Assembly: GCA_934087515.1 (NCBI GenBank)
Contig: CAKOIY010000001.1
Coordinates: 3,308-67,307, forward strand
Length of the DNA: 64,000 bases
DNA from: an uncultured Bacilli bacterium
Lineage (GTDB): Bacteria > Bacillota_I > Bacilli_A > RF39 > UBA660
Direction: 5' to 3'
In this document: positions 1-64,000 of the stretch, piece after piece
Position numbering within the stretch: the first letter of the stretch is position 1
Layout of the letters: every line of letters starts with the position of its first letter
Notes under the pieces: model-generated
The model's database searches: none
What the model was told of the DNA's origin: nothing
Seen by the model: the letters and a program-made list of their open reading frames with translations, nothing else
Made by a program: the position numbers and the translations under genes

Positions 1-388
1 GATTAATTTGAAGGTTGTGGGGCCTTTAAGGATTGAAAAGGATTTGCTTGGTTTGGGTATTAGTAAGTCTGTTATTTCTAAGTATATTGGTAATTATTCT
101 AAGGAGATGCAAGTTTCTAAGATTAATAGGTTTATTGCTAAGGAGATTAAGTTAAATAGTAATAAATCGTCTTATGTTCTTAAAAATAAGATATTAATTA
201 GTTTGGTTAATAAGGGATTTTATAAAGATGATGTTGTTATGTGTTTAGATAATGTTGTTATTGATGATTCTTTGATGTATGAAAAGGAATACAAGAAGAT
301 TTATGATAAACTTTCTAAAAAATATAGTGGTAAGGAACTAGAGTATAAAGTTAAACAAAAGATGTATCAGAAGGGTTTTATGGTTTAA
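1..388 (+). CDS. 5'-truncated ORF; C-terminal part of a RecX-like or other helical regulatory protein (uncertain)
   Basis: The ORF runs off the window start. The C-terminus (KQKMYQKGF...) loosely resembles RecX C-terminal helical repeats. This rests on a motif impression only. Confidence 0.3.
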   Translation, partial: INLKVVGPLRIEKDLLGLGISKSVISKYIGNYSKEMQVSKINRFIAKEIKLNSNKSSYVLKNKILISLVNKGFYKDDVVMCLDNVVIDDSLMYEKEYKKIYDKLSKKYSGKELEYKVKQKMYQKGFMV

Positions 389-543
389 ATTATTTATTTT
401 TTTTGTATTTTTGTTATTTTTTATATTGTTTTTCTTAGATTTTATAGACAAAGTTATATTTTTATGTTATCATTAGTAACGTTAAGCGAAGCAATCCGCT
501 GGGTTATTACTTATGATTGTGGGTAAGAAAAGGAGGAATAGAG

Positions 544-897
544 ATGAATTTAGTTGACAAAGTTGCAGCTAAACAACTAAAAAGTGATATTCCTGAATTT
601 AGAGTTGGGGATACTGTTAGAGTAGATGTTAAGATCATTGAAGGTAAAAAAGAACGTATTCAAGCTTTTGAAGGAATAGTCACAGCGCGTAAAAATGGTG
701 GTGTTAGTGAAACATTTACTGTTAGAAAGGTTTCTTATGGAGTTGGAGTAAACAGAGTTTTCCCTGTTCATTCTCCAAAAATAGCAAAAATTACTGTAGT
801 TAAAAAAGGTAAAGTAAGACGTGCTAAGTTAAATTTCTTAAAGGAACGTGTTGGCGTATACAGAATTAAAGAAAGAGGAAATAAGGCATCTAAATAG
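544..897 (+). CDS. rplS: 50S ribosomal protein L19
   Basis: The translation [46 protein letters not shown]... is the canonical L19 sequence. An RBS AAAGGAGGA lies 6 nt upstream of ATG at 544. The track's start at 517 is probably overextended. Confidence 0.9.
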
Positions 898-914
898 CCT
901 TATTTTTGTTAATT

Positions 915-1424
915 ATGAAAAAGGAAACGATTAGGGAGCTAATAATATATGGTAGTGTTATTTTAGCAATAATTTTGATTAGAACTTTTGTAATTACTCC
1001 GGTTAGAGTAAATGGTACTAGTATGTATTCTACTTTGAAAGATGGGGAAATAATGATTCTTAATAAGCTTGATTATAAGTTTAATGATATTGAAAGATTT
1101 GATATTGTAGTAGTTAAGACTGATAGTAATAAGATTATAAAAAGAGTAATTGGTCTTCCTGGTGAATCTATAAGATATGTTGATAATACTCTTTATATAA
1201 ATGATAAGAAAATTGATGAGACTTATTTAAAAGATAAGACTGATGATTTTGATCTTCAAGAACTTGGATATGATAGGATTCCTGATGATTGTTATTTTGT
1301 TCTTGGTGATAATAGGGATAATTCTAGTGATAGTAGGGTTATTGGTCCTGTTAAGAAGAGTCAAATTGAGGGTAGTGCTAGTCTTGTATTATTTCCTTTT
1401 AAAGAAGCAGGAGTTAAAAAATAA
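915..1424 (+). CDS. lepB: Signal peptidase I (bacterial P-type)
   Basis: It has an N-terminal TM segment, the catalytic Ser in the GTSM motif, a later catalytic Lys, and the GDNRDNSSDSR box typical of SPase I. Its position after rplS matches clostridial gene order. Confidence 0.85.
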   Translation: MKKETIRELIIYGSVILAIILIRTFVITPVRVNGTSMYSTLKDGEIMILNKLDYKFNDIERFDIVVVKTDSNKIIKRVIGLPGESIRYVDNTLYINDKKIDETYLKDKTDDFDLQELGYDRIPDDCYFVLGDNRDNSSDSRVIGPVKKSQIEGSASLVLFPFKEAGVKK

Positions 1425-1455
1425 GATAGTGTTTGGTTCACTATCTTTTATTGTG
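1425..1455. terminator. Bidirectional rho-independent terminator between lepB and the convergent small ORF
   Basis: An 8-bp perfect stem (agatagtg ... cactatct) with a tttggtt loop is followed by a T-run. Confidence 0.6.
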
Positions 1456-1458
1456 TTT

Positions 1459-1716
1459 TTATATGAAATTTTTATATTTATTATATAATTCTAATATTAA
1501 ATAATAATTATCATTACTTATTTTGTCTTTTAACATTTTTATGTATGGTAAGGGTGTTTCTAATAATTCATTATAATAAGTTTTTATGTGGTTATAAATA
1601 ATATCTACTTCTTTATTAGTGGCATCATAACCATTTTTTTCTATGTAATTATAGATATCTTCTTTACTCATGTTTTTAATATAATTTTTAATTAAGTTTT
1701 TTTGCATTTTTATCAC
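1459..1716 (-). CDS. Small hypothetical protein (85 aa)
   Basis: This is a clean ORF sitting convergent to lepB. I recognise no family for it. Confidence 0.35.
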   Translation of the reverse strand: MIKMQKNLIKNYIKNMSKEDIYNYIEKNGYDATNKEVDIIYNHIKTYYNELLETPLPYIKMLKDKISNDNYYLILELYNKYKNFI

Positions 1717-1746
1717 CTATAAAATTATATGTAATATTTTTTTAAA

Positions 1747-3825
1747 ATGAAACAAAATAATAATATGAAAAGAAATAAAAATATTAGAAATAAAACTGTT
1801 TATTTGAGGCATGAATCTGGGAGGATGGCTATTATACTTACAATAGTTATTAGTTTTTTTATTGTTATTTTTTTTAGAATATTTTATCTTAATGTTTTTA
1901 TGGCTAATTTTTATAATATGAAGCTTTCTAATTCTAGGGATATTTATGTTTATGGGGAGAGTACTGCAAGAGGAAGAATTCTTGATAGGAATGGTAAGGT
2001 TTTGGTAGGAAATAAGGCTGTTAAGAGTATTTATTATAAGAAGCCTAAAGGTGTTACTAGTAGTGATGAGGTTTTACTTGCTTATAGGATTTGTGATGTA
2101 CTTGGTCTTAATTATAATTTACTTAATGATAGGAATCTTAAGGAGTTTTATATTTTACTTAATGAGGATAAGGTTAATTCTCTTATTACTTTTTCTGAGT
2201 ATGAAGATTTAGAAAATAGGAAACTTTCTTTGGATGATATATATGAACTTAAGATAAAAAGAATTAGTAAGTCTATGCTTAAGTCTATGAGTAAGCGTGA
2301 TAGAAAAGCTGCTTATATTTATTATTTGATGAATAAGGGGTATTTTTATGATGAAAAGGTTATTAAACTTAAGAATGTTTCTGATAGGGAATATGCTTAT
2401 TTTTCTGAGAATAGTAAGGTTTTGAAGGGTTTTAACACTAAGCTTGAATGGGAAAGGGTTTATCCTTATGGTGATACTTTGGGTGTTATTCTTGGGAGTG
2501 TTTCTAGTAAGGATTCTGGTATTCCTAAGGAGGAAAAGGATTATTATTTGGAACATGGTTATTTGCTTACTGATAGGGTTGGGGTTTCTGGACTTGAAAA
2601 GGAGTATGAGGAGATACTTAAGGGTGAGAAGTCTATGTATAAGGTTTCTGGTGATGATTTAGTTCTTGTTAAAAAAGGGAAAAGTGGTAATGATATTGTG
2701 TTATCTATAGATATTGATTTACAAAGAAAGATAGATAAGATGCTTGCTTCTTTGATTGTTAAGGCTAAGAGTGAGGCTAATACACAGTTTTTTAATAGGA
2801 GTTATGTTGTTATTCAAGATCCTTATACTGGGGAGATACTTTCGATGTCTGGGAAAAAACTTGTTTTAAAAAATGGTAGTTATAAGACATATGATAATAG
2901 TGAAGGAGCGTTTTTATCTACTGTTACTCCTGGTTCTGTTGTTAAGGGTGCTAGTATTATGGTTGGATATAATACTGGTGTTTTGAAGATTGGTGATTAT
3001 ATGGTTGATTCTTGTATTGGTCTTTATAATTTGCCGGAGAAGTGTTCTTGGAAGACGCTTGGTTATATTAATGATATAGATGCTCTTGCTTATTCTTCGA
3101 ATGTTTATCAGTATAAGATTGCTATGAAAGTTGGAGGTTTTAATTATTCTTATGGTAAGAAGCTTAAAATTAATGAGAAGGCTTTTGATACGTATAGGAA
3201 TATGTTTTATAGGTTTGGTTTAGGGGTTAAGACTGGTATTGATTATCCTAAGGAGGAAGATGGTTATAAGAGTAATAATAGAGCAGGAGATCTTTTAATT
3301 AATTATGCAATTGGACAATATGATACTTATACTACGTTACAACTTTCTCAGTATATTTCTACGATTGCTAATGGTGGCACTAGGTATAAAACAAGATTTT
3401 TAAAGTCTGTTCTTGATAGTGAAGGTAATGTTTTATATAATGTTAATCCTGTTGCTTTAAATACTTTAGGTGTTAAGAAAAAATATATTAAACGTGTTAG
3501 AAAGGGATTTCGTGCTGTTACTAGTTATGGTACTGGTTCTGGTTATATGGATTTTGCTCCTTCGCCTTCAGGTAAGACTGGTACTAGTGAATCTTTTATT
3601 GATTTAGATAATGATGGTGTAATTGATGCTGAGAGTATTACTAATAATTTTGTAGGGTATGCTCCTTCTTCTAAACCTGTTATGTCTATAGCGGCTTCTT
3701 TTCCTGATATTCAGAATCCTAATTCTGGTAAATATAAGAGCAATGTTAATCAAGAAGTTGTTTCTAAGGCTACTAAAATTTTCTTTGAATTATATAAAAA
3801 TGATAATAAAAGTAAGAAAAGATGA
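1747..3825 (+). CDS. Class B penicillin-binding protein (PBP2-like transpeptidase)
   Basis: It has an N-terminal membrane anchor and transpeptidase motifs S-V-V-K (SxxK), SSN (SxN) and KTGT in the correct order and spacing. Confidence 0.85.
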   Translation: MKQNNNMKRNKNIRNKTVYLRHESGRMAIILTIVISFFIVIFFRIFYLNVFMANFYNMKLSNSRDIYVYGESTARGRILDRNGKVLVGNKAVKSIYYKKPKGVTSSDEVLLAYRICDVLGLNYNLLNDRNLKEFYILLNEDKVNSLITFSEYEDLENRKLSLDDIYELKIKRISKSMLKSMSKRDRKAAYIYYLMNKGYFYDEKVIKLKNVSDREYAYFSENSKVLKGFNTKLEWERVYPYGDTLGVILGSVSSKDSGIPKEEKDYYLEHGYLLTDRVGVSGLEKEYEEILKGEKSMYKVSGDDLVLVKKGKSGNDIVLSIDIDLQRKIDKMLASLIVKAKSEANTQFFNRSYVVIQDPYTGEILSMSGKKLVLKNGSYKTYDNSEGAFLSTVTPGSVVKGASIMVGYNTGVLKIGDYMVDSCIGLYNLPEKCSWKTLGYINDIDALAYSSNVYQYKIAMKVGGFNYSYGKKLKINEKAFDTYRNMFYRFGLGVKTGIDYPKEEDGYKSNNRAGDLLINYAIGQYDTYTTLQLSQYISTIANGGTRYKTRFLKSVLDSEGNVLYNVNPVALNTLGVKKKYIKRVRKGFRAVTSYGTGSGYMDFAPSPSGKTGTSESFIDLDNDGVIDAESITNNFVGYAPSSKPVMSIAASFPDIQNPNSGKYKSNVNQEVVSKATKIFFELYKNDNKSKKR

Positions 3826-3898
3826 AGAAATATTAAAAAAACTTTTGCTTTTTGTTAAAAATTTGATATAATACTTATGGAAATGAGGAGGGATATAA

Positions 3899-4063
3899 AT
3901 GGCAAAGATAGGAAATAGACAATTTAAAACACTTACATGTACAGTTTGTAAAGCGTATAGCTATCGTACTGATAAGAACGTAAAAAATACTCCAGAACGT
4001 TTAGAACTAAATAAATACTGCCCTAGATGTAAAAAGCATACAACTTTTAAAGAAGAAAAATAG
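3899..4063 (+). CDS. rpmG: 50S ribosomal protein L33
   Basis: This 54-aa ORF is absent from the track. Its translation is [54 protein letters not shown]. It carries the CxxC...CxxC zinc ribbon of L33, an RBS GAGGAGGG, and an upstream TGnTATAAT-type -10 element. Confidence 0.85.
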
Positions 4064-4079
4064 TAAGTAGGTGAATTTT

Positions 4080-4637
4080 ATGATAAATGTTAATGATTTT
4101 AAGAATGGAATGACAATTAAGGTAGAAGGTAATATTTATACTATAATTGAATTTCAACATGTTAAGCCAGGAAAGGGTGCTGCTTTTGTTAGAACTAAGC
4201 TTAAGAATTTAAGAACTGGCTCTACAATTGAATATACTTTTAATTCAGGTGTTAAGTGTGAAACTGCTAGAATTGAGAGAAAACCTATGCAATTTCTTTA
4301 TGAAAGTGGAGATTTGTATACTTTTATGAATATGCAAGATTATTCACAAGTTGAGCTTTCTAAAGATGTAATTGGAGATAATGTTAAGTACTTAAAGGAA
4401 AATCAAGATTTGGATATAACTTTTTATGAAGGTGAGGTTCTAGGAATTTCACTTCCAGATAAGATTGAACTTAAAGTAACTCAAACTGAACCTGGTGTTA
4501 AGGGTAATACTACTTCAAGTGCTCAAAAGGATGCGACGCTTGAAACAGGTTATCAAATTAGAGTACCATTATTTATTAATGAAGGTGAGTCTGTAATAGT
4601 TTCTACAAAAGATGGTAAATATGTTTCAAGAGCTTAG
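4080..4637 (+). CDS. efp: Elongation factor P
   Basis: The translation MINVNDFKNGMTIKVEGNIYTIIEFQHVKPGKGAAFVRTKLKNLRTG... is the canonical EF-P N-terminus and includes the modified-Lys loop KPGKGAAF. Confidence 0.9.
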   Translation: MINVNDFKNGMTIKVEGNIYTIIEFQHVKPGKGAAFVRTKLKNLRTGSTIEYTFNSGVKCETARIERKPMQFLYESGDLYTFMNMQDYSQVELSKDVIGDNVKYLKENQDLDITFYEGEVLGISLPDKIELKVTQTEPGVKGNTTSSAQKDATLETGYQIRVPLFINEGESVIVSTKDGKYVSRA

Positions 4638-4683
4638 CTCTTTTTTATTCCCTTTTTATTTAAATTTTTAGGAGGAAAAGAAT

Positions 4684-5007
4684 ATGGCTGAAAAAGATAT
4701 GAATATGAGTCAAAAAAAAGTATTTAATAGGGGTGTTAGTGCAGGATACTTTAATATTGATGTAGAAGATGTGTCAGTTATGAATGTAGAAGTTAGAAAT
4801 GTTTATGATTTAGGTTTGGAACATGGAAAAGAAAGGCTTAAAACAAAACAAATAAAAGGGGAACTTGATGATGCTTATAATGCTCAAAGAGAAGGGTATT
4901 TAGAAGTATTAAGAGCATGGGAAAATGATGGAGAAATAGTGTTTAAAGAGGGTGTTAAGACTTTGGATACTACTTCTTTAGGACATGGAGTAAGAGTACA
5001 TAGATAA
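4684..5007 (+). CDS. Small hypothetical protein (107 aa)
   Basis: It has a strong RBS AGGAGGAAAAGAAT-ATG. It occupies the position held by yqhV after efp in Bacillus. I recognise no family for it. Confidence 0.45.
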   Translation: MAEKDMNMSQKKVFNRGVSAGYFNIDVEDVSVMNVEVRNVYDLGLEHGKERLKTKQIKGELDDAYNAQREGYLEVLRAWENDGEIVFKEGVKTLDTTSLGHGVRVHR

Positions 5008-5138
5008 AGGTGTGCCTCATTTCTTAGGAAATGGGGTTTTGTTTTGAAAAAAAGTTTTATAATAATAAGAAAATGTTTGGAAACTTTTTTATTTAGTGAT
5101 ATTATTATATTAGTTTATTATAGAGGAGGGTTTATTTT

Positions 5139-7193
5139 ATGAAGAATAATCGTGCTTTTACTTTAGTTGAAATGTTAGCTGTTGTGGTTATACTTGCTAT
5201 TTTAGTGGGGCTTATTGTTCCTAGTGTTTCTGGTTATATTGCAGAGGGAAAGAAAGAATATAATATATCTTTGAAGAAACAGTTGTTACTTGCTGGAAAA
5301 AATTACTATTCTAGTAATAAAGAGAAGTTACCTACTAGGGTGAGTGTTGATGTTAGCAATTTTGTTACTGCTAAGGAGCTTTCTACTTCTAAATATTTGT
5401 CTAAGGATTTAGTGGATTCTAATAAGAATAGTTGTATGGATGATAGTTATGTTGTTGCAAGGAATGATGGTACTGGTGTTAAATATTATTCTTGTTTGAC
5501 TTGTGGTAGTAAGAGTTATTATTCTGGTGATGAGGAAAAGTATTGTAAGAAAATAGAACGTCCAAATATGAATGGAATTTCTTGTAGTATTGATTCTAAT
5601 ACTGTTAAGAATACTGGTTATTCTGTTACTGCTGATGTAAAATATACTGGTAATATTGAAGAACTTTATACTGTTGATGGACATAAAGTTAGACATACTC
5701 AAGTGCTGAGTACAGATAGTTCTAGTACTAAGGTTAAAACTATAAATATTAGTAATTATGGTGATAATTATGTTTATGTTGGTGCTAGTAATGGTAAGTT
5801 GTTGTGTGGTACTATAACTATTCCAAAACCTAGTGATTATGGTGTTATAAGTAAAGATATGTATTTGGTTGATAAGAGTGAATGTGATTCTGTTCGTGAA
5901 AATGGTATTAGTAAGGCTGATTTGAAGAGTGGAAAATATGAAAAATATACTGGGGATAATTGGACTAATAAGTGTATTTATGTTGATCTTAAATATAAGT
6001 CTCTTAGTTTTAAGGAAAAATCTGTTAAATATAAACGAGATAATGCTAATGAAGATAAGTCTGTAACGATAAAAGATAAGCTTAAATATTTTGTAATAGA
6101 TGCTATTAATGATAATGAAAAGGAACATTCTTGGGTTGTGAAGGGAACTTTAAATGATCCTCCATATAATGAGTCTAAAACTGATTTTAATACTAAGATA
6201 GATATTACTTCTCCTAAGGTTATTGTTAAAAATTCTAGTAATGGTGTTTGGACTAATAAGAAAATTACTGTTGATATTACTGCAGAAGATGAGCTTTCAG
6301 GAATTAGGAAAATAGAGTATTCTATTGATAATGGTACGACTTGGACATCTCTTTCTGTTTCTGGTGATGATAAGAAGAAAACTGCTAAAGTTGTATTTGA
6401 TAATACTGAAAACAAAAAATTTAATATGTTAGTTAAGGCTGTTGATAATACTGGTAATATTGGTAATGCATTTACTCCTATAAAATTGGATGTTACTCCT
6501 CCTAGTGTTACTATTTCTAGTTCTAATACTAATTGGACTAAGAATAATGTAACTGTTTCTAGTACTGCTTCTGATAGTCATAGTGGTATTGAAAGTATAG
6601 AATATTCAAAGGATGGTAAGACTTGGTCAACACTTGTTAATGCTACATCTGGTTCTAAGACTTATAGTAGTACTGTGAATGAATATATGTATGTTAGAGC
6701 TAAGGATAAGGCTGGTAATTATAGTAGTAGTAAGAATACTCTTGTTAGAATAGATAAATTACCTCCTAATTCTCCTTATATAAGTACTATTAGTTTTGAA
6801 AAATCTGTTATTAGTGGTAGACATAATTGTTCGGGAGTTGGTGGTACTCAAAGTAATGTCTCTTGTAATGTATGTATATTGTTTACTAAATATAAAGCAT
6901 ATGGTTTTTCTGCTCCTAGAACATATTCTGATGTTGGTGGTAGTGGTGTAGATTATCAACAAAATACTTGGAACCATAATGGTAATGCTAGGACATACAC
7001 TAGTTGGGGTAGTTCAGCTGGTTGGAGTTGGAGAGCTAATAATAATCATTATATGAATTATGTATGGATTGATTTTGGTTCAAGAGTTGTAGATAAGGTT
7101 GGTAATGTTGGGTATCATACAATAGTACATTATAGGATTTATGATACTGATAAGAGATCTGCTTATGATGCTTGCGTTGATGCTTATATATAA
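5139..7193 (+). CDS. Giant modular type IV pilin-like protein (684 aa), paralogue 1
   Basis: The N-terminus MKNNRA|FTLVEMLAVVVILAILVGL has a class-III (prepilin) signal with Glu at +5. A conserved ~130-aa head with a C...CLTC...C pattern is shared with the ORFs at 45827 and 48050. It also has two tandem ~90-aa Ig-like repeats (TPPSVTISS..W.N.VTV..TA.D..SGI..IEYS.DG.TW) and a Cys/Trp/Tyr-rich C-terminus. An RBS AGAGGAGGG lies upstream. Confidence 0.75.
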   Translation: MKNNRAFTLVEMLAVVVILAILVGLIVPSVSGYIAEGKKEYNISLKKQLLLAGKNYYSSNKEKLPTRVSVDVSNFVTAKELSTSKYLSKDLVDSNKNSCMDDSYVVARNDGTGVKYYSCLTCGSKSYYSGDEEKYCKKIERPNMNGISCSIDSNTVKNTGYSVTADVKYTGNIEELYTVDGHKVRHTQVLSTDSSSTKVKTINISNYGDNYVYVGASNGKLLCGTITIPKPSDYGVISKDMYLVDKSECDSVRENGISKADLKSGKYEKYTGDNWTNKCIYVDLKYKSLSFKEKSVKYKRDNANEDKSVTIKDKLKYFVIDAINDNEKEHSWVVKGTLNDPPYNESKTDFNTKIDITSPKVIVKNSSNGVWTNKKITVDITAEDELSGIRKIEYSIDNGTTWTSLSVSGDDKKKTAKVVFDNTENKKFNMLVKAVDNTGNIGNAFTPIKLDVTPPSVTISSSNTNWTKNNVTVSSTASDSHSGIESIEYSKDGKTWSTLVNATSGSKTYSSTVNEYMYVRAKDKAGNYSSSKNTLVRIDKLPPNSPYISTISFEKSVISGRHNCSGVGGTQSNVSCNVCILFTKYKAYGFSAPRTYSDVGGSGVDYQQNTWNHNGNARTYTSWGSSAGWSWRANNNHYMNYVWIDFGSRVVDKVGNVGYHTIVHYRIYDTDKRSAYDACVDAYI

Positions 7194-7201
7194 AATAAAT
7201 T

Positions 7202-7228
7202 GGTTACTTTATGTAACCTTTTTTTTGG
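7202..7228 (+). terminator. Rho-independent terminator after pilin paralogue 1
   Basis: The stem ggttac/gtaacc with loop tttat is followed by a T8 run. Confidence 0.6.
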
Positions 7229-7285
7229 TTTGTTTTTTGTATAATTTTTATTTTTGTACATATATTTTATCAGGAGGAGAGCATT

Positions 7286-7795
7286 ATGGTTAATAAACAA
7301 GGGTTATGGTTTTTAACTTTATTTAGTTTAATATTGGTACTTAGTATTTATTATATAACCATGCCAAATGAAATATTTAAGAGTGAAGAGGTTGTAGCAA
7401 ATGATAATGATACAAAAGATGATAAAGATACTTCAGAGGTTAATAGTCAGAATACAAGTTATATAGAGACTTTAAAGGTTGAGCTGGATTCGGAAAGAGC
7501 AGAGATTTTGAATACTTTAGAAGAAATTTTAAATGATAATTCTAAGAGTAGTTCTGAAAAGAATAAAGCTTATGAACAGATGAAAGAGATTAATAATTTA
7601 AAAGCTAGTGAGGAACAACTAGTTAAGACTATTAAAGAGGAGTATAAACTTGATGCTTATGTAAAACAAGAGGATTCTAAGATTGAAGTTGTAATTGATA
7701 GTAAGGAACATGATGTTAAATTAGCAAATAAGATAATGCGTACTATTCAGAGTGATTTTAATGAACCAATGAGTATATCTGTTAAATTTTCTTAA
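7286..7795 (+). CDS. spoIIIAH: Stage III sporulation protein AH-like (SpoIIIAH/YscJ-FliF family)
   Basis: The N-terminus MVNKQGLWFLTLFSLILVLSIYYITMPNE closely parallels B. subtilis SpoIIIAH (..TVWLLTMLSLVVVLSVYYIMSPE..). It has an acidic linker and a C-terminal domain ending ..SISVKFS, analogous to ..VAVTFEPSK. Confidence 0.6.
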   Translation: MVNKQGLWFLTLFSLILVLSIYYITMPNEIFKSEEVVANDNDTKDDKDTSEVNSQNTSYIETLKVELDSERAEILNTLEEILNDNSKSSSEKNKAYEQMKEINNLKASEEQLVKTIKEEYKLDAYVKQEDSKIEVVIDSKEHDVKLANKIMRTIQSDFNEPMSISVKFS

Positions 7796-7885
7796 AATAG
7801 GTGTTTTTCTTTCACAATAGTTTTATATGTGTCATAAGATAATATGAAATATAAAACCACCCAAGACCTAGAAAGTGAGGGAAAA

Positions 7886-8095
7886 ATGAGAGAAAAGTCT
7901 ATACTTACTAAGAGAGAAAAGGAAGTTTTTCTATTACTTGTTGAGAATAAGACTACTAAAGATATTGCTTTAGAACTTGGTATAAGTGAAAAAACTGTTA
8001 GAAATCATGTTTCTAATGTTATGCAGAAACTTGGTGTTAAGGGTAGGGCTTCGGCAGTAGTAGAGCTTCTTAAGTTAAATGAAATTACTCTTTAG
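7886..8095 (+). CDS. gerE: GerE-like LuxR-family HTH transcription regulator
   Basis: The translation MREKSILTKREKEVFLLLVENKTTKDIALELGISEKTVRNHVSNVMQKLGVKGRASAVVELLKLNEITL is near-collinear with B. subtilis GerE over its full 74-aa length. An RBS AAGTGAGGG lies upstream. The track's start at 7844 is probably overextended. Confidence 0.75.
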   Translation: MREKSILTKREKEVFLLLVENKTTKDIALELGISEKTVRNHVSNVMQKLGVKGRASAVVELLKLNEITL

Positions 8096-8144
8096 ACATG
8101 TATAAAGTTACATGTCTTTTCATATTGTTTAATAGAGGGATATT

Positions 8145-9059
8145 ATGTTGAGAAGGAAAGCAATTAATAGAATATTTTTTTCTACTATAATATTTTTTAT
8201 AGTTTTTACTCTTTATAGTATGAAATTTGTTGATAAGGTTGTTACTAGTGATAATAGTAAAGATAAGGTTAATGAGGAGATTATTTATACTTTAAATAGT
8301 GATAATTATATATCTAAGACTAGTGTTTATGTGAGTAAGGTTTTGTCCTTGGAGGATAGGGTTAGGGAGAAGTTAGAGATTATGGTTAAGGATAATGATA
8401 AAAATGTTCTTTTGCCTAGTTATTTTAAACCTATTTTACCTCAAAATACTAGAGTTTTGGATGTTGTGGTAGAAGATTGTTTAATAAAGGTATATTTTTC
8501 TAAAGAGCTTAATAATATTAATAAGGAACAGTCTGAGAGAATGATTGAGGCTATAGTGTATACTGTTACAGATGAAAATATTTTAGGTATTGAGATATAT
8601 GTTAATGGGCAGATGTTAAAGTATGTTCCTAATACTAGGAAGGTTCTTCCTACTATACTTACAAAAGATATTGGAATAAATAAGTCTTATGATATTAATG
8701 CTAGTAATGATATATCTAAGGTTGTTATGATGTATTATACAAATGATAATGATAATTATTATGAAGTTCCTGTTACTAAGTATGTTAATGATGATAGGGA
8801 GAAATTAGAGATTATTTTTGATGAGTTTGGTAAGATGAGTTATGATAAGAGTTTGATTAGTATGGTGGAAGGAATTAATGTTCTTGATTATAGTATTTTG
8901 GATGATAGAATAGTTATTGATGTTAATAAGGAACTTAATAAGGAGGAACAGAACTTAGTTTTTAAGTCTATTTTTAGTAATTATGGTGCTAAAAGTATTG
9001 ATCTTTTGGTAAATGGTGAAAAAAAAGTTAAAAAAACAAGAAATGCACTTGAAAATTAA
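8145..9059 (+). CDS. GerM-like (GerMN-domain) sporulation/germination lipoprotein
   Basis: It has an N-terminal signal anchor and a two-lobed organisation. Its size and composition fit GerMN-domain proteins. This is a motif impression only. Confidence 0.4.
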   Translation: MLRRKAINRIFFSTIIFFIVFTLYSMKFVDKVVTSDNSKDKVNEEIIYTLNSDNYISKTSVYVSKVLSLEDRVREKLEIMVKDNDKNVLLPSYFKPILPQNTRVLDVVVEDCLIKVYFSKELNNINKEQSERMIEAIVYTVTDENILGIEIYVNGQMLKYVPNTRKVLPTILTKDIGINKSYDINASNDISKVVMMYYTNDNDNYYEVPVTKYVNDDREKLEIIFDEFGKMSYDKSLISMVEGINVLDYSILDDRIVIDVNKELNKEEQNLVFKSIFSNYGAKSIDLLVNGEKKVKKTRNALEN

Positions 9060-9107
9060 ACTTTTATATTGTATAATTAAGAAGCATTGGTTAATTAATG
9101 TTTATGC

Positions 9108-9184
9108 GTCCTGGTAGCTCAGCAGGATAGAGCAATGGCCTTCTAAGCCATCGGTCAGGGGTTCGAATCCCTTCCAGGACGCCA
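9108..9184 (+). tRNA. tRNA-Arg (anticodon TCT)
   Basis: Cloverleaf parsed by hand. The acceptor stem is GTCCTGG/CCAGGAC, the D-arm GCTC..GAGC, the anticodon stem ATGGC/GCCAT with loop CTTCTAA, and the T-loop TTCGAAT. The 3' CCA is encoded. Confidence 0.85.
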
Positions 9185-9188
9185 TAAT

Positions 9189-9265
9189 CGGGAAGTGGCT
9201 CAACTTGGTAGAGCACTTGGTTTGGGACCAAGGGGTTGCAGGTTCAAATCCTGTCTTCCCGACCA
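9189..9265 (+). tRNA. tRNA-Pro (anticodon TGG)
   Basis: The acceptor stem is CGGGAAG/CTTCCCG, the anticodon stem CTTGG/CCAAG with loop TTTGGGA, and the T-loop TTCAAAT. CCA is encoded. It sits 4 nt after tRNA-Arg. Confidence 0.85.
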
Positions 9266-9324
9266 TTATGTTATTACAGCTCTTGTTTATCAAGAGTTTT
9301 TATTTTATTTAAAAAGGTGATTAT

Positions 9325-9567
9325 GTGGAAAATGGGAAGTGTTTTACTAAACAAGATGTATGTAGTCATGAATTTATAGAACTTTGTGAGGAAACTTCTA
9401 AAACATATGATGGGTATTATTTAGATGTTAAGAAGTATAAGTATGGAGAGATGTATAAGCTTTATATTTGTAAGAAATGTAGTAAGATAGTATGCGTTGA
9501 TTTTAATATTAATGATAGGAGTCCTGTTGTAGAGTTTGAGAGGAAGAATAAAGTTAGGAAAAGATAA
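9325..9567 (+). CDS. Small hypothetical Cys-rich protein (80 aa; two CxxC pairs, possible zinc ribbon)
   Basis: The ORF has a GTG start after AAAAAGGTGA. It contains the motifs CSHEFIELCEE and CKKCSKIVC. Confidence 0.3.
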   Translation: MENGKCFTKQDVCSHEFIELCEETSKTYDGYYLDVKKYKYGEMYKLYICKKCSKIVCVDFNINDRSPVVEFERKNKVRKR

Positions 9568-9652
9568 AGTGTAAAGTTTTGGATAAGTTTTATGTTTTGT
9601 CTTTTTTATTGGTTTATTTTTTAGTAAAATATAATTTTATGAGAGGTGTTTT

Positions 9653-10354
9653 ATGAATAAATTAAATCATGTTGCAATTATTGTTGATGGAAATGGAAGA
9701 TGGGCTAAGGAAAGGGGTAAGTCTAGAAGTGAAGGTCATTTGGAGGGTTCTAAGGTTTTGGAAAAGCTTATTTTTCATGTTTCTGATAATACTGAGATAA
9801 AGTATCTTAGTTTATATGTTTTTTCTACTGAGAATTTTAAGAGAGATAAGTCTGAGGTTGATTATTTGATGAGTTTGTTTATTAAGTGGTTTAAGAAAAG
9901 TAAAAGACTTTACAAAGATAAAAATATTAAGATTTTGTTTTCAGGGAGGAAGGAACCTTTAAGTGATAAGGTTTATAACTCGATGAAGGAACTTGAAAGA
10001 GATACTAGGGATAATAATGGTTTGGTGGTTAATTTTTGTCTTAATTATGGTGGTAGGGCTGAAATAGTTGATGCTACTAAGATGATTGTTAATGATGTTA
10101 GTTGTGGTAATATTAGTGTCTCTGATATAGATGAGGATTTGTTTAGTAAATATTTATATAATGAGCTTCCTGATGTTGATTATTTAATTAGGACTAGTGG
10201 TGAGCAAAGGATAAGTAATTTTTTGTTATGGGAGATTTCTTATGCTGAGTTTTGCTTTGTTGATAGTTATTTTCCTGATTTTGATATTTATGAGTTTGAT
10301 AGGGTTATTGAGGAGTATTATTCTAGAAATAGAAGATTTGGTGGTGTAAAGTAG
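9653..10354 (+). CDS. uppS: Undecaprenyl-diphosphate synthase (isoprenyl transferase)
   Basis: The translation MNKLNHVAIIVDGNGRWAKERGKSRSEGH... is the canonical UppS N-terminus (the DGNGRWA motif). Confidence 0.9.
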   Translation: MNKLNHVAIIVDGNGRWAKERGKSRSEGHLEGSKVLEKLIFHVSDNTEIKYLSLYVFSTENFKRDKSEVDYLMSLFIKWFKKSKRLYKDKNIKILFSGRKEPLSDKVYNSMKELERDTRDNNGLVVNFCLNYGGRAEIVDATKMIVNDVSCGNISVSDIDEDLFSKYLYNELPDVDYLIRTSGEQRISNFLLWEISYAEFCFVDSYFPDFDIYEFDRVIEEYYSRNRRFGGVK

Positions 10355-10426
10355 TAGTAAAAAGTAATTTTTCTTGTTTTTCTTCTTTTAAAAATATTTT
10401 ATTTATGGTATCATTTAGATAAGGTA

Positions 10427-10455
10427 TTGCAATTATATCGTTTTTGTGGTATAAT
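10427..10455 (+). promoter_or_regulatory. Sigma-A-type promoter (TTGCAA-17 nt-TGgTATAAT) for the downstream repeat-protein gene
   Basis: The -35 element TTGCAA (10427-10432), a 17-nt spacer and an extended -10 TGGTATAAT (10447-10455) are read directly. The element overlaps the track's proposed start codon at 10444. Confidence 0.55.
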
Positions 10456-10482
10456 ATGCGCGAATTAAGTGAGGTGTTTGAT

Positions 10483-12087
10483 GTGGGCGAAGAATTGAAG
10501 AAGATTATAGATGATCCAAATCTTTCGAATGAAGAAATTGCTAAGCGTGTTAGGGAGACTTTAAATAAAAATTCTGAACAAGTGGTAGAGGATAAAAGTA
10601 AAGAGGAACCTATTTCTGAACTTGAAAAAGCATTAAGTCCTGAGGAACTTAATTATTTAATTAGTGTTCTTGATGTTAGACAAGGAGATGTTCAAACTAA
10701 TAATATAATTAAAAAACTTCAAGATAAAGGTGTTAATTTTACTATGGATGAGTTAGTTTCACTACTTGATAAGAAAAAAGAAGAACGTATGAGCAATAAA
10801 GAAGAATTTTTTAATGAACTTGAAAAAAGAATAAGTAAGGAAGATATGGAATATCTTTTGTCTGTTGATTTAGATAATCCTGGTTCAAAAATTAGTTATA
10901 TTGCTGCTAGGGCTGGAGTTACTAATTATGAAGTTATTGAGCTTGCTAAGTATAGAAAAACACAAATGAAGGAGTATGAGAGACTTTCTATATATGATAA
11001 GGCCTTAAATGAACAAGATTTAAAGTATCTTATGGAAGCTAAGGATGTTAATCAAGCTGATTATGAGATAAATAATATACTTGTTAGACTTAGAAAACAA
11101 GGTATTGATGCTAATTTAAAAGATTTAGCTAGTTTTATAGAGTATAAGAAGGGTGGTATTGATTTTTCTAAATTTGATTCAAATAAAGAACAAAATGAAA
11201 AAGAAAATACTAATGAAAAGGATGTAAAAAAGGATAAGCCTGTATCAAAAGAAGATTTATATAAAGAATATCTTGAGATTGACAAGAGAATCAATGAGAT
11301 TGAAAGTATAATGAGAGAGGCTCTTGAAACTAAGAAGAAGGTTTCTGATGAGCTTGTTGCTGAAAGGAATAGACTTCTTGATAGAAAAAGAGAATTAGTG
11401 CCTCAAATTAAAGATATGCTTAATATAAATGATAAGAAAAAGAAACCTAGAGATTTAAGTGATTACGTTGAAGAACAAAAGCAAGAGAAAGAAAAGCAAG
11501 AAGAACAAAAGGCTGATGATAATGAAATAGTTAGTGAAAGAGATGGTTCTTTCTTATCTAAGGCTAAAGGTTTTATTGATAAAGTAAAGAATTTATCTAC
11601 TAAAGGAAAGATAATTGGTCTTGCAGGACTTGCTGCGGCTGGAGTAATTACTGCTGGTGTATATATGGCTATGAAACATGGCGATGTTCAAACACTTAAT
11701 GATGCTCTTCATCAAGCAGGTATGCATATTCAAGATGCTGCCAATCAACTTAATCCTGATCCAAGTGGAATTGATCCTAGTACTATAGGGCAACATATAG
11801 ATACTACTTTTGTTTCAAGTGGGGATGCTGCTAATTATGCACATGCGTTAAAACCAATTGAGGAGTATTTTCAATATGATATTCAAAATTTAGTTGATTC
11901 ACATAATAATATTATTCCTGCTCATGGTATGTCATATGATGAATTGATAGAACTTATAAAAAATGGTAATGACATTGCTTCTGTGCAAGTTGGTGGTGAT
12001 GCTGCACATATTGATGGGCATCTTAATATTAATGATATTCTTAATGCATATGATGCAACAGTTAAGTCTGGAGGAGCGGTTAGATGA
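10483..12087 (+). CDS. Novel helical-repeat protein A with a C-terminal TM segment (about 535 aa)
   Basis: It contains three ~50-aa repeats of the type L..EDL.YLM.AKDV.QADYEINNIL.RLRKQG.(D/N)ANL.DLA.FIE.KKG, also present in the ORF at 12397. A charged coiled-coil region follows, then one TM helix (IIGLAGLAAAGVITAGVYMAM) and a His/Asp-rich C-terminal domain. The start is placed at GTG 10483 after RBS GAGGTG, because the promoter overlaps the ATGs at 10444 and 10456. Confidence 0.45.
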   Translation: MGEELKKIIDDPNLSNEEIAKRVRETLNKNSEQVVEDKSKEEPISELEKALSPEELNYLISVLDVRQGDVQTNNIIKKLQDKGVNFTMDELVSLLDKKKEERMSNKEEFFNELEKRISKEDMEYLLSVDLDNPGSKISYIAARAGVTNYEVIELAKYRKTQMKEYERLSIYDKALNEQDLKYLMEAKDVNQADYEINNILVRLRKQGIDANLKDLASFIEYKKGGIDFSKFDSNKEQNEKENTNEKDVKKDKPVSKEDLYKEYLEIDKRINEIESIMREALETKKKVSDELVAERNRLLDRKRELVPQIKDMLNINDKKKKPRDLSDYVEEQKQEKEKQEEQKADDNEIVSERDGSFLSKAKGFIDKVKNLSTKGKIIGLAGLAAAGVITAGVYMAMKHGDVQTLNDALHQAGMHIQDAANQLNPDPSGIDPSTIGQHIDTTFVSSGDAANYAHALKPIEEYFQYDIQNLVDSHNNIIPAHGMSYDELIELIKNGNDIASVQVGGDAAHIDGHLNINDILNAYDATVKSGGAVR

Positions 12088-12317
12088 AAGATAAGATAAT
12101 TACTTTAGGAAATGGTAAAGAGTTTTTAATAGTTGATGTTTGTAGATATAATGGTATTGACTATTGCTTGGTGTGTGAAGTAGTTAATAATGATACTACT
12201 GATTCGTTTGGAGTTATTAGAATTGATGAAATTGATGGTAAGCGAAAAATAACTGTTATTGAAGATGAAAATATTATTAAGAATGTATTTGCTATAGTTG
12301 AAAAGAATTTTAGTTAG
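12084..12317 (+). CDS. DUF1292-like small protein (YrzB-like), copy 1
   Basis: The 77-aa ORF has the pattern KIITLGNGKEFLIVDVCRYNGIDYCLVCEVVNND...IRIDEIDG...TVIED. Its start overlaps the stop of the upstream gene (ATGA). Confidence 0.45.
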   Translation: MKDKIITLGNGKEFLIVDVCRYNGIDYCLVCEVVNNDTTDSFGVIRIDEIDGKRKITVIEDENIIKNVFAIVEKNFS

Positions 12318-12396
12318 ATTTTGTTGTGAAATTTATTTATTTATGTTATAATACACGAAAAAGAGGGGTTCCCTTTGTGAGAGGAGATAATAATTT

Positions 12397-13710
12397 ATGA
12401 ACGAAAATGAAAATTTAGAAGCAAGACTTGCTGATCTTGAAAGACAAGTAGCGGAAATTAAAAATATGATTAGTGCTCAAAGTAATAAAAATTTTGATGT
12501 TTCTGTGTATGAAAATGTTTTAAGTGATAGTGATATGGCTTATTTAATGAATGCTAAGGATGTTAGGCAAGCTGATTATGAGATAAATAATATACTTGCT
12601 AGACTTAGAAAGCAAGGTGTTAATGCTAATTTAAATGATTTAGCTAATTTTATTGAATCTAAGAAGGGGACTAGTACTAAGAATGATGATTCTAATGTTA
12701 GTGAAAAGATAAAGGAACTTGCTAGTAAGTTAACTGATTATGATATGAAATATTTATTAAGTATAGAGAATCCTAATCAAACAAACTTTTTATTTAGTAG
12801 TTTAAATGCTAGATATGGAGCAAGTATTGATGATTTGATTGCTGCTGCTAAATATAAGAATGCACATATGAATGATGTTAAGCTTGAAAGTGGTGTAGTT
12901 GCTGAAGAAGAAACTCCTGTTGAGAGTGATAATTTATTAGAAGAACTTGATAGATTAGATAAGAAGTATGAAGAAGCTCTTGATAAAGGTGATGATGTTT
13001 CTGAAATTAATGGTAAAAGAAATGCTGTGCTTGATGCAATTGATAAATCAAAAGTTAATGAATCTGGTAATGTTAGTAGTGTAGTTTCTGATAATGAATA
13101 TCCAAAACTTGAATCTGCTGATATGAATAAGATTTCTCAAATACTTATGAATGCTAAAATTGGTAATAATATATTAAATCAAATGGCTGAAAAGTATGGT
13201 GTTAATAAAGATGTTTTCTATAAAATGTTTAACTTAAATATGCTTGAAAGGAATTTTGGTTTAAAAGTTGAAAAACCTAATAAGATGCCAGAAAAAATTG
13301 AAAGTGTTGATAGTAAGTATAAGGTTGTTCCTGAACCTTCGATGAATGATGAGGTTAAAGGTGTTTATCCTTTGACTGTTGAAGAATTTAAGGAAAATGG
13401 TGGTTTGGAGCCTGATAGTAGAGGTAGAAGATTTGTTAAGAAGATAGCAAATAGTAGGATTATTAGATTTTTGGTTGACAAGGCTAAGGAAATGCATATG
13501 AAAATGAAGATGAAAAAACAAGATGAAATAAGTTATGAGAGTGATTCTTCTGCTATTTCAGAGAAAAATTATGAAAAAATTCCTTCTAAAAAGGAAAAAA
13601 TGGAGGCATATCAAAAAGAAGTAGAAAAGATGAAGGCTAATGAAAATGAGATAGATGAAAATGTAGCTTTTAATGATGAGCCAGAAATAACTAAATTTAA
13701 TGCTAGATAA
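12397..13710 (+). CDS. Novel helical-repeat protein B (437 aa), paralogue of 10483..12087
   Basis: It shares the DMAYLMNAKDVRQADYEINNILARLRKQGVNANLNDLANFIESKKG repeat with protein A. The rest is acidic coiled-coil. An RBS GAGAGGAG and an upstream TTATAAT -10 element are present. Confidence 0.5.
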   Translation: MNENENLEARLADLERQVAEIKNMISAQSNKNFDVSVYENVLSDSDMAYLMNAKDVRQADYEINNILARLRKQGVNANLNDLANFIESKKGTSTKNDDSNVSEKIKELASKLTDYDMKYLLSIENPNQTNFLFSSLNARYGASIDDLIAAAKYKNAHMNDVKLESGVVAEEETPVESDNLLEELDRLDKKYEEALDKGDDVSEINGKRNAVLDAIDKSKVNESGNVSSVVSDNEYPKLESADMNKISQILMNAKIGNNILNQMAEKYGVNKDVFYKMFNLNMLERNFGLKVEKPNKMPEKIESVDSKYKVVPEPSMNDEVKGVYPLTVEEFKENGGLEPDSRGRRFVKKIANSRIIRFLVDKAKEMHMKMKMKKQDEISYESDSSAISEKNYEKIPSKKEKMEAYQKEVEKMKANENEIDENVAFNDEPEITKFNAR

Positions 13711-13725
13711 GAAAGGGGAAAAAAT

Positions 13726-13977
13726 ATGACTTTTAAAAGATATGATGTTATTACTTTTGAAGAAAATGATAAGGTAGTGGTACTTGCTGCACTTGTGCAT
13801 GAAGGAAATGAATATGTTTATGTTAATGAGATATTACCTGATGAATCTGATGTAACTGATGTATATAAGGTAATGGTTGTGCATTATGAAGATGGGACAC
13901 TTGAAAAGGTAATTGATCCTGAACTTCTTCATGTATTGTTACCTAAGTTTCAAGAGTTATTAGAACAAGCTGATTAA
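13726..13977 (+). CDS. DUF1292-like small protein, copy 2
   Basis: The translation YDVITFEENDKVVVLAALVHEGNEYVYVNEILPDESD..VYKVMVVHYEDGTLEKV follows the DUF1292 pattern. Confidence 0.5.
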   Translation: MTFKRYDVITFEENDKVVVLAALVHEGNEYVYVNEILPDESDVTDVYKVMVVHYEDGTLEKVIDPELLHVLLPKFQELLEQAD

Positions 13978-13978
13978 A

Positions 13979-14012
13979 GTTAAACTTATTCTGAGTTATG
14001 AATAAGTTTCTT
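13979..14012 (+). terminator. Rho-independent terminator
   Basis: A perfect 10-bp stem aaacttattc/gaataagttt has an 8-nt loop and is followed by a T-rich run. Confidence 0.6.
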
Positions 14013-14032
14013 TTGTATGGGTGGTGAATATA

Positions 14033-14935
14033 ATGAGCAATGAAGTTAAAAAATTAAGTGAAAAAGCTAGTGATGAAGATAAAGTTAGAATTGAAAAACT
14101 AATGGAATTACCTCTTAATGATAGTGAACGTGATGCTTCTATTAAGTTAATTGTTTTGGATTCTTTTGCTAAGTTAATGTATGATGATGAATTAAATATA
14201 GTTTTTGATGAGTCTGATAAGGCAAAGGATGCAAGAGATGCTATTGCTAATAGATTAGGTGTTGATTCTGATGAATTACAGATGATTGCTGATTATAAGA
14301 AGAAGAATAATGTTAAATGTACTTTGAATAGAAATGATGTTATAAAGAAGAATTCTGATCTTAATGAATTTATTGATAAGATGAGTGTTGCAGAGATGAA
14401 TTCTATACTTAATATGAAGGCATCTGGTAATTATGATGATAATATTTTGAATAATATTTCTAGTAGAATTGGTGCTTCTGCTTCTAAACTTGAAGAAATT
14501 GCTGTTGAAAAGAATAAAGGTCTTATGAGTGGTAAGAATAATGATAAATCTATGGAAAATGGTGAGTCTAAATCTTTAGATGAAAATAATAATAATAATA
14601 ATGACAAAGATAAAGATAAAGAAAAGGAAGTTACTTCTAGTTCTAGTGGGTCTAATGGCACTAATCTTGAAGAAAAAGATGATTCTTCAAAGACTAAGGT
14701 TTCTGCTGATTTAACTCCTGAAAAGAAGAAAAAACCTAATAGAATTACTACAGCAGGTGCTAAACTTATTGCTTCGATTAAAAATAATAAAGGTAAAGCT
14801 ATGCTTGGTATATTAGGTCTTGGTGCTGTTGCAGTTCTTGCTATTACTAATCCTGTTATGTTTTGGACTTTACTTGCTGCGGCTGGTATTGGTAAGATAT
14901 ATAAAGATTTTCAAGCTGGAGCAAAAGGTAGATAA
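14033..14935 (+). CDS. Hypothetical protein with Asn/Asp/Lys low-complexity region and C-terminal membrane hairpin
   Basis: The ORF has an RBS GGTGGTGA and ATG at 14033. An N-terminal helical region is followed by the low-complexity stretch ENNNNNNDKDKDKEKE. The C-terminus LGILGLGAVAVLAI..LLAAAGIG is hydrophobic. Confidence 0.45.
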   Translation: MSNEVKKLSEKASDEDKVRIEKLMELPLNDSERDASIKLIVLDSFAKLMYDDELNIVFDESDKAKDARDAIANRLGVDSDELQMIADYKKKNNVKCTLNRNDVIKKNSDLNEFIDKMSVAEMNSILNMKASGNYDDNILNNISSRIGASASKLEEIAVEKNKGLMSGKNNDKSMENGESKSLDENNNNNNDKDKDKEKEVTSSSSGSNGTNLEEKDDSSKTKVSADLTPEKKKKPNRITTAGAKLIASIKNNKGKAMLGILGLGAVAVLAITNPVMFWTLLAAAGIGKIYKDFQAGAKGR

Positions 14936-14997
14936 AAATTATAAATACGGTTTAATTACTGTATTTTTTTTGTTATACTTATATATAGGTGATAGAG

Positions 14998-15981
14998 ATG
15001 GGAATATTTGATAGAATTAGAAATAGTTTTAAGAAAGAAGTAAAAGAAGATAATAAAGAAGTTAAGTTATATGATAAGGGTCTTACTAAGACTAGGGATA
15101 ATTTTGTTTCTAAACTTGTTAATATAACTAATAAATATAATAAAGTTAATGAAGAGTTTTTTATGGAACTTGAGGAAATATTAATTATGGCAGATCTTGG
15201 AGTTAATACAGTTATGAAATTTATGGATAGACTTAGAGATAGGGTGCGTCATGAACATATTGAGGATCCTTCTTTGCTTAGGGAAATTATTGTAGATGAG
15301 TTATTTATTATTTATGTAAATAACGAGGTTATTGTAAATAAGATTAATTATGCTAAGGAAGGTCCTACTGTTATTTTGTTTGTAGGTGTTAATGGTGTTG
15401 GTAAGACTACTTCTATTGCAAAGATTGCTACTAAGGAAATAAGTAAAGGCAAGAAAGTGTTAATGGTTGGTGCTGATACTTTTAGAGCTGGTGCTGTTAA
15501 GCAACTTAAGGAATGGGCTGATAGAACTGGTGCTTCTTTTGTTGGTGATGAATCTATGAAGGATCCAGCTTCTGTTGTATATGATGGGCTTAAGAAAGCT
15601 AAAGAAGAAGACTTTGATGTTGTGTTAATAGATACGGCTGGTCGTCTTCAAAATAAGGTTAATTTGATGAAGGAACTTGAAAAGATTAATAAGATAATAA
15701 CTAATTTTATTCCAGATGCTCCACATGAGACTTTGCTTGTTATTGATGCTACAACTGGTCAAAATGGTATTAGTCAGGCTAAGACTTTTAAAGAGGTTAC
15801 TAATATTACTGGAATAGTTCTTACTAAACTTGATGGTACTGCTAAGGGAGGTATAGTTCTTGCTATAAAAGATGAGGTAGATATTCCTGTTAAGTATGTA
15901 GGACTTGGGGAAAAGGCTGAAGATCTTAGTGTATTTGATATTGAAAACTATATATATGGTTTGTTTAAGGATATGATATGA
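14998..15981 (+). CDS. ftsY: Signal recognition particle receptor FtsY
   Basis: It has the NG domain with GVNGVGKTTSIAKIA (G1), DTAGR and TKLDGTAKGG. It is a short form lacking the acidic A-domain, as in Bacillus. Confidence 0.9.
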   Translation: MGIFDRIRNSFKKEVKEDNKEVKLYDKGLTKTRDNFVSKLVNITNKYNKVNEEFFMELEEILIMADLGVNTVMKFMDRLRDRVRHEHIEDPSLLREIIVDELFIIYVNNEVIVNKINYAKEGPTVILFVGVNGVGKTTSIAKIATKEISKGKKVLMVGADTFRAGAVKQLKEWADRTGASFVGDESMKDPASVVYDGLKKAKEEDFDVVLIDTAGRLQNKVNLMKELEKINKIITNFIPDAPHETLLVIDATTGQNGISQAKTFKEVTNITGIVLTKLDGTAKGGIVLAIKDEVDIPVKYVGLGEKAEDLSVFDIENYIYGLFKDMI

Positions 15982-16265
15982 TGAATGATACTGTTTATTT
16001 GACTATTTTATTTGATTATTATGAGTCTCTTTTAAGTGATAGAGATAGAAGTTGTTTTAGGGATTATTATTTTTCTAATTTGTCTTTATCTGAGATTGCT
16101 CTTGCTAGTAGTGTTTCTAGAAATGCTATTCATAAGAGACTTAAGAAGATATGTGATGAACTTTACTTATATGAGAGCAAACTTGGTTTGTATGAAAAGG
16201 AAAAGAGAATTATGGATCTTATTCATGATGAGGTTTTAAAGGAAAAGATTAAGGAGATTCTTTAG
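15978..16265 (+). CDS. ylxM: YlxM/UPF0122 family putative DNA-binding protein
   Basis: This is a sigma-70 region-4-like small protein (LSLSEIALASSVSRNAIHKRLKK). It lies immediately downstream of ftsY with an overlapping start, as in the Bacillus ftsY-ylxM arrangement. Confidence 0.65.
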   Translation: MMNDTVYLTILFDYYESLLSDRDRSCFRDYYFSNLSLSEIALASSVSRNAIHKRLKKICDELYLYESKLGLYEKEKRIMDLIHDEVLKEKIKEIL

Positions 16266-16343
16266 GTTTTAATAGCCTGTTTTTTTTTTACTTTCTATTT
16301 TTTTTTACTTTACTTTTTTTTTATTTTCTTTGTTTAAAATTGT

Positions 16344-16378
16344 TGACTTATGTAGTTTGTTTTTATATACTTAGGGTG
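16344..16378 (+). promoter_or_regulatory. Sigma-A-like promoter (TTGACT-17-TATACT) for the S8 protease gene
   Basis: The elements are read directly from the sequence. They sit in a poly-T-rich 140-nt intergenic region. Confidence 0.45.
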
Positions 16379-16404
16379 TAAAATAGAAAGGAGAATATAT
16401 TATT

Positions 16405-19008
16405 GTGAAAAGAAAGATTATAATAATGGTTTTGGCTATTAGTTTATTTGTTCCTATTTCTTATGTAAGTGCTAGTGATAATACTTATAGTTTTGATGAA
16501 GTTAGTACGAATGAACTTTTGGATGATAAGGATTATAAGAGTGATGAACTTATTGTAGTTTTTAATGATAATTTATCTAATAAAGCCATTAATAATGTTG
16601 TTAGAAATGAGAATGCTATTGTTAAGAATATTAAGAGGCTTGATGATGATTCTGTGAGTGTTAGGGTTAAGATTTCTGATGATATGGAAACTGCTATTGA
16701 TAGTTTTAAGGATAATCCTAGAGTTGCTTTTGTACAACCTAATTATAAGTATAAAGTAAATTCTGATGCTAGTGTTTATAACAATCCTAATTATCAATAT
16801 CATATTGATCTTATTAAGACTAAAGAGGCTTGGAGTTTAGTTGAGTCTAAGGGTAATACTACTAAGGTTTCTGTTATTGATACTGGTGTTGATGTTAAAC
16901 ATGAGGATTTACAAAAAAATTTGGTTTCTAATAGTAGTTATACTCAAACTGTTGGTGGAATTAAGAAACAAGTTGTGTATGATTCTGATCATCATGGTAC
17001 ACATGTTACTGGAATAATTGGTGCAACTTATGGTAATGGTATTGGTGTTTCTGGTGTTGCTTCAGGTAATAATAATAATTTAGCTAAGATTATGGTGGTT
17101 GGAACAAGTTTTGACGGGGAAAGTATGTATACTTCAGATATTATTGATGCTATTAATTATTCTAAAGATAATGGCGCTAAAGTTATTAATATGAGTTTGG
17201 GTGGTACTGGTAGAGATAGGGCAATGGAAGCTGCTATTCGTGATGCTTATGATAATGGCATTGTGCTTGTTGCAGCATCTGGTAATGACGAATCTAATGA
17301 GTTTAGTTCACCAAGTGATTTTAAAGAGGTAATAAGTGTTAATGCTTCTAATAAGTATAATAAGCCTGTTTATTGGTCTGATTATGGTATTAGTAAAGAT
17401 ATTAGTGCACCTGGTTATAATATACTTAGTACTACTCCTGGAAATACTTATGAATTACTTAGTGGTACTTCTATGGCATCACCAATTGTTGCCGGGGTAG
17501 TTGCTTTAATGCTTGATGCTAATCCTAGTTTGACTCCTGCTGAGGTGTATAATATACTTTGTGCTAGTACTGGTCAAAGTGATTTTGATGAAATGCTTGG
17601 TTATGGTATTGTAAATGCTAAGGAAGCTGTTTCTGCTGCTATAGATGCTAGTTCTTCAGTTGATGTAGATTCTGTATCTATAAAAGATTATGATGCTTCT
17701 TATAGTGCTGATTATGATGCTGTTGTTTATGAAAATGATGATATTTCTTTAGAGGCTTTGGTTAGGCCTGCGACTTCTTTAAAGAAAGTTGAATGGTCTA
17801 GTAGTGATGATTCTATTGCTAAAGTTGATTCTGTTACTGGTAGGGTTACTGGTGTTAAGTCAGGATTTGTTACAATAACTGCTAGTGTTTCTGGTAAGAG
17901 TGATAGTGTTTTAGTTAAGGTTAAGGAGTCTTTATCTCAAACTGGTATATCTATTGTATCTAAAGAAGATTATTCTAGTATTGTAAAAGGTTCTTCTTAT
18001 GAACTTAAGGCTAATATTTTACCTAGTAATGCTACTAATAAAGAAGTTTATTGGTCTTCTAGTGATAGAACTGTTGCAGATATAAATGAACTTGGTATTC
18101 TTACTGGTAAATCTTCTGGAAAGGCTACTATTACAGTTAAAACTTATGATGGAAAGTATTATGATAGTTTTGACGTAATTGTTACTAGTCCTGCTAGTGT
18201 TAAACTTACTAAGTATGCTTCTAAGTTACTTGTTGGTAATAAGTATACTTATAAGGGTTATGTTTTAGATATAGATGGTAAGAAAACTAATGATAAGATT
18301 ATATGGTCTAGTACTAGTGCTAGTATTGCTAAGATAGATAGTAATGGAACTGTTACTGCACTTAAGCCTGGTACTACTTATATAGTTGGTACTGTTAAGG
18401 GTACTGATCAAGGAAATCGTCTTGTTAAGGTAGCATATAGATTGTTTGTTGGTAAGACTAATTATGCTTTAGGAGATTATAATCTTAAAGTTAGAAAGGT
18501 TACTTATAATAGTGTTACTTTGAATTGGAATAAGATTAATGTTGCTAGTAAATATATAGTTGAAAGAGCTATGAGTTCTAATGGTTCTTATGCAAAGATT
18601 GGTGAGGTTACGGGTACTTCTTATAAGGATTCTAATGTTGTTTTAGGTAAAAGATATTATTATAGAATAAAGGCTGTTTATAGTAGTACTAAGTCATTTA
18701 GTTATTCTTATAGTGTTAATGCTTTAGTTTCTCTTGATAAACCAGTTATTTCTGTTACTAATTATAAGTCTAGATATTTAAAGATTTCTATTAATAAAGT
18801 TCCTAGTGCTAGAGGTTATACTATATATAGAGCTAGTTCTGTTAATGGTTCTTATAAGGTAGTTACTTCTACTACTAAGAATTATTATATTAATGGTAAG
18901 CTTGTTAAGAATAAGAGATATTATTATAAAGTTAGGGCTTATAAGGTTGTTAATGGTAAGAAAGTATATAGTCCTTATTCAAGTATTAAGAGTAGGGTAG
19001 TTAGGTAG
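16405..19008 (+). CDS. Secreted subtilisin-like serine protease (S8) with C-terminal Big_2 and fibronectin-III-like domains
   Basis: It has a signal peptide and the catalytic triad context VIDTGVD (Asp), HGTHVTG (His) and GTSMASPIVAG (Ser). Three SKxxxxATVDxxGxVTAxKxGTATIT-type Ig-like repeats follow, then W/Y-rich FN3-like repeats. Confidence 0.85.
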   Translation: MKRKIIIMVLAISLFVPISYVSASDNTYSFDEVSTNELLDDKDYKSDELIVVFNDNLSNKAINNVVRNENAIVKNIKRLDDDSVSVRVKISDDMETAIDSFKDNPRVAFVQPNYKYKVNSDASVYNNPNYQYHIDLIKTKEAWSLVESKGNTTKVSVIDTGVDVKHEDLQKNLVSNSSYTQTVGGIKKQVVYDSDHHGTHVTGIIGATYGNGIGVSGVASGNNNNLAKIMVVGTSFDGESMYTSDIIDAINYSKDNGAKVINMSLGGTGRDRAMEAAIRDAYDNGIVLVAASGNDESNEFSSPSDFKEVISVNASNKYNKPVYWSDYGISKDISAPGYNILSTTPGNTYELLSGTSMASPIVAGVVALMLDANPSLTPAEVYNILCASTGQSDFDEMLGYGIVNAKEAVSAAIDASSSVDVDSVSIKDYDASYSADYDAVVYENDDISLEALVRPATSLKKVEWSSSDDSIAKVDSVTGRVTGVKSGFVTITASVSGKSDSVLVKVKESLSQTGISIVSKEDYSSIVKGSSYELKANILPSNATNKEVYWSSSDRTVADINELGILTGKSSGKATITVKTYDGKYYDSFDVIVTSPASVKLTKYASKLLVGNKYTYKGYVLDIDGKKTNDKIIWSSTSASIAKIDSNGTVTALKPGTTYIVGTVKGTDQGNRLVKVAYRLFVGKTNYALGDYNLKVRKVTYNSVTLNWNKINVASKYIVERAMSSNGSYAKIGEVTGTSYKDSNVVLGKRYYYRIKAVYSSTKSFSYSYSVNALVSLDKPVISVTNYKSRYLKISINKVPSARGYTIYRASSVNGSYKVVTSTTKNYYINGKLVKNKRYYYKVRAYKVVNGKKVYSPYSSIKSRVVR

Positions 19009-19018
19009 GAGGTAGAGT

Positions 19019-20707
19019 ATGAAAAAGAAAATTATATCGTTAGTTTTAGTATGTGCATTACTTATTACTATTTTACCTAGTGGTGTTAGTGCTCTTAGTA
19101 AGGTTAATCCTTCAGAGAAGAAGGAGGTTTCTTTAAAGAAAGTTAATGATAAGTCTTTAATTGTTAAAACTCCGACTGCTAAGCAAATTAGAAAGGCTGG
19201 TAGTGAACTTGATTTTTATAAACAAAGTTTTATTGAACAAGTTGAGGAGACTTATTCTCGATATGATTATGTAACTTATATTGATTCTGTTAGGAAGGCT
19301 TTTGAGAAGGCACATCAAGAGGCTATTGATACACTTAATAATCTTAGTTCTTTAGATGATTTGTTTTATGATTATGAGGAAGGTACTGTTTCTTTAGATG
19401 TTAATTTACCTTATGCTACTATGACTACTATTGGTGGTTGGGATTATGATTATGTTACTACTGATAATTATTATTTGACTTTGAAAAAACGTGGTCTTAA
19501 GGCTATAAATGATGCTTTTGATTGTTTTTATGAAGGGGATTTTAGTACTTATTATAATACTATAATTAATTCTTATCGTAGTGAGTATTTAGGATATGTA
19601 AGTAGTGCTAATGATTATTATTCACTTGCTAAAGGTTTTGCTAATATTGGTTTAGTTGGAGATTATAATAATTTTACATATGTTGATATTTCTTTTGATT
19701 TAGATAATTATAATGGTGAAGATGCTGAATCTATGTCTGGTTCTTGTCAATATGATGCTTATGGTTATTTTCCTGATTTTGAATATGTAGAGTTTTTAAA
19801 TAGTGTTGGTATTGCGTCTATTCCTTCTTATTCTCTTGGTCGTGTTATTTATTCTTTAGGAGAAGTTCAAGATACTAAAAATGCTTTTAGTGCATATATT
19901 AATAATTATGTATATGAACAACTTAAAGCTAGTGGTTATAAGGTTACTGATGAGATTATAGATATGGCTGATAAGACTCTTGATGATATTAATAATGGTT
20001 ATAATCCTGATACTATGTATACTAAGTATATTGATTTGATTGAAAAATTTGAAGATATGACTGGTGTTACTTATCAAAAACTTAGTTCTACTACTACATT
20101 TAAACTTGCTGCTGGTATTGATAAGTTATCTAAGAAGTATTTGGATAAAAAAGTTTATTCTAATGCTGGTTATAATACTAATTATAATCTATTAGATAAT
20201 GCTAGTAGTGCTATTAATGTTGTGTATGAGGTAGAAATACCTAGAAATTTCTTGGTTAAGCTTGAAAAACTTCTTAAGAAGACTCCAACTAGAGTTGTTG
20301 AACTTAGTAATGCCAAGAAGTCATATGCTAATAAGTTAAATACTTTTAAGAATAATAAAAAGTATAATCAAAAGAAAGTTGTTCCTATTGTTAATGAGGG
20401 AATTAGTAAAATAAATAAGGCTACTTCAGTTGATAGTGTTAAGAGTATATATAATACTTATTATAAGAAGGCTTTACTTACTATAAATAAATATAAGATA
20501 ACTACTTCAAAGACTGGTAAGGGTGTTATTACCAAGAGTAAAACTGTTAATTATGGTTCTAATGTTGTTATTACTATGACTCCTAGTAAGGGTTATAAAC
20601 TTAGTAAGGTTTATGTAGATGGTAAACGTGTTAGTGTTAAGAGTAAGTATACATTTAAGAATGTTACTTTGAATCATTCTATAAAGGCAGTTTTTGTTAA
20701 GAAGTAG
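19019..20707 (+). CDS. Secreted hypothetical protein with a C-terminal Listeria-Bacteroides (Flg_new/InlB B-repeat-like) domain
   Basis: A signal peptide is present. The C-terminal motif is GKGVITKSKTVNYGSNVVITMTPSKGYKLSKVYVDGKRVSV. Confidence 0.55.
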   Translation: MKKKIISLVLVCALLITILPSGVSALSKVNPSEKKEVSLKKVNDKSLIVKTPTAKQIRKAGSELDFYKQSFIEQVEETYSRYDYVTYIDSVRKAFEKAHQEAIDTLNNLSSLDDLFYDYEEGTVSLDVNLPYATMTTIGGWDYDYVTTDNYYLTLKKRGLKAINDAFDCFYEGDFSTYYNTIINSYRSEYLGYVSSANDYYSLAKGFANIGLVGDYNNFTYVDISFDLDNYNGEDAESMSGSCQYDAYGYFPDFEYVEFLNSVGIASIPSYSLGRVIYSLGEVQDTKNAFSAYINNYVYEQLKASGYKVTDEIIDMADKTLDDINNGYNPDTMYTKYIDLIEKFEDMTGVTYQKLSSTTTFKLAAGIDKLSKKYLDKKVYSNAGYNTNYNLLDNASSAINVVYEVEIPRNFLVKLEKLLKKTPTRVVELSNAKKSYANKLNTFKNNKKYNQKKVVPIVNEGISKINKATSVDSVKSIYNTYYKKALLTINKYKITTSKTGKGVITKSKTVNYGSNVVITMTPSKGYKLSKVYVDGKRVSVKSKYTFKNVTLNHSIKAVFVKK

Positions 20708-20788
20708 TACTAGTTATTAGAAAAACATTCTATAGGGTGTTTTTCTTTTTTTGTCTAAACATAAAAAAAATACTTAAACCAAGTATTT

Positions 20789-22273
20789 TTATATTACTAT
20801 AGCTATTAGATTGTTTGATCCTTTGTTTACTACTTTGGACATTGTTGTTTGAAATTTATATCTTACGTTTTCTGGCATCATTGATATTTTTGATTGGATT
20901 CCTTCTTGGACTATTTTGTCTAAGCTTCTTCCAAATATTTCGCTTGACCAGATACTGTTTGGATCACTATTGCTATCTTTCATTAGGTGTTCTATTAGTT
21001 CTTTGCTTTGGGCTTCGCTACCGATTATTGGTTCAAAGCTTGATTCTACATCTACTCTTATCATATGTATTGATGGTGCTGTTGCTTTTAGTTTTATTCC
21101 ATATCTTGATCCTTGTTTTGTTATTTCTGGTTTGTCTAATTTCATATCTTTTATAGTGGGATTTGCAACTCCGTATCCAGTTGTTTTTACCATTTTTAGA
21201 GCTTGTTCTAGTTCTTTATATTCTGTTTTTGTTTCTTTGTATTCTTGGAATATTTTCAAAAGATTTGTTTTGTTTGTTATGTCTATGTCAATCATTTCGT
21301 TTAATACTTTTTCGAATAGTTCTTGAGGTGCTTCTAATGTTATGGTTATGATTCCTGTTTTAGGATCTACTAAGGACATATAGGCATTTTTTATGTACTG
21401 GCAATTGTTGAAATGACTTATTATTCCATCAACATCACGTAATTTATCTACTTCAATTACACTTTCTTTTATTTTATCTATGTAAGCTTTTTTGACATAA
21501 TGATTTGGTTTTAGGATTCCAATCCATTCTGGTATATCGATGTTTACTTCTAATATAGGAAATTCATATAGAGCTTCTCTTAATATATTATTTATTTCTA
21601 TTTCATTCATATTTAGTACATCTATTGGTAGGACAGGTACTTTGTATTTTACTTTTAGTTCTTCTGTTAGTTTTTCTGTTTCTTTTGCTGTTGGTTTAGT
21701 TGTATTTAGTATTATTATATATGGTTTGTTTATTGAACTTAGTTCTAGTGCTATTTTTTCTTCTGCTTCAATATAGTCTTTTCTTGAGAATTCTCCGATA
21801 GTTCCATCTGTTGTAATCATTATTCCTATTGTTGAGTGGTCTCTTATTACTTTTTCTGTTCCTATTTCTGCGGCTTCAACGAATGGTATTTCATCTTTGT
21901 ACCAGGGGGTTTTTACCATTCTAGGGCCGTTTTCGTCTTCGTAGCCTTTGGCTTCATCAATTATGTATCCTACGCAGTCTACTAGTCTCATGTTACAAGT
22001 CATGTCATCTATTTTTATTTGGGCAACATTGTTGGGAACAAATTTGGGTTCTATAGTCATAATAGTTTTTCCTCCACTTGATTGTGGTATTTCATCTAGA
22101 GCTCTTTTTCTTTCGTATTCGTCTTCTATGTTGGGAACTATAAGTTCTTCTACTACTTTTTTGATAAAGGTTGATTTTCCAGTTCTTACTGCTCCAACTA
22201 CTCCTAGGTAAATGTCTCCGCCGGTACGATAGGCTATGTTTTTGATTATTTCTTGTTTATCCACATGCATCAC
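20789..22273 (-). CDS. spoIVA: Stage IV sporulation protein A (spore coat morphogenetic ATPase)
   Basis: The N-terminus ..IAYRTGGDIYLGVVGAVRTGKSTFIKK..PNIEDEYERKRALDELPQSSGGKTIMTIEPKFVPN..RLVDCVGY is near-identical in pattern to B. subtilis SpoIVA. The length is about 494 aa. Confidence 0.85.
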   Translation of the reverse strand: MMHVDKQEIIKNIAYRTGGDIYLGVVGAVRTGKSTFIKKVVEELIVPNIEDEYERKRALDEIPQSSGGKTIMTIEPKFVPNNVAQIKIDDMTCNMRLVDCVGYIIDEAKGYEDENGPRMVKTPWYKDEIPFVEAAEIGTEKVIRDHSTIGIMITTDGTIGEFSRKDYIEAEEKIALELSSINKPYIIILNTTKPTAKETEKLTEELKVKYKVPVLPIDVLNMNEIEINNILREALYEFPILEVNIDIPEWIGILKPNHYVKKAYIDKIKESVIEVDKLRDVDGIISHFNNCQYIKNAYMSLVDPKTGIITITLEAPQELFEKVLNEMIDIDITNKTNLLKIFQEYKETKTEYKELEQALKMVKTTGYGVANPTIKDMKLDKPEITKQGSRYGIKLKATAPSIHMIRVDVESSFEPIIGSEAQSKELIEHLMKDSNSDPNSIWSSEIFGRSLDKIVQEGIQSKISMMPENVRYKFQTTMSKVVNKGSNNLIAIVI

Positions 22274-22439
22274 TCTCTTTCATTAAATAATATGATATTC
22301 TTTATATATTATTAAAATATCTTTAAAAAAATTATTTTTTTTGTTTGTATTTGTGGGTAATTTGATGTTTTTTGAAACTTATTATTGTCAAGTTTAAATT
22401 CTTATTGTATAATTTATTTATGATATAAGAGGGATGATT

Positions 22440-23675
22440 ATGAGAAAGATATACACAAGTATTGATATTGGTACTGAAGAAGTAAAAGCAGTTACCATGG
22501 AAGAATACAATGGAAAATTCAATGTTTTAGCAACTGCTCATGTTCCTGCGAAAGGAGTTAAGAAAGGCTTAATAACTGATGCTCAGGCTATTACTGGTTC
22601 TGTTAAGAAGGCTATTAAGAGTTTAGAGAGTAAACTTGGTACAAAAGTTGAACAGGTTATTGCAGTTGTTCCTTCTAATAATAGGGAAATTGATATTGCT
22701 ATGGGAGAGGTTGATATTAATACTAGTGATGCTTTTGTTGATGGTGAGACTATCTTTAATTGCCTTCAAAAATCATTGAAAAAGCACGTATCTATGAATA
22801 GTGAAGTAGTGAGTGTTATGCCTATTGAGTATAAAATCAATGGGGAAAAGAAAGTGAAAAATCCTTTGGGTCTTGAGGGAAGTAAACTTGCTGTTAAATC
22901 TGTTGTTGTTTCTGTTCCTAAGAAGAATGTTTATTCTGTTGTAGGAATACTTGAGAATATTGGGGTGGAAGTTGTTGATATTGTTATTTCTTCGATTGCT
23001 GATTATTATGCTACTAAGGATAAGGAGCTTGATAAAGCTGTTGTTGCTATGATAAATTTTGGCAAGGAGAAGAGCGTTTTATCAGTATTTAATAAAGGTA
23101 TTCTTGTTAAGGAACTTATTGCTTCGATTGGGGGAGATGATATTGACGAGGTTATTCGCTTTAATTTTAAGACAGATGAGAAGAAAACAAAGGAAATAAA
23201 AGAAGAGTATGGGGTTGCAAGTAGAAAGTATGCTGAAAGTGATGAAGAGTACAAAATTGTGAATAGACTTAATCAAAACATTGTGGTTAATCAGTATATG
23301 CTTGCTGAAATGATTGAATATAAACTTATTGAGTCGTTAAAAAATCTTAAAAATGATATAAATAACTTAACAAATAGGGAAATAAGTTATATAATGGTTA
23401 CAGGAGCTATAACATCAATGTTAGGGTTTGATGCTCTTTTACAAGATACTTATGGTAGAAAAGGACAAATACTTAATGTTAATGTCATTGGAATTCGTGA
23501 TAGTAGATTTACTACAAGTTATGGTGCTATAAAATATTTTGTTGATAAACTTAATTTAAGGGAAAAAGATTATACAATGTTTGTAGATGAAAAGGTCGAA
23601 GAAATGCTAAGAGCAAGGAAGAAAATGGGGACAGGCAGTGCACTAGGAAAAATATTTGGAAAAATATTTGATTAA
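22440..23675 (+). CDS. ftsA: Cell division protein FtsA
   Basis: It has the actin-like fold signature (IYTSIDIGTEEVKAV..). It sits immediately upstream of ftsZ, and its C-terminal amphipathic tail is GKIFGKIFD. An RBS AAGAGGG lies upstream, and a TGTATAAT extended -10 is at 22405-22413. Confidence 0.85.
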   Translation: MRKIYTSIDIGTEEVKAVTMEEYNGKFNVLATAHVPAKGVKKGLITDAQAITGSVKKAIKSLESKLGTKVEQVIAVVPSNNREIDIAMGEVDINTSDAFVDGETIFNCLQKSLKKHVSMNSEVVSVMPIEYKINGEKKVKNPLGLEGSKLAVKSVVVSVPKKNVYSVVGILENIGVEVVDIVISSIADYYATKDKELDKAVVAMINFGKEKSVLSVFNKGILVKELIASIGGDDIDEVIRFNFKTDEKKTKEIKEEYGVASRKYAESDEEYKIVNRLNQNIVVNQYMLAEMIEYKLIESLKNLKNDINNLTNREISYIMVTGAITSMLGFDALLQDTYGRKGQILNVNVIGIRDSRFTTSYGAIKYFVDKLNLREKDYTMFVDEKVEEMLRARKKMGTGSALGKIFGKIFD

Positions 23676-23687
23676 GGAGATGAAGTT

Positions 23688-24764
23688 ATGTTTGATTTAG
23701 CTATGACGGACCAACTTGCTAAGATAAAAGTAATAGGAGTTGGTGGTGGCGGCGGTAATGCCATTAATAGAATGATTGATGCTGGAGTTAGAGGTGTTGA
23801 CTTTATTGCGGTTAATACTGATGCTCAAGTTTTGAACGCTTCGAAAGCAGAAAAGAAGATTCAACTTGGTACTCTTGGTGCTGGTGGTAGACCTGAAATT
23901 GGAAAAGAGGCTGCTATTAAGGCTAAAAAGGAACTTGAAGAAAGTTTGAAAGGTGCAGATATGGTATTTATCACTTGTGGTATGGGTGGTGGAACTGGTA
24001 CTGGTGCTGCACCGGTAATTGCAGAGATTGCTCAGAGTTTAGGTGCTCTTACAGTGGCTATTGTTACTAGACCTTTCTCTTTTGAAGGTAAGAGAAGAAT
24101 GGATAATGCTCTTGCTGGAATTGAAGAACTTAAGGAACATGTTGATACTTTAATTGTGATACCTAATGATAGGTTAAGGGAAATTATTGATAAATCTACT
24201 TCTATGCTTGATGCGTTTAAGGAAGTTGATAATGTTCTTTTACGTGGTGTACAATCTATATCTGATTTGATTGCTGTTGTTGGGTTGGTAAACCTAGACT
24301 TTGCTGATGTTAGGGCGGTTATGGAAAAATCAGGTAATGCTATTATTGGTATTGGTATTGGTATGGGAGAAGATAGGGCAATTGAAGCGGCTAAGCAAGC
24401 AGTTTCATCTCCGCTTCTTGAAACTTCGATTCATGGTGCTACTGATGCAATTATTAATATTACTGGTGGTTCTAATTTAACATTGTTTGAAGCTGAACAA
24501 GCAGCAGAGGTTGTAAGAGCTGCAGCTAATACAGATATAAATACTATATTTGGTTCAGTTATTAATGAAAATCTTACTGATGAGGTTATTGTTACAGTAA
24601 TTGCTACTGGTTTTGATAAGAAAAATAAGAATAAGAAACCTCTTTATAATCAACTTAATAGTAGAAGTGATGGTTATATCGATGATGATGAGGATGATGA
24701 TGCAAATGCTGGGTTTGATCCTCAAGAAATTGAAATACCAACTTTTATGCATCGTAATTTTTAG
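23688..24764 (+). CDS. ftsZ: Cell division protein FtsZ
   Basis: It has the tubulin signature GGGTGTG, plus [13 protein letters not shown] and the T7 loop NLDFADV. Confidence 0.95.
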
Positions 24765-24780
24765 TGTAAATATATATGTA

Positions 24781-24810
24781 AAAGCAAACGGGTTGTTTGC
24801 TTTTTTTTCT
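24781..24810 (+). terminator. Rho-independent terminator after ftsZ
   Basis: The stem aagcaaac/gtttgctt with loop gggtt is followed by a T8 run. Confidence 0.65.
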
Positions 24811-24840
24811 TTTGTGTGATATAATTTTTTCGGTGAGAAC

Positions 24841-25335
24841 ATGAAGCAAGATAATAAAGAATATGTTGAAATAGTTGAAAAATTACTTGAAAATAGAAAG
24901 TTTAATAAGTTAAAAGAGGAAACTCATCATCATAATAGTAATAGATTCAATCATAGTTTAGATGTTTCTTTTAAGACTTATAAAGTGTGCAAGAAGTTAG
25001 GACTTGATTATGAGAGTGCAACTAGAGCGGCTTTGTTACATGATTTCTTTTTTGATAATGAGTTTAGTAACAAGAGAGAAAGAATGCTTAAACATCCAAG
25101 TAAGGCTGTTGAAAATGCTAGTAAGATAACTAAATTGTCTAAGAAAGAAGCTAATATTATTGAATCTCATATGTATCCTGTTGGAGGTAAGGTTCCTAGG
25201 TGTTTAGAGAGTGTTGTTGTTGATGCTGTTGATGATTATGTTTCTTTTAAGGAAAAATTTGGTGGAGATTTTAAAAATTTAAAAGCAGCGTTTAATTTTT
25301 TATTTATTTTAGTGATAAATGTTTTCTTTAGATAA
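24841..25335 (+). CDS. HD-domain phosphohydrolase-like protein
   Basis: It has the H..HS (RFNHSLDV) and HD (LLHDFFFD) motifs in the expected order. Confidence 0.55.
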   Translation: MKQDNKEYVEIVEKLLENRKFNKLKEETHHHNSNRFNHSLDVSFKTYKVCKKLGLDYESATRAALLHDFFFDNEFSNKRERMLKHPSKAVENASKITKLSKKEANIIESHMYPVGGKVPRCLESVVVDAVDDYVSFKEKFGGDFKNLKAAFNFLFILVINVFFR

Positions 25336-25345
25336 CATTTATTTT

Positions 25346-25422
25346 GTCCTCGTAGCTCAGCTGGATAGAGCAATTGCCTCCTAAGCAATAGGTCGAAGGT
25401 TCAAATCCTTTCGAGGACGCCA
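25346..25422 (+). tRNA. tRNA-Arg (anticodon CCT)
   Basis: The acceptor stem is GTCCTCG/CGAGGAC, the D-arm GCTC..GAGC, the anticodon stem ATTGC/GCAAT with loop CTCCTAA, and the T-loop TTCAAAT. CCA is encoded. Confidence 0.85.
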
Positions 25423-25508
25423 TATTGTATGTTAACTCTTTTTGAAGAGTTTTTTTGTTTTTTGTTTTTTGTGTGCTATAATAAATAAAAAAATATGGAG
25501 GAATTTAT

Positions 25509-26390
25509 ATGGAAAAGTCTAAAGTTTATTTTACTAAGGAAATATCTCCTTGTAGTTTGATTAAAATGTATGATGTATTGGAAAAGAATCTTAGTGGTAA
25601 TGTTGCTGTTAAGATTTCTACTGGTGAAAAGGGCAATAATAATTATTTGAATCCTAATTTGATAAAGGATTTGGTATCTTATGTTTCTGGTACTATTACG
25701 GAGTGTAATACGGCTTATGCTGGTCATAGGAATAGTACTTCTGTTCATATGGAGACTATTAGGGAACATGGTTTTTTAGATATTGCTAAGGTTGATATTA
25801 TGGATAGTGATGGTGATTTTGCTATTCCTGTTAGTAATGGTTTTCATTTGGATAAGAATTATGTTGGTAATCATTTGAAGAATTATGATTCTATGTTGAT
25901 GTTATCTCATTTTAAGGGTCATCCTATGGGAGGGTTTGGTGGTGCTCTTAAGAATATGTCTATTGGGGTTGCTTCTTCTTCTGGAAAGGCTTATATTCAT
26001 ACTGCTGGTAAGAGTAGGGATGTTGATACTTTATGGGAAAATATTTGTAGTCAGGATTCCTTTTTGGAATCAATGGCAGATGCTGATAGTAGTGTTGTTA
26101 ATTATATGAAGGGTAATATTGTTTATATTAATGTGATTAATAATTTGTCTGTTGATTGTGATTGTGTGGCTAGTCCAGAGGATATTTGTATGCATGATAT
26201 TGGTGTTTTGTCTTCGACTGATCCAGTTGCTCTTGATAGGGCTTGTGTTGACTTGATATATAATTCTAGTGATTTTGGAAAGGTTCATATGATAGAACGC
26301 ATTGAAAGACAAAATGGTACGTATATTTTAGAGGCTGCTAGTAAATTAGGAATTGGTAGTCAGAATTATGATTTTATAAATATGGACTAG
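25509..26390 (+). CDS. DUF362-domain protein (putative Fe-S-associated, COG2006)
   Basis: The N-terminus SKVYFTKEISP...NVAVKISTGEKGNNNYLNP and the SHFKGHPMGGFGGALKNMSIGVAS region match the characteristic DUF362 layout. It has a C-terminal CDC motif. Confidence 0.6.
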   Translation: MEKSKVYFTKEISPCSLIKMYDVLEKNLSGNVAVKISTGEKGNNNYLNPNLIKDLVSYVSGTITECNTAYAGHRNSTSVHMETIREHGFLDIAKVDIMDSDGDFAIPVSNGFHLDKNYVGNHLKNYDSMLMLSHFKGHPMGGFGGALKNMSIGVASSSGKAYIHTAGKSRDVDTLWENICSQDSFLESMADADSSVVNYMKGNIVYINVINNLSVDCDCVASPEDICMHDIGVLSSTDPVALDRACVDLIYNSSDFGKVHMIERIERQNGTYILEAASKLGIGSQNYDFINMD

Positions 26391-26445
26391 TTTATTTACT
26401 ATAATAGTGGTTTGTGTTATTATATTTATAATAGTGAGGTGTATT

Positions 26446-27201
26446 ATGGAAAAAGGTAATCTTAATAGTTTGGATGATTTTATAACTACTATTGTTATGA
26501 ATTTTGAACTTACTGCTCCGGTTAAAAGAGTTTTGTCTAGACTTAGTGAAATAAGGAAAAAGGGTAATGAGTATTTAGTTAGTTTTAGTGATAATGGGCT
26601 TAGTTGGAAGACTAGAAATGGTAGGTTTAGTGAGACTATTGTTGTTGATGCTTATAGTAAGAAAATAAGAATTGAAGAATCAGGAGTTAAGGATGTTTCT
26701 GAAGATCAAGATTTTAAAGATTATGTAAAAGCTACAAAGAATTATTTTACGAAGCAAATTTATTCTGTTTTTGATGATAAATCTACTAATTATTCTTATA
26801 ACAGAGAGTATGTTATTGCTAGAGGTAAAAATAATACGAGAATTTTGGCTTCTATTTCTAAAGGTTATAATTTTTTTAATGGTGAGAGATTTTTGGGACG
26901 AAGTTTAAATATTGATACTAAGGATGTTTTAAAAGATGATGATAATAATACTATTGATGAGAGTTCTTCTAGTATTAGTGATAATATATATGTTCTTGCT
27001 ACAGGTGATAGACTTGAGAAAAAGACTATTAATGGTGATACTGAATGTTATTTTTTTAGTAAAAATAGTGCTTCTGGGGATTCTTTTAAGAAAATAATTA
27101 ATTTAGATGAATTTGATGAACTTATGTCTTTAGATGATGATCCTTATGTTGTTGCTAATAATGATATTGTTTATGATGTTAGAAAAACTAATTATAGTTA
27201 A
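26446..27201 (+). CDS. Hypothetical protein
   Basis: The ORF has an RBS GTGAGGTG and ATG at 26446. I recognise no family for it. Confidence 0.4.
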   Translation: MEKGNLNSLDDFITTIVMNFELTAPVKRVLSRLSEIRKKGNEYLVSFSDNGLSWKTRNGRFSETIVVDAYSKKIRIEESGVKDVSEDQDFKDYVKATKNYFTKQIYSVFDDKSTNYSYNREYVIARGKNNTRILASISKGYNFFNGERFLGRSLNIDTKDVLKDDDNNTIDESSSSISDNIYVLATGDRLEKKTINGDTECYFFSKNSASGDSFKKIINLDEFDELMSLDDDPYVVANNDIVYDVRKTNYS

Positions 27202-27276
27202 CTGTAAACTTTGGTTAAATTTTTCTGAAAATTAGATTATATTTGTTAAAGATGTTATAATGTTTATGGAGGGGTT

Positions 27277-27891
27277 ATGAATAAGAAAAAGTATTTTATA
27301 CTTATATTTTTGATAATACTTTTTATGTTTGTATGTTATTTAGCTAATGTTAATGATTTTGGTTTTGATAATATGATAAATGGTGTTATTAGAAATGTAA
27401 CTGATGGTAAGACTAGTTTTTATAAGATTTTAACTTTTTTTGGAAGTGGAATATTTTTATCTTTATGTTGTGTATTATTACTTATATTTGTTAAAGATAA
27501 TAGTAAGAGAATTATGATTGTTGCTAATTTGGTTATTGTATCGCTTTTTAGTAATTTTGTTCTTAAACCAATATTTCATAGAGATAGACCTATAGATATG
27601 ATTGTTTCTGAGAATGGTTATTCTTTTCCTAGTAGTCATGCTTTTATTGCAACAGCTTTTTATGGTCTTTTGATATATTTTGTTTATAAGAGTAATTTGT
27701 CTTGTAGGATTAAGATTTTATTTATTAGTTGTTTATCGCTTGTTATATTTGGTATAGGTGTTAGTAGAGTGTACTTAGGAGTACATTATCCTACGGATGT
27801 TATTGGTGGTTTTGTAGGAGGAGTTATTTATTTGATATGTATGCTAAAGTTATTTTATTTAGTAAAAGGAGTAGATTATGAGAAAAAATAA
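27277..27891 (+). CDS. PAP2-family lipid phosphatase (undecaprenyl-diphosphatase/PgpB-like)
   Basis: It has multiple TM segments with the PAP2 motifs KPIFHRDRP, PSSH and SRVYLGVHYPTDV. Confidence 0.75.
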   Translation: MNKKKYFILIFLIILFMFVCYLANVNDFGFDNMINGVIRNVTDGKTSFYKILTFFGSGIFLSLCCVLLLIFVKDNSKRIMIVANLVIVSLFSNFVLKPIFHRDRPIDMIVSENGYSFPSSHAFIATAFYGLLIYFVYKSNLSCRIKILFISCLSLVIFGIGVSRVYLGVHYPTDVIGGFVGGVIYLICMLKLFYLVKGVDYEKK

Positions 27892-29755
27892 GGATAAGAA
27901 GAAAATTAATGGTTATAAGATTGTTGGTATTTTACTTTTAATATCATCACTTATATTGTTTGGAATAGTGCTTTATATTAATATTTTGCCTATGAAATAT
28001 TTATTAGCGTTGGGAGGAATTTTATTATTTGTTAATTTAGTTCTTGATTTCTTTTTGTTTAGAAAAAGGGTTAAGAAAAAGCCTAAAAGGGTTTGTACTG
28101 TGTTTGCTTTGCTTTTTTCTATTATATTTTTAATTGGTTCATTTTTTATTTTTAAGACTTTTGGTGTTCTTGATGATATGAGTCAGGATTATAAGACTTA
28201 TACTTATCATGTTTTGGTTAAGAGTGATAGTAATGCAGAGAAGATAGAAGATATTGCTAGTAAAAATCTTGGTTATTATAATGATAATAGTAGTGCTACT
28301 AAGAAGGCTCTTGAAAAGCTTGATACTGTTGTTAAGACTAAGAGTGATAGTTATGGTAATTTAGATGGTTTAGGAAAGGCTTTAATTAATGATGAGACTG
28401 ATGCTATTTTACTTGAGAATTCACAAAAGATTAAGTTAGAGAATGCTGGTGGAGGTAGTACTTTAAATAATAGTGATAGTAGTGTGCTTAGTAATTTTGG
28501 AGATAAGACTAAGGTTATTTATACTTTTAAGGTTAGGGTAAAGGTTGATTCTAAGGGAATTGATGTTACTAAAGATGTGTTTAATGTTTATATAAGTGGT
28601 ATGGATGAGTATGGTAAGGTATCTGAAATATCTAGAAGTGATGTTAATATGATTCTTACTATTAATCCTAAGACTAAGCAAATACTTATGACTAATGTTC
28701 CTAGAGATTATTATGTTCAATTACATGATACTACTGGTTATAAGGATAAGCTTACTCATGCTGGTACTTATGGTGTTGATACTTCTATTAAGACTTTAGA
28801 AGATCTTTTAGGAATTAAACTTGACTATTATTTTAAAGTTAATTTTAGTAGTTTAGAAAATATTGTTAATGCTTTGGATGGTGTTGATGTTTATTCTGAG
28901 TATGATTTTCAAAGTTGGAATGGTTATAATTTTACTAAGGGTTATAATCATGTTGAGGGAAAAGCTGCTTTGGCTTTTGCTAGAGAAAGACATACTTTTA
29001 CTGATGGTGATAATCAAAGAGGTAAGAATCAACAAGCTTTAATTGAAGCTATATTTAGGAAATGTACTAGTTCTAGTATAATAACTAAGTATAATAGTTT
29101 ACTTGATTCTTTACAAGATAGTATGATTACTGATATGCCTATGAAGTCAATGACTAGTTTGGCTAAGATGCAACTTAGGGATAATGCTAGTTGGACCATT
29201 ACTTCTAATAGTTTAACTGGTACTGGTAGTTATGATTATACTTATACTTATAATTTCCAAGAGTTATATGTTATGGTTCCAAATGAGGATTCTGTTACAG
29301 AAGCTAAAGAAAAGATTAATAAAGTTGCTAGTGGTGAAAAACTTGAATCTTCTTATGGAAAGGATGCTAGTGATGTTCATTCTGTTTCTAAATCACAAGT
29401 TTCTAAGGCTAGTTCTAGTAATTATTCTTATAGTAGTTCTTCTAAGAAAAAGAATACTTCTAGTAGTGTAAAGAAGAAAAGTAATACTTCGAAGAAAAGT
29501 AGTTCTAGTAGTAAATCTAGTAATTCTAATAAGAAAAGTAGTTCTACAACTACTAATAAACCTGTTACTGATAATAAAAAGAATAATACAGATACTAAGC
29601 CTAGTACTGGTAGTAATTCTAGTGGAGGATCTGGAAGTGGTAGTCATGAATCAGGTTCTGGTGATAATGCCGGAAATAATGCTGGTGGTAATACTGGTGG
29701 AGGTTCTGGTGAATCAGGGAATACTACAGAAAGTAATAATGTGTCTAAAGAATAA
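27878..29755 (+). CDS. LytR-CpsA-Psr (LCP) family cell-wall polymer ligase with a ~180-aa Ser/Lys/Asn-rich C-terminal tail
   Basis: It has an N-terminal TM segment and an LCP core (NILLIGTD-type region ...NMILTINPKTKQILMTNVPRDYYV...GDNQRGKNQQALIEAIFRK). The tail is low-complexity. Confidence 0.8.
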   Translation: MRKNKDKKKINGYKIVGILLLISSLILFGIVLYINILPMKYLLALGGILLFVNLVLDFFLFRKRVKKKPKRVCTVFALLFSIIFLIGSFFIFKTFGVLDDMSQDYKTYTYHVLVKSDSNAEKIEDIASKNLGYYNDNSSATKKALEKLDTVVKTKSDSYGNLDGLGKALINDETDAILLENSQKIKLENAGGGSTLNNSDSSVLSNFGDKTKVIYTFKVRVKVDSKGIDVTKDVFNVYISGMDEYGKVSEISRSDVNMILTINPKTKQILMTNVPRDYYVQLHDTTGYKDKLTHAGTYGVDTSIKTLEDLLGIKLDYYFKVNFSSLENIVNALDGVDVYSEYDFQSWNGYNFTKGYNHVEGKAALAFARERHTFTDGDNQRGKNQQALIEAIFRKCTSSSIITKYNSLLDSLQDSMITDMPMKSMTSLAKMQLRDNASWTITSNSLTGTGSYDYTYTYNFQELYVMVPNEDSVTEAKEKINKVASGEKLESSYGKDASDVHSVSKSQVSKASSSNYSYSSSSKKKNTSSSVKKKSNTSKKSSSSSKSSNSNKKSSSTTTNKPVTDNKKNNTDTKPSTGSNSSGGSGSGSHESGSGDNAGNNAGGNTGGGSGESGNTTESNNVSKE

Positions 29756-30001
29756 GTTTTGGCTTATTCTTTTTTTTGTAAAGTTATTGTAAAGTTCTAT
29801 ATAAAGTATTTACATATTTATTTGTCTACTCTATACTTAATATAGAATAATAAAGGGGAAAGCCTAGGTGGAGTTATCTATTTTGAAAACTTTGGTTTTC
29901 TTTTTTTTTGTAAAATTGTTTTTTTGTTTGGTTATTTCTTGAAATACTTGGTTATTTATTATATAATTTTATTAGTATTAAGATAGAAAAGAGGAGATAG
30001 T

Positions 30002-31225
30002 GTGATTAATGTTAAGAGTGAGATAAAACCACTTAAGAAGGTATTACTTCATAGGCCAGGTAGGGAGCTTCTTAATTTGACTCCGGATACTTTGGAAAAG
30101 TTATTGTTTGATGATATTCCTTATCTTACAGTGGCTCAAGAGGAACATGACCAATTTGCTAGAATTCTTAAGGATAATGGTGTTGAGGTTGTGTATTTGG
30201 AGGATTTAATGACTGAGACTTTGGATTTAAATCCTGATGTTAGAGATAGTTTTATTAAACAGTTTATATATGAGGCTGGAGTTAGAACTCCTAAATATCG
30301 TAGTTTAGTTTATGAGTTTTTGACTTCTATTGAATCTAATAGGAAACTTGTTCTTAAGACTATGGAGGGTATTAATATTAAGGAGATTGTTCTTGAAAAA
30401 GCTAAAAGGGGAAAATCTCTTGTTGATATGATTGAACCTGATTCTCAGTTTATAGTGGATCCTATGCCAAATTTATATTTTACTAGAGATAATTTTGCTT
30501 CGATTGGTAATGGTATTACTTTAAATAGAATGTATTCTGAAACTAGAAATCGTGAAACTATATATGCTGAGTATATATTTAATTATCATCCAGATTATAA
30601 GGATGTTCCTAAGTATTTTGATAGATATAATGAGTATAATATTGAAGGTGGGGATGTTCTTAATTTAAGTGATAAGGTGTTAGGTATTGGTATTTCTCAA
30701 AGGACTAGTGCTAATGCTATTGAGATACTTGCTAGGAATATTTTTAATGATCCTGATACTAGTATTGAGACTATTTTAGCTTTTAATATTCCGGAAAGTC
30801 GTGCTTTTATGCATTTAGATACTGTATTTACACAAATAGATTATGATAAATTTACTTATCATCCTGGTATTATGTCTTCACTTAAGGTTTTTGAAATTAA
30901 GAAAGGTGAAAAGGAAGATGAGATTAATGTTAAGTCTAGAAGTGGTTCTTTAGAAAAGATACTTGAAGATTATTTAGGTAGAGATATTATTTTAATACCA
31001 TGTGCTGGTGGTGATATGGTTTCTGCAGAGAGGGAACAATGGAATGATGGTTCTAATACTTTAGCTATTGCTCCAGGAGTGGTTGTTGTTTATGATAGAA
31101 ATAGTGTTACTAATGAAGTTCTTAGAAGATTTGGTATTAAGGTAATTGAAATGAGAAGTGCAGAATTATCACGTGGTAGAGGTGGTCCACGTTGTATGAG
31201 TATGCCACTTATAAGGGAGGATTAA
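30002..31225 (+). CDS. arcA: Arginine deiminase
   Basis: The N-terminus [27 protein letters not shown] matches arginine deiminase, and the C-terminal catalytic Cys lies in ..[10 protein letters not shown]. The ORF has a GTG start with RBS AAAGAGGAG. Confidence 0.9.
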
Positions 31226-31226
31226 T

Positions 31227-32213
31227 ATGGATTTAAAAGGTAGAGATTTTTTGAAGGTACTTGATTATTCTTCAGAAGAACTTAAATATTTAATTGGACT
31301 TGCTATTAGTTTCAAGGAAAAGAAGAAAAATGGTGAGTTACATAAGTATTTAAAAGGAAAGAATGTTGCTCTTATTTTTGAAAAAGATTCAACTAGAACT
31401 AGATGTGCTTTTGAGGTTGCTGCTAGTGATTTAGGAATGAGTAGTACTTATTTAGGTCCGACTGGTTCGCAAATGGGAAAGAAAGAAACTATTGAGGATA
31501 CTGCGAGGGTATTATCTAGAATGTATGATGGTATTGAGTATCGTGGTTTTGGTCAAGATATTGTTGAGAATCTTGCTAAGTATAGTGATGTTCCTGTTTG
31601 GAATGGTCTTACTAATGAGTTTCATCCTACACAAGTGTTAGCAGATTTTATGACTATGTATGAACACTTTGGACATTTAGAAGGACTTAGTTTAGTATAT
31701 TTTGGAGATGCTAGGTATAATATGGGGAATTCTCTTATGATTATGAGTGCTAAGATGGGTGTTAATTTTACTTGTTGTGCTCCAAAGAGTTTGTGGCCTA
31801 GTGAAGATTTGATTAAACAAGCTAGAGTAATTGCAGATGAAAATGGTTCTGCTATATTTTTAACTGATGATCCTAAAGAAGGTGCAACTGGTAAGGATGT
31901 TGTGTATACTGATGTATGGGTTTCTATGGGTGAAGATGATAAGGTTTGGAAGGATAGAATTAAGATGTTAAAACCTTTTAGAGTAACTACTGAACTTATG
32001 GATTTTACTAATGAAAATTCAATATTTATGCATTGTTTACCTTCTTTTCATAATAATAAGACTAGAATTGGTAAAGAAATTGAGGATAAGTATGGTGTTT
32101 CTGAAATGGAAGTTACTGATGAAGTGTTTGAATCTTCTAAATCTAAGGTTTTTGATGAGGCTGAGAATAGGATGCATACAATAAAAGCGGTTATGTATGC
32201 GACTTTAAAATGA
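31227..32213 (+). CDS. arcB: Ornithine carbamoyltransferase (catabolic)
   Basis: It has the motifs STRTRCAFE and HCLP, and sits in operon context between arcA and arcC. Confidence 0.9.
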
Positions 32214-33142
32214 ATAGGAAAGTAGTAATTGCTCTGGGAGGAAATGCTCTTGGTAAGACTAATGATGAACAGATTAATTTAGTTAAAAATACTTCTTGTA
32301 AGATAGTTGATATTATTGAAAAAGGGTATGATGTTATTGTTACTCATGGAAATGGACCTCAGGTTGGAATGATATCTTCTAGTTTAGAAGATGTTTCTAT
32401 GCCTTTTCCAGAATGTGGAGCGATGAGTACTGGTTATATTGGTTATCATCTTAGTCAAGCAATTGATAATGAGTTAAGAAAAAGAAAAGTTTCTAAGACT
32501 TGTGTTTCCGTTGTTACGCAAGTTGTAGTTGATAAAGATGATTCTGCTTTTGATAATCCTACTAAACCTATTGGTGGTTTTTATTCTAAAGAAGATGCGT
32601 TTTTGCTTAGTAAGAGTAAAGGTTATGTGATGAAGGAGGATGCTGGGCGTGGTTATAGACGAGTTGTTGCTTCTCCTTATCCTAAGAAAATAGTTGAACT
32701 TGATGTTATTAATGAACTTGTTTGCAATAATGTTGTTATTGCTTGTGGTGGAGGAGGCATTCCTGTTATATCTAATAATGGGATTCTTTCTGGAATAGAT
32801 GCAGTTATTGATAAGGATTTAACTAGTGCATTACTTGCTAAGAGTATTAATGCGGATGTGTTACTTATTTTAACAGCGATAGATAAGGTTTGTATAAACT
32901 TTAATAAGCCTAATCAAAAGGAACTTGATGATATTTCTTTGGATGAAGCGTATTCTTATATTGAAACTGGTGAGTTTGCTGATGGTAGTATGCTTCCTAA
33001 AGTAAAGGCTTGTTTAGAGTTTGTTAAAAATACAAATAAAAAAGCTATCATTACTTCTCTTGAAAAGGCAGTCGATGGACTTGATGGCAAATCAGGAACA
33101 TTAATTTGTTCTAGTAAGGAGGAAAAAGGAAATGGCAGATAA
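32210..33142 (+). CDS. arcC: Carbamate kinase
   Basis: The N-terminus [11 protein letters not shown] matches carbamate kinase, with carbamate kinase-type motifs throughout. Confidence 0.9.
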
Positions 33143-34589
33143 GAAAAAAACTGCTAGAAAAAAGAATTTTAAATTTGGAATTTCAGCATTTTCCATTATT
33201 TTGATTCTTACTGTTTTACTTGGTGTTTTGACACATTTTTTACCAACTGCTCAGTTTGTTGGCGATACTATTGTTGATGGGAGTGGGGTTGTAAAGGCTA
33301 AACTTGCTAATGTTTTACTTGCTCCGATTAAAGGGTTTGCGAATTGTATAGATGTTGGAATATTTATATTTGTTTTAGGGGGATTTTTAAATATTGTTTC
33401 TAAAACTGGTGCTTTGGAAACTGGTGTAAAAGTTTTGGTTGATAAACTTAAGGGTAGAGAGTTAATACTTATTCCAATTCTTATGTTTATTTTCTCTATT
33501 GGAGGTACAACATATGGAATGCTTGAGGAAACTGTTGGATTTTATGCATTACTTGCTGCGACTATGGTGGCTGCTGGTATGGATACGATAGTTGCTTCTG
33601 CTGTGGTGCTTCTTGGTGCTGGATGTGGTGTTTTAGGTTCTACTATAAATCCGTTTGCTAATGGTGCTGCTATTGCGGCTCTTCCTGAGGGTGTGGCAGT
33701 TAATCAAGGTGTAATTATTATGATTGGTATTGCACTTTGGCTTGTTACTTTAGCGATATCAATATTCTTTGTTATGATTTATGCTGCTAAAGTTAAGAAG
33801 AATAAGGGTTCTACTTTTTTATCTCTTCAAGAACAAAAGTACATGGAAAAGAAATATGGTAAGGATGTTAAGAAAAAGGATGAGGTTGTAAAACTTACTG
33901 GTAGACAAAAAGTAACTTTGGTGTTATTTGGTTTTACTTTCTTGATTATGATAATTGGATTTATTCCATTTACTGCAGATATTAAATGGTTATCATTTTC
34001 ATCATTTTTAACTGGTGAGGTTCTTGGCAATTGGTATTTCTTTGATGCTGCTGTATTGTTTTTTATAATGGCTATTGTTATTGGAATAATTAATAAGCAA
34101 GGTGAAAAAGGAATTGTTGATAATTTTGTTGAAGGTGTTGCTGATATAATTAGTGTTGTGCTTATTATAGCGGTTGCACGTGGTGTTAAGTATTTAATGG
34201 GTGTTACTTATTTAGATAATTATATTATTTTTAATGCTGCTGAGGCTCTTAAAAATATGCCTGTTTTACTTTTTACACCACTTAATTATTTGCTTCATAT
34301 AGTTTTATCAGTACTTGTTCCATCATCTTCTGGTCTTGCAGCACTTTCATCTCCAATTATGGGTTCTATTGCTAATCAAATTGGTTATAGTGTTGAAGGT
34401 ACTATTATGACTATGGTGGCTGCTAATGGACTTGTTAATTTAATAACTCCAACTTGTGGTGCTATTATGGGAGGACTTGCTATAGCGGGTGTTGAATATT
34501 CTACGTGGTTTAAGTGGTCAATTAAGTTAATACTTATGCTTGGTTTAGCTTCATTGATTGTATTGATGCTTGCTATGGTAATTTTTTAA
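33132..34589 (+). CDS. YfcC/DcuC-family membrane transporter, probably the arginine/ornithine exchanger of the ADI operon
   Basis: This ~485-aa polytopic membrane protein lies directly downstream of arcC with an overlapping start. It is of YfcC type, not an APC-type ArcD. Confidence 0.65.
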   Translation: MADKKKTARKKNFKFGISAFSIILILTVLLGVLTHFLPTAQFVGDTIVDGSGVVKAKLANVLLAPIKGFANCIDVGIFIFVLGGFLNIVSKTGALETGVKVLVDKLKGRELILIPILMFIFSIGGTTYGMLEETVGFYALLAATMVAAGMDTIVASAVVLLGAGCGVLGSTINPFANGAAIAALPEGVAVNQGVIIMIGIALWLVTLAISIFFVMIYAAKVKKNKGSTFLSLQEQKYMEKKYGKDVKKKDEVVKLTGRQKVTLVLFGFTFLIMIIGFIPFTADIKWLSFSSFLTGEVLGNWYFFDAAVLFFIMAIVIGIINKQGEKGIVDNFVEGVADIISVVLIIAVARGVKYLMGVTYLDNYIIFNAAEALKNMPVLLFTPLNYLLHIVLSVLVPSSSGLAALSSPIMGSIANQIGYSVEGTIMTMVAANGLVNLITPTCGAIMGGLAIAGVEYSTWFKWSIKLILMLGLASLIVLMLAMVIF

Positions 34590-34602
34590 AGAATAGATTA
34601 AA

Positions 34603-34628
34603 CTATCAGATTTTCTGGTAGTTTTTTG
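34603..34628 (+). terminator. Rho-independent terminator after the ADI operon
   Basis: A 7-bp stem ctatcag/ctggtag (one G-U pair) with a 5-nt loop is followed by a T6 run. Confidence 0.6.
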
Positions 34629-34726
34629 TCTTATATGAGAGTTCTTGATTTGTTGTGAAAATGATTTATTAACTATTGACGAACATATGTTTGTTTGATA
34701 TAATTGATGTTGTTAATATTACTAAA

Positions 34727-34868
34727 TCAGAAGATGTAGAAAATGAAATAGGGTAGTTATTAAATGAATATAATTTTAAAACTAATATTACTTTAGAAGA
34801 TATAGTGGATTTTTATTTTAGGTTTAGAAGAATTTATTTGTTTGGTGGTGTGGATGATTATTTAGGAT
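34727..34868 (+). pseudogene. Decayed internal fragment of a Fic-family gene (about 85% nt identity to 37034-37180 of the intact fic downstream)
   Basis: Direct alignment by eye: cagaagatgtagaaaatgaaata...actttagaagatatagtggattttt... in both places. The fragment carries an in-frame stop, and the Fic motif HPFGDGNGR is degraded to YLFGGVDDY. Confidence 0.6.
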
Positions 34869-34962
34869 AGAAAATGGTATACTTTCAAAATTCATATATA
34901 AATAGTGGAAGGTTTTGATATAATATATTTATTGATGTAATTAAATCAGGAGGTAAAAAATT

Positions 34963-35979
34963 ATGCAAACATTACAAATAAGAAATTCAACAGCAGAATT
35001 TTTGATATTTACAGGACAAAATAAAGAAAAGACAATAGAAGTGATTGTTGATGAAGAATCAGTTTGGCTTAGTCAAAAATTGATGGCCGAACTTTTCGGA
35101 ACAACAAGAAATAATATAACAATACATCTTTCTAATATTTTTGAAAAAGAATTAAGTGAGAATTCAGTATGTAAAGAATTTTTACATACTGCTAGAGATG
35201 GAAAAAATTATAAAACAAAATATTATAATTTAGATGTTATTATTGCTGTTGGATTTAAAGTTAATAGCAAAAGAGCAATAGAGTTTAGATTGTGGGCAAT
35301 CAATATTTTAAAACAATATTCTATAAAGGGGTATGTATTAGATAAAGAAAGACTTAAAAATGGAACTTTTTTAAATGAAAATTATTTTGATGAATTATTA
35401 CAAGAAATAAGAGAAATAAGAATTAGTGAAAGGAATTTTTATCAAAAGATTACCGATATTTACACAACAAGTTTAGATTATAATGTAGCTTCACCAATAA
35501 CAAAAGATTTTTTTAAAACAGTCCAAAATAAAATGCATTATGCTGTTCATGGGAATACGGCTGTGGAAATTATAGTGAATCGTGCAAATCATAAAAAAAC
35601 ACATATGGGATTAACAAATTGGAAAAATTCACCTAATGGTAAAATAATTGCATCTGATGTTATAGTTGCTAAAAATTATCTAACTAAAGAGGAATTAAAA
35701 TCTTTAGAAAGAATTGTTACAATGTATTTAGATTATGCAGAGGATCAAGCTGAAAGACATATTCCTATGACAATGGAAGACTGGAAAAGTAAGTTAGATG
35801 TATTTTTACAATTTAATGAAAGAGATGTACTTGATAATCCTGGTAGAGTATCCCATAAGGTAGCAGAAAGTTTTGCAATTTCTGAATTTGAAAAGTATAG
35901 AATTAACCAAGATAGATTATTTGAATCTGATTTTGATAAGTTTATGATTGAAATGGAAAATGATGATATCAAGTGCTAA
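34963..35979 (+). CDS. RhuM-family protein (Fic/DOC-associated putative DNA-binding virulence protein)
   Basis: The N-terminal region is ...WLSQKLMAELFGTTRNNITIHLSNIFEKELSENSVCKEFLHTARDGKNYKTKYYNLDVIIAVGFKVNSKRAIEFRLWAINILKQY. This is the RhuM signature. Confidence 0.75.
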   Translation: MQTLQIRNSTAEFLIFTGQNKEKTIEVIVDEESVWLSQKLMAELFGTTRNNITIHLSNIFEKELSENSVCKEFLHTARDGKNYKTKYYNLDVIIAVGFKVNSKRAIEFRLWAINILKQYSIKGYVLDKERLKNGTFLNENYFDELLQEIREIRISERNFYQKITDIYTTSLDYNVASPITKDFFKTVQNKMHYAVHGNTAVEIIVNRANHKKTHMGLTNWKNSPNGKIIASDVIVAKNYLTKEELKSLERIVTMYLDYAEDQAERHIPMTMEDWKSKLDVFLQFNERDVLDNPGRVSHKVAESFAISEFEKYRINQDRLFESDFDKFMIEMENDDIKC

Positions 35980-36121
35980 ATGGATATCATTCTCAGATTA
36001 TTGGATTTTGAAGTAAATGAAATAATTTCAAATACTGTTAGATTATAGATATTTTTATGTACTTTTTCCTTATACAAAGTTTATATTTTTGAATAGTATA
36101 AATTAGATAGGAGGATTTATA

Positions 36122-36463
36122 ATGTTTGAAAATATGAGTAATAGTCCATTTATGATGCCTAATCAAGAGGGGTTTATTGATATTGATAATAATCAAGGAA
36201 ATATTGATATTGATTTAAATCAAAGTCAAACTAGTAATATTAATAATGGCCCTATGATGGGTATGACTTCTCAACCTATAATTGAACCTATGAGAGAAAG
36301 AGTTGTTAATAGAACAATTGAACATGTTGTACCACATGTGTGTCCTGTTAGAACAAGAATAGTAAATCATCATGTGTTTAAACATACTTATAGTCCAAGT
36401 TATAGTTGTTGTGAAGAAAATGTTTGTGAAAATGTACAATGTGGTTCTTGTTGTAATTATTAG
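36122..36463 (+). CDS. CotD-like small His/Cys-rich spore coat protein
   Basis: The motif IEHVVPHVCPVRTRIVNHHVFKHTYSPSYSCCEEN...CCNY resembles B. subtilis CotD (VHPTHCCEHHTF..HIHP..NHQHFQHVHYFPHTF...CCDY), including the terminal CC-x-Y. Confidence 0.45.
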   Translation: MFENMSNSPFMMPNQEGFIDIDNNQGNIDIDLNQSQTSNINNGPMMGMTSQPIIEPMRERVVNRTIEHVVPHVCPVRTRIVNHHVFKHTYSPSYSCCEENVCENVQCGSCCNY

Positions 36464-36612
36464 TAATTGTTTTGATTGAATGACTTTGGTCATTCTTTTT
36501 TTGACTATATTAATTTTTGTATTTTGAATTAGTATAAATTTGTTGGTTTATTAATTGATAATTTTTGTGATATGTGTTATTTTATTTTTAGAGTAATATT
36601 TATATATAAGTA

Positions 36613-37380
36613 ATGTTGGAGTTGATGTTTGTGAATGTTAATCAAATTAAAGATGAGTTAATTAAACAAAAAAGTTCTAAGTTTAAGGGAAATATATATT
36701 ATTATTCTCAAATTAATTTTTCTTATAATTCAAATAAAATTGAGGGTAGTAGATTAACTAGTGAACAAACTGAAGCAATATTTGATACATCTTCATTTAT
36801 TTCTAAGGGTGATACTTTGATTGAACTGGATGATGTGATTGAATCTAGAAATCATTTTAAATTGTTTGATTATATACTTGATAATGTGGATGAATTACTA
36901 ACTAAAGATATGATAGTTGAAATGAATAAGATTTTAAAGAGAAATACTAGTGATGAGGAAAATCCTAGATATAATGTTGGTGGATTCAAAATTGTTCCAA
37001 ATATGATTGGAGCAGTTAATGTTGTTAACACTACTAGACCAGAAGATGTAGAAAATGAAATAATAGAGTTATTAGATGAATATAATTCTAAAACAGATAT
37101 TACTTTAGAAGATATAGTGGATTTTCATTATAGATTTGAAAGAATACATCCGTTTGGAGATGGAAATGGTCGTGTTGGACGAATTATAATGTTTAAAGAG
37201 TGTCTTAGAAATAATATTATGCCATTTATTGTACTTGATGATGATAAAATTTATTATTTAAGAGGTTTAAAAGAGTATAAAAATGATAAAATGTTTTTAA
37301 TTGATACTATTAGACATGAACAAGATATATATAAGGGTGTTTGTGAAATGTTGCTTTCTTTTGAAATTAAAGATTTTTAA
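36613..37380 (+). CDS. Fic-family protein (AMPylase/Doc-like)
   Basis: It has the canonical Fic motif HPFGDGNGRVGR. Confidence 0.8.
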   Translation: MLELMFVNVNQIKDELIKQKSSKFKGNIYYYSQINFSYNSNKIEGSRLTSEQTEAIFDTSSFISKGDTLIELDDVIESRNHFKLFDYILDNVDELLTKDMIVEMNKILKRNTSDEENPRYNVGGFKIVPNMIGAVNVVNTTRPEDVENEIIELLDEYNSKTDITLEDIVDFHYRFERIHPFGDGNGRVGRIIMFKECLRNNIMPFIVLDDDKIYYLRGLKEYKNDKMFLIDTIRHEQDIYKGVCEMLLSFEIKDF

Positions 37381-37469
37381 ATAGAGTTTTATGACTGAAT
37401 GATAGTGTTTTTGAGTATAAGAAGTTATTTTTTATGTGATGAAATTGATAATTTTATAAATAATAAAAT

Positions 37470-38003
37470 ATGGTATGGAGGATTATTATGGATGTTTTCT
37501 TTATTTTTGGGGAGATTTTTTCTCTTTTAGCTGCAGTTTGTTTGTGTTATTCTACTTTTAGTACTAGTAAGAAAAATATGGTGTTTTGGCAATTAATTGA
37601 TTCTGTTTTGGGTGCTGTTTCTAATATTTTTTTATTTAGTTTTTCTGGTGTTGTTACTAATATACTTGCTGCGGTTAGAAATTTGTTTGAGGTTAAGGGT
37701 AAGAATAATAATGTTATTGTAATTGTTTTTTGTTTTTTGAATATGGTTTTGGGGTTATTATTTAATAATAGGGGTTTTGTTGGTGTTTTACCAATTCTTG
37801 CTACTATTGAATATACTATTGCTATATATGTGTGTAAGAGTTCTCAAAGTTTGAGAATTGGTTTGTTAATTAATACTGTTTTTTGGGGTGTTTATGATTT
37901 GCTTATAATGTCTTATCCTCTTTTTGTTGCAGATGTTATTATATTTGTTTTTGCTATTATTAATGTTGTTAGGCTTAGAAATAGTGATTTGGTTAAGGAA
38001 TAG
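37470..38003 (+). CDS. Small polytopic membrane protein (YgjV-like)
   Basis: It has five to six predicted TM helices. The family assignment is weak. Confidence 0.35.
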   Translation: MVWRIIMDVFFIFGEIFSLLAAVCLCYSTFSTSKKNMVFWQLIDSVLGAVSNIFLFSFSGVVTNILAAVRNLFEVKGKNNNVIVIVFCFLNMVLGLLFNNRGFVGVLPILATIEYTIAIYVCKSSQSLRIGLLINTVFWGVYDLLIMSYPLFVADVIIFVFAIINVVRLRNSDLVKE

Positions 38004-38061
38004 TTGTTTTATTTTATACTAATTAATGATATAATTATATTTATGAATGAGAGGTAATAAT

Positions 38062-38913
38062 ATGATAAAAGGAAAACCATTTGTTAAGTGGGCTGGTGGT
38101 AAGAGACAAATTATTGATAAACTTAAGAGGTATGTTCCGGATGAGTTTGATACTTATTATGAACCTTTTATTGGGGGAGGGGCACTTCTTTTTGAACTTT
38201 CTCCTAGAAGGGCTGTTATTAATGATTCTAATGATGAACTTATGAATGTTTATAGTGTTTTGTGTGATGAGGAAAAGTTTAAGAAGATGTGTAGTGTTTT
38301 GAATCATTATGAGAAGGAACATTGTGAGGAATTTTATTATGATATAAGAAATAAAGATAGAAATAAGAATGCTTATAAGAGGTTATCTGATTATACTAGG
38401 GCAGCACGTACTATTTATTTAAATAAGGCTTGTTTTAATGGTTTATATAGGGTTAATAGTAAGAATGAGTTTAATGTTCCATTTGGTAAGAAGGAAAGGG
38501 TTAATACTTATGATGGTGGTAATTTAATAACTGTTAGTAATTATTTGACTATGAATGATGTTGAGATTCTTAGTGTTGATTTTGAGGAATCTGTTAAGGA
38601 TGCTAAGAAGGGTGATTTTATTTATTTTGATCCTCCGTATGATTCAGAGACTTCGACTTTTAATAGTTATACTGAGGATGGATTTGGTAAGGATGAACAG
38701 ATAAGGCTTGCTAAGGTGTTTAAGGAGTTGGATTCTAGAGGTTGTTATGTTATGCTTTCTAATCATAATACTTCTTTAATTAATGATTTGTATAAGAATT
38801 TTAATATTCATGTTATTGAGGCTAAGAGAAATATTAATTCTAATGGTAAGAAAAGGGGTAAGGTTAAGGAAGTTATTATTACTAATTTTGTTAATAGTGA
38901 TAAGTTTGAATAA
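38062..38913 (+). CDS. dam: Dam-family N6-adenine DNA methyltransferase (orphan; no restriction gene adjacent)
   Basis: It has the motifs FVKWAGGKRQII, ..FIGGGALLF.. and DPPY. An RBS GAGAGG lies 6 nt before ATG at 38062. Confidence 0.8.
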   Translation: MIKGKPFVKWAGGKRQIIDKLKRYVPDEFDTYYEPFIGGGALLFELSPRRAVINDSNDELMNVYSVLCDEEKFKKMCSVLNHYEKEHCEEFYYDIRNKDRNKNAYKRLSDYTRAARTIYLNKACFNGLYRVNSKNEFNVPFGKKERVNTYDGGNLITVSNYLTMNDVEILSVDFEESVKDAKKGDFIYFDPPYDSETSTFNSYTEDGFGKDEQIRLAKVFKELDSRGCYVMLSNHNTSLINDLYKNFNIHVIEAKRNINSNGKKRGKVKEVIITNFVNSDKFE

Positions 38914-38941
38914 AAAAAATCAAGGATTTTGTCCTTGGTTT

Positions 38942-40216
38942 TTATATTTGTTCTAATTGTTTTTTATGTCTTAATCTATTTGATATTATTATAGTACATC
39001 CGATTATGAACATATATACTATTCCTGCTAGAATAATTAGTTTGAAGTCTGGATATATTTTTTGATTTAGATATACTGGTGTTGTTTTTACTAATTTATC
39101 TTTGTAATAGATACTTAGTGTTCCAATATTTTCCATATATTTGTTTTTATAGGTTATTTCATCTATTCCATCATAAACTAGTTTTATGTCATTTTTATTG
39201 TAATCATTTTTTAAATAATATTTTATATCTTCGTTTGCTGTTATGGCTATTTTGTCTTCGTTTAAATATTTGGTATCTAGTTCTTTAATTATTTCGCCTT
39301 TTTTTAGTACTGTTTGGTATCCATAGTTATTGAAGTAGTATTCGTATATTTTTTTTGCATCTTTTATGTGTCCGTTTAATGTGTTTGTTTTTGATGTTAT
39401 AAATATTAAAGTAGTGTTATTTTTGTTTGCTATGGTTGCTAGAGCATAACCTGCATCTGTTTCGTAACCTGTTTTTCCTCCAAGGATATATGGAGCTTTT
39501 ATGTAAGCATTTCTTTCATATAGTTTAATTGTATGTTCTATTTTTGTTCCATCTTCAAGTGTGTAGTACATAGTTGTAGCAATTTTTTTCCAGGTATCAT
39601 TTTTAAGTCCTGCTTTAAATAGAAGTACTAAATCACTCATGGTAGAGTAATTGTTTTTATCGTCCATTCCTATAGGATTAGCAAAACTGGTGTTTTTCAT
39701 TCCTAATTGTTTTGCTTTTTGATTCATCATTTTAACAAATGTTTCTTCGTTTCCTCCGACTAATCTTGCTAGTATATTAGCACAATCTGCACCACTTTCC
39801 ATCATAAGTCCATGTAATATATCATTATAGGAATATTGTTTTTCGTGGTTTAGTGAGGATGCTGAAGCGTCCATTGCTATTAAATCTTGGTAATCGCTTT
39901 TTTGAAATGATACTTTTTCGTTTAAATCATTAATATTTTCAATAGCGATTAATGCAGTCATCATTTTAGTAAGTGATGCTATACTTACTTTTTGATCTTT
40001 GTTTTTTTGAAATAGTATTTCATCATCTTTTAGATTATATAATATAGCATTATTTGAGTATATACTTAAATCGTTTTTTTGTTTTTTGTTTGTAGTTGTT
40101 TGTATTTTAGTTTTATGTGTTATTTGTTTGGCTTCTACATTTATATTTATATTTGTAATAGTAATTAGTAATAGAATTGTTATTACTATATATTTTATTT
40201 TTTTCATTATCAACAC
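38942..40216 (-). CDS. D-alanyl-D-alanine carboxypeptidase (S11, DacB/PBP5-like)
   Basis: It has a signal peptide, the SIASLTKMMTA (SxxK) motif and a C-terminal membrane anchor. Confidence 0.75.
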   Translation of the reverse strand: MLIMKKIKYIVITILLLITITNININVEAKQITHKTKIQTTTNKKQKNDLSIYSNNAILYNLKDDEILFQKNKDQKVSIASLTKMMTALIAIENINDLNEKVSFQKSDYQDLIAMDASASSLNHEKQYSYNDILHGLMMESGADCANILARLVGGNEETFVKMMNQKAKQLGMKNTSFANPIGMDDKNNYSTMSDLVLLFKAGLKNDTWKKIATTMYYTLEDGTKIEHTIKLYERNAYIKAPYILGGKTGYETDAGYALATIANKNNTTLIFITSKTNTLNGHIKDAKKIYEYYFNNYGYQTVLKKGEIIKELDTKYLNEDKIAITANEDIKYYLKNDYNKNDIKLVYDGIDEITYKNKYMENIGTLSIYYKDKLVKTTPVYLNQKIYPDFKLIILAGIVYMFIIGCTIIISNRLRHKKQLEQI

Positions 40217-40331
40217 CCTTTACTTCTATATTTACTAGATTAGTATATCAAAAATTTTAAAATTTTGCTACTTTTCTTGTTATATTGTTGAAATTTGTTG
40301 TATAATTGTCATATAAAGATAGGGTGGTTAC

Positions 40332-41273
40332 ATGATAGATAGTTTAGATAAAAAGTTTTTTGATAAGCTTAGAAATAAATATAATTATGATGATAAGACT
40401 ATGAATGCTTTGGCTAAGATTGTTCCTTGTATTGTTGATTATTATGGGGAGGAACATGAGTTTTTGATTTTGGAAGCGGTTTTAAATACTAAGATTATTG
40501 CTTGTAATTCTAAACAAACTATTTCTAAGGTAATTGCTGATTCTGGACTTACGGAGTTTGTGGGTGGTTCTTCTTTATATGATATTGATTTGAAAAAGCA
40601 GGAGAGTGTTTATGTTCCTAGTGTTAAGGTTATTTATAATGAGGAAATTAATTCTTATGTGATAGATAAAATTGATAGGATTATTGTTACTAGTCATACG
40701 TTTAATTATGATTCTCCAAAGGGACTTGAGGTTCTTACTCATGCGTTATGTCATTTAGTTAAGAGTTATAAAGATGAGTTTAAGATTGATGAGAATATGT
40801 TGTCTATAAGAAGTGGGATTGCTTATGAGAAGAGAAAGATTATGTATGGTGATGAGATTAGTTTAGATTTTGTTTCTAATTTTGGTAATGGGTTGGAAGA
40901 GGGATTTACTATTCTTGATACAGAACTTATTGTTTCTATGGTTCTTCATGATTCTTATAAGTGTTATGATTATGATTCTATTTATATGATTGCTTATATT
41001 TTGAAGGAGAAGTATGGATTTATTGGTGAAATTAATAATTATGAGATATGTGGTGATGTAGATTCTTTTAAGAGGGTTTATAAGAAGAGTTCTATTGAAA
41101 GACTTGCTGATATTTGTGATGATTGTGTTTCAATAGAAAATGATATGCATTTATCTTATACGAGGGAGGATAAGGATTCTATAGCAAGTATTTTAAAGAA
41201 TAAGTTAGAGAAGGATGCATATACAGAACTTGTTAGTATATATGAGGAATCACGTGAAGTTGTTAAGAATTAA
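40332..41273 (+). CDS. Hypothetical protein (313 aa)
   Basis: This is a clean ORF. I recognise no family for it. Confidence 0.4.
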   Translation: MIDSLDKKFFDKLRNKYNYDDKTMNALAKIVPCIVDYYGEEHEFLILEAVLNTKIIACNSKQTISKVIADSGLTEFVGGSSLYDIDLKKQESVYVPSVKVIYNEEINSYVIDKIDRIIVTSHTFNYDSPKGLEVLTHALCHLVKSYKDEFKIDENMLSIRSGIAYEKRKIMYGDEISLDFVSNFGNGLEEGFTILDTELIVSMVLHDSYKCYDYDSIYMIAYILKEKYGFIGEINNYEICGDVDSFKRVYKKSSIERLADICDDCVSIENDMHLSYTREDKDSIASILKNKLEKDAYTELVSIYEESREVVKN

Positions 41274-41282
41274 AAAAAGGAT

Positions 41283-42905
41283 TCATTTGATGTGAATCCT
41301 TTTTAGTATGTGGTTTATTTGTTCTTCTCCGAATACTTGGGTTAGTCCTTTGTTTTTGTACATTAGTACTAGATATGTTATCATTCCTATGATACCAATT
41401 ATACCTATTTTTGTTATTAATAATAGTTTGTTTGTTCCTATTGTGATTAACATATTTAATAGTATAACTATTATTGTCATTATTATTAATGGTATTATTG
41501 TTTTTGACATGTTTTTTAATATTTCTTTGTATTTGAATTTTAGTTTTTTCTTTAAGTAGATTAGTATTATTGTCATTGATGTTAATCCTCCGATTATGGT
41601 TGCAATTGATGTTCCGTAATATGGTGTTATGTTTAGTTTGTTTAGTAATAATATCATTGGTATGTCTAATAGGGCATTTAGGAGTAGTCCTACTATAGTA
41701 CTAATTATTACTAATTTAAATTTTTTAAATCCTTGAAGGGCTGTATTCATTACTGATAATGTACTTATAACTATACAAACTATTGCGGAAATGGCAAGTA
41801 TTTTTCCTCCGTATGGGCTTGTTCCATAGAATAGGGTATAGACATCTTTTGATAGAATCATTATTCCTATTACTAGAGGGAGTGCTACTAGAAGCATAGT
41901 ACTTATTGCTTGGTTAAATATTTTGTTTGATGATTGGTAGTCTTTTTTTGTATAGCTTTCTATTATATGAGGTATTAGGCTTGTTATAAGTCCCATAGAG
42001 ATTGCTGATATTATCATACATATTTTTGGAGCCCAGGTACATACTATACTTGATATTAGTTCACATTTATCAGCACTGAAACCTATTATATATAATCCTT
42101 TTATTATTAGTTTTTGATCTATTATTGTATATAGGTCATTTGTTATGGATATTATTATTAATGGTATACAGTAAAAAATTATTTTTTTACCTAATTCTTT
42201 GTTTGTTATGTTGTCTTTTTTATTTTCATCTGTTTCGAATAGTTGTTTGTTTTTATTGATTTTTATTTTTAAATATATATAGGCTCCTAGAGCTCCAAAG
42301 AAGGCTCCTAGAAGTGCTACTGATACTCCGATAGGGATGCTTGTGTTAAAGATATTTATTGATAGATATGATCCTATTAGAATTATTGCTATTCGTATTA
42401 CTTGTTCCCATACTTGACTTATTGAGCCTGGTGCTATGAATTTATGTCCTTGTAGATAACCTCTTAGGACACTTATGTAAGGTGTTATTATTAATGATAT
42501 TGATATTGCTTTTATAACTAGGCTTATGTCTTTTATTTTATTGGCTCCTTCGATACCATTTACTAGGAACATTGCTATTGAGTCAGAGAAGATAAATAAT
42601 GTTAGAAATGAGATAAATGAGAATGTTAGAATTATTTTTTTACCTACTTTAAATGTTCGTTCTTTGGCATCTAGTTTTCCTAATGTTACATATTCGCTTA
42701 TTAACATACTTATTGCTATTGGTATACCTGCGGTTGATATGTTTAGAAATAGGTTATATATGTTGTAAGCATATGAATATAGTACTCCGCCTGTTTCTCC
42801 AATTATTTTATAGAAGGGTATTACGTATAATACTCCTAGTATTTTTGTTATTATAATAGCAATGGATGCTATTAGTGTACCTTTTAAGAATGAATCTTTT
42901 TTCAT
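41283..42905 (-). CDS. MOP-superfamily flippase, SpoVB/MurJ-like polysaccharide biosynthesis protein
   Basis: The N-terminus FLKGTLIASIAIIITKILGVLYVIPFYKIIGETGGVLYSYAYN parallels B. subtilis SpoVB, and the protein has about 14 TM segments. Confidence 0.65.
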   Translation of the reverse strand: MKKDSFLKGTLIASIAIIITKILGVLYVIPFYKIIGETGGVLYSYAYNIYNLFLNISTAGIPIAISMLISEYVTLGKLDAKERTFKVGKKIILTFSFISFLTLFIFSDSIAMFLVNGIEGANKIKDISLVIKAISISLIITPYISVLRGYLQGHKFIAPGSISQVWEQVIRIAIILIGSYLSINIFNTSIPIGVSVALLGAFFGALGAYIYLKIKINKNKQLFETDENKKDNITNKELGKKIIFYCIPLIIISITNDLYTIIDQKLIIKGLYIIGFSADKCELISSIVCTWAPKICMIISAISMGLITSLIPHIIESYTKKDYQSSNKIFNQAISTMLLVALPLVIGIMILSKDVYTLFYGTSPYGGKILAISAIVCIVISTLSVMNTALQGFKKFKLVIISTIVGLLLNALLDIPMILLLNKLNITPYYGTSIATIIGGLTSMTIILIYLKKKLKFKYKEILKNMSKTIIPLIIMTIIVILLNMLITIGTNKLLLITKIGIIGIIGMITYLVLMYKNKGLTQVFGEEQINHILKRIHIK

Positions 42906-43038
42906 ATTTAATCACCTTTTAAGATTATATCATGTTAATTGTTAATTTCCAATATTTATTGATTTATTTAGTATGATTGGTTTTGGTTTTTTTGTATTAA
43001 TTTGTTATTGTTTCATATACTAGTAGTGGTGATTTGTT

Positions 43039-43569
43039 TTGAAAAGGATTAAATTTATTGGAGTTATTGTTATTTTTTTATTAACTATTTTATATCATTT
43101 TTTATATCATTGGTTACCTAATCCGGTATTTTCGGTGTTTTTTCCAGTTAATGAGAGTATTTGGGAACATATGAAACTTCTTTATAGTGGTATTTTTACT
43201 TGGGGAGTTATTGAATATTTTATATTAAGGAAAAAGGGGATTAGTTATAGGAACTTTTTTTCTACTTTATTTCTTGAGATGGTAACTAGTATTATGATTT
43301 ATTTAATTATGTATCTTCCTCTTTATAATGTTTTTGGAGAAAATATGGTTATTTCTATTGGTCTTTTGATTGTTGTTATTATTCTTGAGGAGATATTTAG
43401 TTATTATTTATTTAGTTATTCTAAGGAAAATAGAATTTTGAATAGGGTAAGTATTTTATTTATTGTTTTGGGGTTTGTTGTATTTTTATGTTTTACGTAT
43501 GATCCTCCTAGAAATTATATTTTTTATGATATTGTTAGTAATAAGTATGGGATAGATATTTATAAGTAA
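43039..43569 (+). CDS. Hypothetical polytopic membrane protein
   Basis: The ORF has a TTG start in the track and four to five TM helices. I recognise no family for it. Confidence 0.3.
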   Translation: MKRIKFIGVIVIFLLTILYHFLYHWLPNPVFSVFFPVNESIWEHMKLLYSGIFTWGVIEYFILRKKGISYRNFFSTLFLEMVTSIMIYLIMYLPLYNVFGENMVISIGLLIVVIILEEIFSYYLFSYSKENRILNRVSILFIVLGFVVFLCFTYDPPRNYIFYDIVSNKYGIDIYK

Positions 43570-43629
43570 AGCTTGTGTTAGGGCTTTATTTTTTTTTTGT
43601 TTTGCTTTATAATTATTTTGGTGATTAAA

Positions 43630-44937
43630 ATGTTTGAAACTTTAAGTGATAGATTAGAAAAAGTAGTAAAGAATATTAAGGGACATGGTAAGATTACTGA
43701 AGATAATATTGATCCTATGCTTAGAGAGGTTCGTCTTGCTTTACTTGAAGCGGATGTTAATTATCAGGTTGTTAGGGAGTTTACTAGTAAAGTTAAGGAA
43801 AAAGCTTTGGGAGAAGAGGTTAAGAAGAGTTTATCTCCTGGGGAGATGTTTGTTGGTATTATTCGTGATGAACTTGAAGCTTTGTTAGGAGGAGAGGCTG
43901 CACCTTTAAATTTAAGTGGTAATCCGGCTACTCTTATGCTTGTGGGACTTCAAGGTTCTGGTAAAACGACTTCGATTGGGAAACTTGCTAATTTTCTTAG
44001 GAAAAAGCATAGTAAGAAACCACTTTTAGTAGCATGTGATGTTTATAGACCTGCTGCTATTGATCAGCTAAAACAAATTGGTAAGGAACTTAATATTGAG
44101 GTTTATGAAGAAGGAAAGGGAGATCCTGTTAAGATAAGTCTTAATGCTATTAGTTATGCTAAGGAAAACGGGTATGATTATGTTTTAATAGATACTGCTG
44201 GGCGTTTACATATTGATGATGCTCTTATGGAGGAACTTAAGAATATTAAGGAAGAGGTTCATCCTATGGAAACTTTACTTGTTATTGATTCTATGATGGG
44301 GCAAGATGCTATTAATGTTATTAAAGGATTTAATGAAAATTTAGAACTTACTGGTGTTATTCTTACTAAGCTTGATGGTGATACTAGAGGAGGGGTTGCT
44401 CTTTCTGTTAGACATCTTACTAATGTTCCTATTAAGTTTGTGGGTGTTTCAGAAAAACTTGATGGTTTGGATGCTTTTTATCCTGATAGAATGGCTTCAC
44501 GTATTATTGGAATGGGTGATATTTTATCTATTGTTGATAAGGCTAATGAGGTTATTGATGAGAAGGAAGCGGAGAATTCTTTGAAGAGAATGAAGTCTGG
44601 TAAGTATGATTTGGAAGATTTTTTAAAACAAATGAAACAGATTAAGAAACTTGGTTCTCTTGAGTCTATTTTGAAACTTTTACCGGGTGCTAAGAAGATG
44701 GGTCTTAATAATATAAATATTGATCCTAAGGATATGGCACATATTGAGGCTATTGTTCTTTCTATGACTTTGGAGGAAAGAAGAAATCCTTCGATAATAA
44801 AGGCTAGTAGAAAGCAAAGAATTGCAAAGGGTAGTGGACGTTCTGTTCAAGAGGTTAATCGTTTGCTTACACAGTTTGAGCAAAGTAAAAAGATGATGAA
44901 ACAAGTAGCAAGTGGCAATTTTAAGTTACCTTTTTAA
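43630..44937 (+). CDS. ffh: Signal recognition particle protein Ffh
   Basis: The translation MFETLSDRLEKVVKNIKG... matches Ffh, with the NG domain motifs GLQGSGKTTS and DTAGR and a Met-rich M-domain. Confidence 0.9.
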   Translation: MFETLSDRLEKVVKNIKGHGKITEDNIDPMLREVRLALLEADVNYQVVREFTSKVKEKALGEEVKKSLSPGEMFVGIIRDELEALLGGEAAPLNLSGNPATLMLVGLQGSGKTTSIGKLANFLRKKHSKKPLLVACDVYRPAAIDQLKQIGKELNIEVYEEGKGDPVKISLNAISYAKENGYDYVLIDTAGRLHIDDALMEELKNIKEEVHPMETLLVIDSMMGQDAINVIKGFNENLELTGVILTKLDGDTRGGVALSVRHLTNVPIKFVGVSEKLDGLDAFYPDRMASRIIGMGDILSIVDKANEVIDEKEAENSLKRMKSGKYDLEDFLKQMKQIKKLGSLESILKLLPGAKKMGLNNINIDPKDMAHIEAIVLSMTLEERRNPSIIKASRKQRIAKGSGRSVQEVNRLLTQFEQSKKMMKQVASGNFKLPF

Positions 44938-45018
44938 AGAAACATGAAAAAAAAGTTGAAATTTGTTAATTGTTTGTGATATAATACAAATCAGTAAAGG
45001 CAAGAAAGGAGGGTTAAA

Positions 45019-45216
45019 ATGACCGAAGTAACAGTAAAAGGTAATTTAGATGGAGCATTAAAGAAATTTAAACAAAAATGTGCTCGTGATGGTGTCCTTT
45101 CTGAAGCCAAAAAAAGAAAGTTTTATGATAAACCAGGAGTAAAGAGAAGAGAGGAAAAGAAACAAAACATCATTAATTCAAGAAAGAGAAATAAAAGAAC
45201 AAATAGAAGTAATTAA
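45019..45216 (+). CDS. rpsU: 30S ribosomal protein S21
   Basis: The translation ..LKKFKQKCARDGVLSEAKKRKFYDKPGVKRRE.. is the S21 signature. A strong upstream promoter is TTGAAA-17-TGnTATAAT. Confidence 0.85.
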   Translation: MTEVTVKGNLDGALKKFKQKCARDGVLSEAKKRKFYDKPGVKRREEKKQNIINSRKRNKRTNRSN

Positions 45217-45252
45217 GTAGCTTAAAGGCTGCTTTTTTTGGAGGTAGATATT

Positions 45253-45693
45253 ATGTTAGAAAAGTTTAAAAAAGAAATGATAACTGCAATGAAGGAAAGA
45301 GATAAGGTTAAACTTAATACTTTAAGAGCAGTTAAAGGTGCTATGCAACTAGAAGTTATTAATAATAAGAAAGAAGAATCTGATGAACTTTTACTTGATG
45401 TTATTAATAAACAAATAAAGATGAGAAATGATTCTATTGAGGAATTTGAAAAAGCAGGTAGGGATGATTTGGTTAATTCTTATAAGAGTGAGATTGATAT
45501 TTTAGAGGAGTATATGCCTAAGAAATTAAGTGAAGATGAAATTAATGAAATATTGGACTTAGGTATTAGTGAGAGTGGTGCTAGTAGTGTTCGTGATTTA
45601 GGATCTGTTATGAGAATAGTTACTCCTAAGGTTAAGAATAGATGTGATATGAAAGTTGTTACTGGAATGTTAAGAGATAAATTAAGTAAATAA
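45253..45693 (+). CDS. yqeY: GatB/YqeY-domain protein
   Basis: The translation MLEKFKKEMITAMKERDKVKLNTLR... matches YqeY. The gene follows rpsU, as in Bacillus. An RBS GGAGGT lies upstream. Confidence 0.7.
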   Translation: MLEKFKKEMITAMKERDKVKLNTLRAVKGAMQLEVINNKKEESDELLLDVINKQIKMRNDSIEEFEKAGRDDLVNSYKSEIDILEEYMPKKLSEDEINEILDLGISESGASSVRDLGSVMRIVTPKVKNRCDMKVVTGMLRDKLSK

Positions 45694-45826
45694 TTTATCT
45701 TTTTTGTTCTGATTATTTTTATATTTTTTATTTTTTTAAGATAAGGTGTACATTTTGTGATTTTCTGTTGCTTTTTTTCCTATTTAAGGTTAAAATTAAT
45801 TTATAAAATATAGAGGAGTAAATAGT

Positions 45827-47956
45827 ATGGAAAAGAGGTTTAAGAGGGCATTTACTTTGGTTGAAATGTTAGTAGTTGTAGGAATTATTGCGGCTTTAAT
45901 GGTAACGGTTATTCCTATGGTTTCTAAGTATATAAAGGATGGAAAGAATGATTATAATGAGAAGCTTAAGTCTCAATTATTACTTTCTGGTAAGGATTAT
46001 TATAGTAATAATAAGGATAAGCTTCCTGTTAAAGTTGGTTTAAAGTATAAAAGTAAGGATTATGATGTTGTTTCTTTACCAGAGATGCAAAGTCAGAATT
46101 ATGTAAGTAATGATTTTGTTGATGCATATGGAAATAGTTGTAAGGAAAGTTTTGTTTATGTAAGGCAGAAGAATGATGCTAAAGAATATGATTATCATGC
46201 TTGTTTGAGATGTACTGATAAGAATGGTAAAATTATTAATTATAGTAATGATTTTGTTTGTAAAGGTAATAATTGGGGAGATGAGGTTGGTCCTGTTTGT
46301 TCTAATGATGCTAGTTATAATATTGGTGTTAGAAAGAAAAATGGTCATGTGTTTAATCCTAGTTCGGTTCTTTTAAGAGGTGTTAGAGATAGTTATGCTA
46401 CTAGTGGTGATAATAAAGGTAAGATAGTTGGGGCTTATGTTGAAGGAAAAGTTAAAGGTTTTCAAGTTTTTTTTCCTAGTAGTTATAGTTTTGATAATAT
46501 AATGGGTGTTAACTTTATAGAAAAGATTAATAAAGAATATTCAGAAAAAAATAGAAATGATGAGTATATTATAACTTTAACTGATGGTGTTCATACTTCT
46601 AGTAGTTGTGCTAAGTTTGTGATAGATAAAGAAAAACCTAGTTGTGTTTTTGATTTAAAGCAAAGTAAGGGTAATAAAACTTTGACTCTTAGTTCTAAGG
46701 ATAATTATAGTGATTCTATTAATATTAGTAAGCTTATTTCTTTGAAGGATAATGAAACTAGTGTAGAGGATAAAGGTATTAGAGTTTCTACTGTTTCTAA
46801 GAGTGTTTTAGGACTTAAAGATAGTATGTATTATGGTTATACTATGGATGAGGCTGGTAATAGTAATACTTGTTCTAAGAAAGTAAAAATAAAGATGTTT
46901 GATGGGGAAAAACCTTATTGTACTATTACTAATGATGTTGATAATAAATGGTATAGTTCTAAAGGTACATATAGAAGTAAGACTTTAAAGGCTGAGTGTT
47001 ATGTTGCAGGAGGTGCTAATAAAGCAAAAGTTGATTTGAAGAAAATTGGTGTAAGTAATGCAGTTGGTTCTGTTAGTGCTAAGAAAACTGATAATGATAA
47101 TCCTGATAATAAAGTTACTTTTGATATAGTGTTTACGCCTGCTAATAATAAGGCTGGTAATACAGTTGTTAGTTTGAATGAAGGTTTTGTTACAGATGAT
47201 GCCGGAACTACTAATGATAGTGTTAAGTCTTCAAATATTAAAGTTGATTCTATATCTCCTAGTATTAGTTATGCTCCTCAAACTTCTAAAGAAAGTGGAG
47301 GTTGGTATAAGGCTCCATTTAAACTTAAGTTAAGTTGTTTAGATAGTAATAGTGGTGTTTCTAGTTTTAAAGTTAATAATTCTAACTTTAGTTCTGGTAG
47401 TATAATTACTAGAAATAGTGCTGCTAATCCAGTTACTTATGCTTCTGTTTGTGTAGATAAAGCTGGTAATAGTGCTAGTGGTTCTAATAGTTATAAGGTT
47501 AAGGTTTATTCTGAAAATTCTATTTGTGGTATTAAGTCTTATGTAAAATGTAGACATAAAGATTGTGGGTGTGAAACTTATAAATATTGTACTAATGGAT
47601 GTAAAGTTTATAAGAAATGTAGTGCATATACTAATTGGTCATGTAAGAAAAAGACAAAGACTACTGGTTGTGTTGCTTATGGTATAGGTAAGAAATGTCC
47701 TTCTTGTTCACCTTATACAAAAACTACTAGTAAAAGAACTTGTGGTAAGTGTACTAATAAAATTTGTAAAAAAGTTGCTGGTGCTATTGTAACTATTAAA
47801 TATACTAGAAGTTATACTGATTGTACTCGTAGTTCTTATACATATAATTGTGGTTGCAAAACATATTATTATAAACAATGTGGTTGTAAGCAATATGTTT
47901 ATTGTGCTACTAAGAGATGTGGTGTTAAGTCATATGAGTCATGTTGGCATTATTAA
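45827..47956 (+). CDS. Giant modular type IV pilin-like protein (709 aa), paralogue 2, with an extremely Cys/Lys/Thr/Tyr-rich C-terminus
   Basis: The N-terminus MEKRFKRA|FTLVEMLVVVGIIAAL is a class-III signal. The conserved head includes YDYHACLRC. Repeat units begin [DE]K.P..C. The last ~150 aa contain 27 Cys. An RBS AGAGGAG lies upstream. Confidence 0.75.
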   Translation: MEKRFKRAFTLVEMLVVVGIIAALMVTVIPMVSKYIKDGKNDYNEKLKSQLLLSGKDYYSNNKDKLPVKVGLKYKSKDYDVVSLPEMQSQNYVSNDFVDAYGNSCKESFVYVRQKNDAKEYDYHACLRCTDKNGKIINYSNDFVCKGNNWGDEVGPVCSNDASYNIGVRKKNGHVFNPSSVLLRGVRDSYATSGDNKGKIVGAYVEGKVKGFQVFFPSSYSFDNIMGVNFIEKINKEYSEKNRNDEYIITLTDGVHTSSSCAKFVIDKEKPSCVFDLKQSKGNKTLTLSSKDNYSDSINISKLISLKDNETSVEDKGIRVSTVSKSVLGLKDSMYYGYTMDEAGNSNTCSKKVKIKMFDGEKPYCTITNDVDNKWYSSKGTYRSKTLKAECYVAGGANKAKVDLKKIGVSNAVGSVSAKKTDNDNPDNKVTFDIVFTPANNKAGNTVVSLNEGFVTDDAGTTNDSVKSSNIKVDSISPSISYAPQTSKESGGWYKAPFKLKLSCLDSNSGVSSFKVNNSNFSSGSIITRNSAANPVTYASVCVDKAGNSASGSNSYKVKVYSENSICGIKSYVKCRHKDCGCETYKYCTNGCKVYKKCSAYTNWSCKKKTKTTGCVAYGIGKKCPSCSPYTKTTSKRTCGKCTNKICKKVAGAIVTIKYTRSYTDCTRSSYTYNCGCKTYYYKQCGCKQYVYCATKRCGVKSYESCWHY

Positions 47957-47984
47957 AGATCGATTTTCGATCTTTTTTTTTTTG
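47957..47984 (+). terminator. Rho-independent terminator (agatcga-ttt-tcgatct + T11)
   Basis: The palindrome is read directly. The identical hairpin recurs at 49732-49755. Confidence 0.7.
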
Positions 47985-48049
47985 ATTGATAAAATTTTAT
48001 TTTTGTTTTATAATATTTTATAGTGATAATAGTGTTGGGAGGTATGAGT

Positions 48050-49732
48050 ATGTTTAATAGAAAAGGTTTTACTTTAGTAGAAGTTTTGGCTGTTGTTATT
48101 ATACTTTCTGTTTTATCTATTATGGTTATACCTAATGTTAGTGAATATGTTGCACAGGGTAAGGATGAATATAATAAAAGTCTTAAGAAAACACTTATTT
48201 TGGCGGGAAAGAATTTTTATTCTGATAACAGGATGAGAATTCCTAAACCAGTTGGTGTTGTTACTGATTTTGTTACCGCTAATGAACTTGCAAGTAAGAA
48301 TTATCTTACTGGTAGTTTTGTTGATTCTGATAAAAATGATTGTAAGAGTAAGAGTTATGTAGTGGCGGTTAATGAAATTTCTGATGTTAAGTATCATGCT
48401 TGTTTAACTTGTGGGGATAAGAATTATAGTTCTGATGATGAGTATTGTGATGTAATGGTTCGTGATATTGATTCTTCTAATCCATCTAATCCTAGTGATA
48501 GTGGTAAGAGTAAGGTTACTTGTAGTGTTAGTGCTAAAGATACTGATGATGGTGCTAGTGTTACTATTGATGCGAATAGTAGTAAAGAAAAAATTAATAA
48601 GATTATTTACTATAATACTGATACTAAGAAGTCTACAAGTTTATTAACTGATTCTGAATATAGTACTTCTATTAAAAAAACGATAACTATTAGTGATTTT
48701 GGAAAATTTAAGATTTATGTATCTAGTAGTGATGGTGTTAGAACTGATTGTGATGGTTCGGTTATTGATAATAGTTTTTCTGCTAATTTTAAAGTTGATA
48801 TGTATTTAGTTAATAAGTCAGAATATGATTCTCATAAAAATACTGAATATACTAAGACTGAGCTTAATAAACTTGAAAAATATGATGGTACTACTTGGAA
48901 AAATGCTTATGTATATGCTAAGCTTACTTATAAGAAGAGTAGATTTTCTAGTGTTGAGTTTGATGGTAATAATTTAAATAATAAATTTATTTGGCTTGAT
49001 GCAGAGGGTGCTAAAGATTATAAGATTACTGCTGTTGATAAGAAAAATGGTACTCAAACAGTTTCTTTAAGCACTAAGCTTGATAGAACTCCACCTACAG
49101 TTGCTTTTTCTAGAACTCCTGGTGATGGTTGGACTAATCAAGCTGTTACAGTTACTTCTACTCCTAGTGATGTTTCTTCTGGTATTGAAGGATTGTACTA
49201 TAGTACAAATAATGAAGATTGGAGTAAAGTTTCTTATAGTGGTTCTTTTGTTAAAGTATGGGAGAGAACTAATACTTCTAAAACTATGTATGTAAAGGCT
49301 AAGGATAATGTTGGGCTTTATTCTGATGTTAAAAGTTCAAATATTTTGATTGATGTGGTGCCTCCTGTTATGTATAAGCATTGTTTATATAAGGTTGCAA
49401 GTAAGAAATGGTATTTTAGGTATTATTTTAGTGATTCTGGTGGATCTGGGTATAGTGGTTATAAATGGGGTTATTGTTACAGAATTTGTCCTAAGTGTCC
49501 TAGTAGTTATATGTGTTCTTATAGATCTGCTGATAGTAAAGCTGCTAGTTCTAATACTTGGTATCATGGTAGTTATAAGGAAACTTCTTATCAAATTGCT
49601 CCGACTAGAGGTGCTAGGACTATTGGTTCTACTACTAGGTTATATTTTAAAGATAATGCTGGTAATGTTGCTACTGGAAGTTATACTGATACTTGGTATT
49701 ATGGTGGGGGTAGTAGTCCAGGTAGTTGTTAA
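48050..49732 (+). CDS. Giant modular type IV pilin-like protein (about 560 aa), paralogue 3
   Basis: The N-terminus MFNRKG|FTLVEVLAVVIILSVL is a class-III signal. The conserved head includes YHACLTCGDKNYSSDDEYC, and there is an Ig-like repeat TPPTVAFSRTPGDGWTNQAVTVTSTPSDVSSGIEGLYYS. An RBS GGGAGG sits 8 nt before ATG at 48050. The track's start at 48023 is probably overextended. Confidence 0.75.
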   Translation: MFNRKGFTLVEVLAVVIILSVLSIMVIPNVSEYVAQGKDEYNKSLKKTLILAGKNFYSDNRMRIPKPVGVVTDFVTANELASKNYLTGSFVDSDKNDCKSKSYVVAVNEISDVKYHACLTCGDKNYSSDDEYCDVMVRDIDSSNPSNPSDSGKSKVTCSVSAKDTDDGASVTIDANSSKEKINKIIYYNTDTKKSTSLLTDSEYSTSIKKTITISDFGKFKIYVSSSDGVRTDCDGSVIDNSFSANFKVDMYLVNKSEYDSHKNTEYTKTELNKLEKYDGTTWKNAYVYAKLTYKKSRFSSVEFDGNNLNNKFIWLDAEGAKDYKITAVDKKNGTQTVSLSTKLDRTPPTVAFSRTPGDGWTNQAVTVTSTPSDVSSGIEGLYYSTNNEDWSKVSYSGSFVKVWERTNTSKTMYVKAKDNVGLYSDVKSSNILIDVVPPVMYKHCLYKVASKKWYFRYYFSDSGGSGYSGYKWGYCYRICPKCPSSYMCSYRSADSKAASSNTWYHGSYKETSYQIAPTRGARTIGSTTRLYFKDNAGNVATGSYTDTWYYGGGSSPGSC

Positions 49733-49755
49733 GATCGATTTTCGATCTTTTCTTT
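49732..49755 (+). terminator. Rho-independent terminator, same hairpin sequence as 47957-47984
   Basis: The hairpin agatcga-ttt-tcgatct is followed by a T-rich run. Confidence 0.65.
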
Positions 49756-49828
49756 TACACTTTTTTGACAAACAAATGTTTTGTTTTTGTCTCTATGACA
49801 TAATATTACAATAAAAACTATTTACAAA

Positions 49829-49885
49829 GTGGTTTTGTGATAATATAATTGTGGTAGACAGTGGTATATAGTGGTTGAAAGTGGT
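49829..49885 (+). promoter_or_regulatory. Array of direct GTGGT repeats with exact 10-bp spacing immediately upstream of mraZ (candidate MraZ operator)
   Basis: GTGGT occurs at 49829, 49851, 49861, 49871 and 49881. Most sit in an (A/T)AAGTGGT context. Confidence 0.55.
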
Positions 49886-49891
49886 GATGTT

Positions 49892-50323
49892 ATGTTAATG
49901 GGTGAGTACCATCATAATATTGATGAGAAGGGTCGTATTATAATACCTTCTAGATTACGTGATGAACTTGGTGATAATGTAATAGTTACTCGTGGTCTTG
50001 ATGATTGTTTGTTTTTATATTCTATGGATGAATGGTCTTTACTTGTTTCTAAACTTAAATCACTTCCTTTTACTAAGAGAGATGCTAGGAATTTTTCTAG
50101 AATGTTTCTTTCGGGTGCTACTGGTTGTTTATTTGATAAACAAGGTCGTGTTAAGATATCTTCTCCGCTTATTAATTATGCTAGTCTTAATCATGAGTGT
50201 GTTATTATTGGTGTTAATGATAGAATTGAGATATGGGCTAAGGAAAAGTGGGATAAGTTTATTTGTGATAGTACTAATGAATTTTCAGATTTAGCAGATC
50301 ATTTGTTTGATATTGGGGGATAA
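49892..50323 (+). CDS. mraZ: Transcriptional regulator MraZ
   Basis: The translation MLMGEYHHNIDEKGRIIIPSRLRDELG... matches the MraZ consensus start MFMGEY.H.ID.KGR and the duplicated SpoVT/AbrB fold. The track's start at 49871 is probably overextended. Confidence 0.9.
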   Translation: MLMGEYHHNIDEKGRIIIPSRLRDELGDNVIVTRGLDDCLFLYSMDEWSLLVSKLKSLPFTKRDARNFSRMFLSGATGCLFDKQGRVKISSPLINYASLNHECVIIGVNDRIEIWAKEKWDKFICDSTNEFSDLADHLFDIGG

Positions 50324-50324
50324 T

Positions 50325-51251
50325 ATGGAGAAACATAAGAGTGTGCTTCTTGATGAGGCGATTAATTATTTGAATATTAAATCTGATGGTGTTTATGTTG
50401 ATGCGACTTTGGGTTTTGCTGGTCATTCTAGTGAAATTTTAAGAAGAGCTTCTAAAGGATATTTATATGCTTTTGATAAAGATGTGTCTGCTATTTCATA
50501 TAGTAAGGAGAAATTATCTAAGATAGGGGATAATTTTAAGATATTTAATACAGGTTTTATGAATATGAAATTGTATCTTGAGGAGGAGGTTTCTTCTGTT
50601 GATGGAGTTTTGTTTGATATTGGAGTTTCTTCTGCTGAGATAGATGATGGTTCTAGGGGATTTAGTTATATGCATGATGGTCCTCTTGATATGAGAATGA
50701 ATAGAGATAGTTCTTTATCTGCTTATGATGTTGTTAATAATTATTCTATTGAGGATTTGGTTAGAATTTTTAGAGAATATGGGGAAGAAAAACATGCTTA
50801 TAAGATTGCTAAGTGTATAGATGAGGCTCGTAGTGTTAAGAATATTGAAACTACTTTTGAGCTTGTTGATATAATTGATAAGTGTTATCCATATAAAGAA
50901 AAGCGTAATGGACATCCTGCTAAGAAGGTTTTTCAAGCTATTAGAATAGAGGTTAATAATGAACTTGAAGAACTTGTGGTGGGACTTAAGTCTAGTTTAG
51001 ATCTTTTAGATGTTGGGGGAAGGGTTGTTGTTATTACTTTTCATTCGTTAGAGGATCGAATTGTTAAGAATTTATTTAAGAAAATGAGTGATATTTCTCC
51101 AGTTGTTAAGGGAATGCCTAATGTTTCTTTGGAGATGTTGCCTGATTTTAAACTTGTTACTAATAAACCTATTATACCTAGTGATTATGAGATGAGTAGT
51201 AATCCTAGGAGTAAGTCTGCTAAACTTAGAGTTATAGAGAGAGTTAAATAA
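50325..51251 (+). CDS. rsmH: 16S rRNA (cytosine1402-N4)-methyltransferase
   Basis: The translation MEKHKSVLLDEAINYL..YVDATLGFAGHS.. matches RsmH/MraW. It lies next to mraZ in the dcw cluster context. Confidence 0.9.
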   Translation: MEKHKSVLLDEAINYLNIKSDGVYVDATLGFAGHSSEILRRASKGYLYAFDKDVSAISYSKEKLSKIGDNFKIFNTGFMNMKLYLEEEVSSVDGVLFDIGVSSAEIDDGSRGFSYMHDGPLDMRMNRDSSLSAYDVVNNYSIEDLVRIFREYGEEKHAYKIAKCIDEARSVKNIETTFELVDIIDKCYPYKEKRNGHPAKKVFQAIRIEVNNELEELVVGLKSSLDLLDVGGRVVVITFHSLEDRIVKNLFKKMSDISPVVKGMPNVSLEMLPDFKLVTNKPIIPSDYEMSSNPRSKSAKLRVIERVK

Positions 51252-51269
51252 TGTGTTAGGAGGGATATT

Positions 51270-51566
51270 TTGAAGAAGAAAAAGAAAAAGTCTGTAAAGT
51301 TTACTAAGTATGAAAAAGTGCTTTTTGTTATTACTGCGATTATTTGTTTGTCATATCCCTTTATGAGTGTTTTTGCAAAGAGTACTTTGAGTGAGATGAA
51401 TTATAAGCTTGAAAATAGTAAGGATGAGATTGCTAAGCAGAGTAAAAATAATGAGAGTCTTCAAATGAAGATTAATGAACTGGCTTCACTTGAAAATCTG
51501 GAATCTGTTGCAAAAAAGATGGGATTAAGTTATACTAATAGTAGTATTAAAACAATAGATAAGTAG
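51270..51566 (+). CDS. ftsL: Cell division protein FtsL-like
   Basis: This small bitopic protein (TM segment plus coiled coil) sits between rsmH and the PBP gene. It has a TTG start after AGGAGGGA. Confidence 0.55.
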   Translation: MKKKKKKSVKFTKYEKVLFVITAIICLSYPFMSVFAKSTLSEMNYKLENSKDEIAKQSKNNESLQMKINELASLENLESVAKKMGLSYTNSSIKTIDK

Positions 51567-51575
51567 GGTGATTGT

Positions 51576-53681
51576 ATGAAAAAGAGTAAGATTAGTAATA
51601 AGTTAATTAATTTATTTATTGTAATTGCTCTTTTTTGTTTTTTATATCTTGTTTATAGGGTTGCTTATTTAGGACTTTCTAAGGAAGTTGATGGTGTTAA
51701 TTTAAAAGAATTTGCTGATAGTCGTAGTGTTGTTTCTAAGAAGATATATGCTAAGAGGGGTAATATTTATGATTCTAATGGTGAGTCTCTTGCTATTAAT
51801 GTTTCTTCTTATACTTTGATTGCTTATTTAGATGAGTCTAGGAGTAAAGGTGAGGATACTTTGTATCATGTTAAGGATAAGAAAGGGACTGCTAAGAAGC
51901 TTGCTACTGTTCTTAAGATGAAAGAATCTGAGATTTATGATATTTTGAATCAAGATGATATGTATCAAGTAGAGTTTGGAGAGGCTGGAAAGGGTCTTAC
52001 TGAGCTTGAAAAGGAAAAGATTGAGAAACTTAATATTCCGGGAATTGATTTTGTTGCTGATGAGAAAAGGTATTATCCTAATGGTGATTTTGCTTCTTAT
52101 ACTTTGGGGTATGCTAAGAATGATGATGATGGAAAGATTAATGGGGAGTTTGGGATGGAACAGCTTCTTAATGATGTTTTATCTGGTACTGATGGGTATA
52201 CTACTTATCAAAAGGATCTTAATGGTTATAAGATTCCTGGAACTAAGGAAGTTACTGTTAATGCTATAAATGGTAATGATGTTTATTTAACTATTGATTC
52301 TAATGTACAGTTTTTCTTGGAACAAGCTGCTAATAAGGCTGAGGAAAAGTATGATTTTGATTGGCTTACTTTGGTGGTAGCGGATGCTAAAACTGGTAAG
52401 ATACTTGGTAGTACACAAAGGCCTTCTTTTGATCCTAATAAAAAGAATATTAAAAACTGGATTGATATTACTGTAGGAGAGGCTTATGAACCTGGATCTA
52501 TTATGAAGACTTATACTTATATGGCTGCAATGGAAGCTGGTACTTATCGTGGTGATAGTAAGTTTAAGTCAGGTAGATATAAAGCTGAAGATGGTACGGT
52601 TATAAGTGATTGGAATTCTACTGGATTTGGTAATATTACTTATGATCAAGGGTATCAGGCTTCTAGTAATGTTGGTATTATAAATATAATAAATAATTTT
52701 ATTAATAAGAAGATTTTAGAGGATTATTTTGCTAAACTTGGTTTTGGTGAAAAGACTGGTATTACTTTGTCTAGTGAGGTTTCTGGTAAGATTAATTTTA
52801 AGTATCAAACTGAGGTTTATAATGCAGGTTTTGGACAAGGTATAACTACGACTCCTATGCAACATATTCAGGCTCTTACTTCTATTGCTAATGATGGTAT
52901 TATGCTTAAGCCTTATATTATTGATAAGGTTGTTGATGAGAATGGTAAAGTTGTATACAAAGGTGAGAGGACTGAGGCTGGTAGGGTGGCTTCTAAGAAA
53001 ACTGCTCTTAAGATGAGAGAACTTATGTATAAGACTGTCAATTCTAATTGGTATGCTGCGACTGGTTCTGAGTATAGAGTTAAGAATTCTAGTGTTATTG
53101 GTAAGACTGGTACAGCACAGCTTGTTAATTCTAGAACTGGTAATTATTATAATGATGATTATAATGTTATTAAATCTTTTGTAGGTATGTGGCCTAAGAA
53201 TGATCCTAAGGTTGTAATTTATGCTTCTGTTAAGAGATCTGGTACTAGTAAGGCTATTTCTAAACCTGTTACGGAAATAGTTAAGAATATGAATAAGTAT
53301 TTGAATATTTTTGATGATGATAGGAAGGAAAAAACTGTTAAGAATCATGTTATTGATAATTATTTGAATACTGAACTTAGTACTGTTAAGAGTGAGGCTA
53401 AGTATATTAAGAAACTTATTATTGGAAATGGTTCTAAGGTTGTTAATCAGTATCCTAGTAAGGGTACGGTTATTGATTCTAATGAGTCTTTGATATTACT
53501 TACTAATAGTAGTAGTTATAAGATGCCTAATTTAAAAGGGTATAGTAAACTTGAGGCTAATGAAGTATGTAATATGTTAGGACTTAAGTGTACTTTTAAG
53601 GGCTATGGTTATGTTAATAATCAGTCTATTAGTAATAAAGTTGTTAAGGAAAATGATAAGGTTTCGTTTGTGTTAAAGTAG
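51576..53681 (+). CDS. Class B penicillin-binding protein (FtsI/PBP2B/SpoVD-like) with C-terminal PASTA domain
   Basis: It has an N-terminal TM segment and the transpeptidase motifs SIMKT (SxxK), SSN and KTGTA. The C-terminal ~60 aa are PASTA-like. It occupies the dcw cluster position. Confidence 0.85.
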   Translation: MKKSKISNKLINLFIVIALFCFLYLVYRVAYLGLSKEVDGVNLKEFADSRSVVSKKIYAKRGNIYDSNGESLAINVSSYTLIAYLDESRSKGEDTLYHVKDKKGTAKKLATVLKMKESEIYDILNQDDMYQVEFGEAGKGLTELEKEKIEKLNIPGIDFVADEKRYYPNGDFASYTLGYAKNDDDGKINGEFGMEQLLNDVLSGTDGYTTYQKDLNGYKIPGTKEVTVNAINGNDVYLTIDSNVQFFLEQAANKAEEKYDFDWLTLVVADAKTGKILGSTQRPSFDPNKKNIKNWIDITVGEAYEPGSIMKTYTYMAAMEAGTYRGDSKFKSGRYKAEDGTVISDWNSTGFGNITYDQGYQASSNVGIINIINNFINKKILEDYFAKLGFGEKTGITLSSEVSGKINFKYQTEVYNAGFGQGITTTPMQHIQALTSIANDGIMLKPYIIDKVVDENGKVVYKGERTEAGRVASKKTALKMRELMYKTVNSNWYAATGSEYRVKNSSVIGKTGTAQLVNSRTGNYYNDDYNVIKSFVGMWPKNDPKVVIYASVKRSGTSKAISKPVTEIVKNMNKYLNIFDDDRKEKTVKNHVIDNYLNTELSTVKSEAKYIKKLIIGNGSKVVNQYPSKGTVIDSNESLILLTNSSSYKMPNLKGYSKLEANEVCNMLGLKCTFKGYGYVNNQSISNKVVKENDKVSFVLK

Positions 53682-53754
53682 AGGATTTTTTCCTCTTTTT
53701 ATTATGAGGGATTATGTTTTAAAATTTGTTGTTTTATACTAAAAAAAGAAGCTT

Positions 53755-54201
53755 TTATTTTGCTTCTTTTATGAATCCAGCTGATTCTATTTTTGATTTT
53801 ATTCTAGCTTTAGTTTGTTCTCCTTCTATTTTGATTAGGCTTTCTTCTCCTTTATCGAAAAATAAGACTGTTGGAGTTCCATTTATACTAAATAGTTCAT
53901 CATAAATTTCTTGTTCTTTTTCTGATAGATTGCTTATGTTTAGACTATAGGCTTCTATATTATTTTCACTTAATACACTTATGAAGTTTGGAGTAAATGC
54001 TTTGCAGTGTTCACAGTCTGTTTGTTTTATGTAAAGAATGAAGTTATCTTTGTTTTTGATTTTTGATGTTACTTCGTTTAATGTTATGTCGTGGATGTAT
54101 TTTTCTTTGTCTTGTGAGAATACTAAAGCAATTATTATTAAGGCTATTATTAGTAATATAAATAGGAATAGCCATTTATGTTTTTTTATCATTTTTAACA
54201 C
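53755..54201 (-). CDS. Membrane-anchored thioredoxin-fold thiol-disulfide oxidoreductase
   Basis: It has an N-terminal TM helix and a CEHC (CxxC) active site in thioredoxin-like context. Confidence 0.6.
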   Translation of the reverse strand: MLKMIKKHKWLFLFILLIIALIIIALVFSQDKEKYIHDITLNEVTSKIKNKDNFILYIKQTDCEHCKAFTPNFISVLSENNIEAYSLNISNLSEKEQEIYDELFSINGTPTVLFFDKGEESLIKIEGEQTKARIKSKIESAGFIKEAK

Positions 54202-54311
54202 CTCTTTTTTAATGATAGCATATTTGTTTTTTAAAATAAATATTTTAGGGTAAATTTGTTTACAATTTTGTATATTTATAGTAAAATATGGTGTATTTGA
54301 GGAGGTATATT

Positions 54312-54857
54312 ATGAAAGATACTAAGTTTTATAGGGTTGAGACTTTGGGTATGGTGTTTGATGAGAATATGGAGTTATGTGTTCCTAATGTTATTGGTAA
54401 GAAAAGTAATTTTTTTGAGGGTAAGGATTTTAAATATGATAGTATGCCAATGTTTGCGTATTTATCTGATGATGTGTTAAGGGATGTTGTTACGGATGAT
54501 ATTGTTAAGTTTGAATCTAATTTTATACTTCCAGATGGGGTATCTGTTTCTAAGAGTATAAAGGATGATAGTTTGGATGATATTGTTGCTATTTCAATTA
54601 AGCCTGTTACTGTTGATGCTATGTTTGGTTGGGTTTTTGAACTTGATAGGGAAGATGTTAAGAGATATATTACAGAGGTTGATAAGTTAAAGAAAATTAG
54701 TATTAGGAGATATGGTGTTAGAAATAAAGTTAAATCTATAAGAGAGGATGAATATCTTAAGGGGTTAATGCTTGATAATATTAATAGTTTTAAGAATAAT
54801 TGTTTTCTTATAAAAAGGGAAATGAATTCTGATTTTAAGTTTGTTAAGAGAAAATAA
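54312..54857 (+). CDS. Hypothetical protein
   Basis: This is a clean ORF. I recognise no family for it. Confidence 0.35.
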   Translation: MKDTKFYRVETLGMVFDENMELCVPNVIGKKSNFFEGKDFKYDSMPMFAYLSDDVLRDVVTDDIVKFESNFILPDGVSVSKSIKDDSLDDIVAISIKPVTVDAMFGWVFELDREDVKRYITEVDKLKKISIRRYGVRNKVKSIREDEYLKGLMLDNINSFKNNCFLIKREMNSDFKFVKRK

Positions 54858-54882
54858 GTGCTAGAAAAAACAAGGCACTTTT

Positions 54883-56583
54883 TTAGTTGCCTTGTATGTT
54901 ATTATCGTTATATATATTTTTTAATAGGTCGTCGGTGTAGTTTTCTTTGTTTTGGGTATTGTTATCTATTCTTAAGGAATTAAAGACATTGTCATCGAAT
55001 AGATTTCCGTCATTATTGTTTGTAAATATGTTTTGCTGTGGTTCTTGGTTGTTGTTTATTTGTGGTTTATTTATTTGGTTTGAGTTTTCTAGTTGTTCAA
55101 TGTTTTGATTTATGTTTTCGTTAGGAATATTTATTATGTTTTGATTTGTTTGATTATTTTGGTTTTCTGGTGTTTCTTGTTGTATGTTATTTTGATATGT
55201 GTTGTTTATTTGTTCTTGTGGATTGTTATTTAATATTTCTTGGTTTACATTGTTATTCTGATTGTTTTCTGTTATTGTTTGGTTGTTGTTTATTATTTCT
55301 GGATTTGTATATATCATGTTGTTATTCATTAGTGGATTGTTTTCATCTGATGTGTCTATTCCTATGGTTTTATCTACAAAATCTTCGGAGATGTCATCGT
55401 AGTCGTCGTAATCTACTAATCTAAATACTTCTTTTAAATCTGTTATTCCTTCTAGGACTTTTATTAATCCATCTTGGAATAGGGTTTTTACATTTTTTTT
55501 GTATATTAAATGTTTTAGTTCTTCACGATCGATTCCTTTATTGATAGCTTCTCTTATTTCTTCATTTATCATTAATACTTCTTGAAGGGCAATTCTTCCT
55601 GTGTAACCGTTATGACAGTGTTCACAATTTCCGGCTTCATATATTGTGTCTATATTTATTCCTAGTGCTTTTTTGAATAGTATTTTTTCTGTTTCGTTAG
55701 CAGGTCTTTGAGTTCTACAACGTGGACATAGTTTTTTTGCTAGGGTTTGCGAGATTATTCCCTTTAGTGATGATGATAAGAGGTATCTTTCAACATCCAT
55801 ATCGATAAGTCTTTCGATGGTTGTTAGGGAATTGTTTGTATGTAGTGTTGATAGTACTAGATGTCCTGTTATAGATGCACGTATTGCTATTTTTGCTGTT
55901 TCACTATCACGAATTTCTCCGATTAGAATGATGTTAGGGTCTTGTCTTAGAATTGAACGAAGTACTGTAGCAAAGTCTAATCCAATTTCAGAGTTTACTT
56001 GTACTTGGTTAAGTCCTTCGATACTCATTTCTACGGGATCTTCTACTGTTATGATGTTTGTTTCTTCTTTGTTTAGTTTTTGAAGCATTGAATATACTGT
56101 TGTAGATTTACCAGATCCAGTTGCTCCGGTTATTAGGATGATACCGTTAGGACTGTTTAACATTTCCATAATTATTTTGTAGTTATCTCCGGTGAAACCT
56201 AGGTATTCTATTCCTTGTAAACTCATTGAATAGTCTAGGATTCTGATAACTATTTTTTCTCCAAAGCTTGTTGGTAAGGCAGATACACGAAGATCTAAAT
56301 CTTTTCCTTCGATAACACTTTTTATAGCACCATCTTGTGGTAGTCTTGATTCTGTGATATTCATTCCTGCAAGTAGTTTTACTCTAGTTGTAAGATTTCT
56401 TTTGTATTTGTTATCTATTATGGCATAATCACGAAGTTCTCCATCTATTCTTATTCTAATTTTTAGGTATTTTTCTGCTGGATCAAAATGAATATCACTA
56501 GCATTTCTTACTACTGAATCAATTATAATATCATTTACTATGTCTACTATGGGAGTGGTAGTAAAATCAAATTCTCGCATCAT
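54883..56583 (-). CDS. ComGA/PilB/GspE-family secretion ATPase with a ~175-aa Asn/Gln-rich C-terminal extension
   Basis: It has Walker A GATGSGKST, the Asp box/Walker B and the His box TLHTN. The tetracysteine motif is CPRC...CEHC. An N/Q low-complexity tail (NNQTITENNQNNNVNQEILNNNPQEQ...) follows. Confidence 0.8.
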   Translation of the reverse strand: MMREFDFTTTPIVDIVNDIIIDSVVRNASDIHFDPAEKYLKIRIRIDGELRDYAIIDNKYKRNLTTRVKLLAGMNITESRLPQDGAIKSVIEGKDLDLRVSALPTSFGEKIVIRILDYSMSLQGIEYLGFTGDNYKIIMEMLNSPNGIILITGATGSGKSTTVYSMLQKLNKEETNIITVEDPVEMSIEGLNQVQVNSEIGLDFATVLRSILRQDPNIILIGEIRDSETAKIAIRASITGHLVLSTLHTNNSLTTIERLIDMDVERYLLSSSLKGIISQTLAKKLCPRCRTQRPANETEKILFKKALGINIDTIYEAGNCEHCHNGYTGRIALQEVLMINEEIREAINKGIDREELKHLIYKKNVKTLFQDGLIKVLEGITDLKEVFRLVDYDDYDDISEDFVDKTIGIDTSDENNPLMNNNMIYTNPEIINNNQTITENNQNNNVNQEILNNNPQEQINNTYQNNIQQETPENQNNQTNQNIINIPNENINQNIEQLENSNQINKPQINNNQEPQQNIFTNNNDGNLFDDNVFNSLRIDNNTQNKENYTDDLLKNIYNDNNIQGN

Positions 56584-56704
56584 AAAAATCGTTCCCCTTT
56601 ATTCTAATTTGTAAAATTCATAGTTATTTTATTTTTACACTAGAATTTATTCTAAAAGTATTATATAATAAATTTGTAAAATAAGCAAGTAGAAGGTGAG
56701 TAAT

Positions 56705-58585
56705 ATGAGAAGGAAATTAAAAAATAATAAGGGTTTTGCTATGGCTGAGTTATTGGCTGTTTCTATGGTAATATTGCTTCTTTTTTCTATTCTTTTTTCT
56801 AATTATTTACCACTTGTTGCAGAATATGAGAATAGGCTTAGTTATAATGATGTAACTGCGGAGTATGCTGGTTATTATGTTAGAAAGATGTATTTGACTG
56901 ATGATAATAAATTGTCTAGTTCTACTAAAAATTTTATTAATGATGGTATTGGTAATAAGGCTTTTTATAAGGTTTATGATAAGAGTAGTAAAATTAATAA
57001 TGTTTGTTCTTGGTATTCTAATTTGCAAGCTGATGATAAAAAAGTTGCTGCTAGGAATTATTGTAATAATATTTTAGAGGAGTATGGTGTTGAAGAAATA
57101 ATTATTACTAATTATAGTATGACTAATGTTAAGAGTAAGTATACTGAATCTTCTGGAAAACTTTATAAGTATATAAAGTATTTACCTGAATATAAGAATA
57201 CTATTTATAAGGGTGATAATGATTTATATAGGATTATTTTAAAAACTAAAGATGGTTATGCTACTACTCCGATTGATACTGATTATTATACTCCTGGTAG
57301 TTGTTTTGTTGGTAGAAGTGTTTCTGGTGGCATTGAAATTACTAAATATAATATGTCTGGTAGTGATTGTGGCTCTAGTGTTACTATAAGAAAAGATAAG
57401 AAACTTACTATGAAGAATAGTGCTGGTAAGAGTATAACTGGTAAGGTTGTTTCTATTGGAAATAGTGCTTTTAAGGATCTTGAAGTTACTTCTATTAATT
57501 TAAATAGTATGGTAAAGAGTATTGGTGCTAGTGCATTTGAAGGTTCTAAACTTGAGAGTGATAGTATTAATTTGACTGGTGTTACTAGTATTGGAGATAG
57601 AGCTTTTAAAAATACTCAAATTAGTAGTATTGATATACCTTCTAGGGTTACAAAAGTTGGAAAAGAAGCATTTGCTAATAATAGTAAGCTTACTTCAATT
57701 AAGATTAATAATAGTGTTGTTAGTGAAGGGGAATTTATGAAATCTGGTGATAATAGTGTTATTAGTTATATTAATCTTGGAAGTGTTACTAAAATAAGTA
57801 AAAATATGTTTTATAACTTTAAGTTTTCTAGTGATAGTGCTATAGTAATGTCAAATGTTACTAATATTGATGAAAGTGCTTTTGCAAGTGATGCTATTCA
57901 AAAAATAAATAATATCTCTATTAGTAAAGTTACTAGTGTTGGTAATAAGGCTTTTTATAATTTAGATATTAAGAATTTGGTTTTAGGTAATATTAGTAGT
58001 ATAGGTGATAAGGCATTTGCTTTAAGTAGTGGTAGTAGTAATAGTAATAGTTTACCTAAAGTTGATTTGAGTTTTGTTACTGTTTTAGGAAATAATGCTT
58101 TTGAAAATAGAAAGATTGATGAATTAAATCTTAGTGGTTCTAGTATTGCTTCTATTTCTAACTATGCTTTTAAATCTTGTGATATTTCTAGTGTTACTTT
58201 TTCTGATAAGATTACTAGTGTTGGAGAAGGTAGTTTTGAAGGAAATAATTTTAATAAAATTGATTTACCTAGTTCTTTAACTAATATTGGGGTTAATGCT
58301 TTTAAGGAAAACTCTAATATTACTAGTTTTGATTTACCAGCTTCTTTAAATGTTATTGGAAATGGTGCTTTTGATAGTTGGAGTAAACTTGAAACTATTA
58401 ATAATAATTCTACTAAATTTAATGATTATGATAATTGGTGTATGGTTGTTGCTAGTGGTGATACTAGTTGTAAAGCTGAAAAGAGTGATACTGGTTATGC
58501 TATAGGTATTGGTGATAGAAGTATTAATGTAGTTAATAGTAATAGTAATAAAACTTCTGAGAATGGGGGTAATAGTAATGAATAA
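56705..58585 (+). CDS. Pseudopilin-like protein with BspA-type leucine-rich repeat domain
   Basis: The N-terminus MRRKLKNNKG|FAMAELLAVSMVILLL has a class-III signal with Glu at +5. It is followed by 12 or more ~22-25-aa repeats of the type (I/V)xSIGxxAFxxxxLxSIxxP. Confidence 0.7.
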   Translation: MRRKLKNNKGFAMAELLAVSMVILLLFSILFSNYLPLVAEYENRLSYNDVTAEYAGYYVRKMYLTDDNKLSSSTKNFINDGIGNKAFYKVYDKSSKINNVCSWYSNLQADDKKVAARNYCNNILEEYGVEEIIITNYSMTNVKSKYTESSGKLYKYIKYLPEYKNTIYKGDNDLYRIILKTKDGYATTPIDTDYYTPGSCFVGRSVSGGIEITKYNMSGSDCGSSVTIRKDKKLTMKNSAGKSITGKVVSIGNSAFKDLEVTSINLNSMVKSIGASAFEGSKLESDSINLTGVTSIGDRAFKNTQISSIDIPSRVTKVGKEAFANNSKLTSIKINNSVVSEGEFMKSGDNSVISYINLGSVTKISKNMFYNFKFSSDSAIVMSNVTNIDESAFASDAIQKINNISISKVTSVGNKAFYNLDIKNLVLGNISSIGDKAFALSSGSSNSNSLPKVDLSFVTVLGNNAFENRKIDELNLSGSSIASISNYAFKSCDISSVTFSDKITSVGEGSFEGNNFNKIDLPSSLTNIGVNAFKENSNITSFDLPASLNVIGNGAFDSWSKLETINNNSTKFNDYDNWCMVVASGDTSCKAEKSDTGYAIGIGDRSINVVNSNSNKTSENGGNSNE

Positions 58586-59252
58586 TAAGGGTATGACTAT
58601 TGTTGAACTTATTGTAACTTTTTCTCTTTTACTTGTTATTGTAGTTGGTATGTTTAATTTGATAACTGATGTTAAGCTTGAACTTGAGAATAAGCAAATA
58701 GGGAAGGATTTTACTGAGTATTCTTCTACTATAGGGAATAAGATACAATATGATTTTTTAAATAGTAAGATTGGTTCTATTGCTTTTAAGAATAGTGGTA
58801 ATGAATGGAGTTGTGTAAATAGATCCGGTCCCTGTGTAAGTGTTCCTAGTGGTGGTTATATGTTTGGTAACAAAAGTATAACTTTTGATGAGCTTAATAG
58901 TATGTGTAAGGATATTACTCCTTGTGTTGTTTATTCTTATAAGAATGGTAATAATGATGATTTTAGAGTTATTGGTCTTAATATAGAGCCTAGTAGCTCT
59001 GGTGCTTTAGCTAAATATGGTATATATTATAATGGTGTTTTTGAAGCTATTCCTGATCAAGATTATGTTGAGATTAAGAATGTTATTAATGTTAGTGATT
59101 CTGATGAAGAAGAAGATGTTGTTGCTAAGAAACCAGAGGCTAGATATGAGAATGATTTATTTGTTATTGATTTTCCTTTTTATTTAGTTGATAGTAATAA
59201 GAATTATGGTTTTAAAATTGTTTATTCTTTTGATACTAAAGAAAATAAATAA
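58578..59252 (+). CDS. Pseudopilin-like protein (about 225 aa)
   Basis: The N-terminus MNNKG|MTIVELIVTFSLLLVIVVGMF has a class-III signal. Its start overlaps the upstream gene's stop by 8 nt. Confidence 0.6.
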   Translation: MNNKGMTIVELIVTFSLLLVIVVGMFNLITDVKLELENKQIGKDFTEYSSTIGNKIQYDFLNSKIGSIAFKNSGNEWSCVNRSGPCVSVPSGGYMFGNKSITFDELNSMCKDITPCVVYSYKNGNNDDFRVIGLNIEPSSSGALAKYGIYYNGVFEAIPDQDYVEIKNVINVSDSDEEEDVVAKKPEARYENDLFVIDFPFYLVDSNKNYGFKIVYSFDTKENK

Positions 59253-60183
59253 TAATTATTAATATTAGTACACTTATTATTCCGTGTATAATTCTTGAAA
59301 TTAAGAAGGGTAAGTATTTTACCTTTTTTTTGTGCAAGATACTCATTATTTGAAAGTGAACTGAGAATCCTCCGAATGAGATTAGAAACATTGATAGTAA
59401 TACTTTTATGTTATAGTCTATGTTTGATATGGATAGGTATTTTAGACCACTTGTCATTTCTAAGATTCCTATTAAGGGTATTGTTATGATGTTTTTTGTT
59501 TTGAATAGTATGTTTATTATTATAAGAAAGAATGTTATTATTCCGAATATATTTATTAGGGTTTCTATGCTTGTTTTTATACTGGTTATTAAAGTTGTGA
59601 ATAGATTTGTGTTATTTATTTTGGTGTTTAGGTATTTTAGATTGTTTATTTTGGTATTTGGTATGCTTTTTGTTTGATTATAGTTTTTAAATATTATTCC
59701 TATTATAATATTTCCTAGTATATGTGATATTAGAAGCATTATTCCTATTTTTTGATTTTTTAGGAACATTATTCCGACTGTATTTACGATGAATAAAGGA
59801 TTTGAGAAGAATGAAAACATTAGTATTTTTTGAGCGTCTTTGGTGTCTATTTGTTTTTTATTTAGTAAGTCGTTTATATATTTTGCACTGCTGGGAAATC
59901 CTGTTATCATGCTCATAAAGAAGATGAAGGCTCCTTCTCCTTTGGTTTTAAATAATATATTCATTGGTTTTTTGAAGATATTTCCTAGGACTTTTGGTAT
60001 GTCTATTTCTACTAGGATTGATGATATTATGAACATGGGAAATAATGATGGCATGATGTTTTTTAGGAAAAGGTTGCTACTAAAGGTTATTGTTTGGTTA
60101 AGGGTGTTTGAGTTTAGAAATATATTTATTATGGCGATTAGTAGGGTGATAATAATTGTAAAGGAATATAATTTTTTTTTCAT
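59236..60183 (-). CDS. Polytopic membrane protein, YlbJ-like (nucleoside-recognition/Gate-domain sporulation membrane protein)
   Basis: It has many TM segments. It sits divergent to a ylbL-like gene, as in the Bacillus ylbJ..ylbL neighbourhood. The family call is weak. Confidence 0.4.
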   Translation of the reverse strand: MKKKLYSFTIIITLLIAIINIFLNSNTLNQTITFSSNLFLKNIMPSLFPMFIISSILVEIDIPKVLGNIFKKPMNILFKTKGEGAFIFFMSMITGFPSSAKYINDLLNKKQIDTKDAQKILMFSFFSNPLFIVNTVGIMFLKNQKIGIMLLISHILGNIIIGIIFKNYNQTKSIPNTKINNLKYLNTKINNTNLFTTLITSIKTSIETLINIFGIITFFLIIINILFKTKNIITIPLIGILEMTSGLKYLSISNIDYNIKVLLSMFLISFGGFSVHFQIMSILHKKKVKYLPFLISRIIHGIISVLILIIIIYFL

Positions 60184-60226
60184 ATTTCACCTAATTTCCT
60201 GTTATAATTATATTGGAGAGATGATT

Positions 60227-61252
60227 ATGAAGAACGATATGATTAGAAATTTTAAAGATAAAATAAGACAATTTTTTAAGAATCCTAAGGAGGTTGTTTC
60301 ATTTTTTTTGCCTATAGTTATTACTCTTTGTTTGCTTATTCCTGTTCCTTATTATATAAAACTTGGGGGAGGTACTATTAAGCTTAATGATAAGATTAAT
60401 ATAAAGGGGGAGGCTAGTAGTGATGGTTCTTTGGAGGCTTTGTATGTTAAGGAGTCTAAGGGGATAGTGTTTACTTATTTACTTTCTTATGTTGTTCCGT
60501 CTTTTGATAAGGAAAAGATTGAGGATGTTTATATTGATAATGAGGATGATGATTCTTATAATTATCGTGAAAAGCTTTATTTTACTACTTCTTTAGATGC
60601 TGCGACTAAGGTTGCTTTTGAGAAGGCTGGTAAAAAGGTTGATATTGCTTCTAGTAAGTTTTTAGTTATATATATTGATAAAGATTCTAAGAGTAATTTA
60701 AGGGTTGGGGATCAAATTTTAAAGATTAATGGTAATAGTGTTAAGAGTTATGAAGAAATTAATAAGTATGTTAGTAGTGATAAGGGTAAGAAAAGTGTTA
60801 GTATAACTGTTAAGAGAGATGGTAAGGTAATTACTACTGATAATTCTTTGATGATGATAGATGGTGAGCCTAAACTTGGAATTGTTGTTTCTAATGAGAT
60901 ATCTTATAAGAGTAATCCAGAGGTTGATTTTGATTTTAATGGAAAGCAAGCTGGTCCTTCGGGTGGTCTTATGATTGCTCTTACTATATATAATAAACTT
61001 GTTTCTTATGATATTACTGGTGGTAAGAGGGTTGTTGGAACTGGTACGATTGATTTAAAGGGTAATGTTGGAGAAATTGGTGGTGTTAAACATAAGTTAA
61101 TGGCTGCTAGTAATAGAAAGGCTGATATTGTTTTTGTTCCTAAGGATAATTATAAAGAGGCTAAGAAGATAAAAGATGATAAAGGCTATAATTTTAAACT
61201 TGTTGGGGTATCTACTTTTGATGAGGCGGTTGAGTACTTAGAAAATAATTAG
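60227..61252 (+). CDS. YlbL/SepM-family PDZ plus Lon-protease-C domain protein
   Basis: It has a TM anchor, a PDZ region (LRVGDQILKINGNSVKSYEEI), then a Lon-C-like region (GPSGGLMIALTIYNKL..GTGTIDLKGNVGEIGGVKHKLMAA). The track ORF 59840.. is overextended upstream into the divergent gene. Confidence 0.7.
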   Translation: MKNDMIRNFKDKIRQFFKNPKEVVSFFLPIVITLCLLIPVPYYIKLGGGTIKLNDKINIKGEASSDGSLEALYVKESKGIVFTYLLSYVVPSFDKEKIEDVYIDNEDDDSYNYREKLYFTTSLDAATKVAFEKAGKKVDIASSKFLVIYIDKDSKSNLRVGDQILKINGNSVKSYEEINKYVSSDKGKKSVSITVKRDGKVITTDNSLMMIDGEPKLGIVVSNEISYKSNPEVDFDFNGKQAGPSGGLMIALTIYNKLVSYDITGGKRVVGTGTIDLKGNVGEIGGVKHKLMAASNRKADIVFVPKDNYKEAKKIKDDKGYNFKLVGVSTFDEAVEYLENN

Positions 61253-61344
61253 ATTTTATAGTAAACTATCTTTGTAAAGAGGGTAGTTTACTTGTTTTTT
61301 TTTGTAAAAAAAGATATAATTGTATTGATTAGGAGGAATAGAAA

Positions 61345-62646
61345 ATGAAATATTTTTTTGCAGGAATAGAGGGATCTGGTATGGCTGCTCTTGCTTCAAT
61401 GCTTTTTGATTCTGGTAATGAGGTTATGGGCTGTGATGATGCTAAGGTTTATTCTTTTACATTAGAGGAATTAAATAAAAGAGGAATTAAGGTTTATAAG
61501 GATGCTGATAAACTTACTTCTGATATGATTTTTGTTTATACGTCTGCTATTCATAGTGATCATTATGCTTATAAGAGAGCTAAAGAGCTTGGATGTAAGA
61601 TGTATGAATATTATGAGATGATCGGAGAACTTACTAAGAAGTATGATACTATTTCTATATGTGGTACTCATGGTAAGACTACTACGACAGCAATGCTTGC
61701 TAATGTGTTTAAGAATACTATTGGTACTAATTATTTAATTGGTGATGGTACTGGTGTTATTGATAAGAGTTCTAATAGATTTATTGTTGAGTCTTGTGAG
61801 TTTGATAGACATTTTTTGAATTATTATCCTAAATATACTATTATTACTAATATTTTTTATGATCATGTTGATTGTTATAAGAATATTGAGGAAATTATTG
61901 AGACTTTTGAGAAGTTTGTTATGCAAACTGAGAAGAAGGTTATTGCGTGTGGAGATAATGAAAATGTAAGGAAACTTAAGAGTGATAAGATTGTTTATTA
62001 TGGTTTTGGTGATAATAATGATGTTCGTGGTGTTATAAAAGAGTTAAGAGAAGATGGTAGTAGTTTTGATGTTTATATTCATGATGAGTTTTATGGTAGT
62101 TTTAATATAAATATTTTTGGGGAACATATGATTGAGAATGCTCTTGCTTGTATTTATATGTGTTATCTTGAAGGTATTTCTCTTGATGATATTACTAAGT
62201 ATTTGAATGAGTTTCATGGTGCTAAGAGAAGATTTAGTGAAGAGAAAATAGGGGATGTTGTGTTGGTTGATGATTATGCTCATCATCCTAATGAGGTTGC
62301 TACAGTGCTTAAGACTGCTAGACAAAAGTATCCTGATAAGGAACTTGTTCCTGTTTTGATTCCTTATACTATTTCTAGGACTAAGGCTTTTTATAAGGAT
62401 TTTGCTAATGTTTTAAAAGAGGCTGATAAGGTTTATGTTACGGATATTGAACCTGCTAGGGAAAAGTTTTCTGATTTTCCTGGAGTTAGTTCTGATCTTA
62501 TAATTAAAGAAATTCCTGGTGCTGAGCATATTTCAAGTGAAGAGATTAGTAAACTTTATAAACATAAAAATGCTGTTATTCCTTTTATGGGATGTAAGGA
62601 TCCTACTTGGCTTATTGATGCTTATAAAGAGGGACTTAATAAATGA
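61345..62646 (+). CDS. murC: UDP-N-acetylmuramate--L-alanine ligase
   Basis: It has the N-terminal nucleotide-binding FFAGIEGSGMAALA and the Mur ligase motif GTHGKTTTT. Confidence 0.85.
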   Translation: MKYFFAGIEGSGMAALASMLFDSGNEVMGCDDAKVYSFTLEELNKRGIKVYKDADKLTSDMIFVYTSAIHSDHYAYKRAKELGCKMYEYYEMIGELTKKYDTISICGTHGKTTTTAMLANVFKNTIGTNYLIGDGTGVIDKSSNRFIVESCEFDRHFLNYYPKYTIITNIFYDHVDCYKNIEEIIETFEKFVMQTEKKVIACGDNENVRKLKSDKIVYYGFGDNNDVRGVIKELREDGSSFDVYIHDEFYGSFNINIFGEHMIENALACIYMCYLEGISLDDITKYLNEFHGAKRRFSEEKIGDVVLVDDYAHHPNEVATVLKTARQKYPDKELVPVLIPYTISRTKAFYKDFANVLKEADKVYVTDIEPAREKFSDFPGVSSDLIIKEIPGAEHISSEEISKLYKHKNAVIPFMGCKDPTWLIDAYKEGLNK

Positions 62647-63173
62647 ATATGATAAGGCTTGTTGTGGGACCACTTAAAACTAATTGTTATATTCTTTATG
62701 AGGATGGTAAGTGTTTGATAATTGATCCTGGTGATGAGGAGAATAATATAATTAAACAAATAGATAAACTTGGGGTTAAACCTGTTGGTATTTTACTTAC
62801 ACATAATCATTTTGATCATACGATGTATGCAGAGAGTTTAAGTAGTTTTTATAGAGTACCAATATTTGATCATAAGAATTTATTTGAGGGAAAGAAGAAA
62901 ATTGAACCTTTTAATTTTGAGGTTATTTATACTCCTGGGCATTCTAATACAAGTATAACTTTTTATTTTAAGGATTATGGTATTATGTTTGTTGGAGATT
63001 TTATCTTTTATGAAAATATTGGTAGGGTTGATTTACCAGGTGGTTCTTTTAGTGATATGATTGACTCTCTTAGAAAAATAAAGAAATATGATGATGATAT
63101 AGTTTTGTATCCTGGACATGGGGATGAGACTAGTATTGGTCATGAGAAAAAATATAATCATTACTTTGAGTAG
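62643..63173 (+). CDS. MBL-fold metallo-hydrolase
   Basis: It has HNHFDH (the HxHxDH motif) and a later PGH. Confidence 0.7.
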   Translation: MNMIRLVVGPLKTNCYILYEDGKCLIIDPGDEENNIIKQIDKLGVKPVGILLTHNHFDHTMYAESLSSFYRVPIFDHKNLFEGKKKIEPFNFEVIYTPGHSNTSITFYFKDYGIMFVGDFIFYENIGRVDLPGGSFSDMIDSLRKIKKYDDDIVLYPGHGDETSIGHEKKYNHYFE

Positions 63174-63275
63174 TGGTTTTTTTGAATAGTTTTATGCAAG
63201 TTGTATTGAATAGTTTTTTAAAATATAGTATAACAAATGTATATTATTATACATAAAATATTATGGGGGTTTTGT

Positions 63276-63566
63276 ATGTATAATAGTATTAAAGCTAGTG
63301 AGCTTAAGGGTATGATAGGAAGGGTTAATATAATAGATATTAGAAAGAATTTTTTATATAATTTAGGATCTATTCCTAGTAGTAAGAATATACCTAGTAG
63401 TTTTTTATTAATTGATCCTAGTAAATACTTAGATAAAGATAAAGAATATTATATATATTGTACACAAGGAATAGAAAGTTCATCTGTGTGTCAAAAACTT
63501 AGAAAAAAAGGTTATAATGTTATAAATGTTCTTGGAGGATATCATGATTATATAAGTAATTTGTAA
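63276..63566 (+). CDS. Rhodanese-domain protein
   Basis: This is a single rhodanese fold with its active-site Cys in YIYCTQGIES. An RBS GGGGGT precedes ATG at 63276. Confidence 0.55.
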   Translation: MYNSIKASELKGMIGRVNIIDIRKNFLYNLGSIPSSKNIPSSFLLIDPSKYLDKDKEYYIYCTQGIESSSVCQKLRKKGYNVINVLGGYHDYISNL

Positions 63567-63655
63567 AGGGTTTAAAAAACCCTTTTTTTTGTCTTGAAAA
63601 AATTATTAATTAATTATATAATTTTATTATAGGGTACTGAAAGTAGGTATAAGAT

Positions 63656-64000
63656 ATGAAAGAAAAGTTTAGTTTTTTAAAAGAAAAGAAAAATAGAAAA
63701 ATAGTAATTAATATAGTAGCAGTCATAGCATTATTATGTATAGCTGTGGGAATATCTTTTGCAGGAGGATATTGGAGTTATACTAGTAGTAATGATAATA
63801 CTTTAGAAAGTGGTAGTGTTTCTTTAACGTATTTAGAAAGTACTAGTGAAATTAATTTAACTAATGCTCTTCCTATGAGTGATAAAGATGGTAAATTATT
63901 AAGTAAGAAGGGTGCTAAGTTTGAATTTGCAGTTACTACAAATTCAGATTATTCACAAGTGATTAATTATGATATTAATATAGAACCATTAGTAGTAGAT
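63656..64000 (+). CDS. 3'-truncated TasA/camelysin (M73)-like secreted protein
   Basis: The N-terminal region ..AGGYWSYTSSNDNTLESGSVSLTYLESTSEINLTNALP parallels TasA (..GGGTWAAFNDIKSKDATFASGTLDLSAKENSASVNLSNLKP). The ORF runs off the window end. Confidence 0.45.
   Translation, partial: MKEKFSFLKEKKNRKIVINIVAVIALLCIAVGISFAGGYWSYTSSNDNTLESGSVSLTYLESTSEINLTNALPMSDKDGKLLSKKGAKFEFAVTTNSDYSQVINYDINIEPLVVD

Follow-up and report, generated by a model that had tools for sequence, protein, structure and literature searches.

Genes and Features of the Locus

The window is the whole stretch of DNA that was analysed, 64 kb in length. It contains two large pilin genes, gene 1 (P2) and gene 2 (P3), which are arranged head-to-tail on the plus strand between yqeY and mraZ, with 93 nt between them. 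The tandem pair of large pilin reading frames described in a first, sequence-only reading is confirmed, and both products start with a prepilin signal peptide. The features of the locus, together with a third and distant paralogue, are as follows.

5139..7193, plus strand: paralogue 1 (P1), a 684-aa modular pilin and the closest relative of the gene 2 body, with a different terminator of its own
45238..45693, plus strand: yqeY, the upstream flank (Pfam YqeY, E = 2.8e-43)
~45672-45705, plus strand: AT-rich terminator hairpin of yqeY (-12.3 kcal/mol, z = -4.1)
45827..47956, plus strand: gene 1, a 709-aa modular type IV pilin (open reading frame; N_methyl and TIGR02532 profiles; AF2 model; 18 homologue clusters)
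47955..47981, plus strand: terminator copy 1, AAGATCGA-TTT-TCGATCTT followed by a T-run
47986..48014, plus strand: promoter-like site for gene 2, TTGATA, 17 nt, TATAAT (an 11/12 consensus match alone)
48050..49732, plus strand: gene 2, a 560-aa modular type IV pilin (open reading frame; N_methyl and TIGR02532 profiles; hint of an OmpL47-type domain; body similar to the paralogue at 5139-7193)
49731..49756, plus strand: terminator copy 2, ~65 nt ahead of the promoter-like site of mraZ; the distant species L019 has it after gene 2 as well
49821-49849, plus strand: promoter-like site of mraZ
49851, 49861, 49871 and 49881, plus strand: four GTGG boxes with exact 10-nt spacing, within 49821..49884
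49871..50323, plus strand: mraZ, the downstream flank, with its start probably at ATG 49892 (Pfam MraZ, E = 8e-41)

Each of the two genes comes with a ribosome-binding site and a terminator of its own, to which gene 2 adds the promoter-like site. The reading frame of gene 2 runs from 48023 or 48050 to 49732; the ATG at 48050, 7 nt after GGGAGG, is the likely start and gives 560 aa. Both genes are probably monocistronic, which forms one part of the explanation favoured here; that explanation is rated as reasonably probable when taken as a whole.

Class III leaders are short and basic and end in Gly, rarely in Ala, and are followed by a hydrophobic N-terminus with Phe1 and Glu5. The leader of gene 1, MEKRFKRA/FTLVEM, has Ala at -1, and its orthologues in other species have Gly at this position in the alignment. 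The leader of gene 2 is MFNRKG/FTLVEV, and its C-terminal end, ...SPGSC, is conserved in the family. Both leaders run into F-T-L-V-E with Glu5 and then a hydrophobic stretch. The Pfam N_methyl scores are 22.3 bits for gene 1 and 27.0 for gene 2 (gathering cutoff 21.2), and the TIGR02532 scores of 18.6 and 24.4 are likewise both above the cutoff of 16.3.

Carrier Module, Stalk and Tail

The description of the genes as pilin paralogues was borne out, but what they have in common is just the N-terminal pilin module of about 130 aa (45% identity, E = 2e-29). The module of gene 1 is 45-47% identical to those of the other two paralogues. Gene 1 comprises three regions.

45827..46225, plus strand: pilin (carrier) module, residues 1-133 (AF2 model of residues 1-150; alignments)
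46559..47506, plus strand: Ig-like beta-sandwich stalk, residues ~245-560 (pLDDT >90; Foldseek)
47507..47953, plus strand: Cys-rich C-terminal tail with CG[VC]xxYxxC repeats and an invariant ...CWHY end (alignment)

[quoted passage not shown] Type IV pilins have a lollipop fold in which an extended alpha-1 of about 50 residues packs on an antiparallel beta-sheet. The AF2 model of residues 1-150 (pLDDT 86.5) has alpha-1 at residues 11-61 and 4-5 strands, and the model of the whole protein (mean pLDDT 76.7) has a long alpha-1, a small beta head and Ig-like domains. A Foldseek search of the isolated carrier module against the PDB gave no significant match; the best real pilin was C. difficile PilA1, itself not significant (E ~0.4, TM ~0.3). 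No sequence similarity to solved pilins was detectable past alpha-1.

The stalk of gene 1 matches the Ig-domain adhesins GhpA and SiiE, cadherins and PrgB in Foldseek, with E down to 1e-9. Its last domain (profile positions 459-561) occurs in up to 30 copies in giant proteins of 1000-6000 aa. The resemblance of the modelled fold to adhesins suggests a role of the stalk in adhesion. The Cys-rich tail has no Pfam match and appears in the AF2 model as long hairpins at low confidence.

The body of gene 2 is not homologous to that of gene 1. It resembles that of P1, 41 kb away, with 37% identity over 470 aa, and profile searches give a hint of an OmpL47-type beta-barrel domain in the paralogues, gene 2 among them. 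The carrier module is joined to other, differing bodies in many proteins. Module swapping, which had been suggested from the pair itself, thus holds up, since the gene 2 body is related to that of P1 and a near-identical strain has a chimera of gene 1 module and gene 2 body. Gene 1 combines the pilin module with Ig-like domains that are not specific to type IV filaments, as expected of a modular pilin. Both genes are ordinary in kind and are further members of this known design.

Filament Machinery and Proposed Function

Further type IV filament genes (T2SSE and LRR_5 profiles) lie at 54883..59252 in the window, 5-9 kb downstream of the pair.

54883-56583, minus strand: PilB/GspE-type ATPase, about 5 kb downstream of the pair (T2SSE, E = 1e-122)
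56696-58585: LRR (BspA-type) pilin (LRR_5, E = 3e-53)
58563-59252: 229-aa pilin

No PilC platform protein or PilD prepilin peptidase was recognisable among the reading frames of the 64-kb window. The relative L025 has a PilD-like reading frame upstream of mraZ, as called from its sequence only.

Judging from sequence and models, genes 1 and 2 probably encode modular type IV pilins, in which a carrier module of about 130 aa with a small Cys-stabilised head bears an Ig-like stalk and a family-specific tail. This predicted function shares its probability with the locus history and the remodelling described below. A prepilin peptidase would cleave the leaders of both products, and alpha-1 would let a type IV filament machine with the nearby PilB-type ATPase incorporate the protein. 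The protein is probably a low-abundance or tip subunit, and would act as an adhesin through the Ig-like stalk and the tail that it displays.

The prepilin N-terminus may alternatively serve only for secretion or as a membrane anchor (T2SS-like or pseudopilin-anchored) for large surface adhesins that are not filament subunits. Proteins of 560-709 aa are very large for subunits packed in a filament, genes for PilC, PilD and PilM are not adjacent to the pair, and some Gram-positive type IV pilus gene sets have been proposed to be secretion systems (PMC11580942). However, PilB and PilC of S. sanguinis have a similar modular design and are incorporated into pili (PMC8179133), and the alignments show both Glu5 and the whole length of the alpha-1 assembly interface to be conserved in the family. 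Such an anchor is unlikely, and the pilin function is preferred.

The Repeated Terminator

In the 64 kb there are exactly two copies of AAGATCGATTTTCGATCTT, at 47956 and 49731, where 0.06 copies are expected by chance. The repeat extends to 26 nt with 25/26 identical positions and 21 nt of contiguous identity. Both copies have a stem of 8-9 bp, a 3-nt loop and a T-run, and were scored as terminator-like, with predicted folding energies of -8.7 (gene 1) and -11.5 kcal/mol (gene 2) and z values of -2.1 and -4.1. By stem-loop and U-run, both 26-nt elements are predicted intrinsic (Rho-independent) terminators. In L108, a compensatory change from G:C to A:U preserves the stem, and the variation among strains is in the loop only.

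The sequence-only reading gave the two genes an identical 24-nt terminator and conserved 3' ends. The repeat and its hairpin are real, but the string quoted for it has 20 letters and not 24. Conservation of the 3' ends applies to the non-coding 26 nt only, as the C-terminal coding regions are unrelated (...SCWHY in gene 1, ...SPGSC in gene 2) and the 3' similarity beyond the repeat is no better than in shuffled sequence (local score 19 versus 18 +/- 3). The hairpin begins 1 nt inside the stop codon of gene 1 and 2 nt inside that of gene 2, so that, relative to the reading frames, the two copies differ in register.

In L019, gene 2 is followed by this same hairpin, whereas gene 1 has a different terminator. 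This indicates that the identical terminator pair is later and derived, not a relic of duplication. The hairpin after gene 2, conserved across species, probably shields the auto-regulated promoter of mraZ against transcription coming from upstream, and the identical copy after gene 1 would be a later acquisition. The terminator is the only direct repeat at the locus, and it flanks gene 2 and not the pair.

The yqeY-mraZ Junction and the Age of the Pair

The same pair lies between yqeY and mraZ in two or three related species, with proteins 39-66% identical. The order in L019 is yqeY, a small HTH reading frame, pilin-675, pilin-592 and mraZ; compared with the window, Ffh is 93% and PBP2B 82% identical, while the pilins are 43% and 39% identical. 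L107 has the same gene order and a 66% identical orthologue. In the congener L022, ffh-rpsU-yqeY adjoins mraZ without pilins. Of 70 species representatives at greater distance whose upstream sequence could be used, none has yqeY in the ~10 kb preceding mraZ, and the adjacency is confined to this small clade.

The placement of the pair had suggested an accessory insertion at the breakpoint of a rearrangement that brought rpsU-yqeY next to mraZ. In favour of a recent acquisition of this kind, yqeY and mraZ are indeed neighbours where the pilins are absent, with a gap of 179 nt in L022, the yqeY-mraZ adjacency is limited to a small clade, and other genera carry homologous pilins at other chromosomal sites, namely after an LCP gene (L104-106) and between rpe and gatCAB (L109). 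Against it, L019 and L107 have both gene types at the same site with conserved flanks, the finding that the sequence-only reading itself had named as a refutation. Pilin divergence (39-66% identity) far exceeds that of the flanks, which points to long residence at the site. The GC content of 0.29-0.31 and GC skew of +0.37 to +0.44 are the same in the pair as in its neighbours, and no integrase, transposase, tRNA or border repeat was found at the pair. Since an intact yqeY-mraZ junction exists without the pilins, they are not what joins the two blocks. The presence or absence of the pair between conserved flanks is thus what a genomic island would have, but the signs of composition, mobility and repeats are missing, and a recent insertion is quite improbable. 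What stands of the claim, to judge by these comparisons, is that presence or absence of the pair is a lineage-specific character and that the junction is lineage-specific too; recency and foreign origin do not stand.

The preferred history, as a part of the same joint explanation, is that the pair is old within a small clade of uncultured gut Bacilli, with either a loss in one congener or a gain that preceded the split of the others. Distances among the three species in the comparison are about equal, so that gain and loss at L022 are indistinguishable. The tandem duplication that had been suggested is possible, but would have to be old, as both tandem types are already present in L019 with orthologues of only 43% and 39% identity.

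Strain Variation and Probable Recombination

Near-identical strains have three states of the locus, with two genes, one chimeric gene, or gene 1 alone. All variant states come from metagenome assemblies of different samples, although L017 and L018 are possibly from the same sample, and L021 is a single 3.7-kb contig. The crossover of the chimera lies within the pilin modules, in a stretch of 14 nt that is identical in both genes.

46193..46206, plus strand: 14-nt stretch TATCATGCTTGTTT in gene 1 (codons Y-H-A-C-L), the chimera crossover site
48392..48405, plus strand: its identical partner in gene 2

The chimera P0017 (L017/L018) is gene 1 to the left of this stretch and gene 2 to the right, in L017 with identity on both sides, and corresponds to a deletion of 2199 nt relative to the window. 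L101 has the parental two-gene state of the chimera lineage. A crossover of 14 nt is short for RecA-dependent recombination. In L021, the 26-nt repeat is the exact place where gene 1 passes into the leader of mraZ, and the locus is 1775 nt shorter. In L008/L014, the flanks have at least 99% nucleotide identity, while the gene 2 module has 88% and the gene 2 body about 67%. The allele clusters of gene 2 have 94, 83, 64 and 59% protein identity.

Recombination probably remodels the locus at two kinds of repeat, the pilin modules and the 26-nt terminators, and would so produce the two-gene, chimeric one-gene and gene-1-only states. Homologous exchange would also account for the high polymorphism of gene 2 among strains that are nearly identical elsewhere. 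Strain-level diversity in surface adhesins or antigens is the likely outcome.

The locus could instead be static, with the chimeric and gene-1-only forms arising as assembly artefacts from the repeated module and terminator. Both variant junctions sit exactly on repeats, contigs of this family often stop at pilin genes, and the short L021 belongs to a bin with a wrong taxon label. However, the repeats of 14 and 26 nt are shorter than the usual final-contig k-mers, and the chimera, with one and the same protein sequence, came from two different assembly pipelines. It lies in a 64-kb contig with flanks about 1.3% different from the window, and its gene 2 part is just ~90-94% identical in nucleotides to two-gene strains, and it is therefore not a mixture of window-strain reads. 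L021 has SNPs of its own, both inside the junction and around it. Artefacts are thus very improbable. By these comparisons, the locus appears as a clear natural example of pilin-locus variation driven by recombination, with protein function predicted.

Comparison with Known Systems

The concept and prevalence of modular pilins have been documented (Raynaud et al. 2021, PMC8179133). Examples are PilB of S. sanguinis with a vWA module and PilC of the same species with a lectin module (PMC8179133), and also CofB of ETEC. Like genes 1 and 2, PilB and PilC have a small class III pilin module that carries bulky C-terminal modules not specific to pili, and an adhesive module shown on a type IV filament of a monoderm host, which for the pair is predicted. 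CofB shares beta-repeat and beta-sandwich domains with the pair. In contrast to all three, the cargo here is an Ig-like string with a Cys-rich CWHY tail (gene 1) or an SPGxC tail (gene 2), and past alpha-1 the sequences show no detectable similarity. The genes here, known from sequence alone, are single or paired among housekeeping operons and not in a pil operon.

C. difficile, with PilA1 and PilJ, is like the host of the pair a low-GC Gram-positive gut anaerobe. Its pilins lack the Ig-like stalk of gene 1. PilJ stands out among pilins for its large size and has a metal site coordinated by cysteines, by analogy a possible lead for the four conserved cysteines of the gene 1 module. SiiE, GhpA and PrgB have Ig-like domains that match the gene 1 stalk in fold, but are exported or anchored by T1SS, sortase and other means, not by a prepilin N-terminus.

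The allele groups of pilA in P. aeruginosa and pilE/pilS in Neisseria are pilin genes that act as hotspots of recombination or allelic replacement with conserved flanks. As in the pair, pilin alleles are exchanged between strains and the neighbours are conserved. Unlike the antigenic-variation system pilE/pilS of Neisseria, the window has no silent promoterless cassettes that donate sequence to a single expressed copy; its three paralogues are all complete reading frames with start, ribosome-binding site and terminator. The variation here consists of deletion between tandem genes and allelic exchange, with no sign of high-frequency switching within a strain.

A more far-reaching proposal combines two ideas. 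The module and the duplicated 26-nt palindromic terminator would be built-in recombination anchors with which a population of this gut commensal switches locus states and swaps stalk cassettes, a form of adhesin or antigenic variation free of silent cassettes, and the recurrence of pilins directly upstream of mraZ in several species of the order would reflect a functional coupling of pilus display with the MraZ-controlled division operon. Taken jointly, this is a long shot. Directly upstream of mraZ, the neighbouring gene is pilin-like in 6 of 72 species; among other genes the figure is 9 of 916.

Organisation of the locus
The most likely reading of the pilin pair between yqeY and mraZ is that of two modular-pilin genes, old and transcribed independently of each other, which probably code for adhesins, a function that we infer throughout. 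Their place between yqeY and the dcw operon is best regarded as a slot specific to this lineage. As judged from sequence comparison, the pair would be reshaped by recombination at two repeated elements and diversified by allelic exchange.

Features of the pilin locus and its surroundings
5139-7193: paralogue P1, 684 aa, 41 kb upstream
45238-45693, + strand: yqeY (Pfam YqeY, 2.8e-43), the 5′ flank of the pair
45827-47956, + strand: gene 1, an ORF of 709 aa with leader MEKRFKRA|FTLVEM
47507-47953: Cys-rich tail of the gene-1 family, with CG[VC]xxYxxC repeats of varying number (alignment A2)
48023-49732, + strand: gene 2, an ORF with likely start at ATG 48050 (560 aa) and leader MFNRKG|FTLVEV
49821-49892, + strand: mraZ leader, a promoter-like TTTACA-17-TATAAT followed by four GTGG boxes
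49871-50323, + strand: mraZ (Pfam MraZ, 8e-41), the 3′ flank of the pair
54883-59252: second pilin cluster, with a PilB-type ATPase, an LRR pilin and a 229-aa pilin

Genes 1 and 2 lie head to tail on the + strand, with yqeY on one side and mraZ on the other. Both have prepilin-type leaders and score above the curated cut-offs for Pfam N_methyl and NCBIfam TIGR02532. The start of gene 2 is likely ATG 48050, since a GGGAGG ribosome-binding site stands just before it. The tandem giant pilin genes with a repeated 3′ hairpin, described in the sequence-only reading, are thus confirmed by the ORFs, the leader models and the double occurrence of AAGATCGATTTTCGATCTT.

The PilB/GspE-type ATPase, the LRR-bearing pilin and the small pilin of the second cluster are found 5-9 kb downstream of the pair. 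No recognisable PilC or PilD is encoded within the 64-kb window. The ATPase has a long N/Q-rich C-terminal tail, and pilB is only 91-94% identical between strains with 99% identical flanks. The LRR pilin, of 629 aa, carries BspA-type leucine-rich repeats and varies from 486 to 629 aa among strains.

Relationship of the paralogues
Genes 1 and 2 have only their first ~130 residues in common (45% identity, E = 2e-29), and the remainder is unrelated. P1 contains the same module, followed by a body homologous to the gene-2 body (37% identity over 470 aa, E = 1e-69). Gene 2 is therefore nearer to the distant P1 than to its tandem neighbour. Tandem duplication, as proposed from the sequence, may ultimately have given rise to the shared module; it took place before the species diverged and leaves the identical terminators unexplained. 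Gene conversion from P1 was considered as the source of P0033, a divergent gene-2 allele, and rejected, as the identity of P0033 to P1 (36%) is no closer than that of the window allele.

Terminator hairpins
AAGATCGATTTTCGATCTT occurs exactly twice in 64 kb, against 0.06 expected by chance, and its copies begin 1 or 2 nt inside the stop codons of genes 1 and 2. The string had been quoted as 24 nt and is 20 letters long. The full repeat spans 26 nt, 25 of which are identical. Each copy consists of an 8-9-bp stem closed by a loop of 3 nt and trailed by a T-run; the folding energies are predicted at -8.7 and -11.5 kcal/mol. Past the 26 nt, alignment of the downstream sequences scores no higher than that of shuffled controls, and the 3′ coding ends show no relationship, which excludes a larger duplication around the terminators. 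Of the conserved 3′ ends first claimed, the terminator repeat is what remains: a small discrete element and not the edge of a larger duplication.

In L019, a related species, the gene 2 orthologue ends in the same hairpin, AAGATCGATTTTCGATCTTTT, and the gene 1 orthologue ends in a different one. The shared hairpin is present 3′ of gene 1 in two further comparison loci, L107 and L108, in the latter with a compensatory G:C to A:U change. The comparison of these three loci shows the mraZ-proximal copy, after gene 2, to be the conserved terminator and the copy after gene 1 to be derived. This conservation, together with a strongly conserved mraZ leader, suggests that the mraZ-proximal terminator may insulate the dcw promoter.

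The leader contains GTGG boxes at 49851, 49861, 49871 and 49881, spaced at exactly 10 nt; the boxes are conserved in L019 and in L022, another related species. The arrangement matches the described GTG(G/T) box with a 6-nt spacer, which has a four-box layout in some Mycoplasma (PMC12957436). The listed GTG start of mraZ, at 49871, falls inside these boxes, so the real start is probably ATG 49892 (MLMGEYHH).

The palindromic terminator contains two GATC sites. Methylation-dependent control, hinted at by these sites and by a Dam-type methylase gene in the window, found no support and was set aside.

Strain-level variation
Proteins identical to the gene-1 product and to MraZ of the window are encoded on many contigs from human-gut metagenomes, Hadza samples among them, and all of these contigs have the order yqeY, gene 1, gene 2, mraZ. 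The flanking genes of same-species contigs are at least 99% identical to the window at the nucleotide level. Gene-2 proteins fall into clusters at 94, 83, 64 and 59% identity. In two related strains (L008 and L014), gene 2 is 88% identical to the window in the module, ~67% in the body and 99.4% in the C-terminal part (nucleotide). This allele is a mosaic, as a divergent module and body stand beside a near-identical C-terminal part.

In two further strains, L017 and L018 (flanks 98.7% identical), just one gene, of 571 aa, separates yqeY from mraZ. Residues 1-133 of its product belong to the gene-1 type (95% identical), and all that follows belongs to the gene-2 type. In nucleotide sequence, the left side of the crossover is identical to window gene 1 up to TATCATGCTTGTTT (46193-46206), and to its right there is full identity with gene 2, starting at the matching 14-mer (48392-48405). 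Relative to the window, the chimera is a 2199-nt deletion. It gives direct support to the module swapping that the sequence-only reading had proposed. The two-gene form of the chimera sub-lineage is L101, the one useful locus of the three found in a JGI metagenome scan with the gene-1 family profile.

In L021 (flanks 96-98% identical), the mraZ leader comes immediately after a gene-1-type gene, inside which the contig begins. The alignments of the two parts share exactly the 26-nt terminator repeat, and the locus is shortened by 1775 nt. The evidence for the chimeric and gene-1-only states consists of metagenome assemblies, whose junction repeats (14 and 26 nt) fall below the usual length of assembly k-mers; the chimera was recovered by two pipelines. 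L021 is also the closest species-representative contig (MraZ 98%) and belongs to a bin named 'Lachnospiraceae bacterium'. All other relatives are labelled Bacilli, so the contig is probably mis-binned or mislabelled.

Other species
A MraZ query with one genome per species returned 80 loci, nearly all from MAGs labelled uncultured Bacilli, Tenericutes or 'Mycoplasma sp. CAG:611'. L019 (Ffh 93%, PBP2B 82%) has yqeY, a small HTH ORF, pilin-675, pilin-592 and mraZ, the two pilins being orthologous to gene 1 (43%) and gene 2 (39%), respectively. L107 has the same gene order, with a gene-1 orthologue 66% identical. In L022 (Ffh 88%, PBP2B 79%), ffh-rpsU-yqeY adjoins mraZ across a 179-nt gap without a pilin; it is the sole such locus in the scan.

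The pair had been taken for an accessory insertion at a rearrangement breakpoint. Its presence or absence between congeners, at a yqeY-mraZ junction otherwise intact in L022, agrees with the accessory part of this claim. The occurrence of the same two genes with conserved flanks in L019 and L107 is what the sequence-only reading had named as refuting the insertion, and the pair shows no signs of foreign origin or mobility. The difference reflects either a loss in L022 or a gain in the other species. The distances among the window species, L019 and L022 are all similar (Ffh 88-93%, PBP2B 77-82%), which fits loss and gain alike; downstream genes common to L019 and L022 and absent from the window give only a weak hint.

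No yqeY was detected ahead of mraZ in the other 70 representative species whose upstream sequence could be used. A pilin-like gene is the immediate upstream neighbour of mraZ in 6 of 72 species, compared with 9 of 916 for other genes (odds ratio 9, Fisher p = 4e-4, uncorrected for shared ancestry). Other genera have homologous pilins after spoIVA-ftsAZ-...-LCP or between rpe and gatCAB; the pilin genes are thus scattered, monocistronic units with a genus-dependent position.

Six more distant loci of the same order (L045, L049, L082, L087, L094 and L099) have a large prepilin-type gene of 373-723 aa directly upstream of mraZ. Upstream of mraZ in L025 are a PilD-like ORF and then an 831-aa LRR protein. 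Three independent contigs of another species group (L104-L106) all end ~25-70 nt after a gene-1-type pilin, which points to a repeat there, perhaps a second pilin module, at which assembly stops.

Protein architecture
The AlphaFold model of gene 1 (15 homologues, mean pLDDT 76.7) has four regions: a 50-residue alpha-1 helix, a small beta-sheet head, a run of beta-sandwich domains (residues ~245-560, pLDDT > 90) and C-terminal long hairpins of lower confidence. In Foldseek, the beta-sandwich run matches adhesins with Ig domains, among them GhpA, SiiE, cadherins, nectins and PrgB (lowest E 1e-9). The carrier module, modelled in isolation (pLDDT 86.5), has no significant Foldseek neighbour, the best real pilin being C. 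difficile PilA1 (E ~0.4). Sequence matches among solved structures, to Geobacter and other pilins (E >= 0.003), end after alpha-1. The module contains four near-invariant cysteines, C105, C126, C129 and C145.

The last four residues of the gene-1 family, CWHY, are near-invariant across species, and the gene-2 family ends in ...SPGxC. Pfam searches of the C-terminal tails and stalk segments gave nothing above noise save a weak Big_12, and neither tail has a Pfam model. In an exhaustive profile search (212 cluster representatives at E < 1e-30), the Cys-rich CG[VC]xxYxxC tail turned up only in the gene-1 pilin family. Some of these representatives join the carrier module to other bodies, and others are giant proteins with the last stalk domain repeated up to 30 times.

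Modular pilins are thought to be a general means of giving type IV filaments new binding functions; to our knowledge, the evidence comes almost entirely from a few cultured species. Genes 1 and 2 have the architecture of the 'modular pilins' PilB and PilC of S. sanguinis, a class for which > 1,200 proteins in 264 architectures were counted (PMC8179133). The pilus of the gut clade TANB77, a clostridial system of the Tad type (PMC11680825), has no relationship to these proteins. In kind, the pair consists of ordinary modular type IV pilins, here in an uncultured, reduced-genome gut Bacilli lineage and with an undescribed Cys-rich tail. The combination of an Ig stalk with this tail is an architecture described by no domain database. 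The locus is a tidy natural record of recombination-driven variation, with unusually clean examples: a carrier-module crossover that yields a new chimera and a terminator-to-terminator junction that removes a whole gene. Such differences between strains in their surface pilins might affect how a human gut commensal attaches to its host and how the immune system recognises it. Current concepts are extended and not changed.

Other features of the window
The window has a G+C content of 29% and a uniformly strong GC skew of ~+0.4. Nearly all 2-kb bins of the 64 kb lie at ~+0.3 to +0.5, and the value is ~0.1 at the minus-strand spoIVA. Almost all genes are on the + strand, an asymmetry unusually strong for a 29% G+C genome.

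The regions 7286-9059 and 20789-22273 hold spoIVA plus spoIIIAH-like and gerM-like ORFs, the latter two recognised by sequence reading only. The spoIVA orthologue in L104, 85% identical, contains the Pfam SpoIVA domains. The nearest genome records are MAGs bearing the labels Mycoplasma, Tenericutes or Mollicutes, and the three genes alongside such relatives suggest that the lineage may keep sporulation genes.

A rhuM-fic-ygjV block (34963-38003), neighbour of the Dam-type methylase gene, occurs in the window and in L001, a comparison locus, and not in L017 (1689-2235); it appears to be a small strain-variable island. Three consecutive paralogous ORFs (547, 437 and 304 aa) at 10444-14935 have common repeated motifs such as DVRQADYEINNILxRLRKQG(I/V)(D/N)ANL, and two of the three have a hydrophobic segment at their end.

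Follow-up and report, generated by a model that had tools for sequence, protein, structure and literature searches.

Type IV filament (T4F) systems are defined by four core components (Pelicic 2023, PMC10191384), and both the concept of the modular pilin and that of a minor-pilin complex located at the filament tip have been set out previously (PMC8179133, PMC10191384). Modular pilins as described by Raynaud et al. 2021 (PMC8179133) combine an N-terminal class III pilin module with an extra, non-pilus-specific domain. Dataset S1 of that study lists pilins with BspA-type leucine-rich repeats (LRRs) under the architecture IPR012902-IPR026906, in 18 cases with a single and in 6 with a double LRR_5 domain, and the extra LRR domain is given no clear function. 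Such pilin-LRR_5 architectures, catalogued in 2021, are still uncharacterised. Here we analyse a locus from an uncultured Bacilli bacterium, contained in a 64-kb stretch of DNA (the window), in which an ATPase gene faces the genes for an LRR-bearing pilin and a second pilin. The novelty of this fusion is lower than the first-pass annotation had implied, as the architecture had already been counted; what is new beyond the Raynaud set is conserved synteny, a census of module swapping and evidence for strain-level diversification.

Results

The locus is divergent. An ORF check of the window places the gene for a 566-aa ATPase (54883..56583) on the minus strand, facing two plus-strand genes with prepilin signals, and all three ORFs are present as first described. 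The first plus-strand gene (56705..58585) encodes a modular type IV pilin of 626 aa, hereafter the LRR pilin, which consists of a class III signal, a pilin module, an LRR_5 module and a short tail, while the second (58578..59252) encodes a protein of 224 aa, hereafter pilin2. The best start of the LRR pilin, an ATG at 56705, follows GAAGGTGAG. An intergenic spacer of 112 nt had been proposed, which is the distance from a GTG at 56696; counted from the best start the region measures 121 nt (56584..56704). It presumably holds the promoters of both transcription units, and a promoter scan of it returned a single weak sigma-70-like match on the plus strand (56617-56646), at chance level. The homologues of pilin2 start at MNNKG and its start was therefore set at 58578, not 58563, which gives an overlap of 8 nt with the end of the LRR-pilin gene including its stop codon.

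The ATPase core (aa 1-395; 55399..56583, minus strand) is composed of an N2 domain and a catalytic C-terminal domain, lacks an N1 domain and matches Pfam T2SSE over aa 10-388 with E=1.3e-122. It contains a Walker A motif at aa 153, a His box at aa 244 and a tetracysteine motif, CxxC...CxxC, from aa 286. The NCBIfam models score it at 474 bits for GspE, 455 for PilB, 263.5 for ComGA and 177 for PilT, all under their equivalog cut-offs, and solved GspE/PilB/PilF structures match it at ~340 bits versus ~120 bits for PilT. Assignment as a ComGA equivalog was rejected, as the score is under the 300-bit cut-off of the ComGA model (NF041000) and those for GspE and PilB are far higher. The 267 positions of that model align to aa 18-283 only, and the tetracysteine C-terminal subdomain (aa 286-323) lies past the end of the alignment. 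The same ATPase sequence occurs unchanged in 10 metagenome contigs. Our data show that it is an assembly-type enzyme of the hexameric family, with intact catalytic motifs and under strong purifying selection, and that the locus supplies an extension ATPase of the GspE/PilB family, as T4F systems do.

The remaining 171 residues of the ATPase (aa 396-566; 54886..55398, minus strand) form an Asn/Gln-rich, low-complexity C-terminal tail with 43% N+Q versus 8% in the core. This composition accounts for an earlier description of the tail as prion-like, but neither composition nor length is conserved: among relatives the tail is 32 to 301 aa long with 7 to 47% N+Q, and indels are found in it even between strains (ATPases of 566 versus 575 and 593 aa). 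Two short motifs are conserved. LFDDNVFNSLR (aa 528-538; 54970..55002, minus strand) is kept in seven further species-level loci (L007-L013), where its surroundings are hypervariable, and is degenerate in L014-L019; YTDDLLKNI, near the C-terminus (aa 549-557; 54913..54939, minus strand), is found in the loci of the relatives L007-L012, L014-L019 and L036. The tail is a linker of variable length and composition with these two motifs at its end. It is not evidently a prion domain and, as judged from sequence, looks like a disordered tether that carries docking peptides.

The LRR pilin begins with MRRKLKNNKG|FAMAELLAV, in which Glu is at +5. The predicted leader, MRRKLKNNKG, spans 10 residues (56705..56734, plus strand) with putative cleavage after Gly10. 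It is followed by the pilin module (aa 11-235; 56735..57409, plus strand), a long N-terminal helix and then an alpha/beta globular part with a Cys101-Cys120 pair that is conserved in the family alignment columns. In a medium-confidence AF2 model (pLDDT 72, from 11 sequences) the helix covers aa 2-61 and the alpha/beta region aa 60-140, the latter with pLDDT 70-88. The alpha/beta pilin fold of this module rests on that prediction; a fold search gave no confirmation, its matches being dominated by the LRR module. The LRR module itself (aa 240-570; 57422..58414, plus strand) matches LRR_5 with E=2.7e-53 and 179.7 bits (cut-off 27.7) and contains 13-14 BspA-type repeats, 13 clear and one degenerate, spaced 21-28 aa over aa ~245-570, in agreement with the at least 12 claimed at first. 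The C-terminal 56 aa, which carry a Cys579-Cys589 pair, and the stop codon complete the gene (58415..58585, plus strand); this end is modelled as disordered, with pLDDT <50 over aa 566-626.

Although Pfam N_methyl does not match the LRR pilin, its class III signal is conserved across the family. Residue -1 is Gly, or Ala in a few members (for example L013, P0007 and P0009), Phe+1 never varies in A1 and hardly ever in A4 and A5, and Glu+5 is invariant throughout. This family-wide conservation, together with the synteny with the ATPase and the adjacent pilC-pilD genes of relatives described below, establishes the fusion of pilin and LRRs as genuine, and the protein combines the two parts of a modular pilin in the sense of Raynaud et al. 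The description of its N-terminus as ComGC-like proved loose: the faint matches of both pilins are to the N-termini of the ComGD/GE/GF models and are far under the cut-offs (E 1e-3 to 3e-6).

Pilin2 has the leader MNNKG, the N-terminus MNNKG|MTIVELIV with Glu+5, and Cys residues at positions 79, 86, 110 and 116; its match to Pfam N_methyl (0.0036) is below cut-off. Its predicted fold points to a minor pilin of the GspJ/PilW type, with a likeness to GspJ, the tip subunit of T2SS. Glu+5 and the pre-cleavage residue are conserved across both pilin families, and the locus thus encodes subunits with a class III signal in addition to the ATPase. Within the window, five pilin-like genes are the only real genes with the class III motif, and relaxed scans returned one to three additional overlapping or antisense ORFs that are evidently non-coding. 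The other three genes also encode large pilins, whose N-termini (FTLVEML) resemble those of major pilins. All five proteins are large, and no small major pilin was found in the window.

At least 388 sequence clusters make up the LRR-pilin family. The basal form measures about 170-180 aa, basal members (167-220 aa) consist of the pilin module alone, and the long members carry grafted end modules, of which LRR_5 is the commonest (40 of 70 long members); the others include ALK_LTK_GRD, Flg_new_2, Peptidase_S11, DUF285, F5/8-C, CBM_4_9 and DUF6273. End modules are swapped across the lineage, different ones having been grafted onto the basal pilin.

The first-pass annotation had described a locus lacking platform and peptidase genes. 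Indeed, profile scans for T2SSF (PilC) and Peptidase_A24 (PilD) were empty over the 64-kb window (ORFs ≥150 aa), ~10 kb downstream and ~4 kb upstream, so that this is a non-canonical T4F locus with an ATPase and two class III pilins and no PilC or PilD nearby. Among the same window ORFs the PilN/O and PilT families gave no match, and the sole signal related to PilM was a weak PilM_2 match on FtsA. PilM/N/O and PilT are likewise missing from the compact orthologous cluster L054, and a type IVa pilus was rejected on the lack of this subcomplex and of PilT in both places.

In more distant relatives (L020, L021, L046-L054) pilC-pilD adjoin the orthologous ATPase, in L044 they have been relocated to a housekeeping locus, and pilD is always paired with pilC. 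Since the pilC-pilD genes of relatives lie beside the same ATPase and pilin pair, the window probably holds one half of a split minimal T4F cluster. Homologues of the L020-type PilC are numerous (6379 of 8000 scored candidates at E<=1e-40); among the 120 PilC matches listed, nearly all are 67-76% identical to L020 PilC, with lengths of 454-710 aa. Synteny between the LRR-pilin family gene and the ATPase extends to about 20 species-level genomes, and the order ATPase<->pilin1-pilin2-ylbJ-lonC-like recurs in L007-L019, L027, L032 and L054. At least 13 species-level genomes retain the three-gene set without adjacent pilC-pilD. Every relative has two pilins only at the locus, with neither a ComGC-sized major pilin nor a five-pilin set; the Com pilin set (ComGC and ComGD-GG) was rejected on this count and on the low scores of the ComGD/GE/GF matches. 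In one relative, L029, a pil569-like pilin adjoins the ATPase, the single observation in favour of the suggestion that the locus may cooperate with the three other large pilins of the window.

Comparison of the window with one near-identical strain (L038) gave dN/dS values of 0.05-0.24 for flanking genes and 0.03 for the ATPase core. In the LRR pilin, aa 1-60, comprising the leader and assembly helix, show dN = 0, and dN/dS is 1.48 for aa 61-235, 0.80 for the LRR region and 1.64 for the C-terminal end; for the globular part of pilin2 it is 0.48. The exposed pilin domains thus diversify between strains, the behaviour expected of a surface adhesin on which immunity, phages or ligands exert selection. 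Recombination or a relaxation of constraint, instead of positive selection, could also explain the high values.

Discussion

The most probable reading of these data, and one we hold with reasonable confidence, is that the locus represents the ATPase-plus-pilin half of a minimal Com-like T4F system of spore-forming uncultured gut Bacilli that displays an LRR module. The prepilins would enter the membrane, where PilD encoded elsewhere in the genome would cleave the LRR pilin after Gly10 and pilin2 after Gly5, and the ATPase, docked to PilC, would push the pilins out of the membrane. A complex of the LRR pilin and pilin2 may prime assembly or form the tip, bringing the LRR module to the far end of a filament or of a short pseudopilus; there the module could bind a ligand, protein or glycan, presented by the host, by mucus or by other microbes. 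The ATPase tail would most likely serve as a flexible tether that docks onto a partner through its two conserved motifs, and the unusually long N-terminal extension of PilC in this lineage is a candidate for that partner.

Among the unlikely alternatives is a short pseudopilus (endopilus), in which a few subunits push or hold LRR or D-Ala-D-Ala carboxypeptidase-type modules across the peptidoglycan. The absence of a major pilin from the locus is consistent with it, as are basal clusters that pair the machinery with two pilins only, the likeness of pilin2 to GspJ, the enzymes among the grafted modules (Peptidase_S11) and the lack of a retraction ATPase in the window and the L054 cluster. However, the three FTLVEML pilins of the window could build a filament, and the locus has no linked genes for secreted substrates.

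It is also unlikely that the locus specifies a competence (Com) pilus for DNA capture, with the ATPase as ComGA, the pilins as Com minor pilins and the LRRs as an accessory. The enzyme lacks N1 as ComGA does and covers almost the full ComGA model, the machinery of relatives, like that of the Com pilus (PMC10191384), comprises only ATPase, platform and peptidase, and the pilins match ComGD/GE/GF faintly. Against this stand the sub-threshold ComGA score with GspE and PilB far ahead, the tetracysteine subdomain beyond the model, orthologous loci with two pilins instead of the Com set, grafted modules of adhesin, lectin or enzyme rather than DNA-binding types, and a window that contains no comE or comF genes.

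Finally, a decaying remnant, in which pilC-pilD are gone from the locus, filament assembly has ended and the LRR protein is uncleaved and signal-anchored at the surface, would accommodate the empty PilC and PilD scans of the 64 kb and flanks, the N_methyl models that miss the LRR pilin and, as relaxed constraint, the high dN/dS of the globular domains, but is very improbable given intact ORFs, a conserved and motif-complete ATPase found unchanged in 10 contigs, a pilin N-terminus unaltered between strains with Gly-1 and Glu+5 kept across the family, retention of the three genes without pilC-pilD in at least 13 species-level genomes and the relocation, not loss, of pilC-pilD in L044.

The minimal T4F system that we favour shares with the Com pilus (ComGA, ComGB, ComC, ComGC-GG) a machinery reduced to ATPase, platform and peptidase, with no alignment subcomplex, an ATPase without N1 and pilins that are faintly ComGD/GE/GF-like at the N-terminus. 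It differs in that the ATPase scores below the ComGA cut-off and retains a zinc-finger subdomain of the PilB/GspE type, in having two pilins rather than five, with no ComGC and with adhesin modules grafted on, and in gene order, as pilC-pilD converge on the ATPase and the ATPase diverges from the pilins. In comparison with the GspK-GspI-GspJ and PilVWX complexes (T2SS, T4aP) and CofB (ETEC T4bP), only two machinery-linked subunits are present, sequence similarity is confined to the N-terminal helix, and both pilins keep Glu+5, unlike the capping subunit of those systems, which is without it.

BspA/PcpA/TpLRR-type proteins of gut and oral bacteria are displayed via lipoprotein, choline-binding or wall anchors. 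The repeats of the LRR pilin belong to the same family and share the fold of these LRR_5 surface proteins (PDB 4fs7, 4gt6, 4h09, 4cp6, 6mlx), but here the solenoid is joined to a type IV pilin. The locus is also close to the modular minor pilins PilB (vWA) and PilC (lectin) of Streptococcus sanguinis (PMC8179133; PMC9934059): the host is a monoderm, a small class III pilin module is joined to a bulky, non-pilus-specific binding domain, and a tip position with a small partner minor pilin is proposed. Unlike in S. sanguinis, the module is a BspA-type LRR solenoid rather than vWA or lectin, PilM/N/O and PilT are missing from the machinery (window, L054), and the genes are split between loci. The Raynaud IPR012902-IPR026906 set has the same pair of domains; its members were found via a recognisable N_methyl motif, whereas the LRR-pilin family described here escapes the IPR012902/N_methyl signature used for the modular-pilin census. 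The locus is a real and largely expected example of the known modular-pilin route to sticky filaments.

A leucine-rich-repeat module on a type IV pilin

The first-pass annotation proposed that a type IV pilin encoded in a non-canonical locus carries a leucine-rich-repeat (LRR) module, and the class III signal and LRR_5 match (E=2.7e-53) of the 626-aa LRR pilin (56705–58585, plus strand) support this proposal. The best start of its gene is ATG 56705, because a GAAGGTGAG ribosome-binding site precedes this codon. The product begins MRRKLKNNKG|FAMAELLAV, which places the Glu at position +5 of the predicted mature protein, and residues 245–570 comprise 13 clear repeats and one degenerate repeat. 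The predicted structure, of medium confidence (pLDDT 72), consists of a helix (residues 2–61), an α/β region extending to about residue 190, a small β unit, a solenoid (residues 240 to 565) and a disordered end. A fold search with the whole LRR pilin returned matches to LRR or solenoid structures only and none to the pilin module. All three open reading frames are genuine, and the divergent arrangement with the ATPase gene stands as first described; the intergenic length of 112 nt does not, as it had been counted from GTG 56696, and the spacer measures 121 nt from the better ATG.

The second class III-signal protein, annotated earlier as about 225 aa with two Cys pairs, is a real open reading frame of 224 aa (58578–59252, plus strand) with Glu+5 and four Cys residues. 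Its true start is 58578, because all homologues begin MNNKG, as it does. The gene shares an 8-nt overlap with the upstream stop codon, which suggests that the two pilins are translationally coupled.

The LRR pilin belongs to a large family with exchangeable end modules

Exhaustive searching with residues 1–233 of the LRR pilin recovered 388 clusters at E≤0.001; a word-indexed search with the pilin module had given only 10 matches, mostly fragments, and the exhaustive search was used for the census. The match begins within the first eight residues in 149 of the 150 listed clusters, the exception being P0360, which matches from residue 26. Distant family members of about 170–220 aa are the pilin module alone, as is seen for the 167-aa orthologue at L054, the locus of a more distant relative, and nearer members span 500–1180 aa. 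LRR_5 is present in 40 of the 70 long members. The remaining members have ALK/LTK glycine-rich domains, InlB B-repeats, D-Ala-D-Ala carboxypeptidase, DUF285, F5/8 type C, CBM_4_9 or DUF6273. At three loci (L027, L029 and L032) it is the second pilin that bears the module, in place of the first. Examples of unusual modules are found in the second pilin of L032 (7288–8832), which has an ALK/LTK glycine-rich domain (E=3e-44), in the first pilin of L019 (8544–9884), which has DUF6273, and in one representative among the clusters homologous to the LRR pilin, which has a Peptidase_S11 (D-Ala-D-Ala carboxypeptidase) module.

The cleavage site is present in all homologues of both pilins and Glu+5 is invariant. 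Position −1 is Gly, with Ala in a few homologues of the LRR pilin (L013 and clusters P0007/P0009). Pfam N_methyl at E≤1e-4 detected none of the 70 long members, so this family would largely escape a census built on that signature. Both pilin families show faint NCBIfam matches to the N-termini of ComGD/GE/GF, far under the cut-offs, and profile searches of PDB sequences with both families found nothing but a faint N-terminal match to Geobacter PilA-N. Profile–profile alignment of the two families is limited to the N-terminal 41 residues.

Strain-level change is concentrated on exposed domains

The window was compared with the near-identical strain L038, which has exactly the same MBL-fold protein and an ATPase core with 99.7% identity. 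In this comparison, which is of a single strain pair and whose values may include recombination, dN/dS was 0.05–0.24 for the flanking genes, 0.03 for the ATPase core and 0.48 for the globular part of the second pilin. Residues 1–60 of the LRR pilin contain zero amino-acid changes; residues 61–235 gave a dN/dS of 1.48 and the LRR region 0.80, both at ~81% identity, and the last 56 residues gave 1.64. An exposed pilin that assembles would be expected to combine a frozen assembly helix with fast-changing surface domains, as here, and the pattern argues against a dead system.

The ATPase is of the assembly type and has a variable tail with two conserved motifs

The minus-strand gene at 54883–56583 encodes a type IV filament assembly ATPase of 566 aa, residues 10–388 of which match Pfam T2SSE (E=1.3e-122). 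The motifs include a Walker A at residue 153, a His box at residue 244 and a CxxC...CxxC arrangement from residue 286. Comparison with solved structures gave ~340 bits to the assembly ATPases GspE, PilB and PilF and ~120 bits to PilT, and a PilT-type retraction ATPase was rejected. The NCBIfam ComGA model scores 263.5 bits, below its cut-off of 300; the GspE (474) and PilB (455) models score higher than ComGA, yet also fall below their own equivalog cut-offs. The protein starts with N2 and, like ComGA, lacks the N1 domain found in GspE/PilB. The ATPase recurs without any change on 10 human-gut metagenome contigs, including some from Hadza samples.

Residues 396–566 form a tail in which Asn and Gln account for 43% of positions, compared with 8% in the core. 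The earlier description of this tail as prion-like is not supported, and a prion domain as its function was rejected: among relatives the tail ranges from 32 to 301 aa in length and from 7 to 47% in Asn plus Gln, and indels fall in it even between strains (ATPases of 566, 575 and 593 aa). What survives is two short motifs, LFDDN[IV]FNSLR (residues 528–538 of the window ATPase) and YT[DE].L[LI]..I (residues 549–557), both kept across the near clade. On this pattern, we read the tail as a putative disordered tether with docking peptides, and we infer that the N-terminal extension of PilC is a candidate partner.

Platform and peptidase genes probably lie in the other half of a split cluster

The earlier observation that the locus has no platform or peptidase genes was borne out. 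Pfam scans of the other window ORFs of at least 150 aa detected no platform protein, prepilin peptidase, PilN/O or PilT, and the sole PilM-related signal was a weak PilM_2 match on FtsA. Flanking sequence, reached by extension with the 684-aa pilin (~4 kb, 5′) and the MBL-fold protein (~10 kb, 3′), contained no pilus genes in ~4 kb beyond the 5′ end and ~10 kb beyond the 3′ end of the window.

Scanning species-representative genomes with the ATPase identified 31 loci, nearly all in uncultured MAGs labelled Bacilli, Tenericutes, Mycoplasmatota or Erysipelotrichaceae. The order of the divergent ATPase and two pilin genes, with ylbJ and a Lon-C/PDZ gene next in line, is kept in L007–L019, L027 and L032, and also in L054, whose ATPase is 65% identical. 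A 706-kb contig of CAKORJ01 likewise bears the three genes. At L029 a pil569-like pilin lies beside the ATPase, the sole observation in favour of the cooperation with the three giant pilins that the first-pass annotation suggested might occur. A pilC-pilD pair immediately adjoins the ATPase and converges on it in L020, L021 and L046–L054. In L044, from another species (24% GC, with a DUF6512 protein 39% identical to that of the window), the pilC-pilD pair stands alone among housekeeping genes, beside yqfQ as in L046–L054. The cluster is therefore compact in some relatives and split in others, and the window would hold one half of it; judged by gene order, a split cluster probably explains the missing platform and peptidase genes.

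PilC proteins of the lineage type are numerous. The three that were read (P0110, P0129 and P0215) begin with an additional membrane segment and a charged helical stretch, both ahead of the usual platform domains, and an extra N-terminal block is found in the platform proteins of L020 (2765–4057), L021 (12327–13631), L044 (10001–12052) and L054 (10001–11809). PilC platform proteins of this lineage measure 600–700 aa, compared with the usual ~400, and the block consists of hydrophobic helices and a long Lys/Glu-rich stretch ahead of the T2SSF domains; pilD is always next and yqfQ often precedes.

Surroundings of the locus

The neighbours in the window are housekeeping and sporulation genes (the dcw cluster, ffh, ftsY, ftsA, ftsZ and murC; spoIVA, spoIIIAH-like and ylbJ-like). 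Three large class III-signal proteins are encoded on the plus strand among the housekeeping genes, of 684 aa (5139–7193), 709 aa (45827–47956) and 560 aa (48050–49732), with efp, rpsU/yqeY and mraZ as neighbours. They have in common a major-pilin-like N-terminal region of ~130 aa (FTLVEML...) and C-terminal parts with OmpL47-type or Ig-like matches, and two of the three have Ala instead of Gly at −1 (NRA|F, KRA|F). The window as a whole showed no small major pilin.

A minus-strand gene (53755–54201) two genes away from the ATPase encodes a membrane-anchored thioredoxin-fold protein with weak matches to PedC/BrcD-type disulfide isomerases, which could form the disulfides of the Cys-rich pilins; none of the other-species loci L007–L037 has it next to the ATPase. 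Directly downstream of the ATPase and convergent with it, 54312–54857 (plus strand) encodes a protein of 181 aa that matches nothing in Pfam or NCBIfam. It occupies the place of pilD-pilC in distant relatives, and L011 has a 40%-identical homologue in the same place.

Nearly all window genes are on the plus strand. GC content is 25–33% and GC skew, (G−C)/(G+C), is extremely high, at +0.27 to +0.51 in nearly every 2-kb bin; the one low-skew bin (20001–22000, 0.095) coincides with minus-strand spoIVA. A scan for promoter-like sites found 20 where 31 were expected, and a terminator scan found none. Three neighbouring plus-strand paralogues with no family match (10444–12087, 12397–13710 and 14021–14935) share the repeated segment …DVRQADYEINNIL.RLRKQG..ANL.DLA.FIE.KK…, with a hydrophobic C-terminal segment in at least two of the three. 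Two more candidate surface proteins are encoded at 16405–20707 (plus strand): an 867-aa subtilase containing three Big_2 domains and, after it, a 562-aa protein that contains an InlB B-repeat. At 34963–37380 (plus strand) the series of housekeeping genes is broken by RhuM-family and Fic-family genes, suggestive of a small islet of mobile or defence genes. Strain L038 contains additional Fic genes, inserted beside murC and the MBL-fold gene. In strain L041 an integrase/Mob_Pre insertion follows the GerM-like gene (Germane domain) downstream of spoIIIAH.

A possible minimal filament and its significance

It is conceivable, if rather unlikely, that this lineage has a distinct ultra-minimal class of type IV filament. 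Its compact form, as in L054, would comprise five dedicated genes: pilC, pilD, the ATPase and two pilins. PilC would contribute its extra N-terminal membrane and coiled-coil extension and the N1-less ATPase its tail docking motif, and the tail motifs and extension would jointly stand in for the missing alignment subcomplex. One pilin, or the pair, would act as a hypervariable, exchangeable scaffold on which binding or enzymatic modules are displayed.

The first-pilin family, with at least 388 clusters, is so far confined to uncultured gut Bacilli and is missed by standard pilin signatures; at a fixed chromosomal locus its end modules have been swapped repeatedly, and strain-level diversification is concentrated on exposed domains. 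The large family, module swaps and strain diversification point to a factor for colonisation or for contact between cells in uncultured bacteria that have small genomes and are abundant in the human gut. Relatives, with their very small machinery, could also offer a convenient model of the minimal requirements of type IV filament assembly.

Comparison with known systems

Modular pilins are a recognised, barely tested route to sticky bacterial filaments. The closest described concept is that of the S. sanguinis modular pilins, PilB with a vWA module and PilC with a lectin module (PMC8179133). The LRR_5 version was catalogued in 2021 without a clear function, as 18 single and 6 double cases of IPR012902–IPR026906 architectures, IPR026906 being the BspA-type LRR region (PMC8179133), and our literature search found no paper characterising an LRR-bearing pilin. 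The likeness to the Com pilus (PMC10191384) is confined to a machinery of core components; the five-gene filament, if real, would be simpler than the eight-component Com pilus. The locus differs from the Com system in that the ATPase falls under the ComGA cut-off and the ComGC-GG set is absent, so a canonical comG operon was rejected, in agreement with the first-pass annotation. We therefore place the locus outside the Com and T4aP classes, among type IV filament systems whose pilins are modular; its platform and peptidase are known from the loci of relatives. It is novel as a lineage-specific form of a strategy already known.

Follow-up and report, generated by a model that had tools for sequence, protein, structure and literature searches.

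A lineage-specific acidic C-terminal tail with conserved terminal motifs on a type IV filament ATPase of uncultured Bacilli

A secretion ATPase of the GspE/PilB type, encoded in the 64,000-nucleotide stretch of DNA analyzed here (the window), extends 176 residues beyond its conserved core. Most likely this tail is not junk, and it is probably not a prion. We consider it probable that the tail is a selectively maintained, disordered acidic tether that presents short partner-binding motifs, a mechanism that we infer from the patterns described below. The properties that are conserved in the tail, judged from its homologues, are a negative charge, the near-exclusion of Lys, Arg and His, and motifs close to the terminus. 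Its Asn/Gln richness, by the same comparisons, is not conserved in itself.

A GspE/PilB-type ATPase beside prepilin genes

The gene (54883..56583, minus strand) is an uninterrupted open reading frame for a protein of 566 amino acids, which bears out the initial annotation of a long, in-frame, unbroken tail on the minus strand. Residues 10-388 match PF00437 (T2SSE) over profile positions 6-370 of 370 (E=1.3e-122), and the score of 409.5 bits, against a cut-off of 24.9, places the protein in the T2SSE family. The core, as delimited by the Pfam match and structure alignments, comprises residues 1-390 (55414..56583, minus strand) and has a mean column conservation of 0.94. Within it lie the Walker A motif GATGSGKST (residues 153-161; 56101..56127, minus strand), a His box, TGHLVLSTLHTN (residues 239-250), and the tetracysteine motif CPRC...CEHC, made up of C286/C289 and C320/C323 (55615..55728, minus strand). 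Walker A, the His box and the four cysteines are invariant among 72 homologues, as expected of the GspE/PilB subgroup. The best NCBIfam matches are GspE (TIGR02533, 473.8 against a cut-off of 630.25), PilB (TIGR02538, 455 against 675.65) and ComGA (NF041000, 263.5 against 300). Each falls under its own equivalog cut-off, and the ATPase is therefore filed only as 'GspE/PulE family'; its identity to PilB-type cluster representatives is 45-50%.

The ATPase thus shares with GspE, PilB and ComGA a full-length match to the N2 and C-terminal ATPase domains of PF00437, together with the Walker A motif, the His box, the tetracysteine zinc motif and adjacent prepilin genes. It differs from them at both ends: its N-terminus is without the N1/GSPII-type domain, and the acidic disordered tail is absent from all solved GspE/PilB structures.

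Two prepilin-type genes, recognized by their N-terminal motifs, occupy 56696..59252 and are transcribed divergently from the ATPase gene. The nearer one encodes 629 amino acids with a BspA-type LRR (56696..58585, plus strand; Pfam LRR_5) and the other 229 amino acids (58563..59252, plus strand). Most of the related loci examined have the same divergent arrangement, and two further prepilin genes lie 5-9 kb from the ATPase gene. This gene context shows the ATPase to be part of a type IV filament system. The window encodes no platform protein and no prepilin peptidase; in the distant relatives L014 and L015, the ATPase gene is adjoined by genes for both, of the T2SSF and A24 types respectively.

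Composition and organization of the tail

The tail starts at D391 and takes in residues 391-566. The region to which an Asn/Gln-rich extension of about 175 residues had been assigned, 54883..55410, corresponds to residues 392-566 (175 amino acids) plus the stop codon, and the peptide quoted from it is present. An ordered stretch does separate the tetracysteine motif from the tail, as had been described, although it is 67 residues long and not about 50. The tail contains 54 Asn (31%), 20 Gln (11%), 21 Ile, 29 Asp plus Glu and 5 Lys plus Arg, lacks Ala, Cys, His and Trp altogether, and carries a net charge of -24. There is a single Arg, Pro occurs seven times and aromatic residues are scarce (4 Phe, 6 Tyr). 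Its richest 80-residue segment, residues 440-519, holds 47 Asn plus Gln. The highest Asn plus Gln fraction over 40 residues is 0.62 in the ATPase versus at most 0.35 across the 51 other open reading frames of the window; Asn/Gln richness is not a proteome-wide habit.

The amino acid content also departs from what the tail's own base composition would yield. Lysine makes up 2.3% of residues against 19.8% expected, arginine 0.6% against 4.7% and histidine 0% against 4.3%, whereas Asp plus Glu reach 16.5% against 4.8% expected. The ratio of AAY (Asn) to AAR (Lys) codons is 54:4 in the tail versus 22:26 in the core. Since the identical protein occurs on 9 contigs of public assemblies (the two shown come from different samples), and since the best 120 database homologues are all tailed (120/120, approximately 113-300 residues), an assembly artefact is ruled out. 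A regular repeat array was likewise dismissed: the only repeats that Tandem Repeats Finder reports in the tail are short and weak, with units of 9-12 nt besides a 39-nt unit in 2.1 copies.

The tail had been taken for one uniform low-complexity tract. It is instead three-part, with a spacer between conserved proximal and distal segments. The proximal tail, residues 391-445 (55249..55413, minus strand), opens with the acidic patch DYDDYDDISEDFVD, in which D391 and D393 are invariant. The hypervariable, Asn/Gln-rich spacer, residues 446-513 (55045..55248, minus strand), is marked by indels and raised dN/dS; about 40% of its columns are gaps and its conservation is 0.29. Inside it, a small conserved island, IINIPN (55120..55137, minus strand), includes the near-invariant P487, and residues 451-514 (55042..55233, minus strand) form a mosaic, putatively recombined block. 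There, nucleotide identity to L035/L036 drops to 62-90%, versus 97-100% in core bins, whereas identity to L034 is 97-100% in the block and approximately 90-98% elsewhere.

The distal module, residues 514-566 (54886..55044, minus strand), has low dN/dS and contains two gap-free motifs. Motif 1, NLFDDNVFNSLRI (residues 527-539; 54967..55005, minus strand), has a conservation of 0.85, with N527, F529, D531 and F534 invariant and N535 and L537 near-invariant. Motif 2, NYTDDLLKNIY (residues 548-558; 54910..54942, minus strand), has a conservation of 0.73, with Y549, L553 and I557 invariant or near-invariant, and reads YTDELINLINQD in the sister clade. Elsewhere in the tail, conservation is 0.25-0.30 with gaps of about 40%. 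Both motifs are in frame in essentially all of the best 120 homologues, among which the spacing from core to motif 1 runs from 58 to 264 residues; the motifs lie 7-81 residues from the C-terminal end. They had no tblastn match in phage and plasmid collections, and no regex match beyond ATPase open reading frames in the 428 kb of the window plus loci.

Distribution of the tail among relatives

Tails are present in 27/27 clade loci (31-300 residues), versus overhangs of 3-6 residues in the outgroups, and in every relative down to approximately 58% core identity. Among cluster representatives of at least 54% identity, 22/22 have an overhang of at least 30 residues (median 314), and the longest tails of distant representatives reach approximately 990 residues; below 54% identity, 96 of 124 end no more than 12 residues past the core. 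Alignments with solved GspE and PilB/PilF chains end at residues 387-394 of the query, and in native constructs they stop at or a few residues from the chain end (GspE 4pht, 496/500; PilB 5tsg, 588/588). The expectation that GspE, PilB and ComGA ATPases normally end here, and that such a tail is unusual for the family, therefore holds. Comparison of orthologues had been proposed as a check on the presence and length of the tail: presence is conserved, length is not. All of the compared sequences are from metagenomes of uncultured organisms, and across them the tail appears as a lineage-specific feature.

Net charge is negative in 25/25 loci and 119/119 homologues, and an acidic tail start is found throughout the clade. 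Motifs 1 and 2 in their present form are limited to relatives of approximately 70% core identity or more; tails of more distant relatives share no more than an acidic beginning and a terminus that is acidic and hydrophobic. Across the clade, hydrophobic residues make up a larger fraction of the final 15 positions (0.32) than of the rest of the tail (0.23; Wilcoxon p=2e-6, n=37, uncorrected for phylogeny).

Constraint on the protein sequence

We compared dN/dS between strains for each part of the gene; the values come from NG86 counting over few strain pairs of extremely biased base composition. The proximal tail gave 0.04 against L034 and 0.00 against L001, and the distal module 0.02 against L034, 0.00 against L035 and 0.11 against L001. 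For the core, the range between strains was 0.02-0.08, with 0.02 against L034, from which both the proximal and the distal tail differ by a dS of 0.44. When the proximal and distal parts were pooled, 4 of 22 changes were nonsynonymous, versus a neutral expectation of 0.83 (binomial p=5e-11). These counts indicate that both parts are, like the core, under protein-level purifying selection. The spacer, where most indels fall, gave approximately 0.17-0.56, from alignments that are unreliable because of the indels, and its nonsynonymous fraction was not significantly under neutral (p=0.07-0.17).

The initial annotation had left it open whether the tail is tolerated or selected, or is neutral AT-rich drift. 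Mere tolerance does not fit the core-like dN/dS of 0.02-0.04 in the proximal and distal parts. Drift can be kept only for the sequence and length of the spacer, residues ~446-513, and fails for the rest of the tail; even the composition of the spacer is still constrained, as seen in the 54:4 codon ratio given above.

Origin of the Asn/Gln richness

As a measure of Asn/Gln richness we used at least 30 Gln/Asn per 80-residue window, reportedly the classical prion-domain threshold, set by Michelitsch and Weissman in 2000. With 47, the tail in the window exceeds it, as do 115 of the best 120 homologues and 5/24 loci. The sister clade, at 80% core identity, has only 17-28, and none of the 24 more distant tail-bearing representatives reaches 30, so the threshold is passed only within the window's own subclade. 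Domination by Asn and Gln, as initially described, is real for this protein but is not a conserved property; in close relatives, S/D/V-rich or T/E/P-rich sequence takes the place of the Asn/Gln tract.

The genome has a GC content of approximately 29%, and because the ATPase gene is encoded on the lagging strand, which is rich in C, codons such as CAA (Gln), ACA (Thr) and CCA (Pro) are at hand. Across relatives, the GC3 skew of the core correlates with the Q+P+T+H fraction of the tail (Spearman rho -0.78, uncorrected for phylogeny). On this evidence from codons and strand, the Asn/Gln richness of the spacer can be taken as shown to be a by-product of mutation bias. That bias is filtered by selection against basic residues, so that the spacer stays polar, acidic and unfolded. 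Two layers are superimposed on one tail: extreme strand-specific mutation bias writes the Asn/Gln composition, and all that selection maintains is the charge, the exclusion of basic residues and the short motifs. For AT-rich genomes, this cautions against reading 'prion-like' from composition alone.

Predicted disorder and structure

In a charge-hydropathy plot the tail falls on the disordered side (<H> 0.334, under the boundary of 0.462) and the core on the ordered side (<H> 0.489, over the boundary of 0.418). Peaks of helical hydrophobic moment in the tail coincide with motif 1 (0.48) and motif 2 (0.56, the tail maximum), versus a tail mean of 0.26. Two AF2 models, built from clade alignments of 39 and 72 sequences, had mean pLDDT values of 41 and 43 and values of 21-41 in the tail. 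Even the core was poorly modeled, so that neither disorder nor docking can be read reliably from these models, which gave no confident docking of the tail but are too poor to count. We used only the recurrence, in these two poor models, of three short helices: one in the proximal tail (residues 392-405 and 395-405), one at motif 1 (residues 532-536 in both runs) and one at motif 2 (residues 549-562 and 549-560).

A tether model and its alternatives

The layout we propose runs from an acidic patch directly after the core, through a spacer nearly free in length and sequence, to a distal module in which NLFDDNVFNSLRI and NYTDDLLKNIY would each form a short helix, acidic and amphipathic. A variable linker with conserved motifs under apparent purifying selection is the architecture of the FtsZ and SSB tails, and the same logic may apply here. 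Because the ATPase family works as a hexamer, six arms, flexible and negatively charged, would extend from each motor, and the terminal short linear motifs of each arm would dock on a partner. Candidates in trans are a positional landmark or a further component of the pilus machinery; the candidate in cis is the surface of the ATPase ring, with the tail as regulator.

Several other accounts were weighed. The tail could be a neutral low-complexity expansion, that is, functionless AT-rich sequence from read-through or slippage that is merely tolerated. Much about the spacer agrees with this: its many indels, short tandem repeats and strain mosaic, its composition that tracks strand mutation bias, and a nonsynonymous fraction not significantly under neutral; tail length in the clade, from 31 to about 990 residues, varies as it would predict. 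As an account of the whole tail, however, it is already contradicted by low proximal and distal dN/dS at normal dS, by invariant residues and gap-free motifs, by a frame held to the distal motifs in essentially all of the best 120 homologues, by the strong exclusion of Lys, Arg and His relative to DNA composition and by the presence of a tail in every clade member examined, and we find it hardly credible. It is very unlikely that the Gln/Asn tract acts as a prion-like or condensate domain, an idea that goes back to the initial annotation; such a domain would self-associate, form amyloid or phase-separate and in this way cluster the pilus motor or switch it. The count of 47 against a threshold of 30 speaks for such a domain, as do the plentiful Ile and Asn and the multivalency that hexameric presentation would give, and bacterial precedents exist in Cb-Rho (PMC4703818) and in condensation driven by the SSB linker (PMC12143593). 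Yet the richness is confined to one subclade and lost in the sister clade and all more distant tails, while tail, charge and terminal motifs persist beyond it; the Gln/Asn-rich part is the least constrained; and the net charge and the counts of Arg, Phe, Tyr and Pro are unfavorable for homotypic assembly, an acidic composition poor in basic and aromatic residues fitting an acidic tether better. Even more doubtful is a bolder form of the idea, limited to this subclade, in which the six-fold Gln/Asn spacer would turn the ATPase into a self-associating, condensate- or prion-like switch, with clustering or heritable silencing of the filament machine as the outcome; if so, the rapid turnover of the spacer among strains, by recombination and indels, would tune or diversify the switch. 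A less radical version would have the tail, in place of the missing N1 domain, anchor the motor at the platform, or else at a polar or division landmark.

Two further alternatives were considered. A cis-acting tail, whose distal helices or acidic patch fold back on the ATPase ring to control its ATP turnover or hexamer state and recruit no other protein, is unlikely. Tethering to the enzyme would keep the conserved motifs locally concentrated, the acidic patch begins right where the last core helix stops, FtsZ has a documented autoinhibition between tail and core (PMC12747378) and a role of this kind has been suggested for the PilU IDR (PMC13584747). A purely cis, autoregulatory role would accord just as well with the conservation of the motifs; against it, folding back needs no spacer that varies over 58-264 residues and more, though it tolerates one. 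That the tail is a non-specific acidic entropic bristle, for solubility of the hexamer or for distance from the nucleoid, the anionic membrane or other motors, is distinctly improbable. Universal net negative charge, the exclusion of basic residues across very different tails and the freedom of tail length and sequence would follow naturally from it, but it leaves unexplained the two gap-free, near-invariant amphipathic motifs and the higher hydrophobic content that the final 15 residues show across the clade.

Should the terminal motifs of the proposed tether act as docking sites, they would offer a concrete handle on how such motors are anchored or regulated in organisms that lack the usual N-terminal interaction domain. 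The architecture is a previously undescribed one, common to the type IV filament ATPases of a whole clade of uncultured, reduced-genome gut Bacilli that have no N1 domain and instead a long acidic disordered tail with conserved terminal motifs.

Comparison with known systems

In literature searches on C-terminal tails of ComGA/PilB-type ATPases, or on pili in RF39/RFN20-type lineages, PilU of Myxococcus xanthus was the sole precedent. It carries a C-terminal IDR of ~112 residues with a suggested regulatory or partner-binding role (PMC13584747), and so is likewise a hexameric type IV pilus ATPase with a lineage-restricted disordered C-terminal tail. PilU, however, is a PilT-type retraction motor, whereas the ATPase here is of the PilB/GspE type, and the tail here is longer (176 residues), polyanionic and equipped with two motifs, a comparison made at the level of architecture.

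FtsZ has the same layout of core, linker and peptide, but in an unrelated fold and system: an NTPase core is followed by a disordered linker of variable length and sequence and a short conserved peptide, which acts in trans on membrane anchors or in cis through tail-core binding (10.1101/632075; PMC12747378). In SSB, an oligomeric core presents several low-complexity linkers, of species-dependent composition, and an acidic-hydrophobic tip (PMC7145534; PMC12143593). The SSB tip is at the very C-terminus and its partners are known, whereas the ATPase motifs stand back from the end and the whole linker is acidic in the ATPase clade. Rho of Clostridium botulinum, an AT-rich Firmicute, is a hexameric ATPase with a Q/N-rich prion-like domain (PMC4703818; PMC6400439). 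It resembles the ATPase in having a Q/N-rich tract whose Q/N character is sporadic among relatives; the tract here differs in being the least constrained part, strongly acidic and replaced in close relatives.

Neighboring genes

A scan of 54200..56800 for promoters and terminators returned nothing over shuffle expectation. The ATPase gene lies among dcw genes, and we considered motif 1 as a mimic of the FtsZ C-terminal peptide; the resemblance is too weak, and the motif has no Pro. The window's own FtsZ ends in a 12-residue peptide unlike motifs 1 or 2. The 189-residue open reading frame at 54288..54857, which has no Pfam match, and a thioredoxin-like gene were rejected as sources of a tail partner, as they are syntenic only in the closest strains; other relatives have PriA or other genes in their place.

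Extent and genomic setting of the C-terminal tail

The ATPase gene (54883..56583, minus strand) encodes a 566-amino acid protein whose Pfam T2SSE match spans residues 10-388 and covers the entire profile. Alignments with the solved chains of GspE and PilB/PilF stop at query residues 387-394, which in native constructs correspond to the chain ends or to positions a few residues from them. Because these matches stop there, the 176 residues from D391 to N566 (54886..55413, minus strand; coordinates verified) have no counterpart in characterized family members. The initial annotation was right that the protein continues beyond the normal end of GspE/PilB ATPases; its coordinates correspond to residues 392-566 plus the stop codon, and the ordered stretch that follows CEHC is 67 amino acids long, not about 50. 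Its claim that there is no frameshift also held, as the open reading frame encodes all 566 residues and the identical protein occurs on nine contigs of public assemblies, the two shown being from separate samples. An assembly or frameshift artifact is ruled out for the tail. Its NCBIfam scores miss the equivalog thresholds of GspE, PilB, and ComGA; thus, the ATPase can be classed at the family level only. It has no N1-type N-terminal domain. A convergent 189-amino acid ORF without a Pfam match (54288..54857, plus strand) ends with its stop codon just 25 nt from that of the ATPase gene, a position kept in the closest strains only.

Two prepilin-type genes are divergent from the ATPase gene: 56696..58585 (plus strand, 629 amino acids, with BspA-type leucine-rich repeats) and 58563..59252 (plus strand, 229 amino acids). 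A further two large ones, 45827..47956 (plus strand, 709 amino acids) and 48023..49732 (plus strand, 569 amino acids), lie 5-9 kb away amid the dcw cell-division genes. The divergent layout recurs in most related loci examined, and distant members encode a T2SSF platform protein and an A24 prepilin peptidase beside the ATPase. Based on this gene context, the ATPase serves a type IV filament system as its assembly motor. Neither a platform protein (T2SSF) nor a prepilin peptidase was found within the 64-kb window, and among the related loci compared the prepilin genes, and no other neighbor, showed consistent synteny with the ATPase. The relatives derive from MAGs of uncultured organisms in human and animal guts, with 24-34% GC and labeled Bacilli, Tenericutes, Mycoplasmatota, or Erysipelotrichaceae.

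Three of the four prepilin-type proteins (709, 569, and 629 amino acids) are unusually large, which, together with the leucine-rich repeats, suggests a filament displaying adhesin-like domains. Interspersed with the pilus genes are dcw genes: mraZ (49871), mraW (50307), PBP2B (51576), and a Mur ligase (61345).

The tail is retained throughout the clade

Tails of ca. 113-300 amino acids are present in all 120 of the best database homologues listed (70-100% identity), and tails of 31-300 amino acids in 27/27 clade loci from species-representative genomes (58-93% core identity). Thus, orthologues keep the tail. Three outgroups at 44-48% identity stop 3-6 amino acids past the core. An exhaustive search of cluster representatives, split at 54% identity, gave an overhang of at least 30 amino acids in 22/22 at or above that value (median 314, maximum ca. 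990), the longest consisting of tandem repeats, while 96 of the 124 below it stop within 12 amino acids of the core. Several other distant PilB-like proteins have long C-terminal extensions that, judged by eye, finish receiver-domain-like (DDYI.KPF) or start cysteine-rich and zinc-ribbon-like. The N-terminal domain is absent from 22 representatives with a tail and from five without one; its loss and the tail go together, a correlation that comes largely from one clade.

The tails of three homologues (P0136, P0139, and P0140) and two relatives' loci (L021 and L026) reach 300 to ca. 990 amino acids, with long tandem repeats rich in T, P, K, and E, such as (EEAFKVVPPKEEKKEEPKKVTIK)n. These giant tails run to two to three ATPase lengths, and their tip is still acidic-hydrophobic (LDIDGELTALGED).

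Two conserved motifs follow a variable spacer

Homologue alignments (n = 39, then n = 72) show that what had been described as one long low-complexity tail is not uniform. An acidic patch, DYDDYDDISEDFVD, with invariant D391 and D393, directly follows the core and gives way to a stretch with ca. 40% gap columns and a conservation of 0.25-0.30. This spacer holds one small island, IINIPN, in which P487 is near-invariant. Toward the end lie two gap-free motifs: motif 1, NLFDDNVFNSLRI (residues 527-539; conservation 0.85; N527, F529, D531, and F534 invariant), and motif 2, NYTDDLLKNIY (residues 548-558; conservation 0.73; Y549, L553, and I557 invariant or nearly so). For the core, the same alignments give 0.94. 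In the best 120 homologues, motif 1 lies anywhere from 58 to 264 amino acids beyond the core, whereas the two motifs are just 7-29 amino acids apart. The highest helical hydrophobic moments of the tail coincide with the motifs, as do its only predicted helices (two AF2 runs, whose models were otherwise poor). The alignments and predictions thus show a nearly free spacer joined to two strongly conserved amphipathic motifs.

A sister clade with 80% core identity has motif 2 as YTDELINLINQD and motif 1 shrunk to NIFNTLRV. More distant tails have in common only that they start acidic and finish acidic-hydrophobic (with ends such as DDDYIDVI, KEIEDF, DDSIIDNILAEID, and EMLADLNSII). Across 37 tails, the hydrophobic fraction is 0.32 in the last 15 residues versus 0.23 in the rest (Wilcoxon p = 2e-6, phylogeny ignored).

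Selection and recombination in the tail

Codon alignments with strain-level relatives were analyzed by region. Against L034, one of these loci, dN/dS was 0.02 for the core (residues 1-390; dS 0.27), 0.04 for the proximal tail (391-445; dS 0.44), 0.38 for the spacer (446-513; dS 0.06), and 0.02 for the distal tail (514-566; dS 0.44). Against L004 (78% identity), the corresponding ratios were 0.05, 0.24, 0.47, and 0.18. Because synonymous sites evolve no more slowly in the tail than in the core, it is the protein and not the DNA that is constrained.

Against L035 and L036, the core bins of the window allele are 97-100% identical in nucleotides, but residues 451-514 only 62-90%; against L034, this block is 97-100% identical and the remainder just ca. 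90-98%. The discordant relationships of this mosaic block (55042..55233, minus strand) indicate that divergent spacer alleles have recombined, besides slippage-type indels. The mosaic is seen among otherwise near-identical strains, and either diversifying selection or mere relaxed constraint may be its cause.

Mutation bias accounts for the Asn/Gln character

The tail contains 54 N, 20 Q, 21 I, 29 D+E, and 5 K+R; A, C, H, and W are absent. Its richest 80-amino acid stretch holds 47 N+Q, and its best 40-amino acid N+Q fraction is 0.62, versus at most 0.35 in the 51 other ORFs of the window. The sole other moderately N/Q-rich ORF (0.35; 36122..36463, plus strand, 113 amino acids) weakly matches the Pfam spore-coat protein CotD, which hints that this reduced-genome lineage may sporulate.

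GC content in the window is ca. 29%, and the plus strand has a very strongly positive GC skew along the entire length (+0.27 to +0.51 per 2-kb bin, except +0.10 at 20001-22000). This asymmetry strikes us as far beyond expectation for Firmicutes. Third codon positions are 61% T, 22% A, 16% G, and 1.1% C in plus-strand genes and 58% A, 21% T, 17% C, and 4% G in minus-strand genes. Amino acid usage consequently differs between plus- and minus-strand genes (Ile 7.9% vs. 16.4%, Val 8.2% vs. 4.4%, Gln 1.5% vs. 2.4%). Because the ATPase gene lies on the minus strand, its coding strand is A- and C-rich, which favors AAY (Asn), CAA (Gln), ACA (Thr), CCA (Pro), and ATA (Ile). When 25 loci are compared, the GC3 skew of the adjacent core correlates with the Q+P+T+H fraction of the tail (Spearman -0.78) and with its S+V+G+D fraction (+0.70); tails are S/D/V-rich in relatives whose strand bias is opposite and T/E/P-rich in others. 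The classical Q/N threshold is reached by 115 of the 120 best close homologues listed, 5/24 loci, and 0/24 distant tail-bearing representatives. Thus, Q/N richness is a local by-product rather than a conserved property, and the data show that the Asn/Gln character of the spacer is written by mutation bias.

Composition is still filtered when set against what the base composition of the tail would yield if translated at random: Lys (2.3% observed vs. 19.8% expected), Arg (0.6% vs. 4.7%), and His (0% vs. 4.3%) are depleted, and Asp plus Glu enriched (16.5% vs. 4.8%). Third positions, proposed earlier as a check for neutrality, are constrained where they decide Asn versus Lys (AAY:AAR 54:4 in the tail, 22:26 in the core). 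Net charge is negative in 25/25 loci and in 119/119 homologues among the best 120, and a charge-hydropathy plot classes all tail segments as disordered and the core as ordered. These data show a clade-wide, selectively maintained, acidic, compositionally disordered extension.

Possible roles of the tail

The initial annotation left open whether the tail is neutral AT-rich drift, or tolerated or selected, perhaps for clustering as a prion-like domain. Pure neutral expansion fits the sequence of the spacer, whose difference from neutrality is not significant (p = 0.07-0.17, with indels making its alignment unreliable), but the tail taken whole contradicts it: only 4 of 22 changes in the pooled proximal and distal regions are nonsynonymous, where neutrality would predict 0.83 (p = 5e-11). 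The initial interpretation is supported in part: selection stands, although not for Asn/Gln richness. The prion-like domain of Cb-Rho demonstrates that such domains can be functional on hexameric ATPases of AT-rich Firmicutes (PMC4703818). A prion-like or condensate role is nevertheless disfavored here: of all parts of the tail, the Q/N tract is under the weakest constraint and is the least conserved, and the net charge is -24, with Arg almost absent and few aromatic residues. A purely physical acidic bristle would leave the conserved motifs unexplained.

We favor a motif-bearing arm. Since the family works as hexamers, each motor would carry six arms, flexible and anionic, with motifs that would dock on a partner in trans or on the ATPase ring itself in cis. 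The underlying principle of a motif-bearing disordered tail is familiar, and we infer its function in the ATPase. The same logic applies to the linker and acidic tip of SSB (PMC7145534) and to the linker and C-terminal peptide of FtsZ (10.1101/632075), in which tail-core autoinhibition is also described (PMC12747378). The tail offers a concrete way into how the motor is anchored or regulated. Motifs 1 and 2 were found in no other ORF of the window and loci, nor in phage or plasmid collections. A PilB/GspE-type motor that lacks the N1 domain and carries a motif-bearing acidic IDR is undescribed and clade-defining; our literature search for pilus-ATPase tail precedents found only the C-terminal IDR (ca. 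112 amino acids) of PilU from M. xanthus, an IDR confined to myxobacteria for which a regulatory role is proposed (PMC13584747). The FtsZ encoded in the window (23688..24764, plus strand) itself has an acidic C-terminal linker followed by a terminal peptide.
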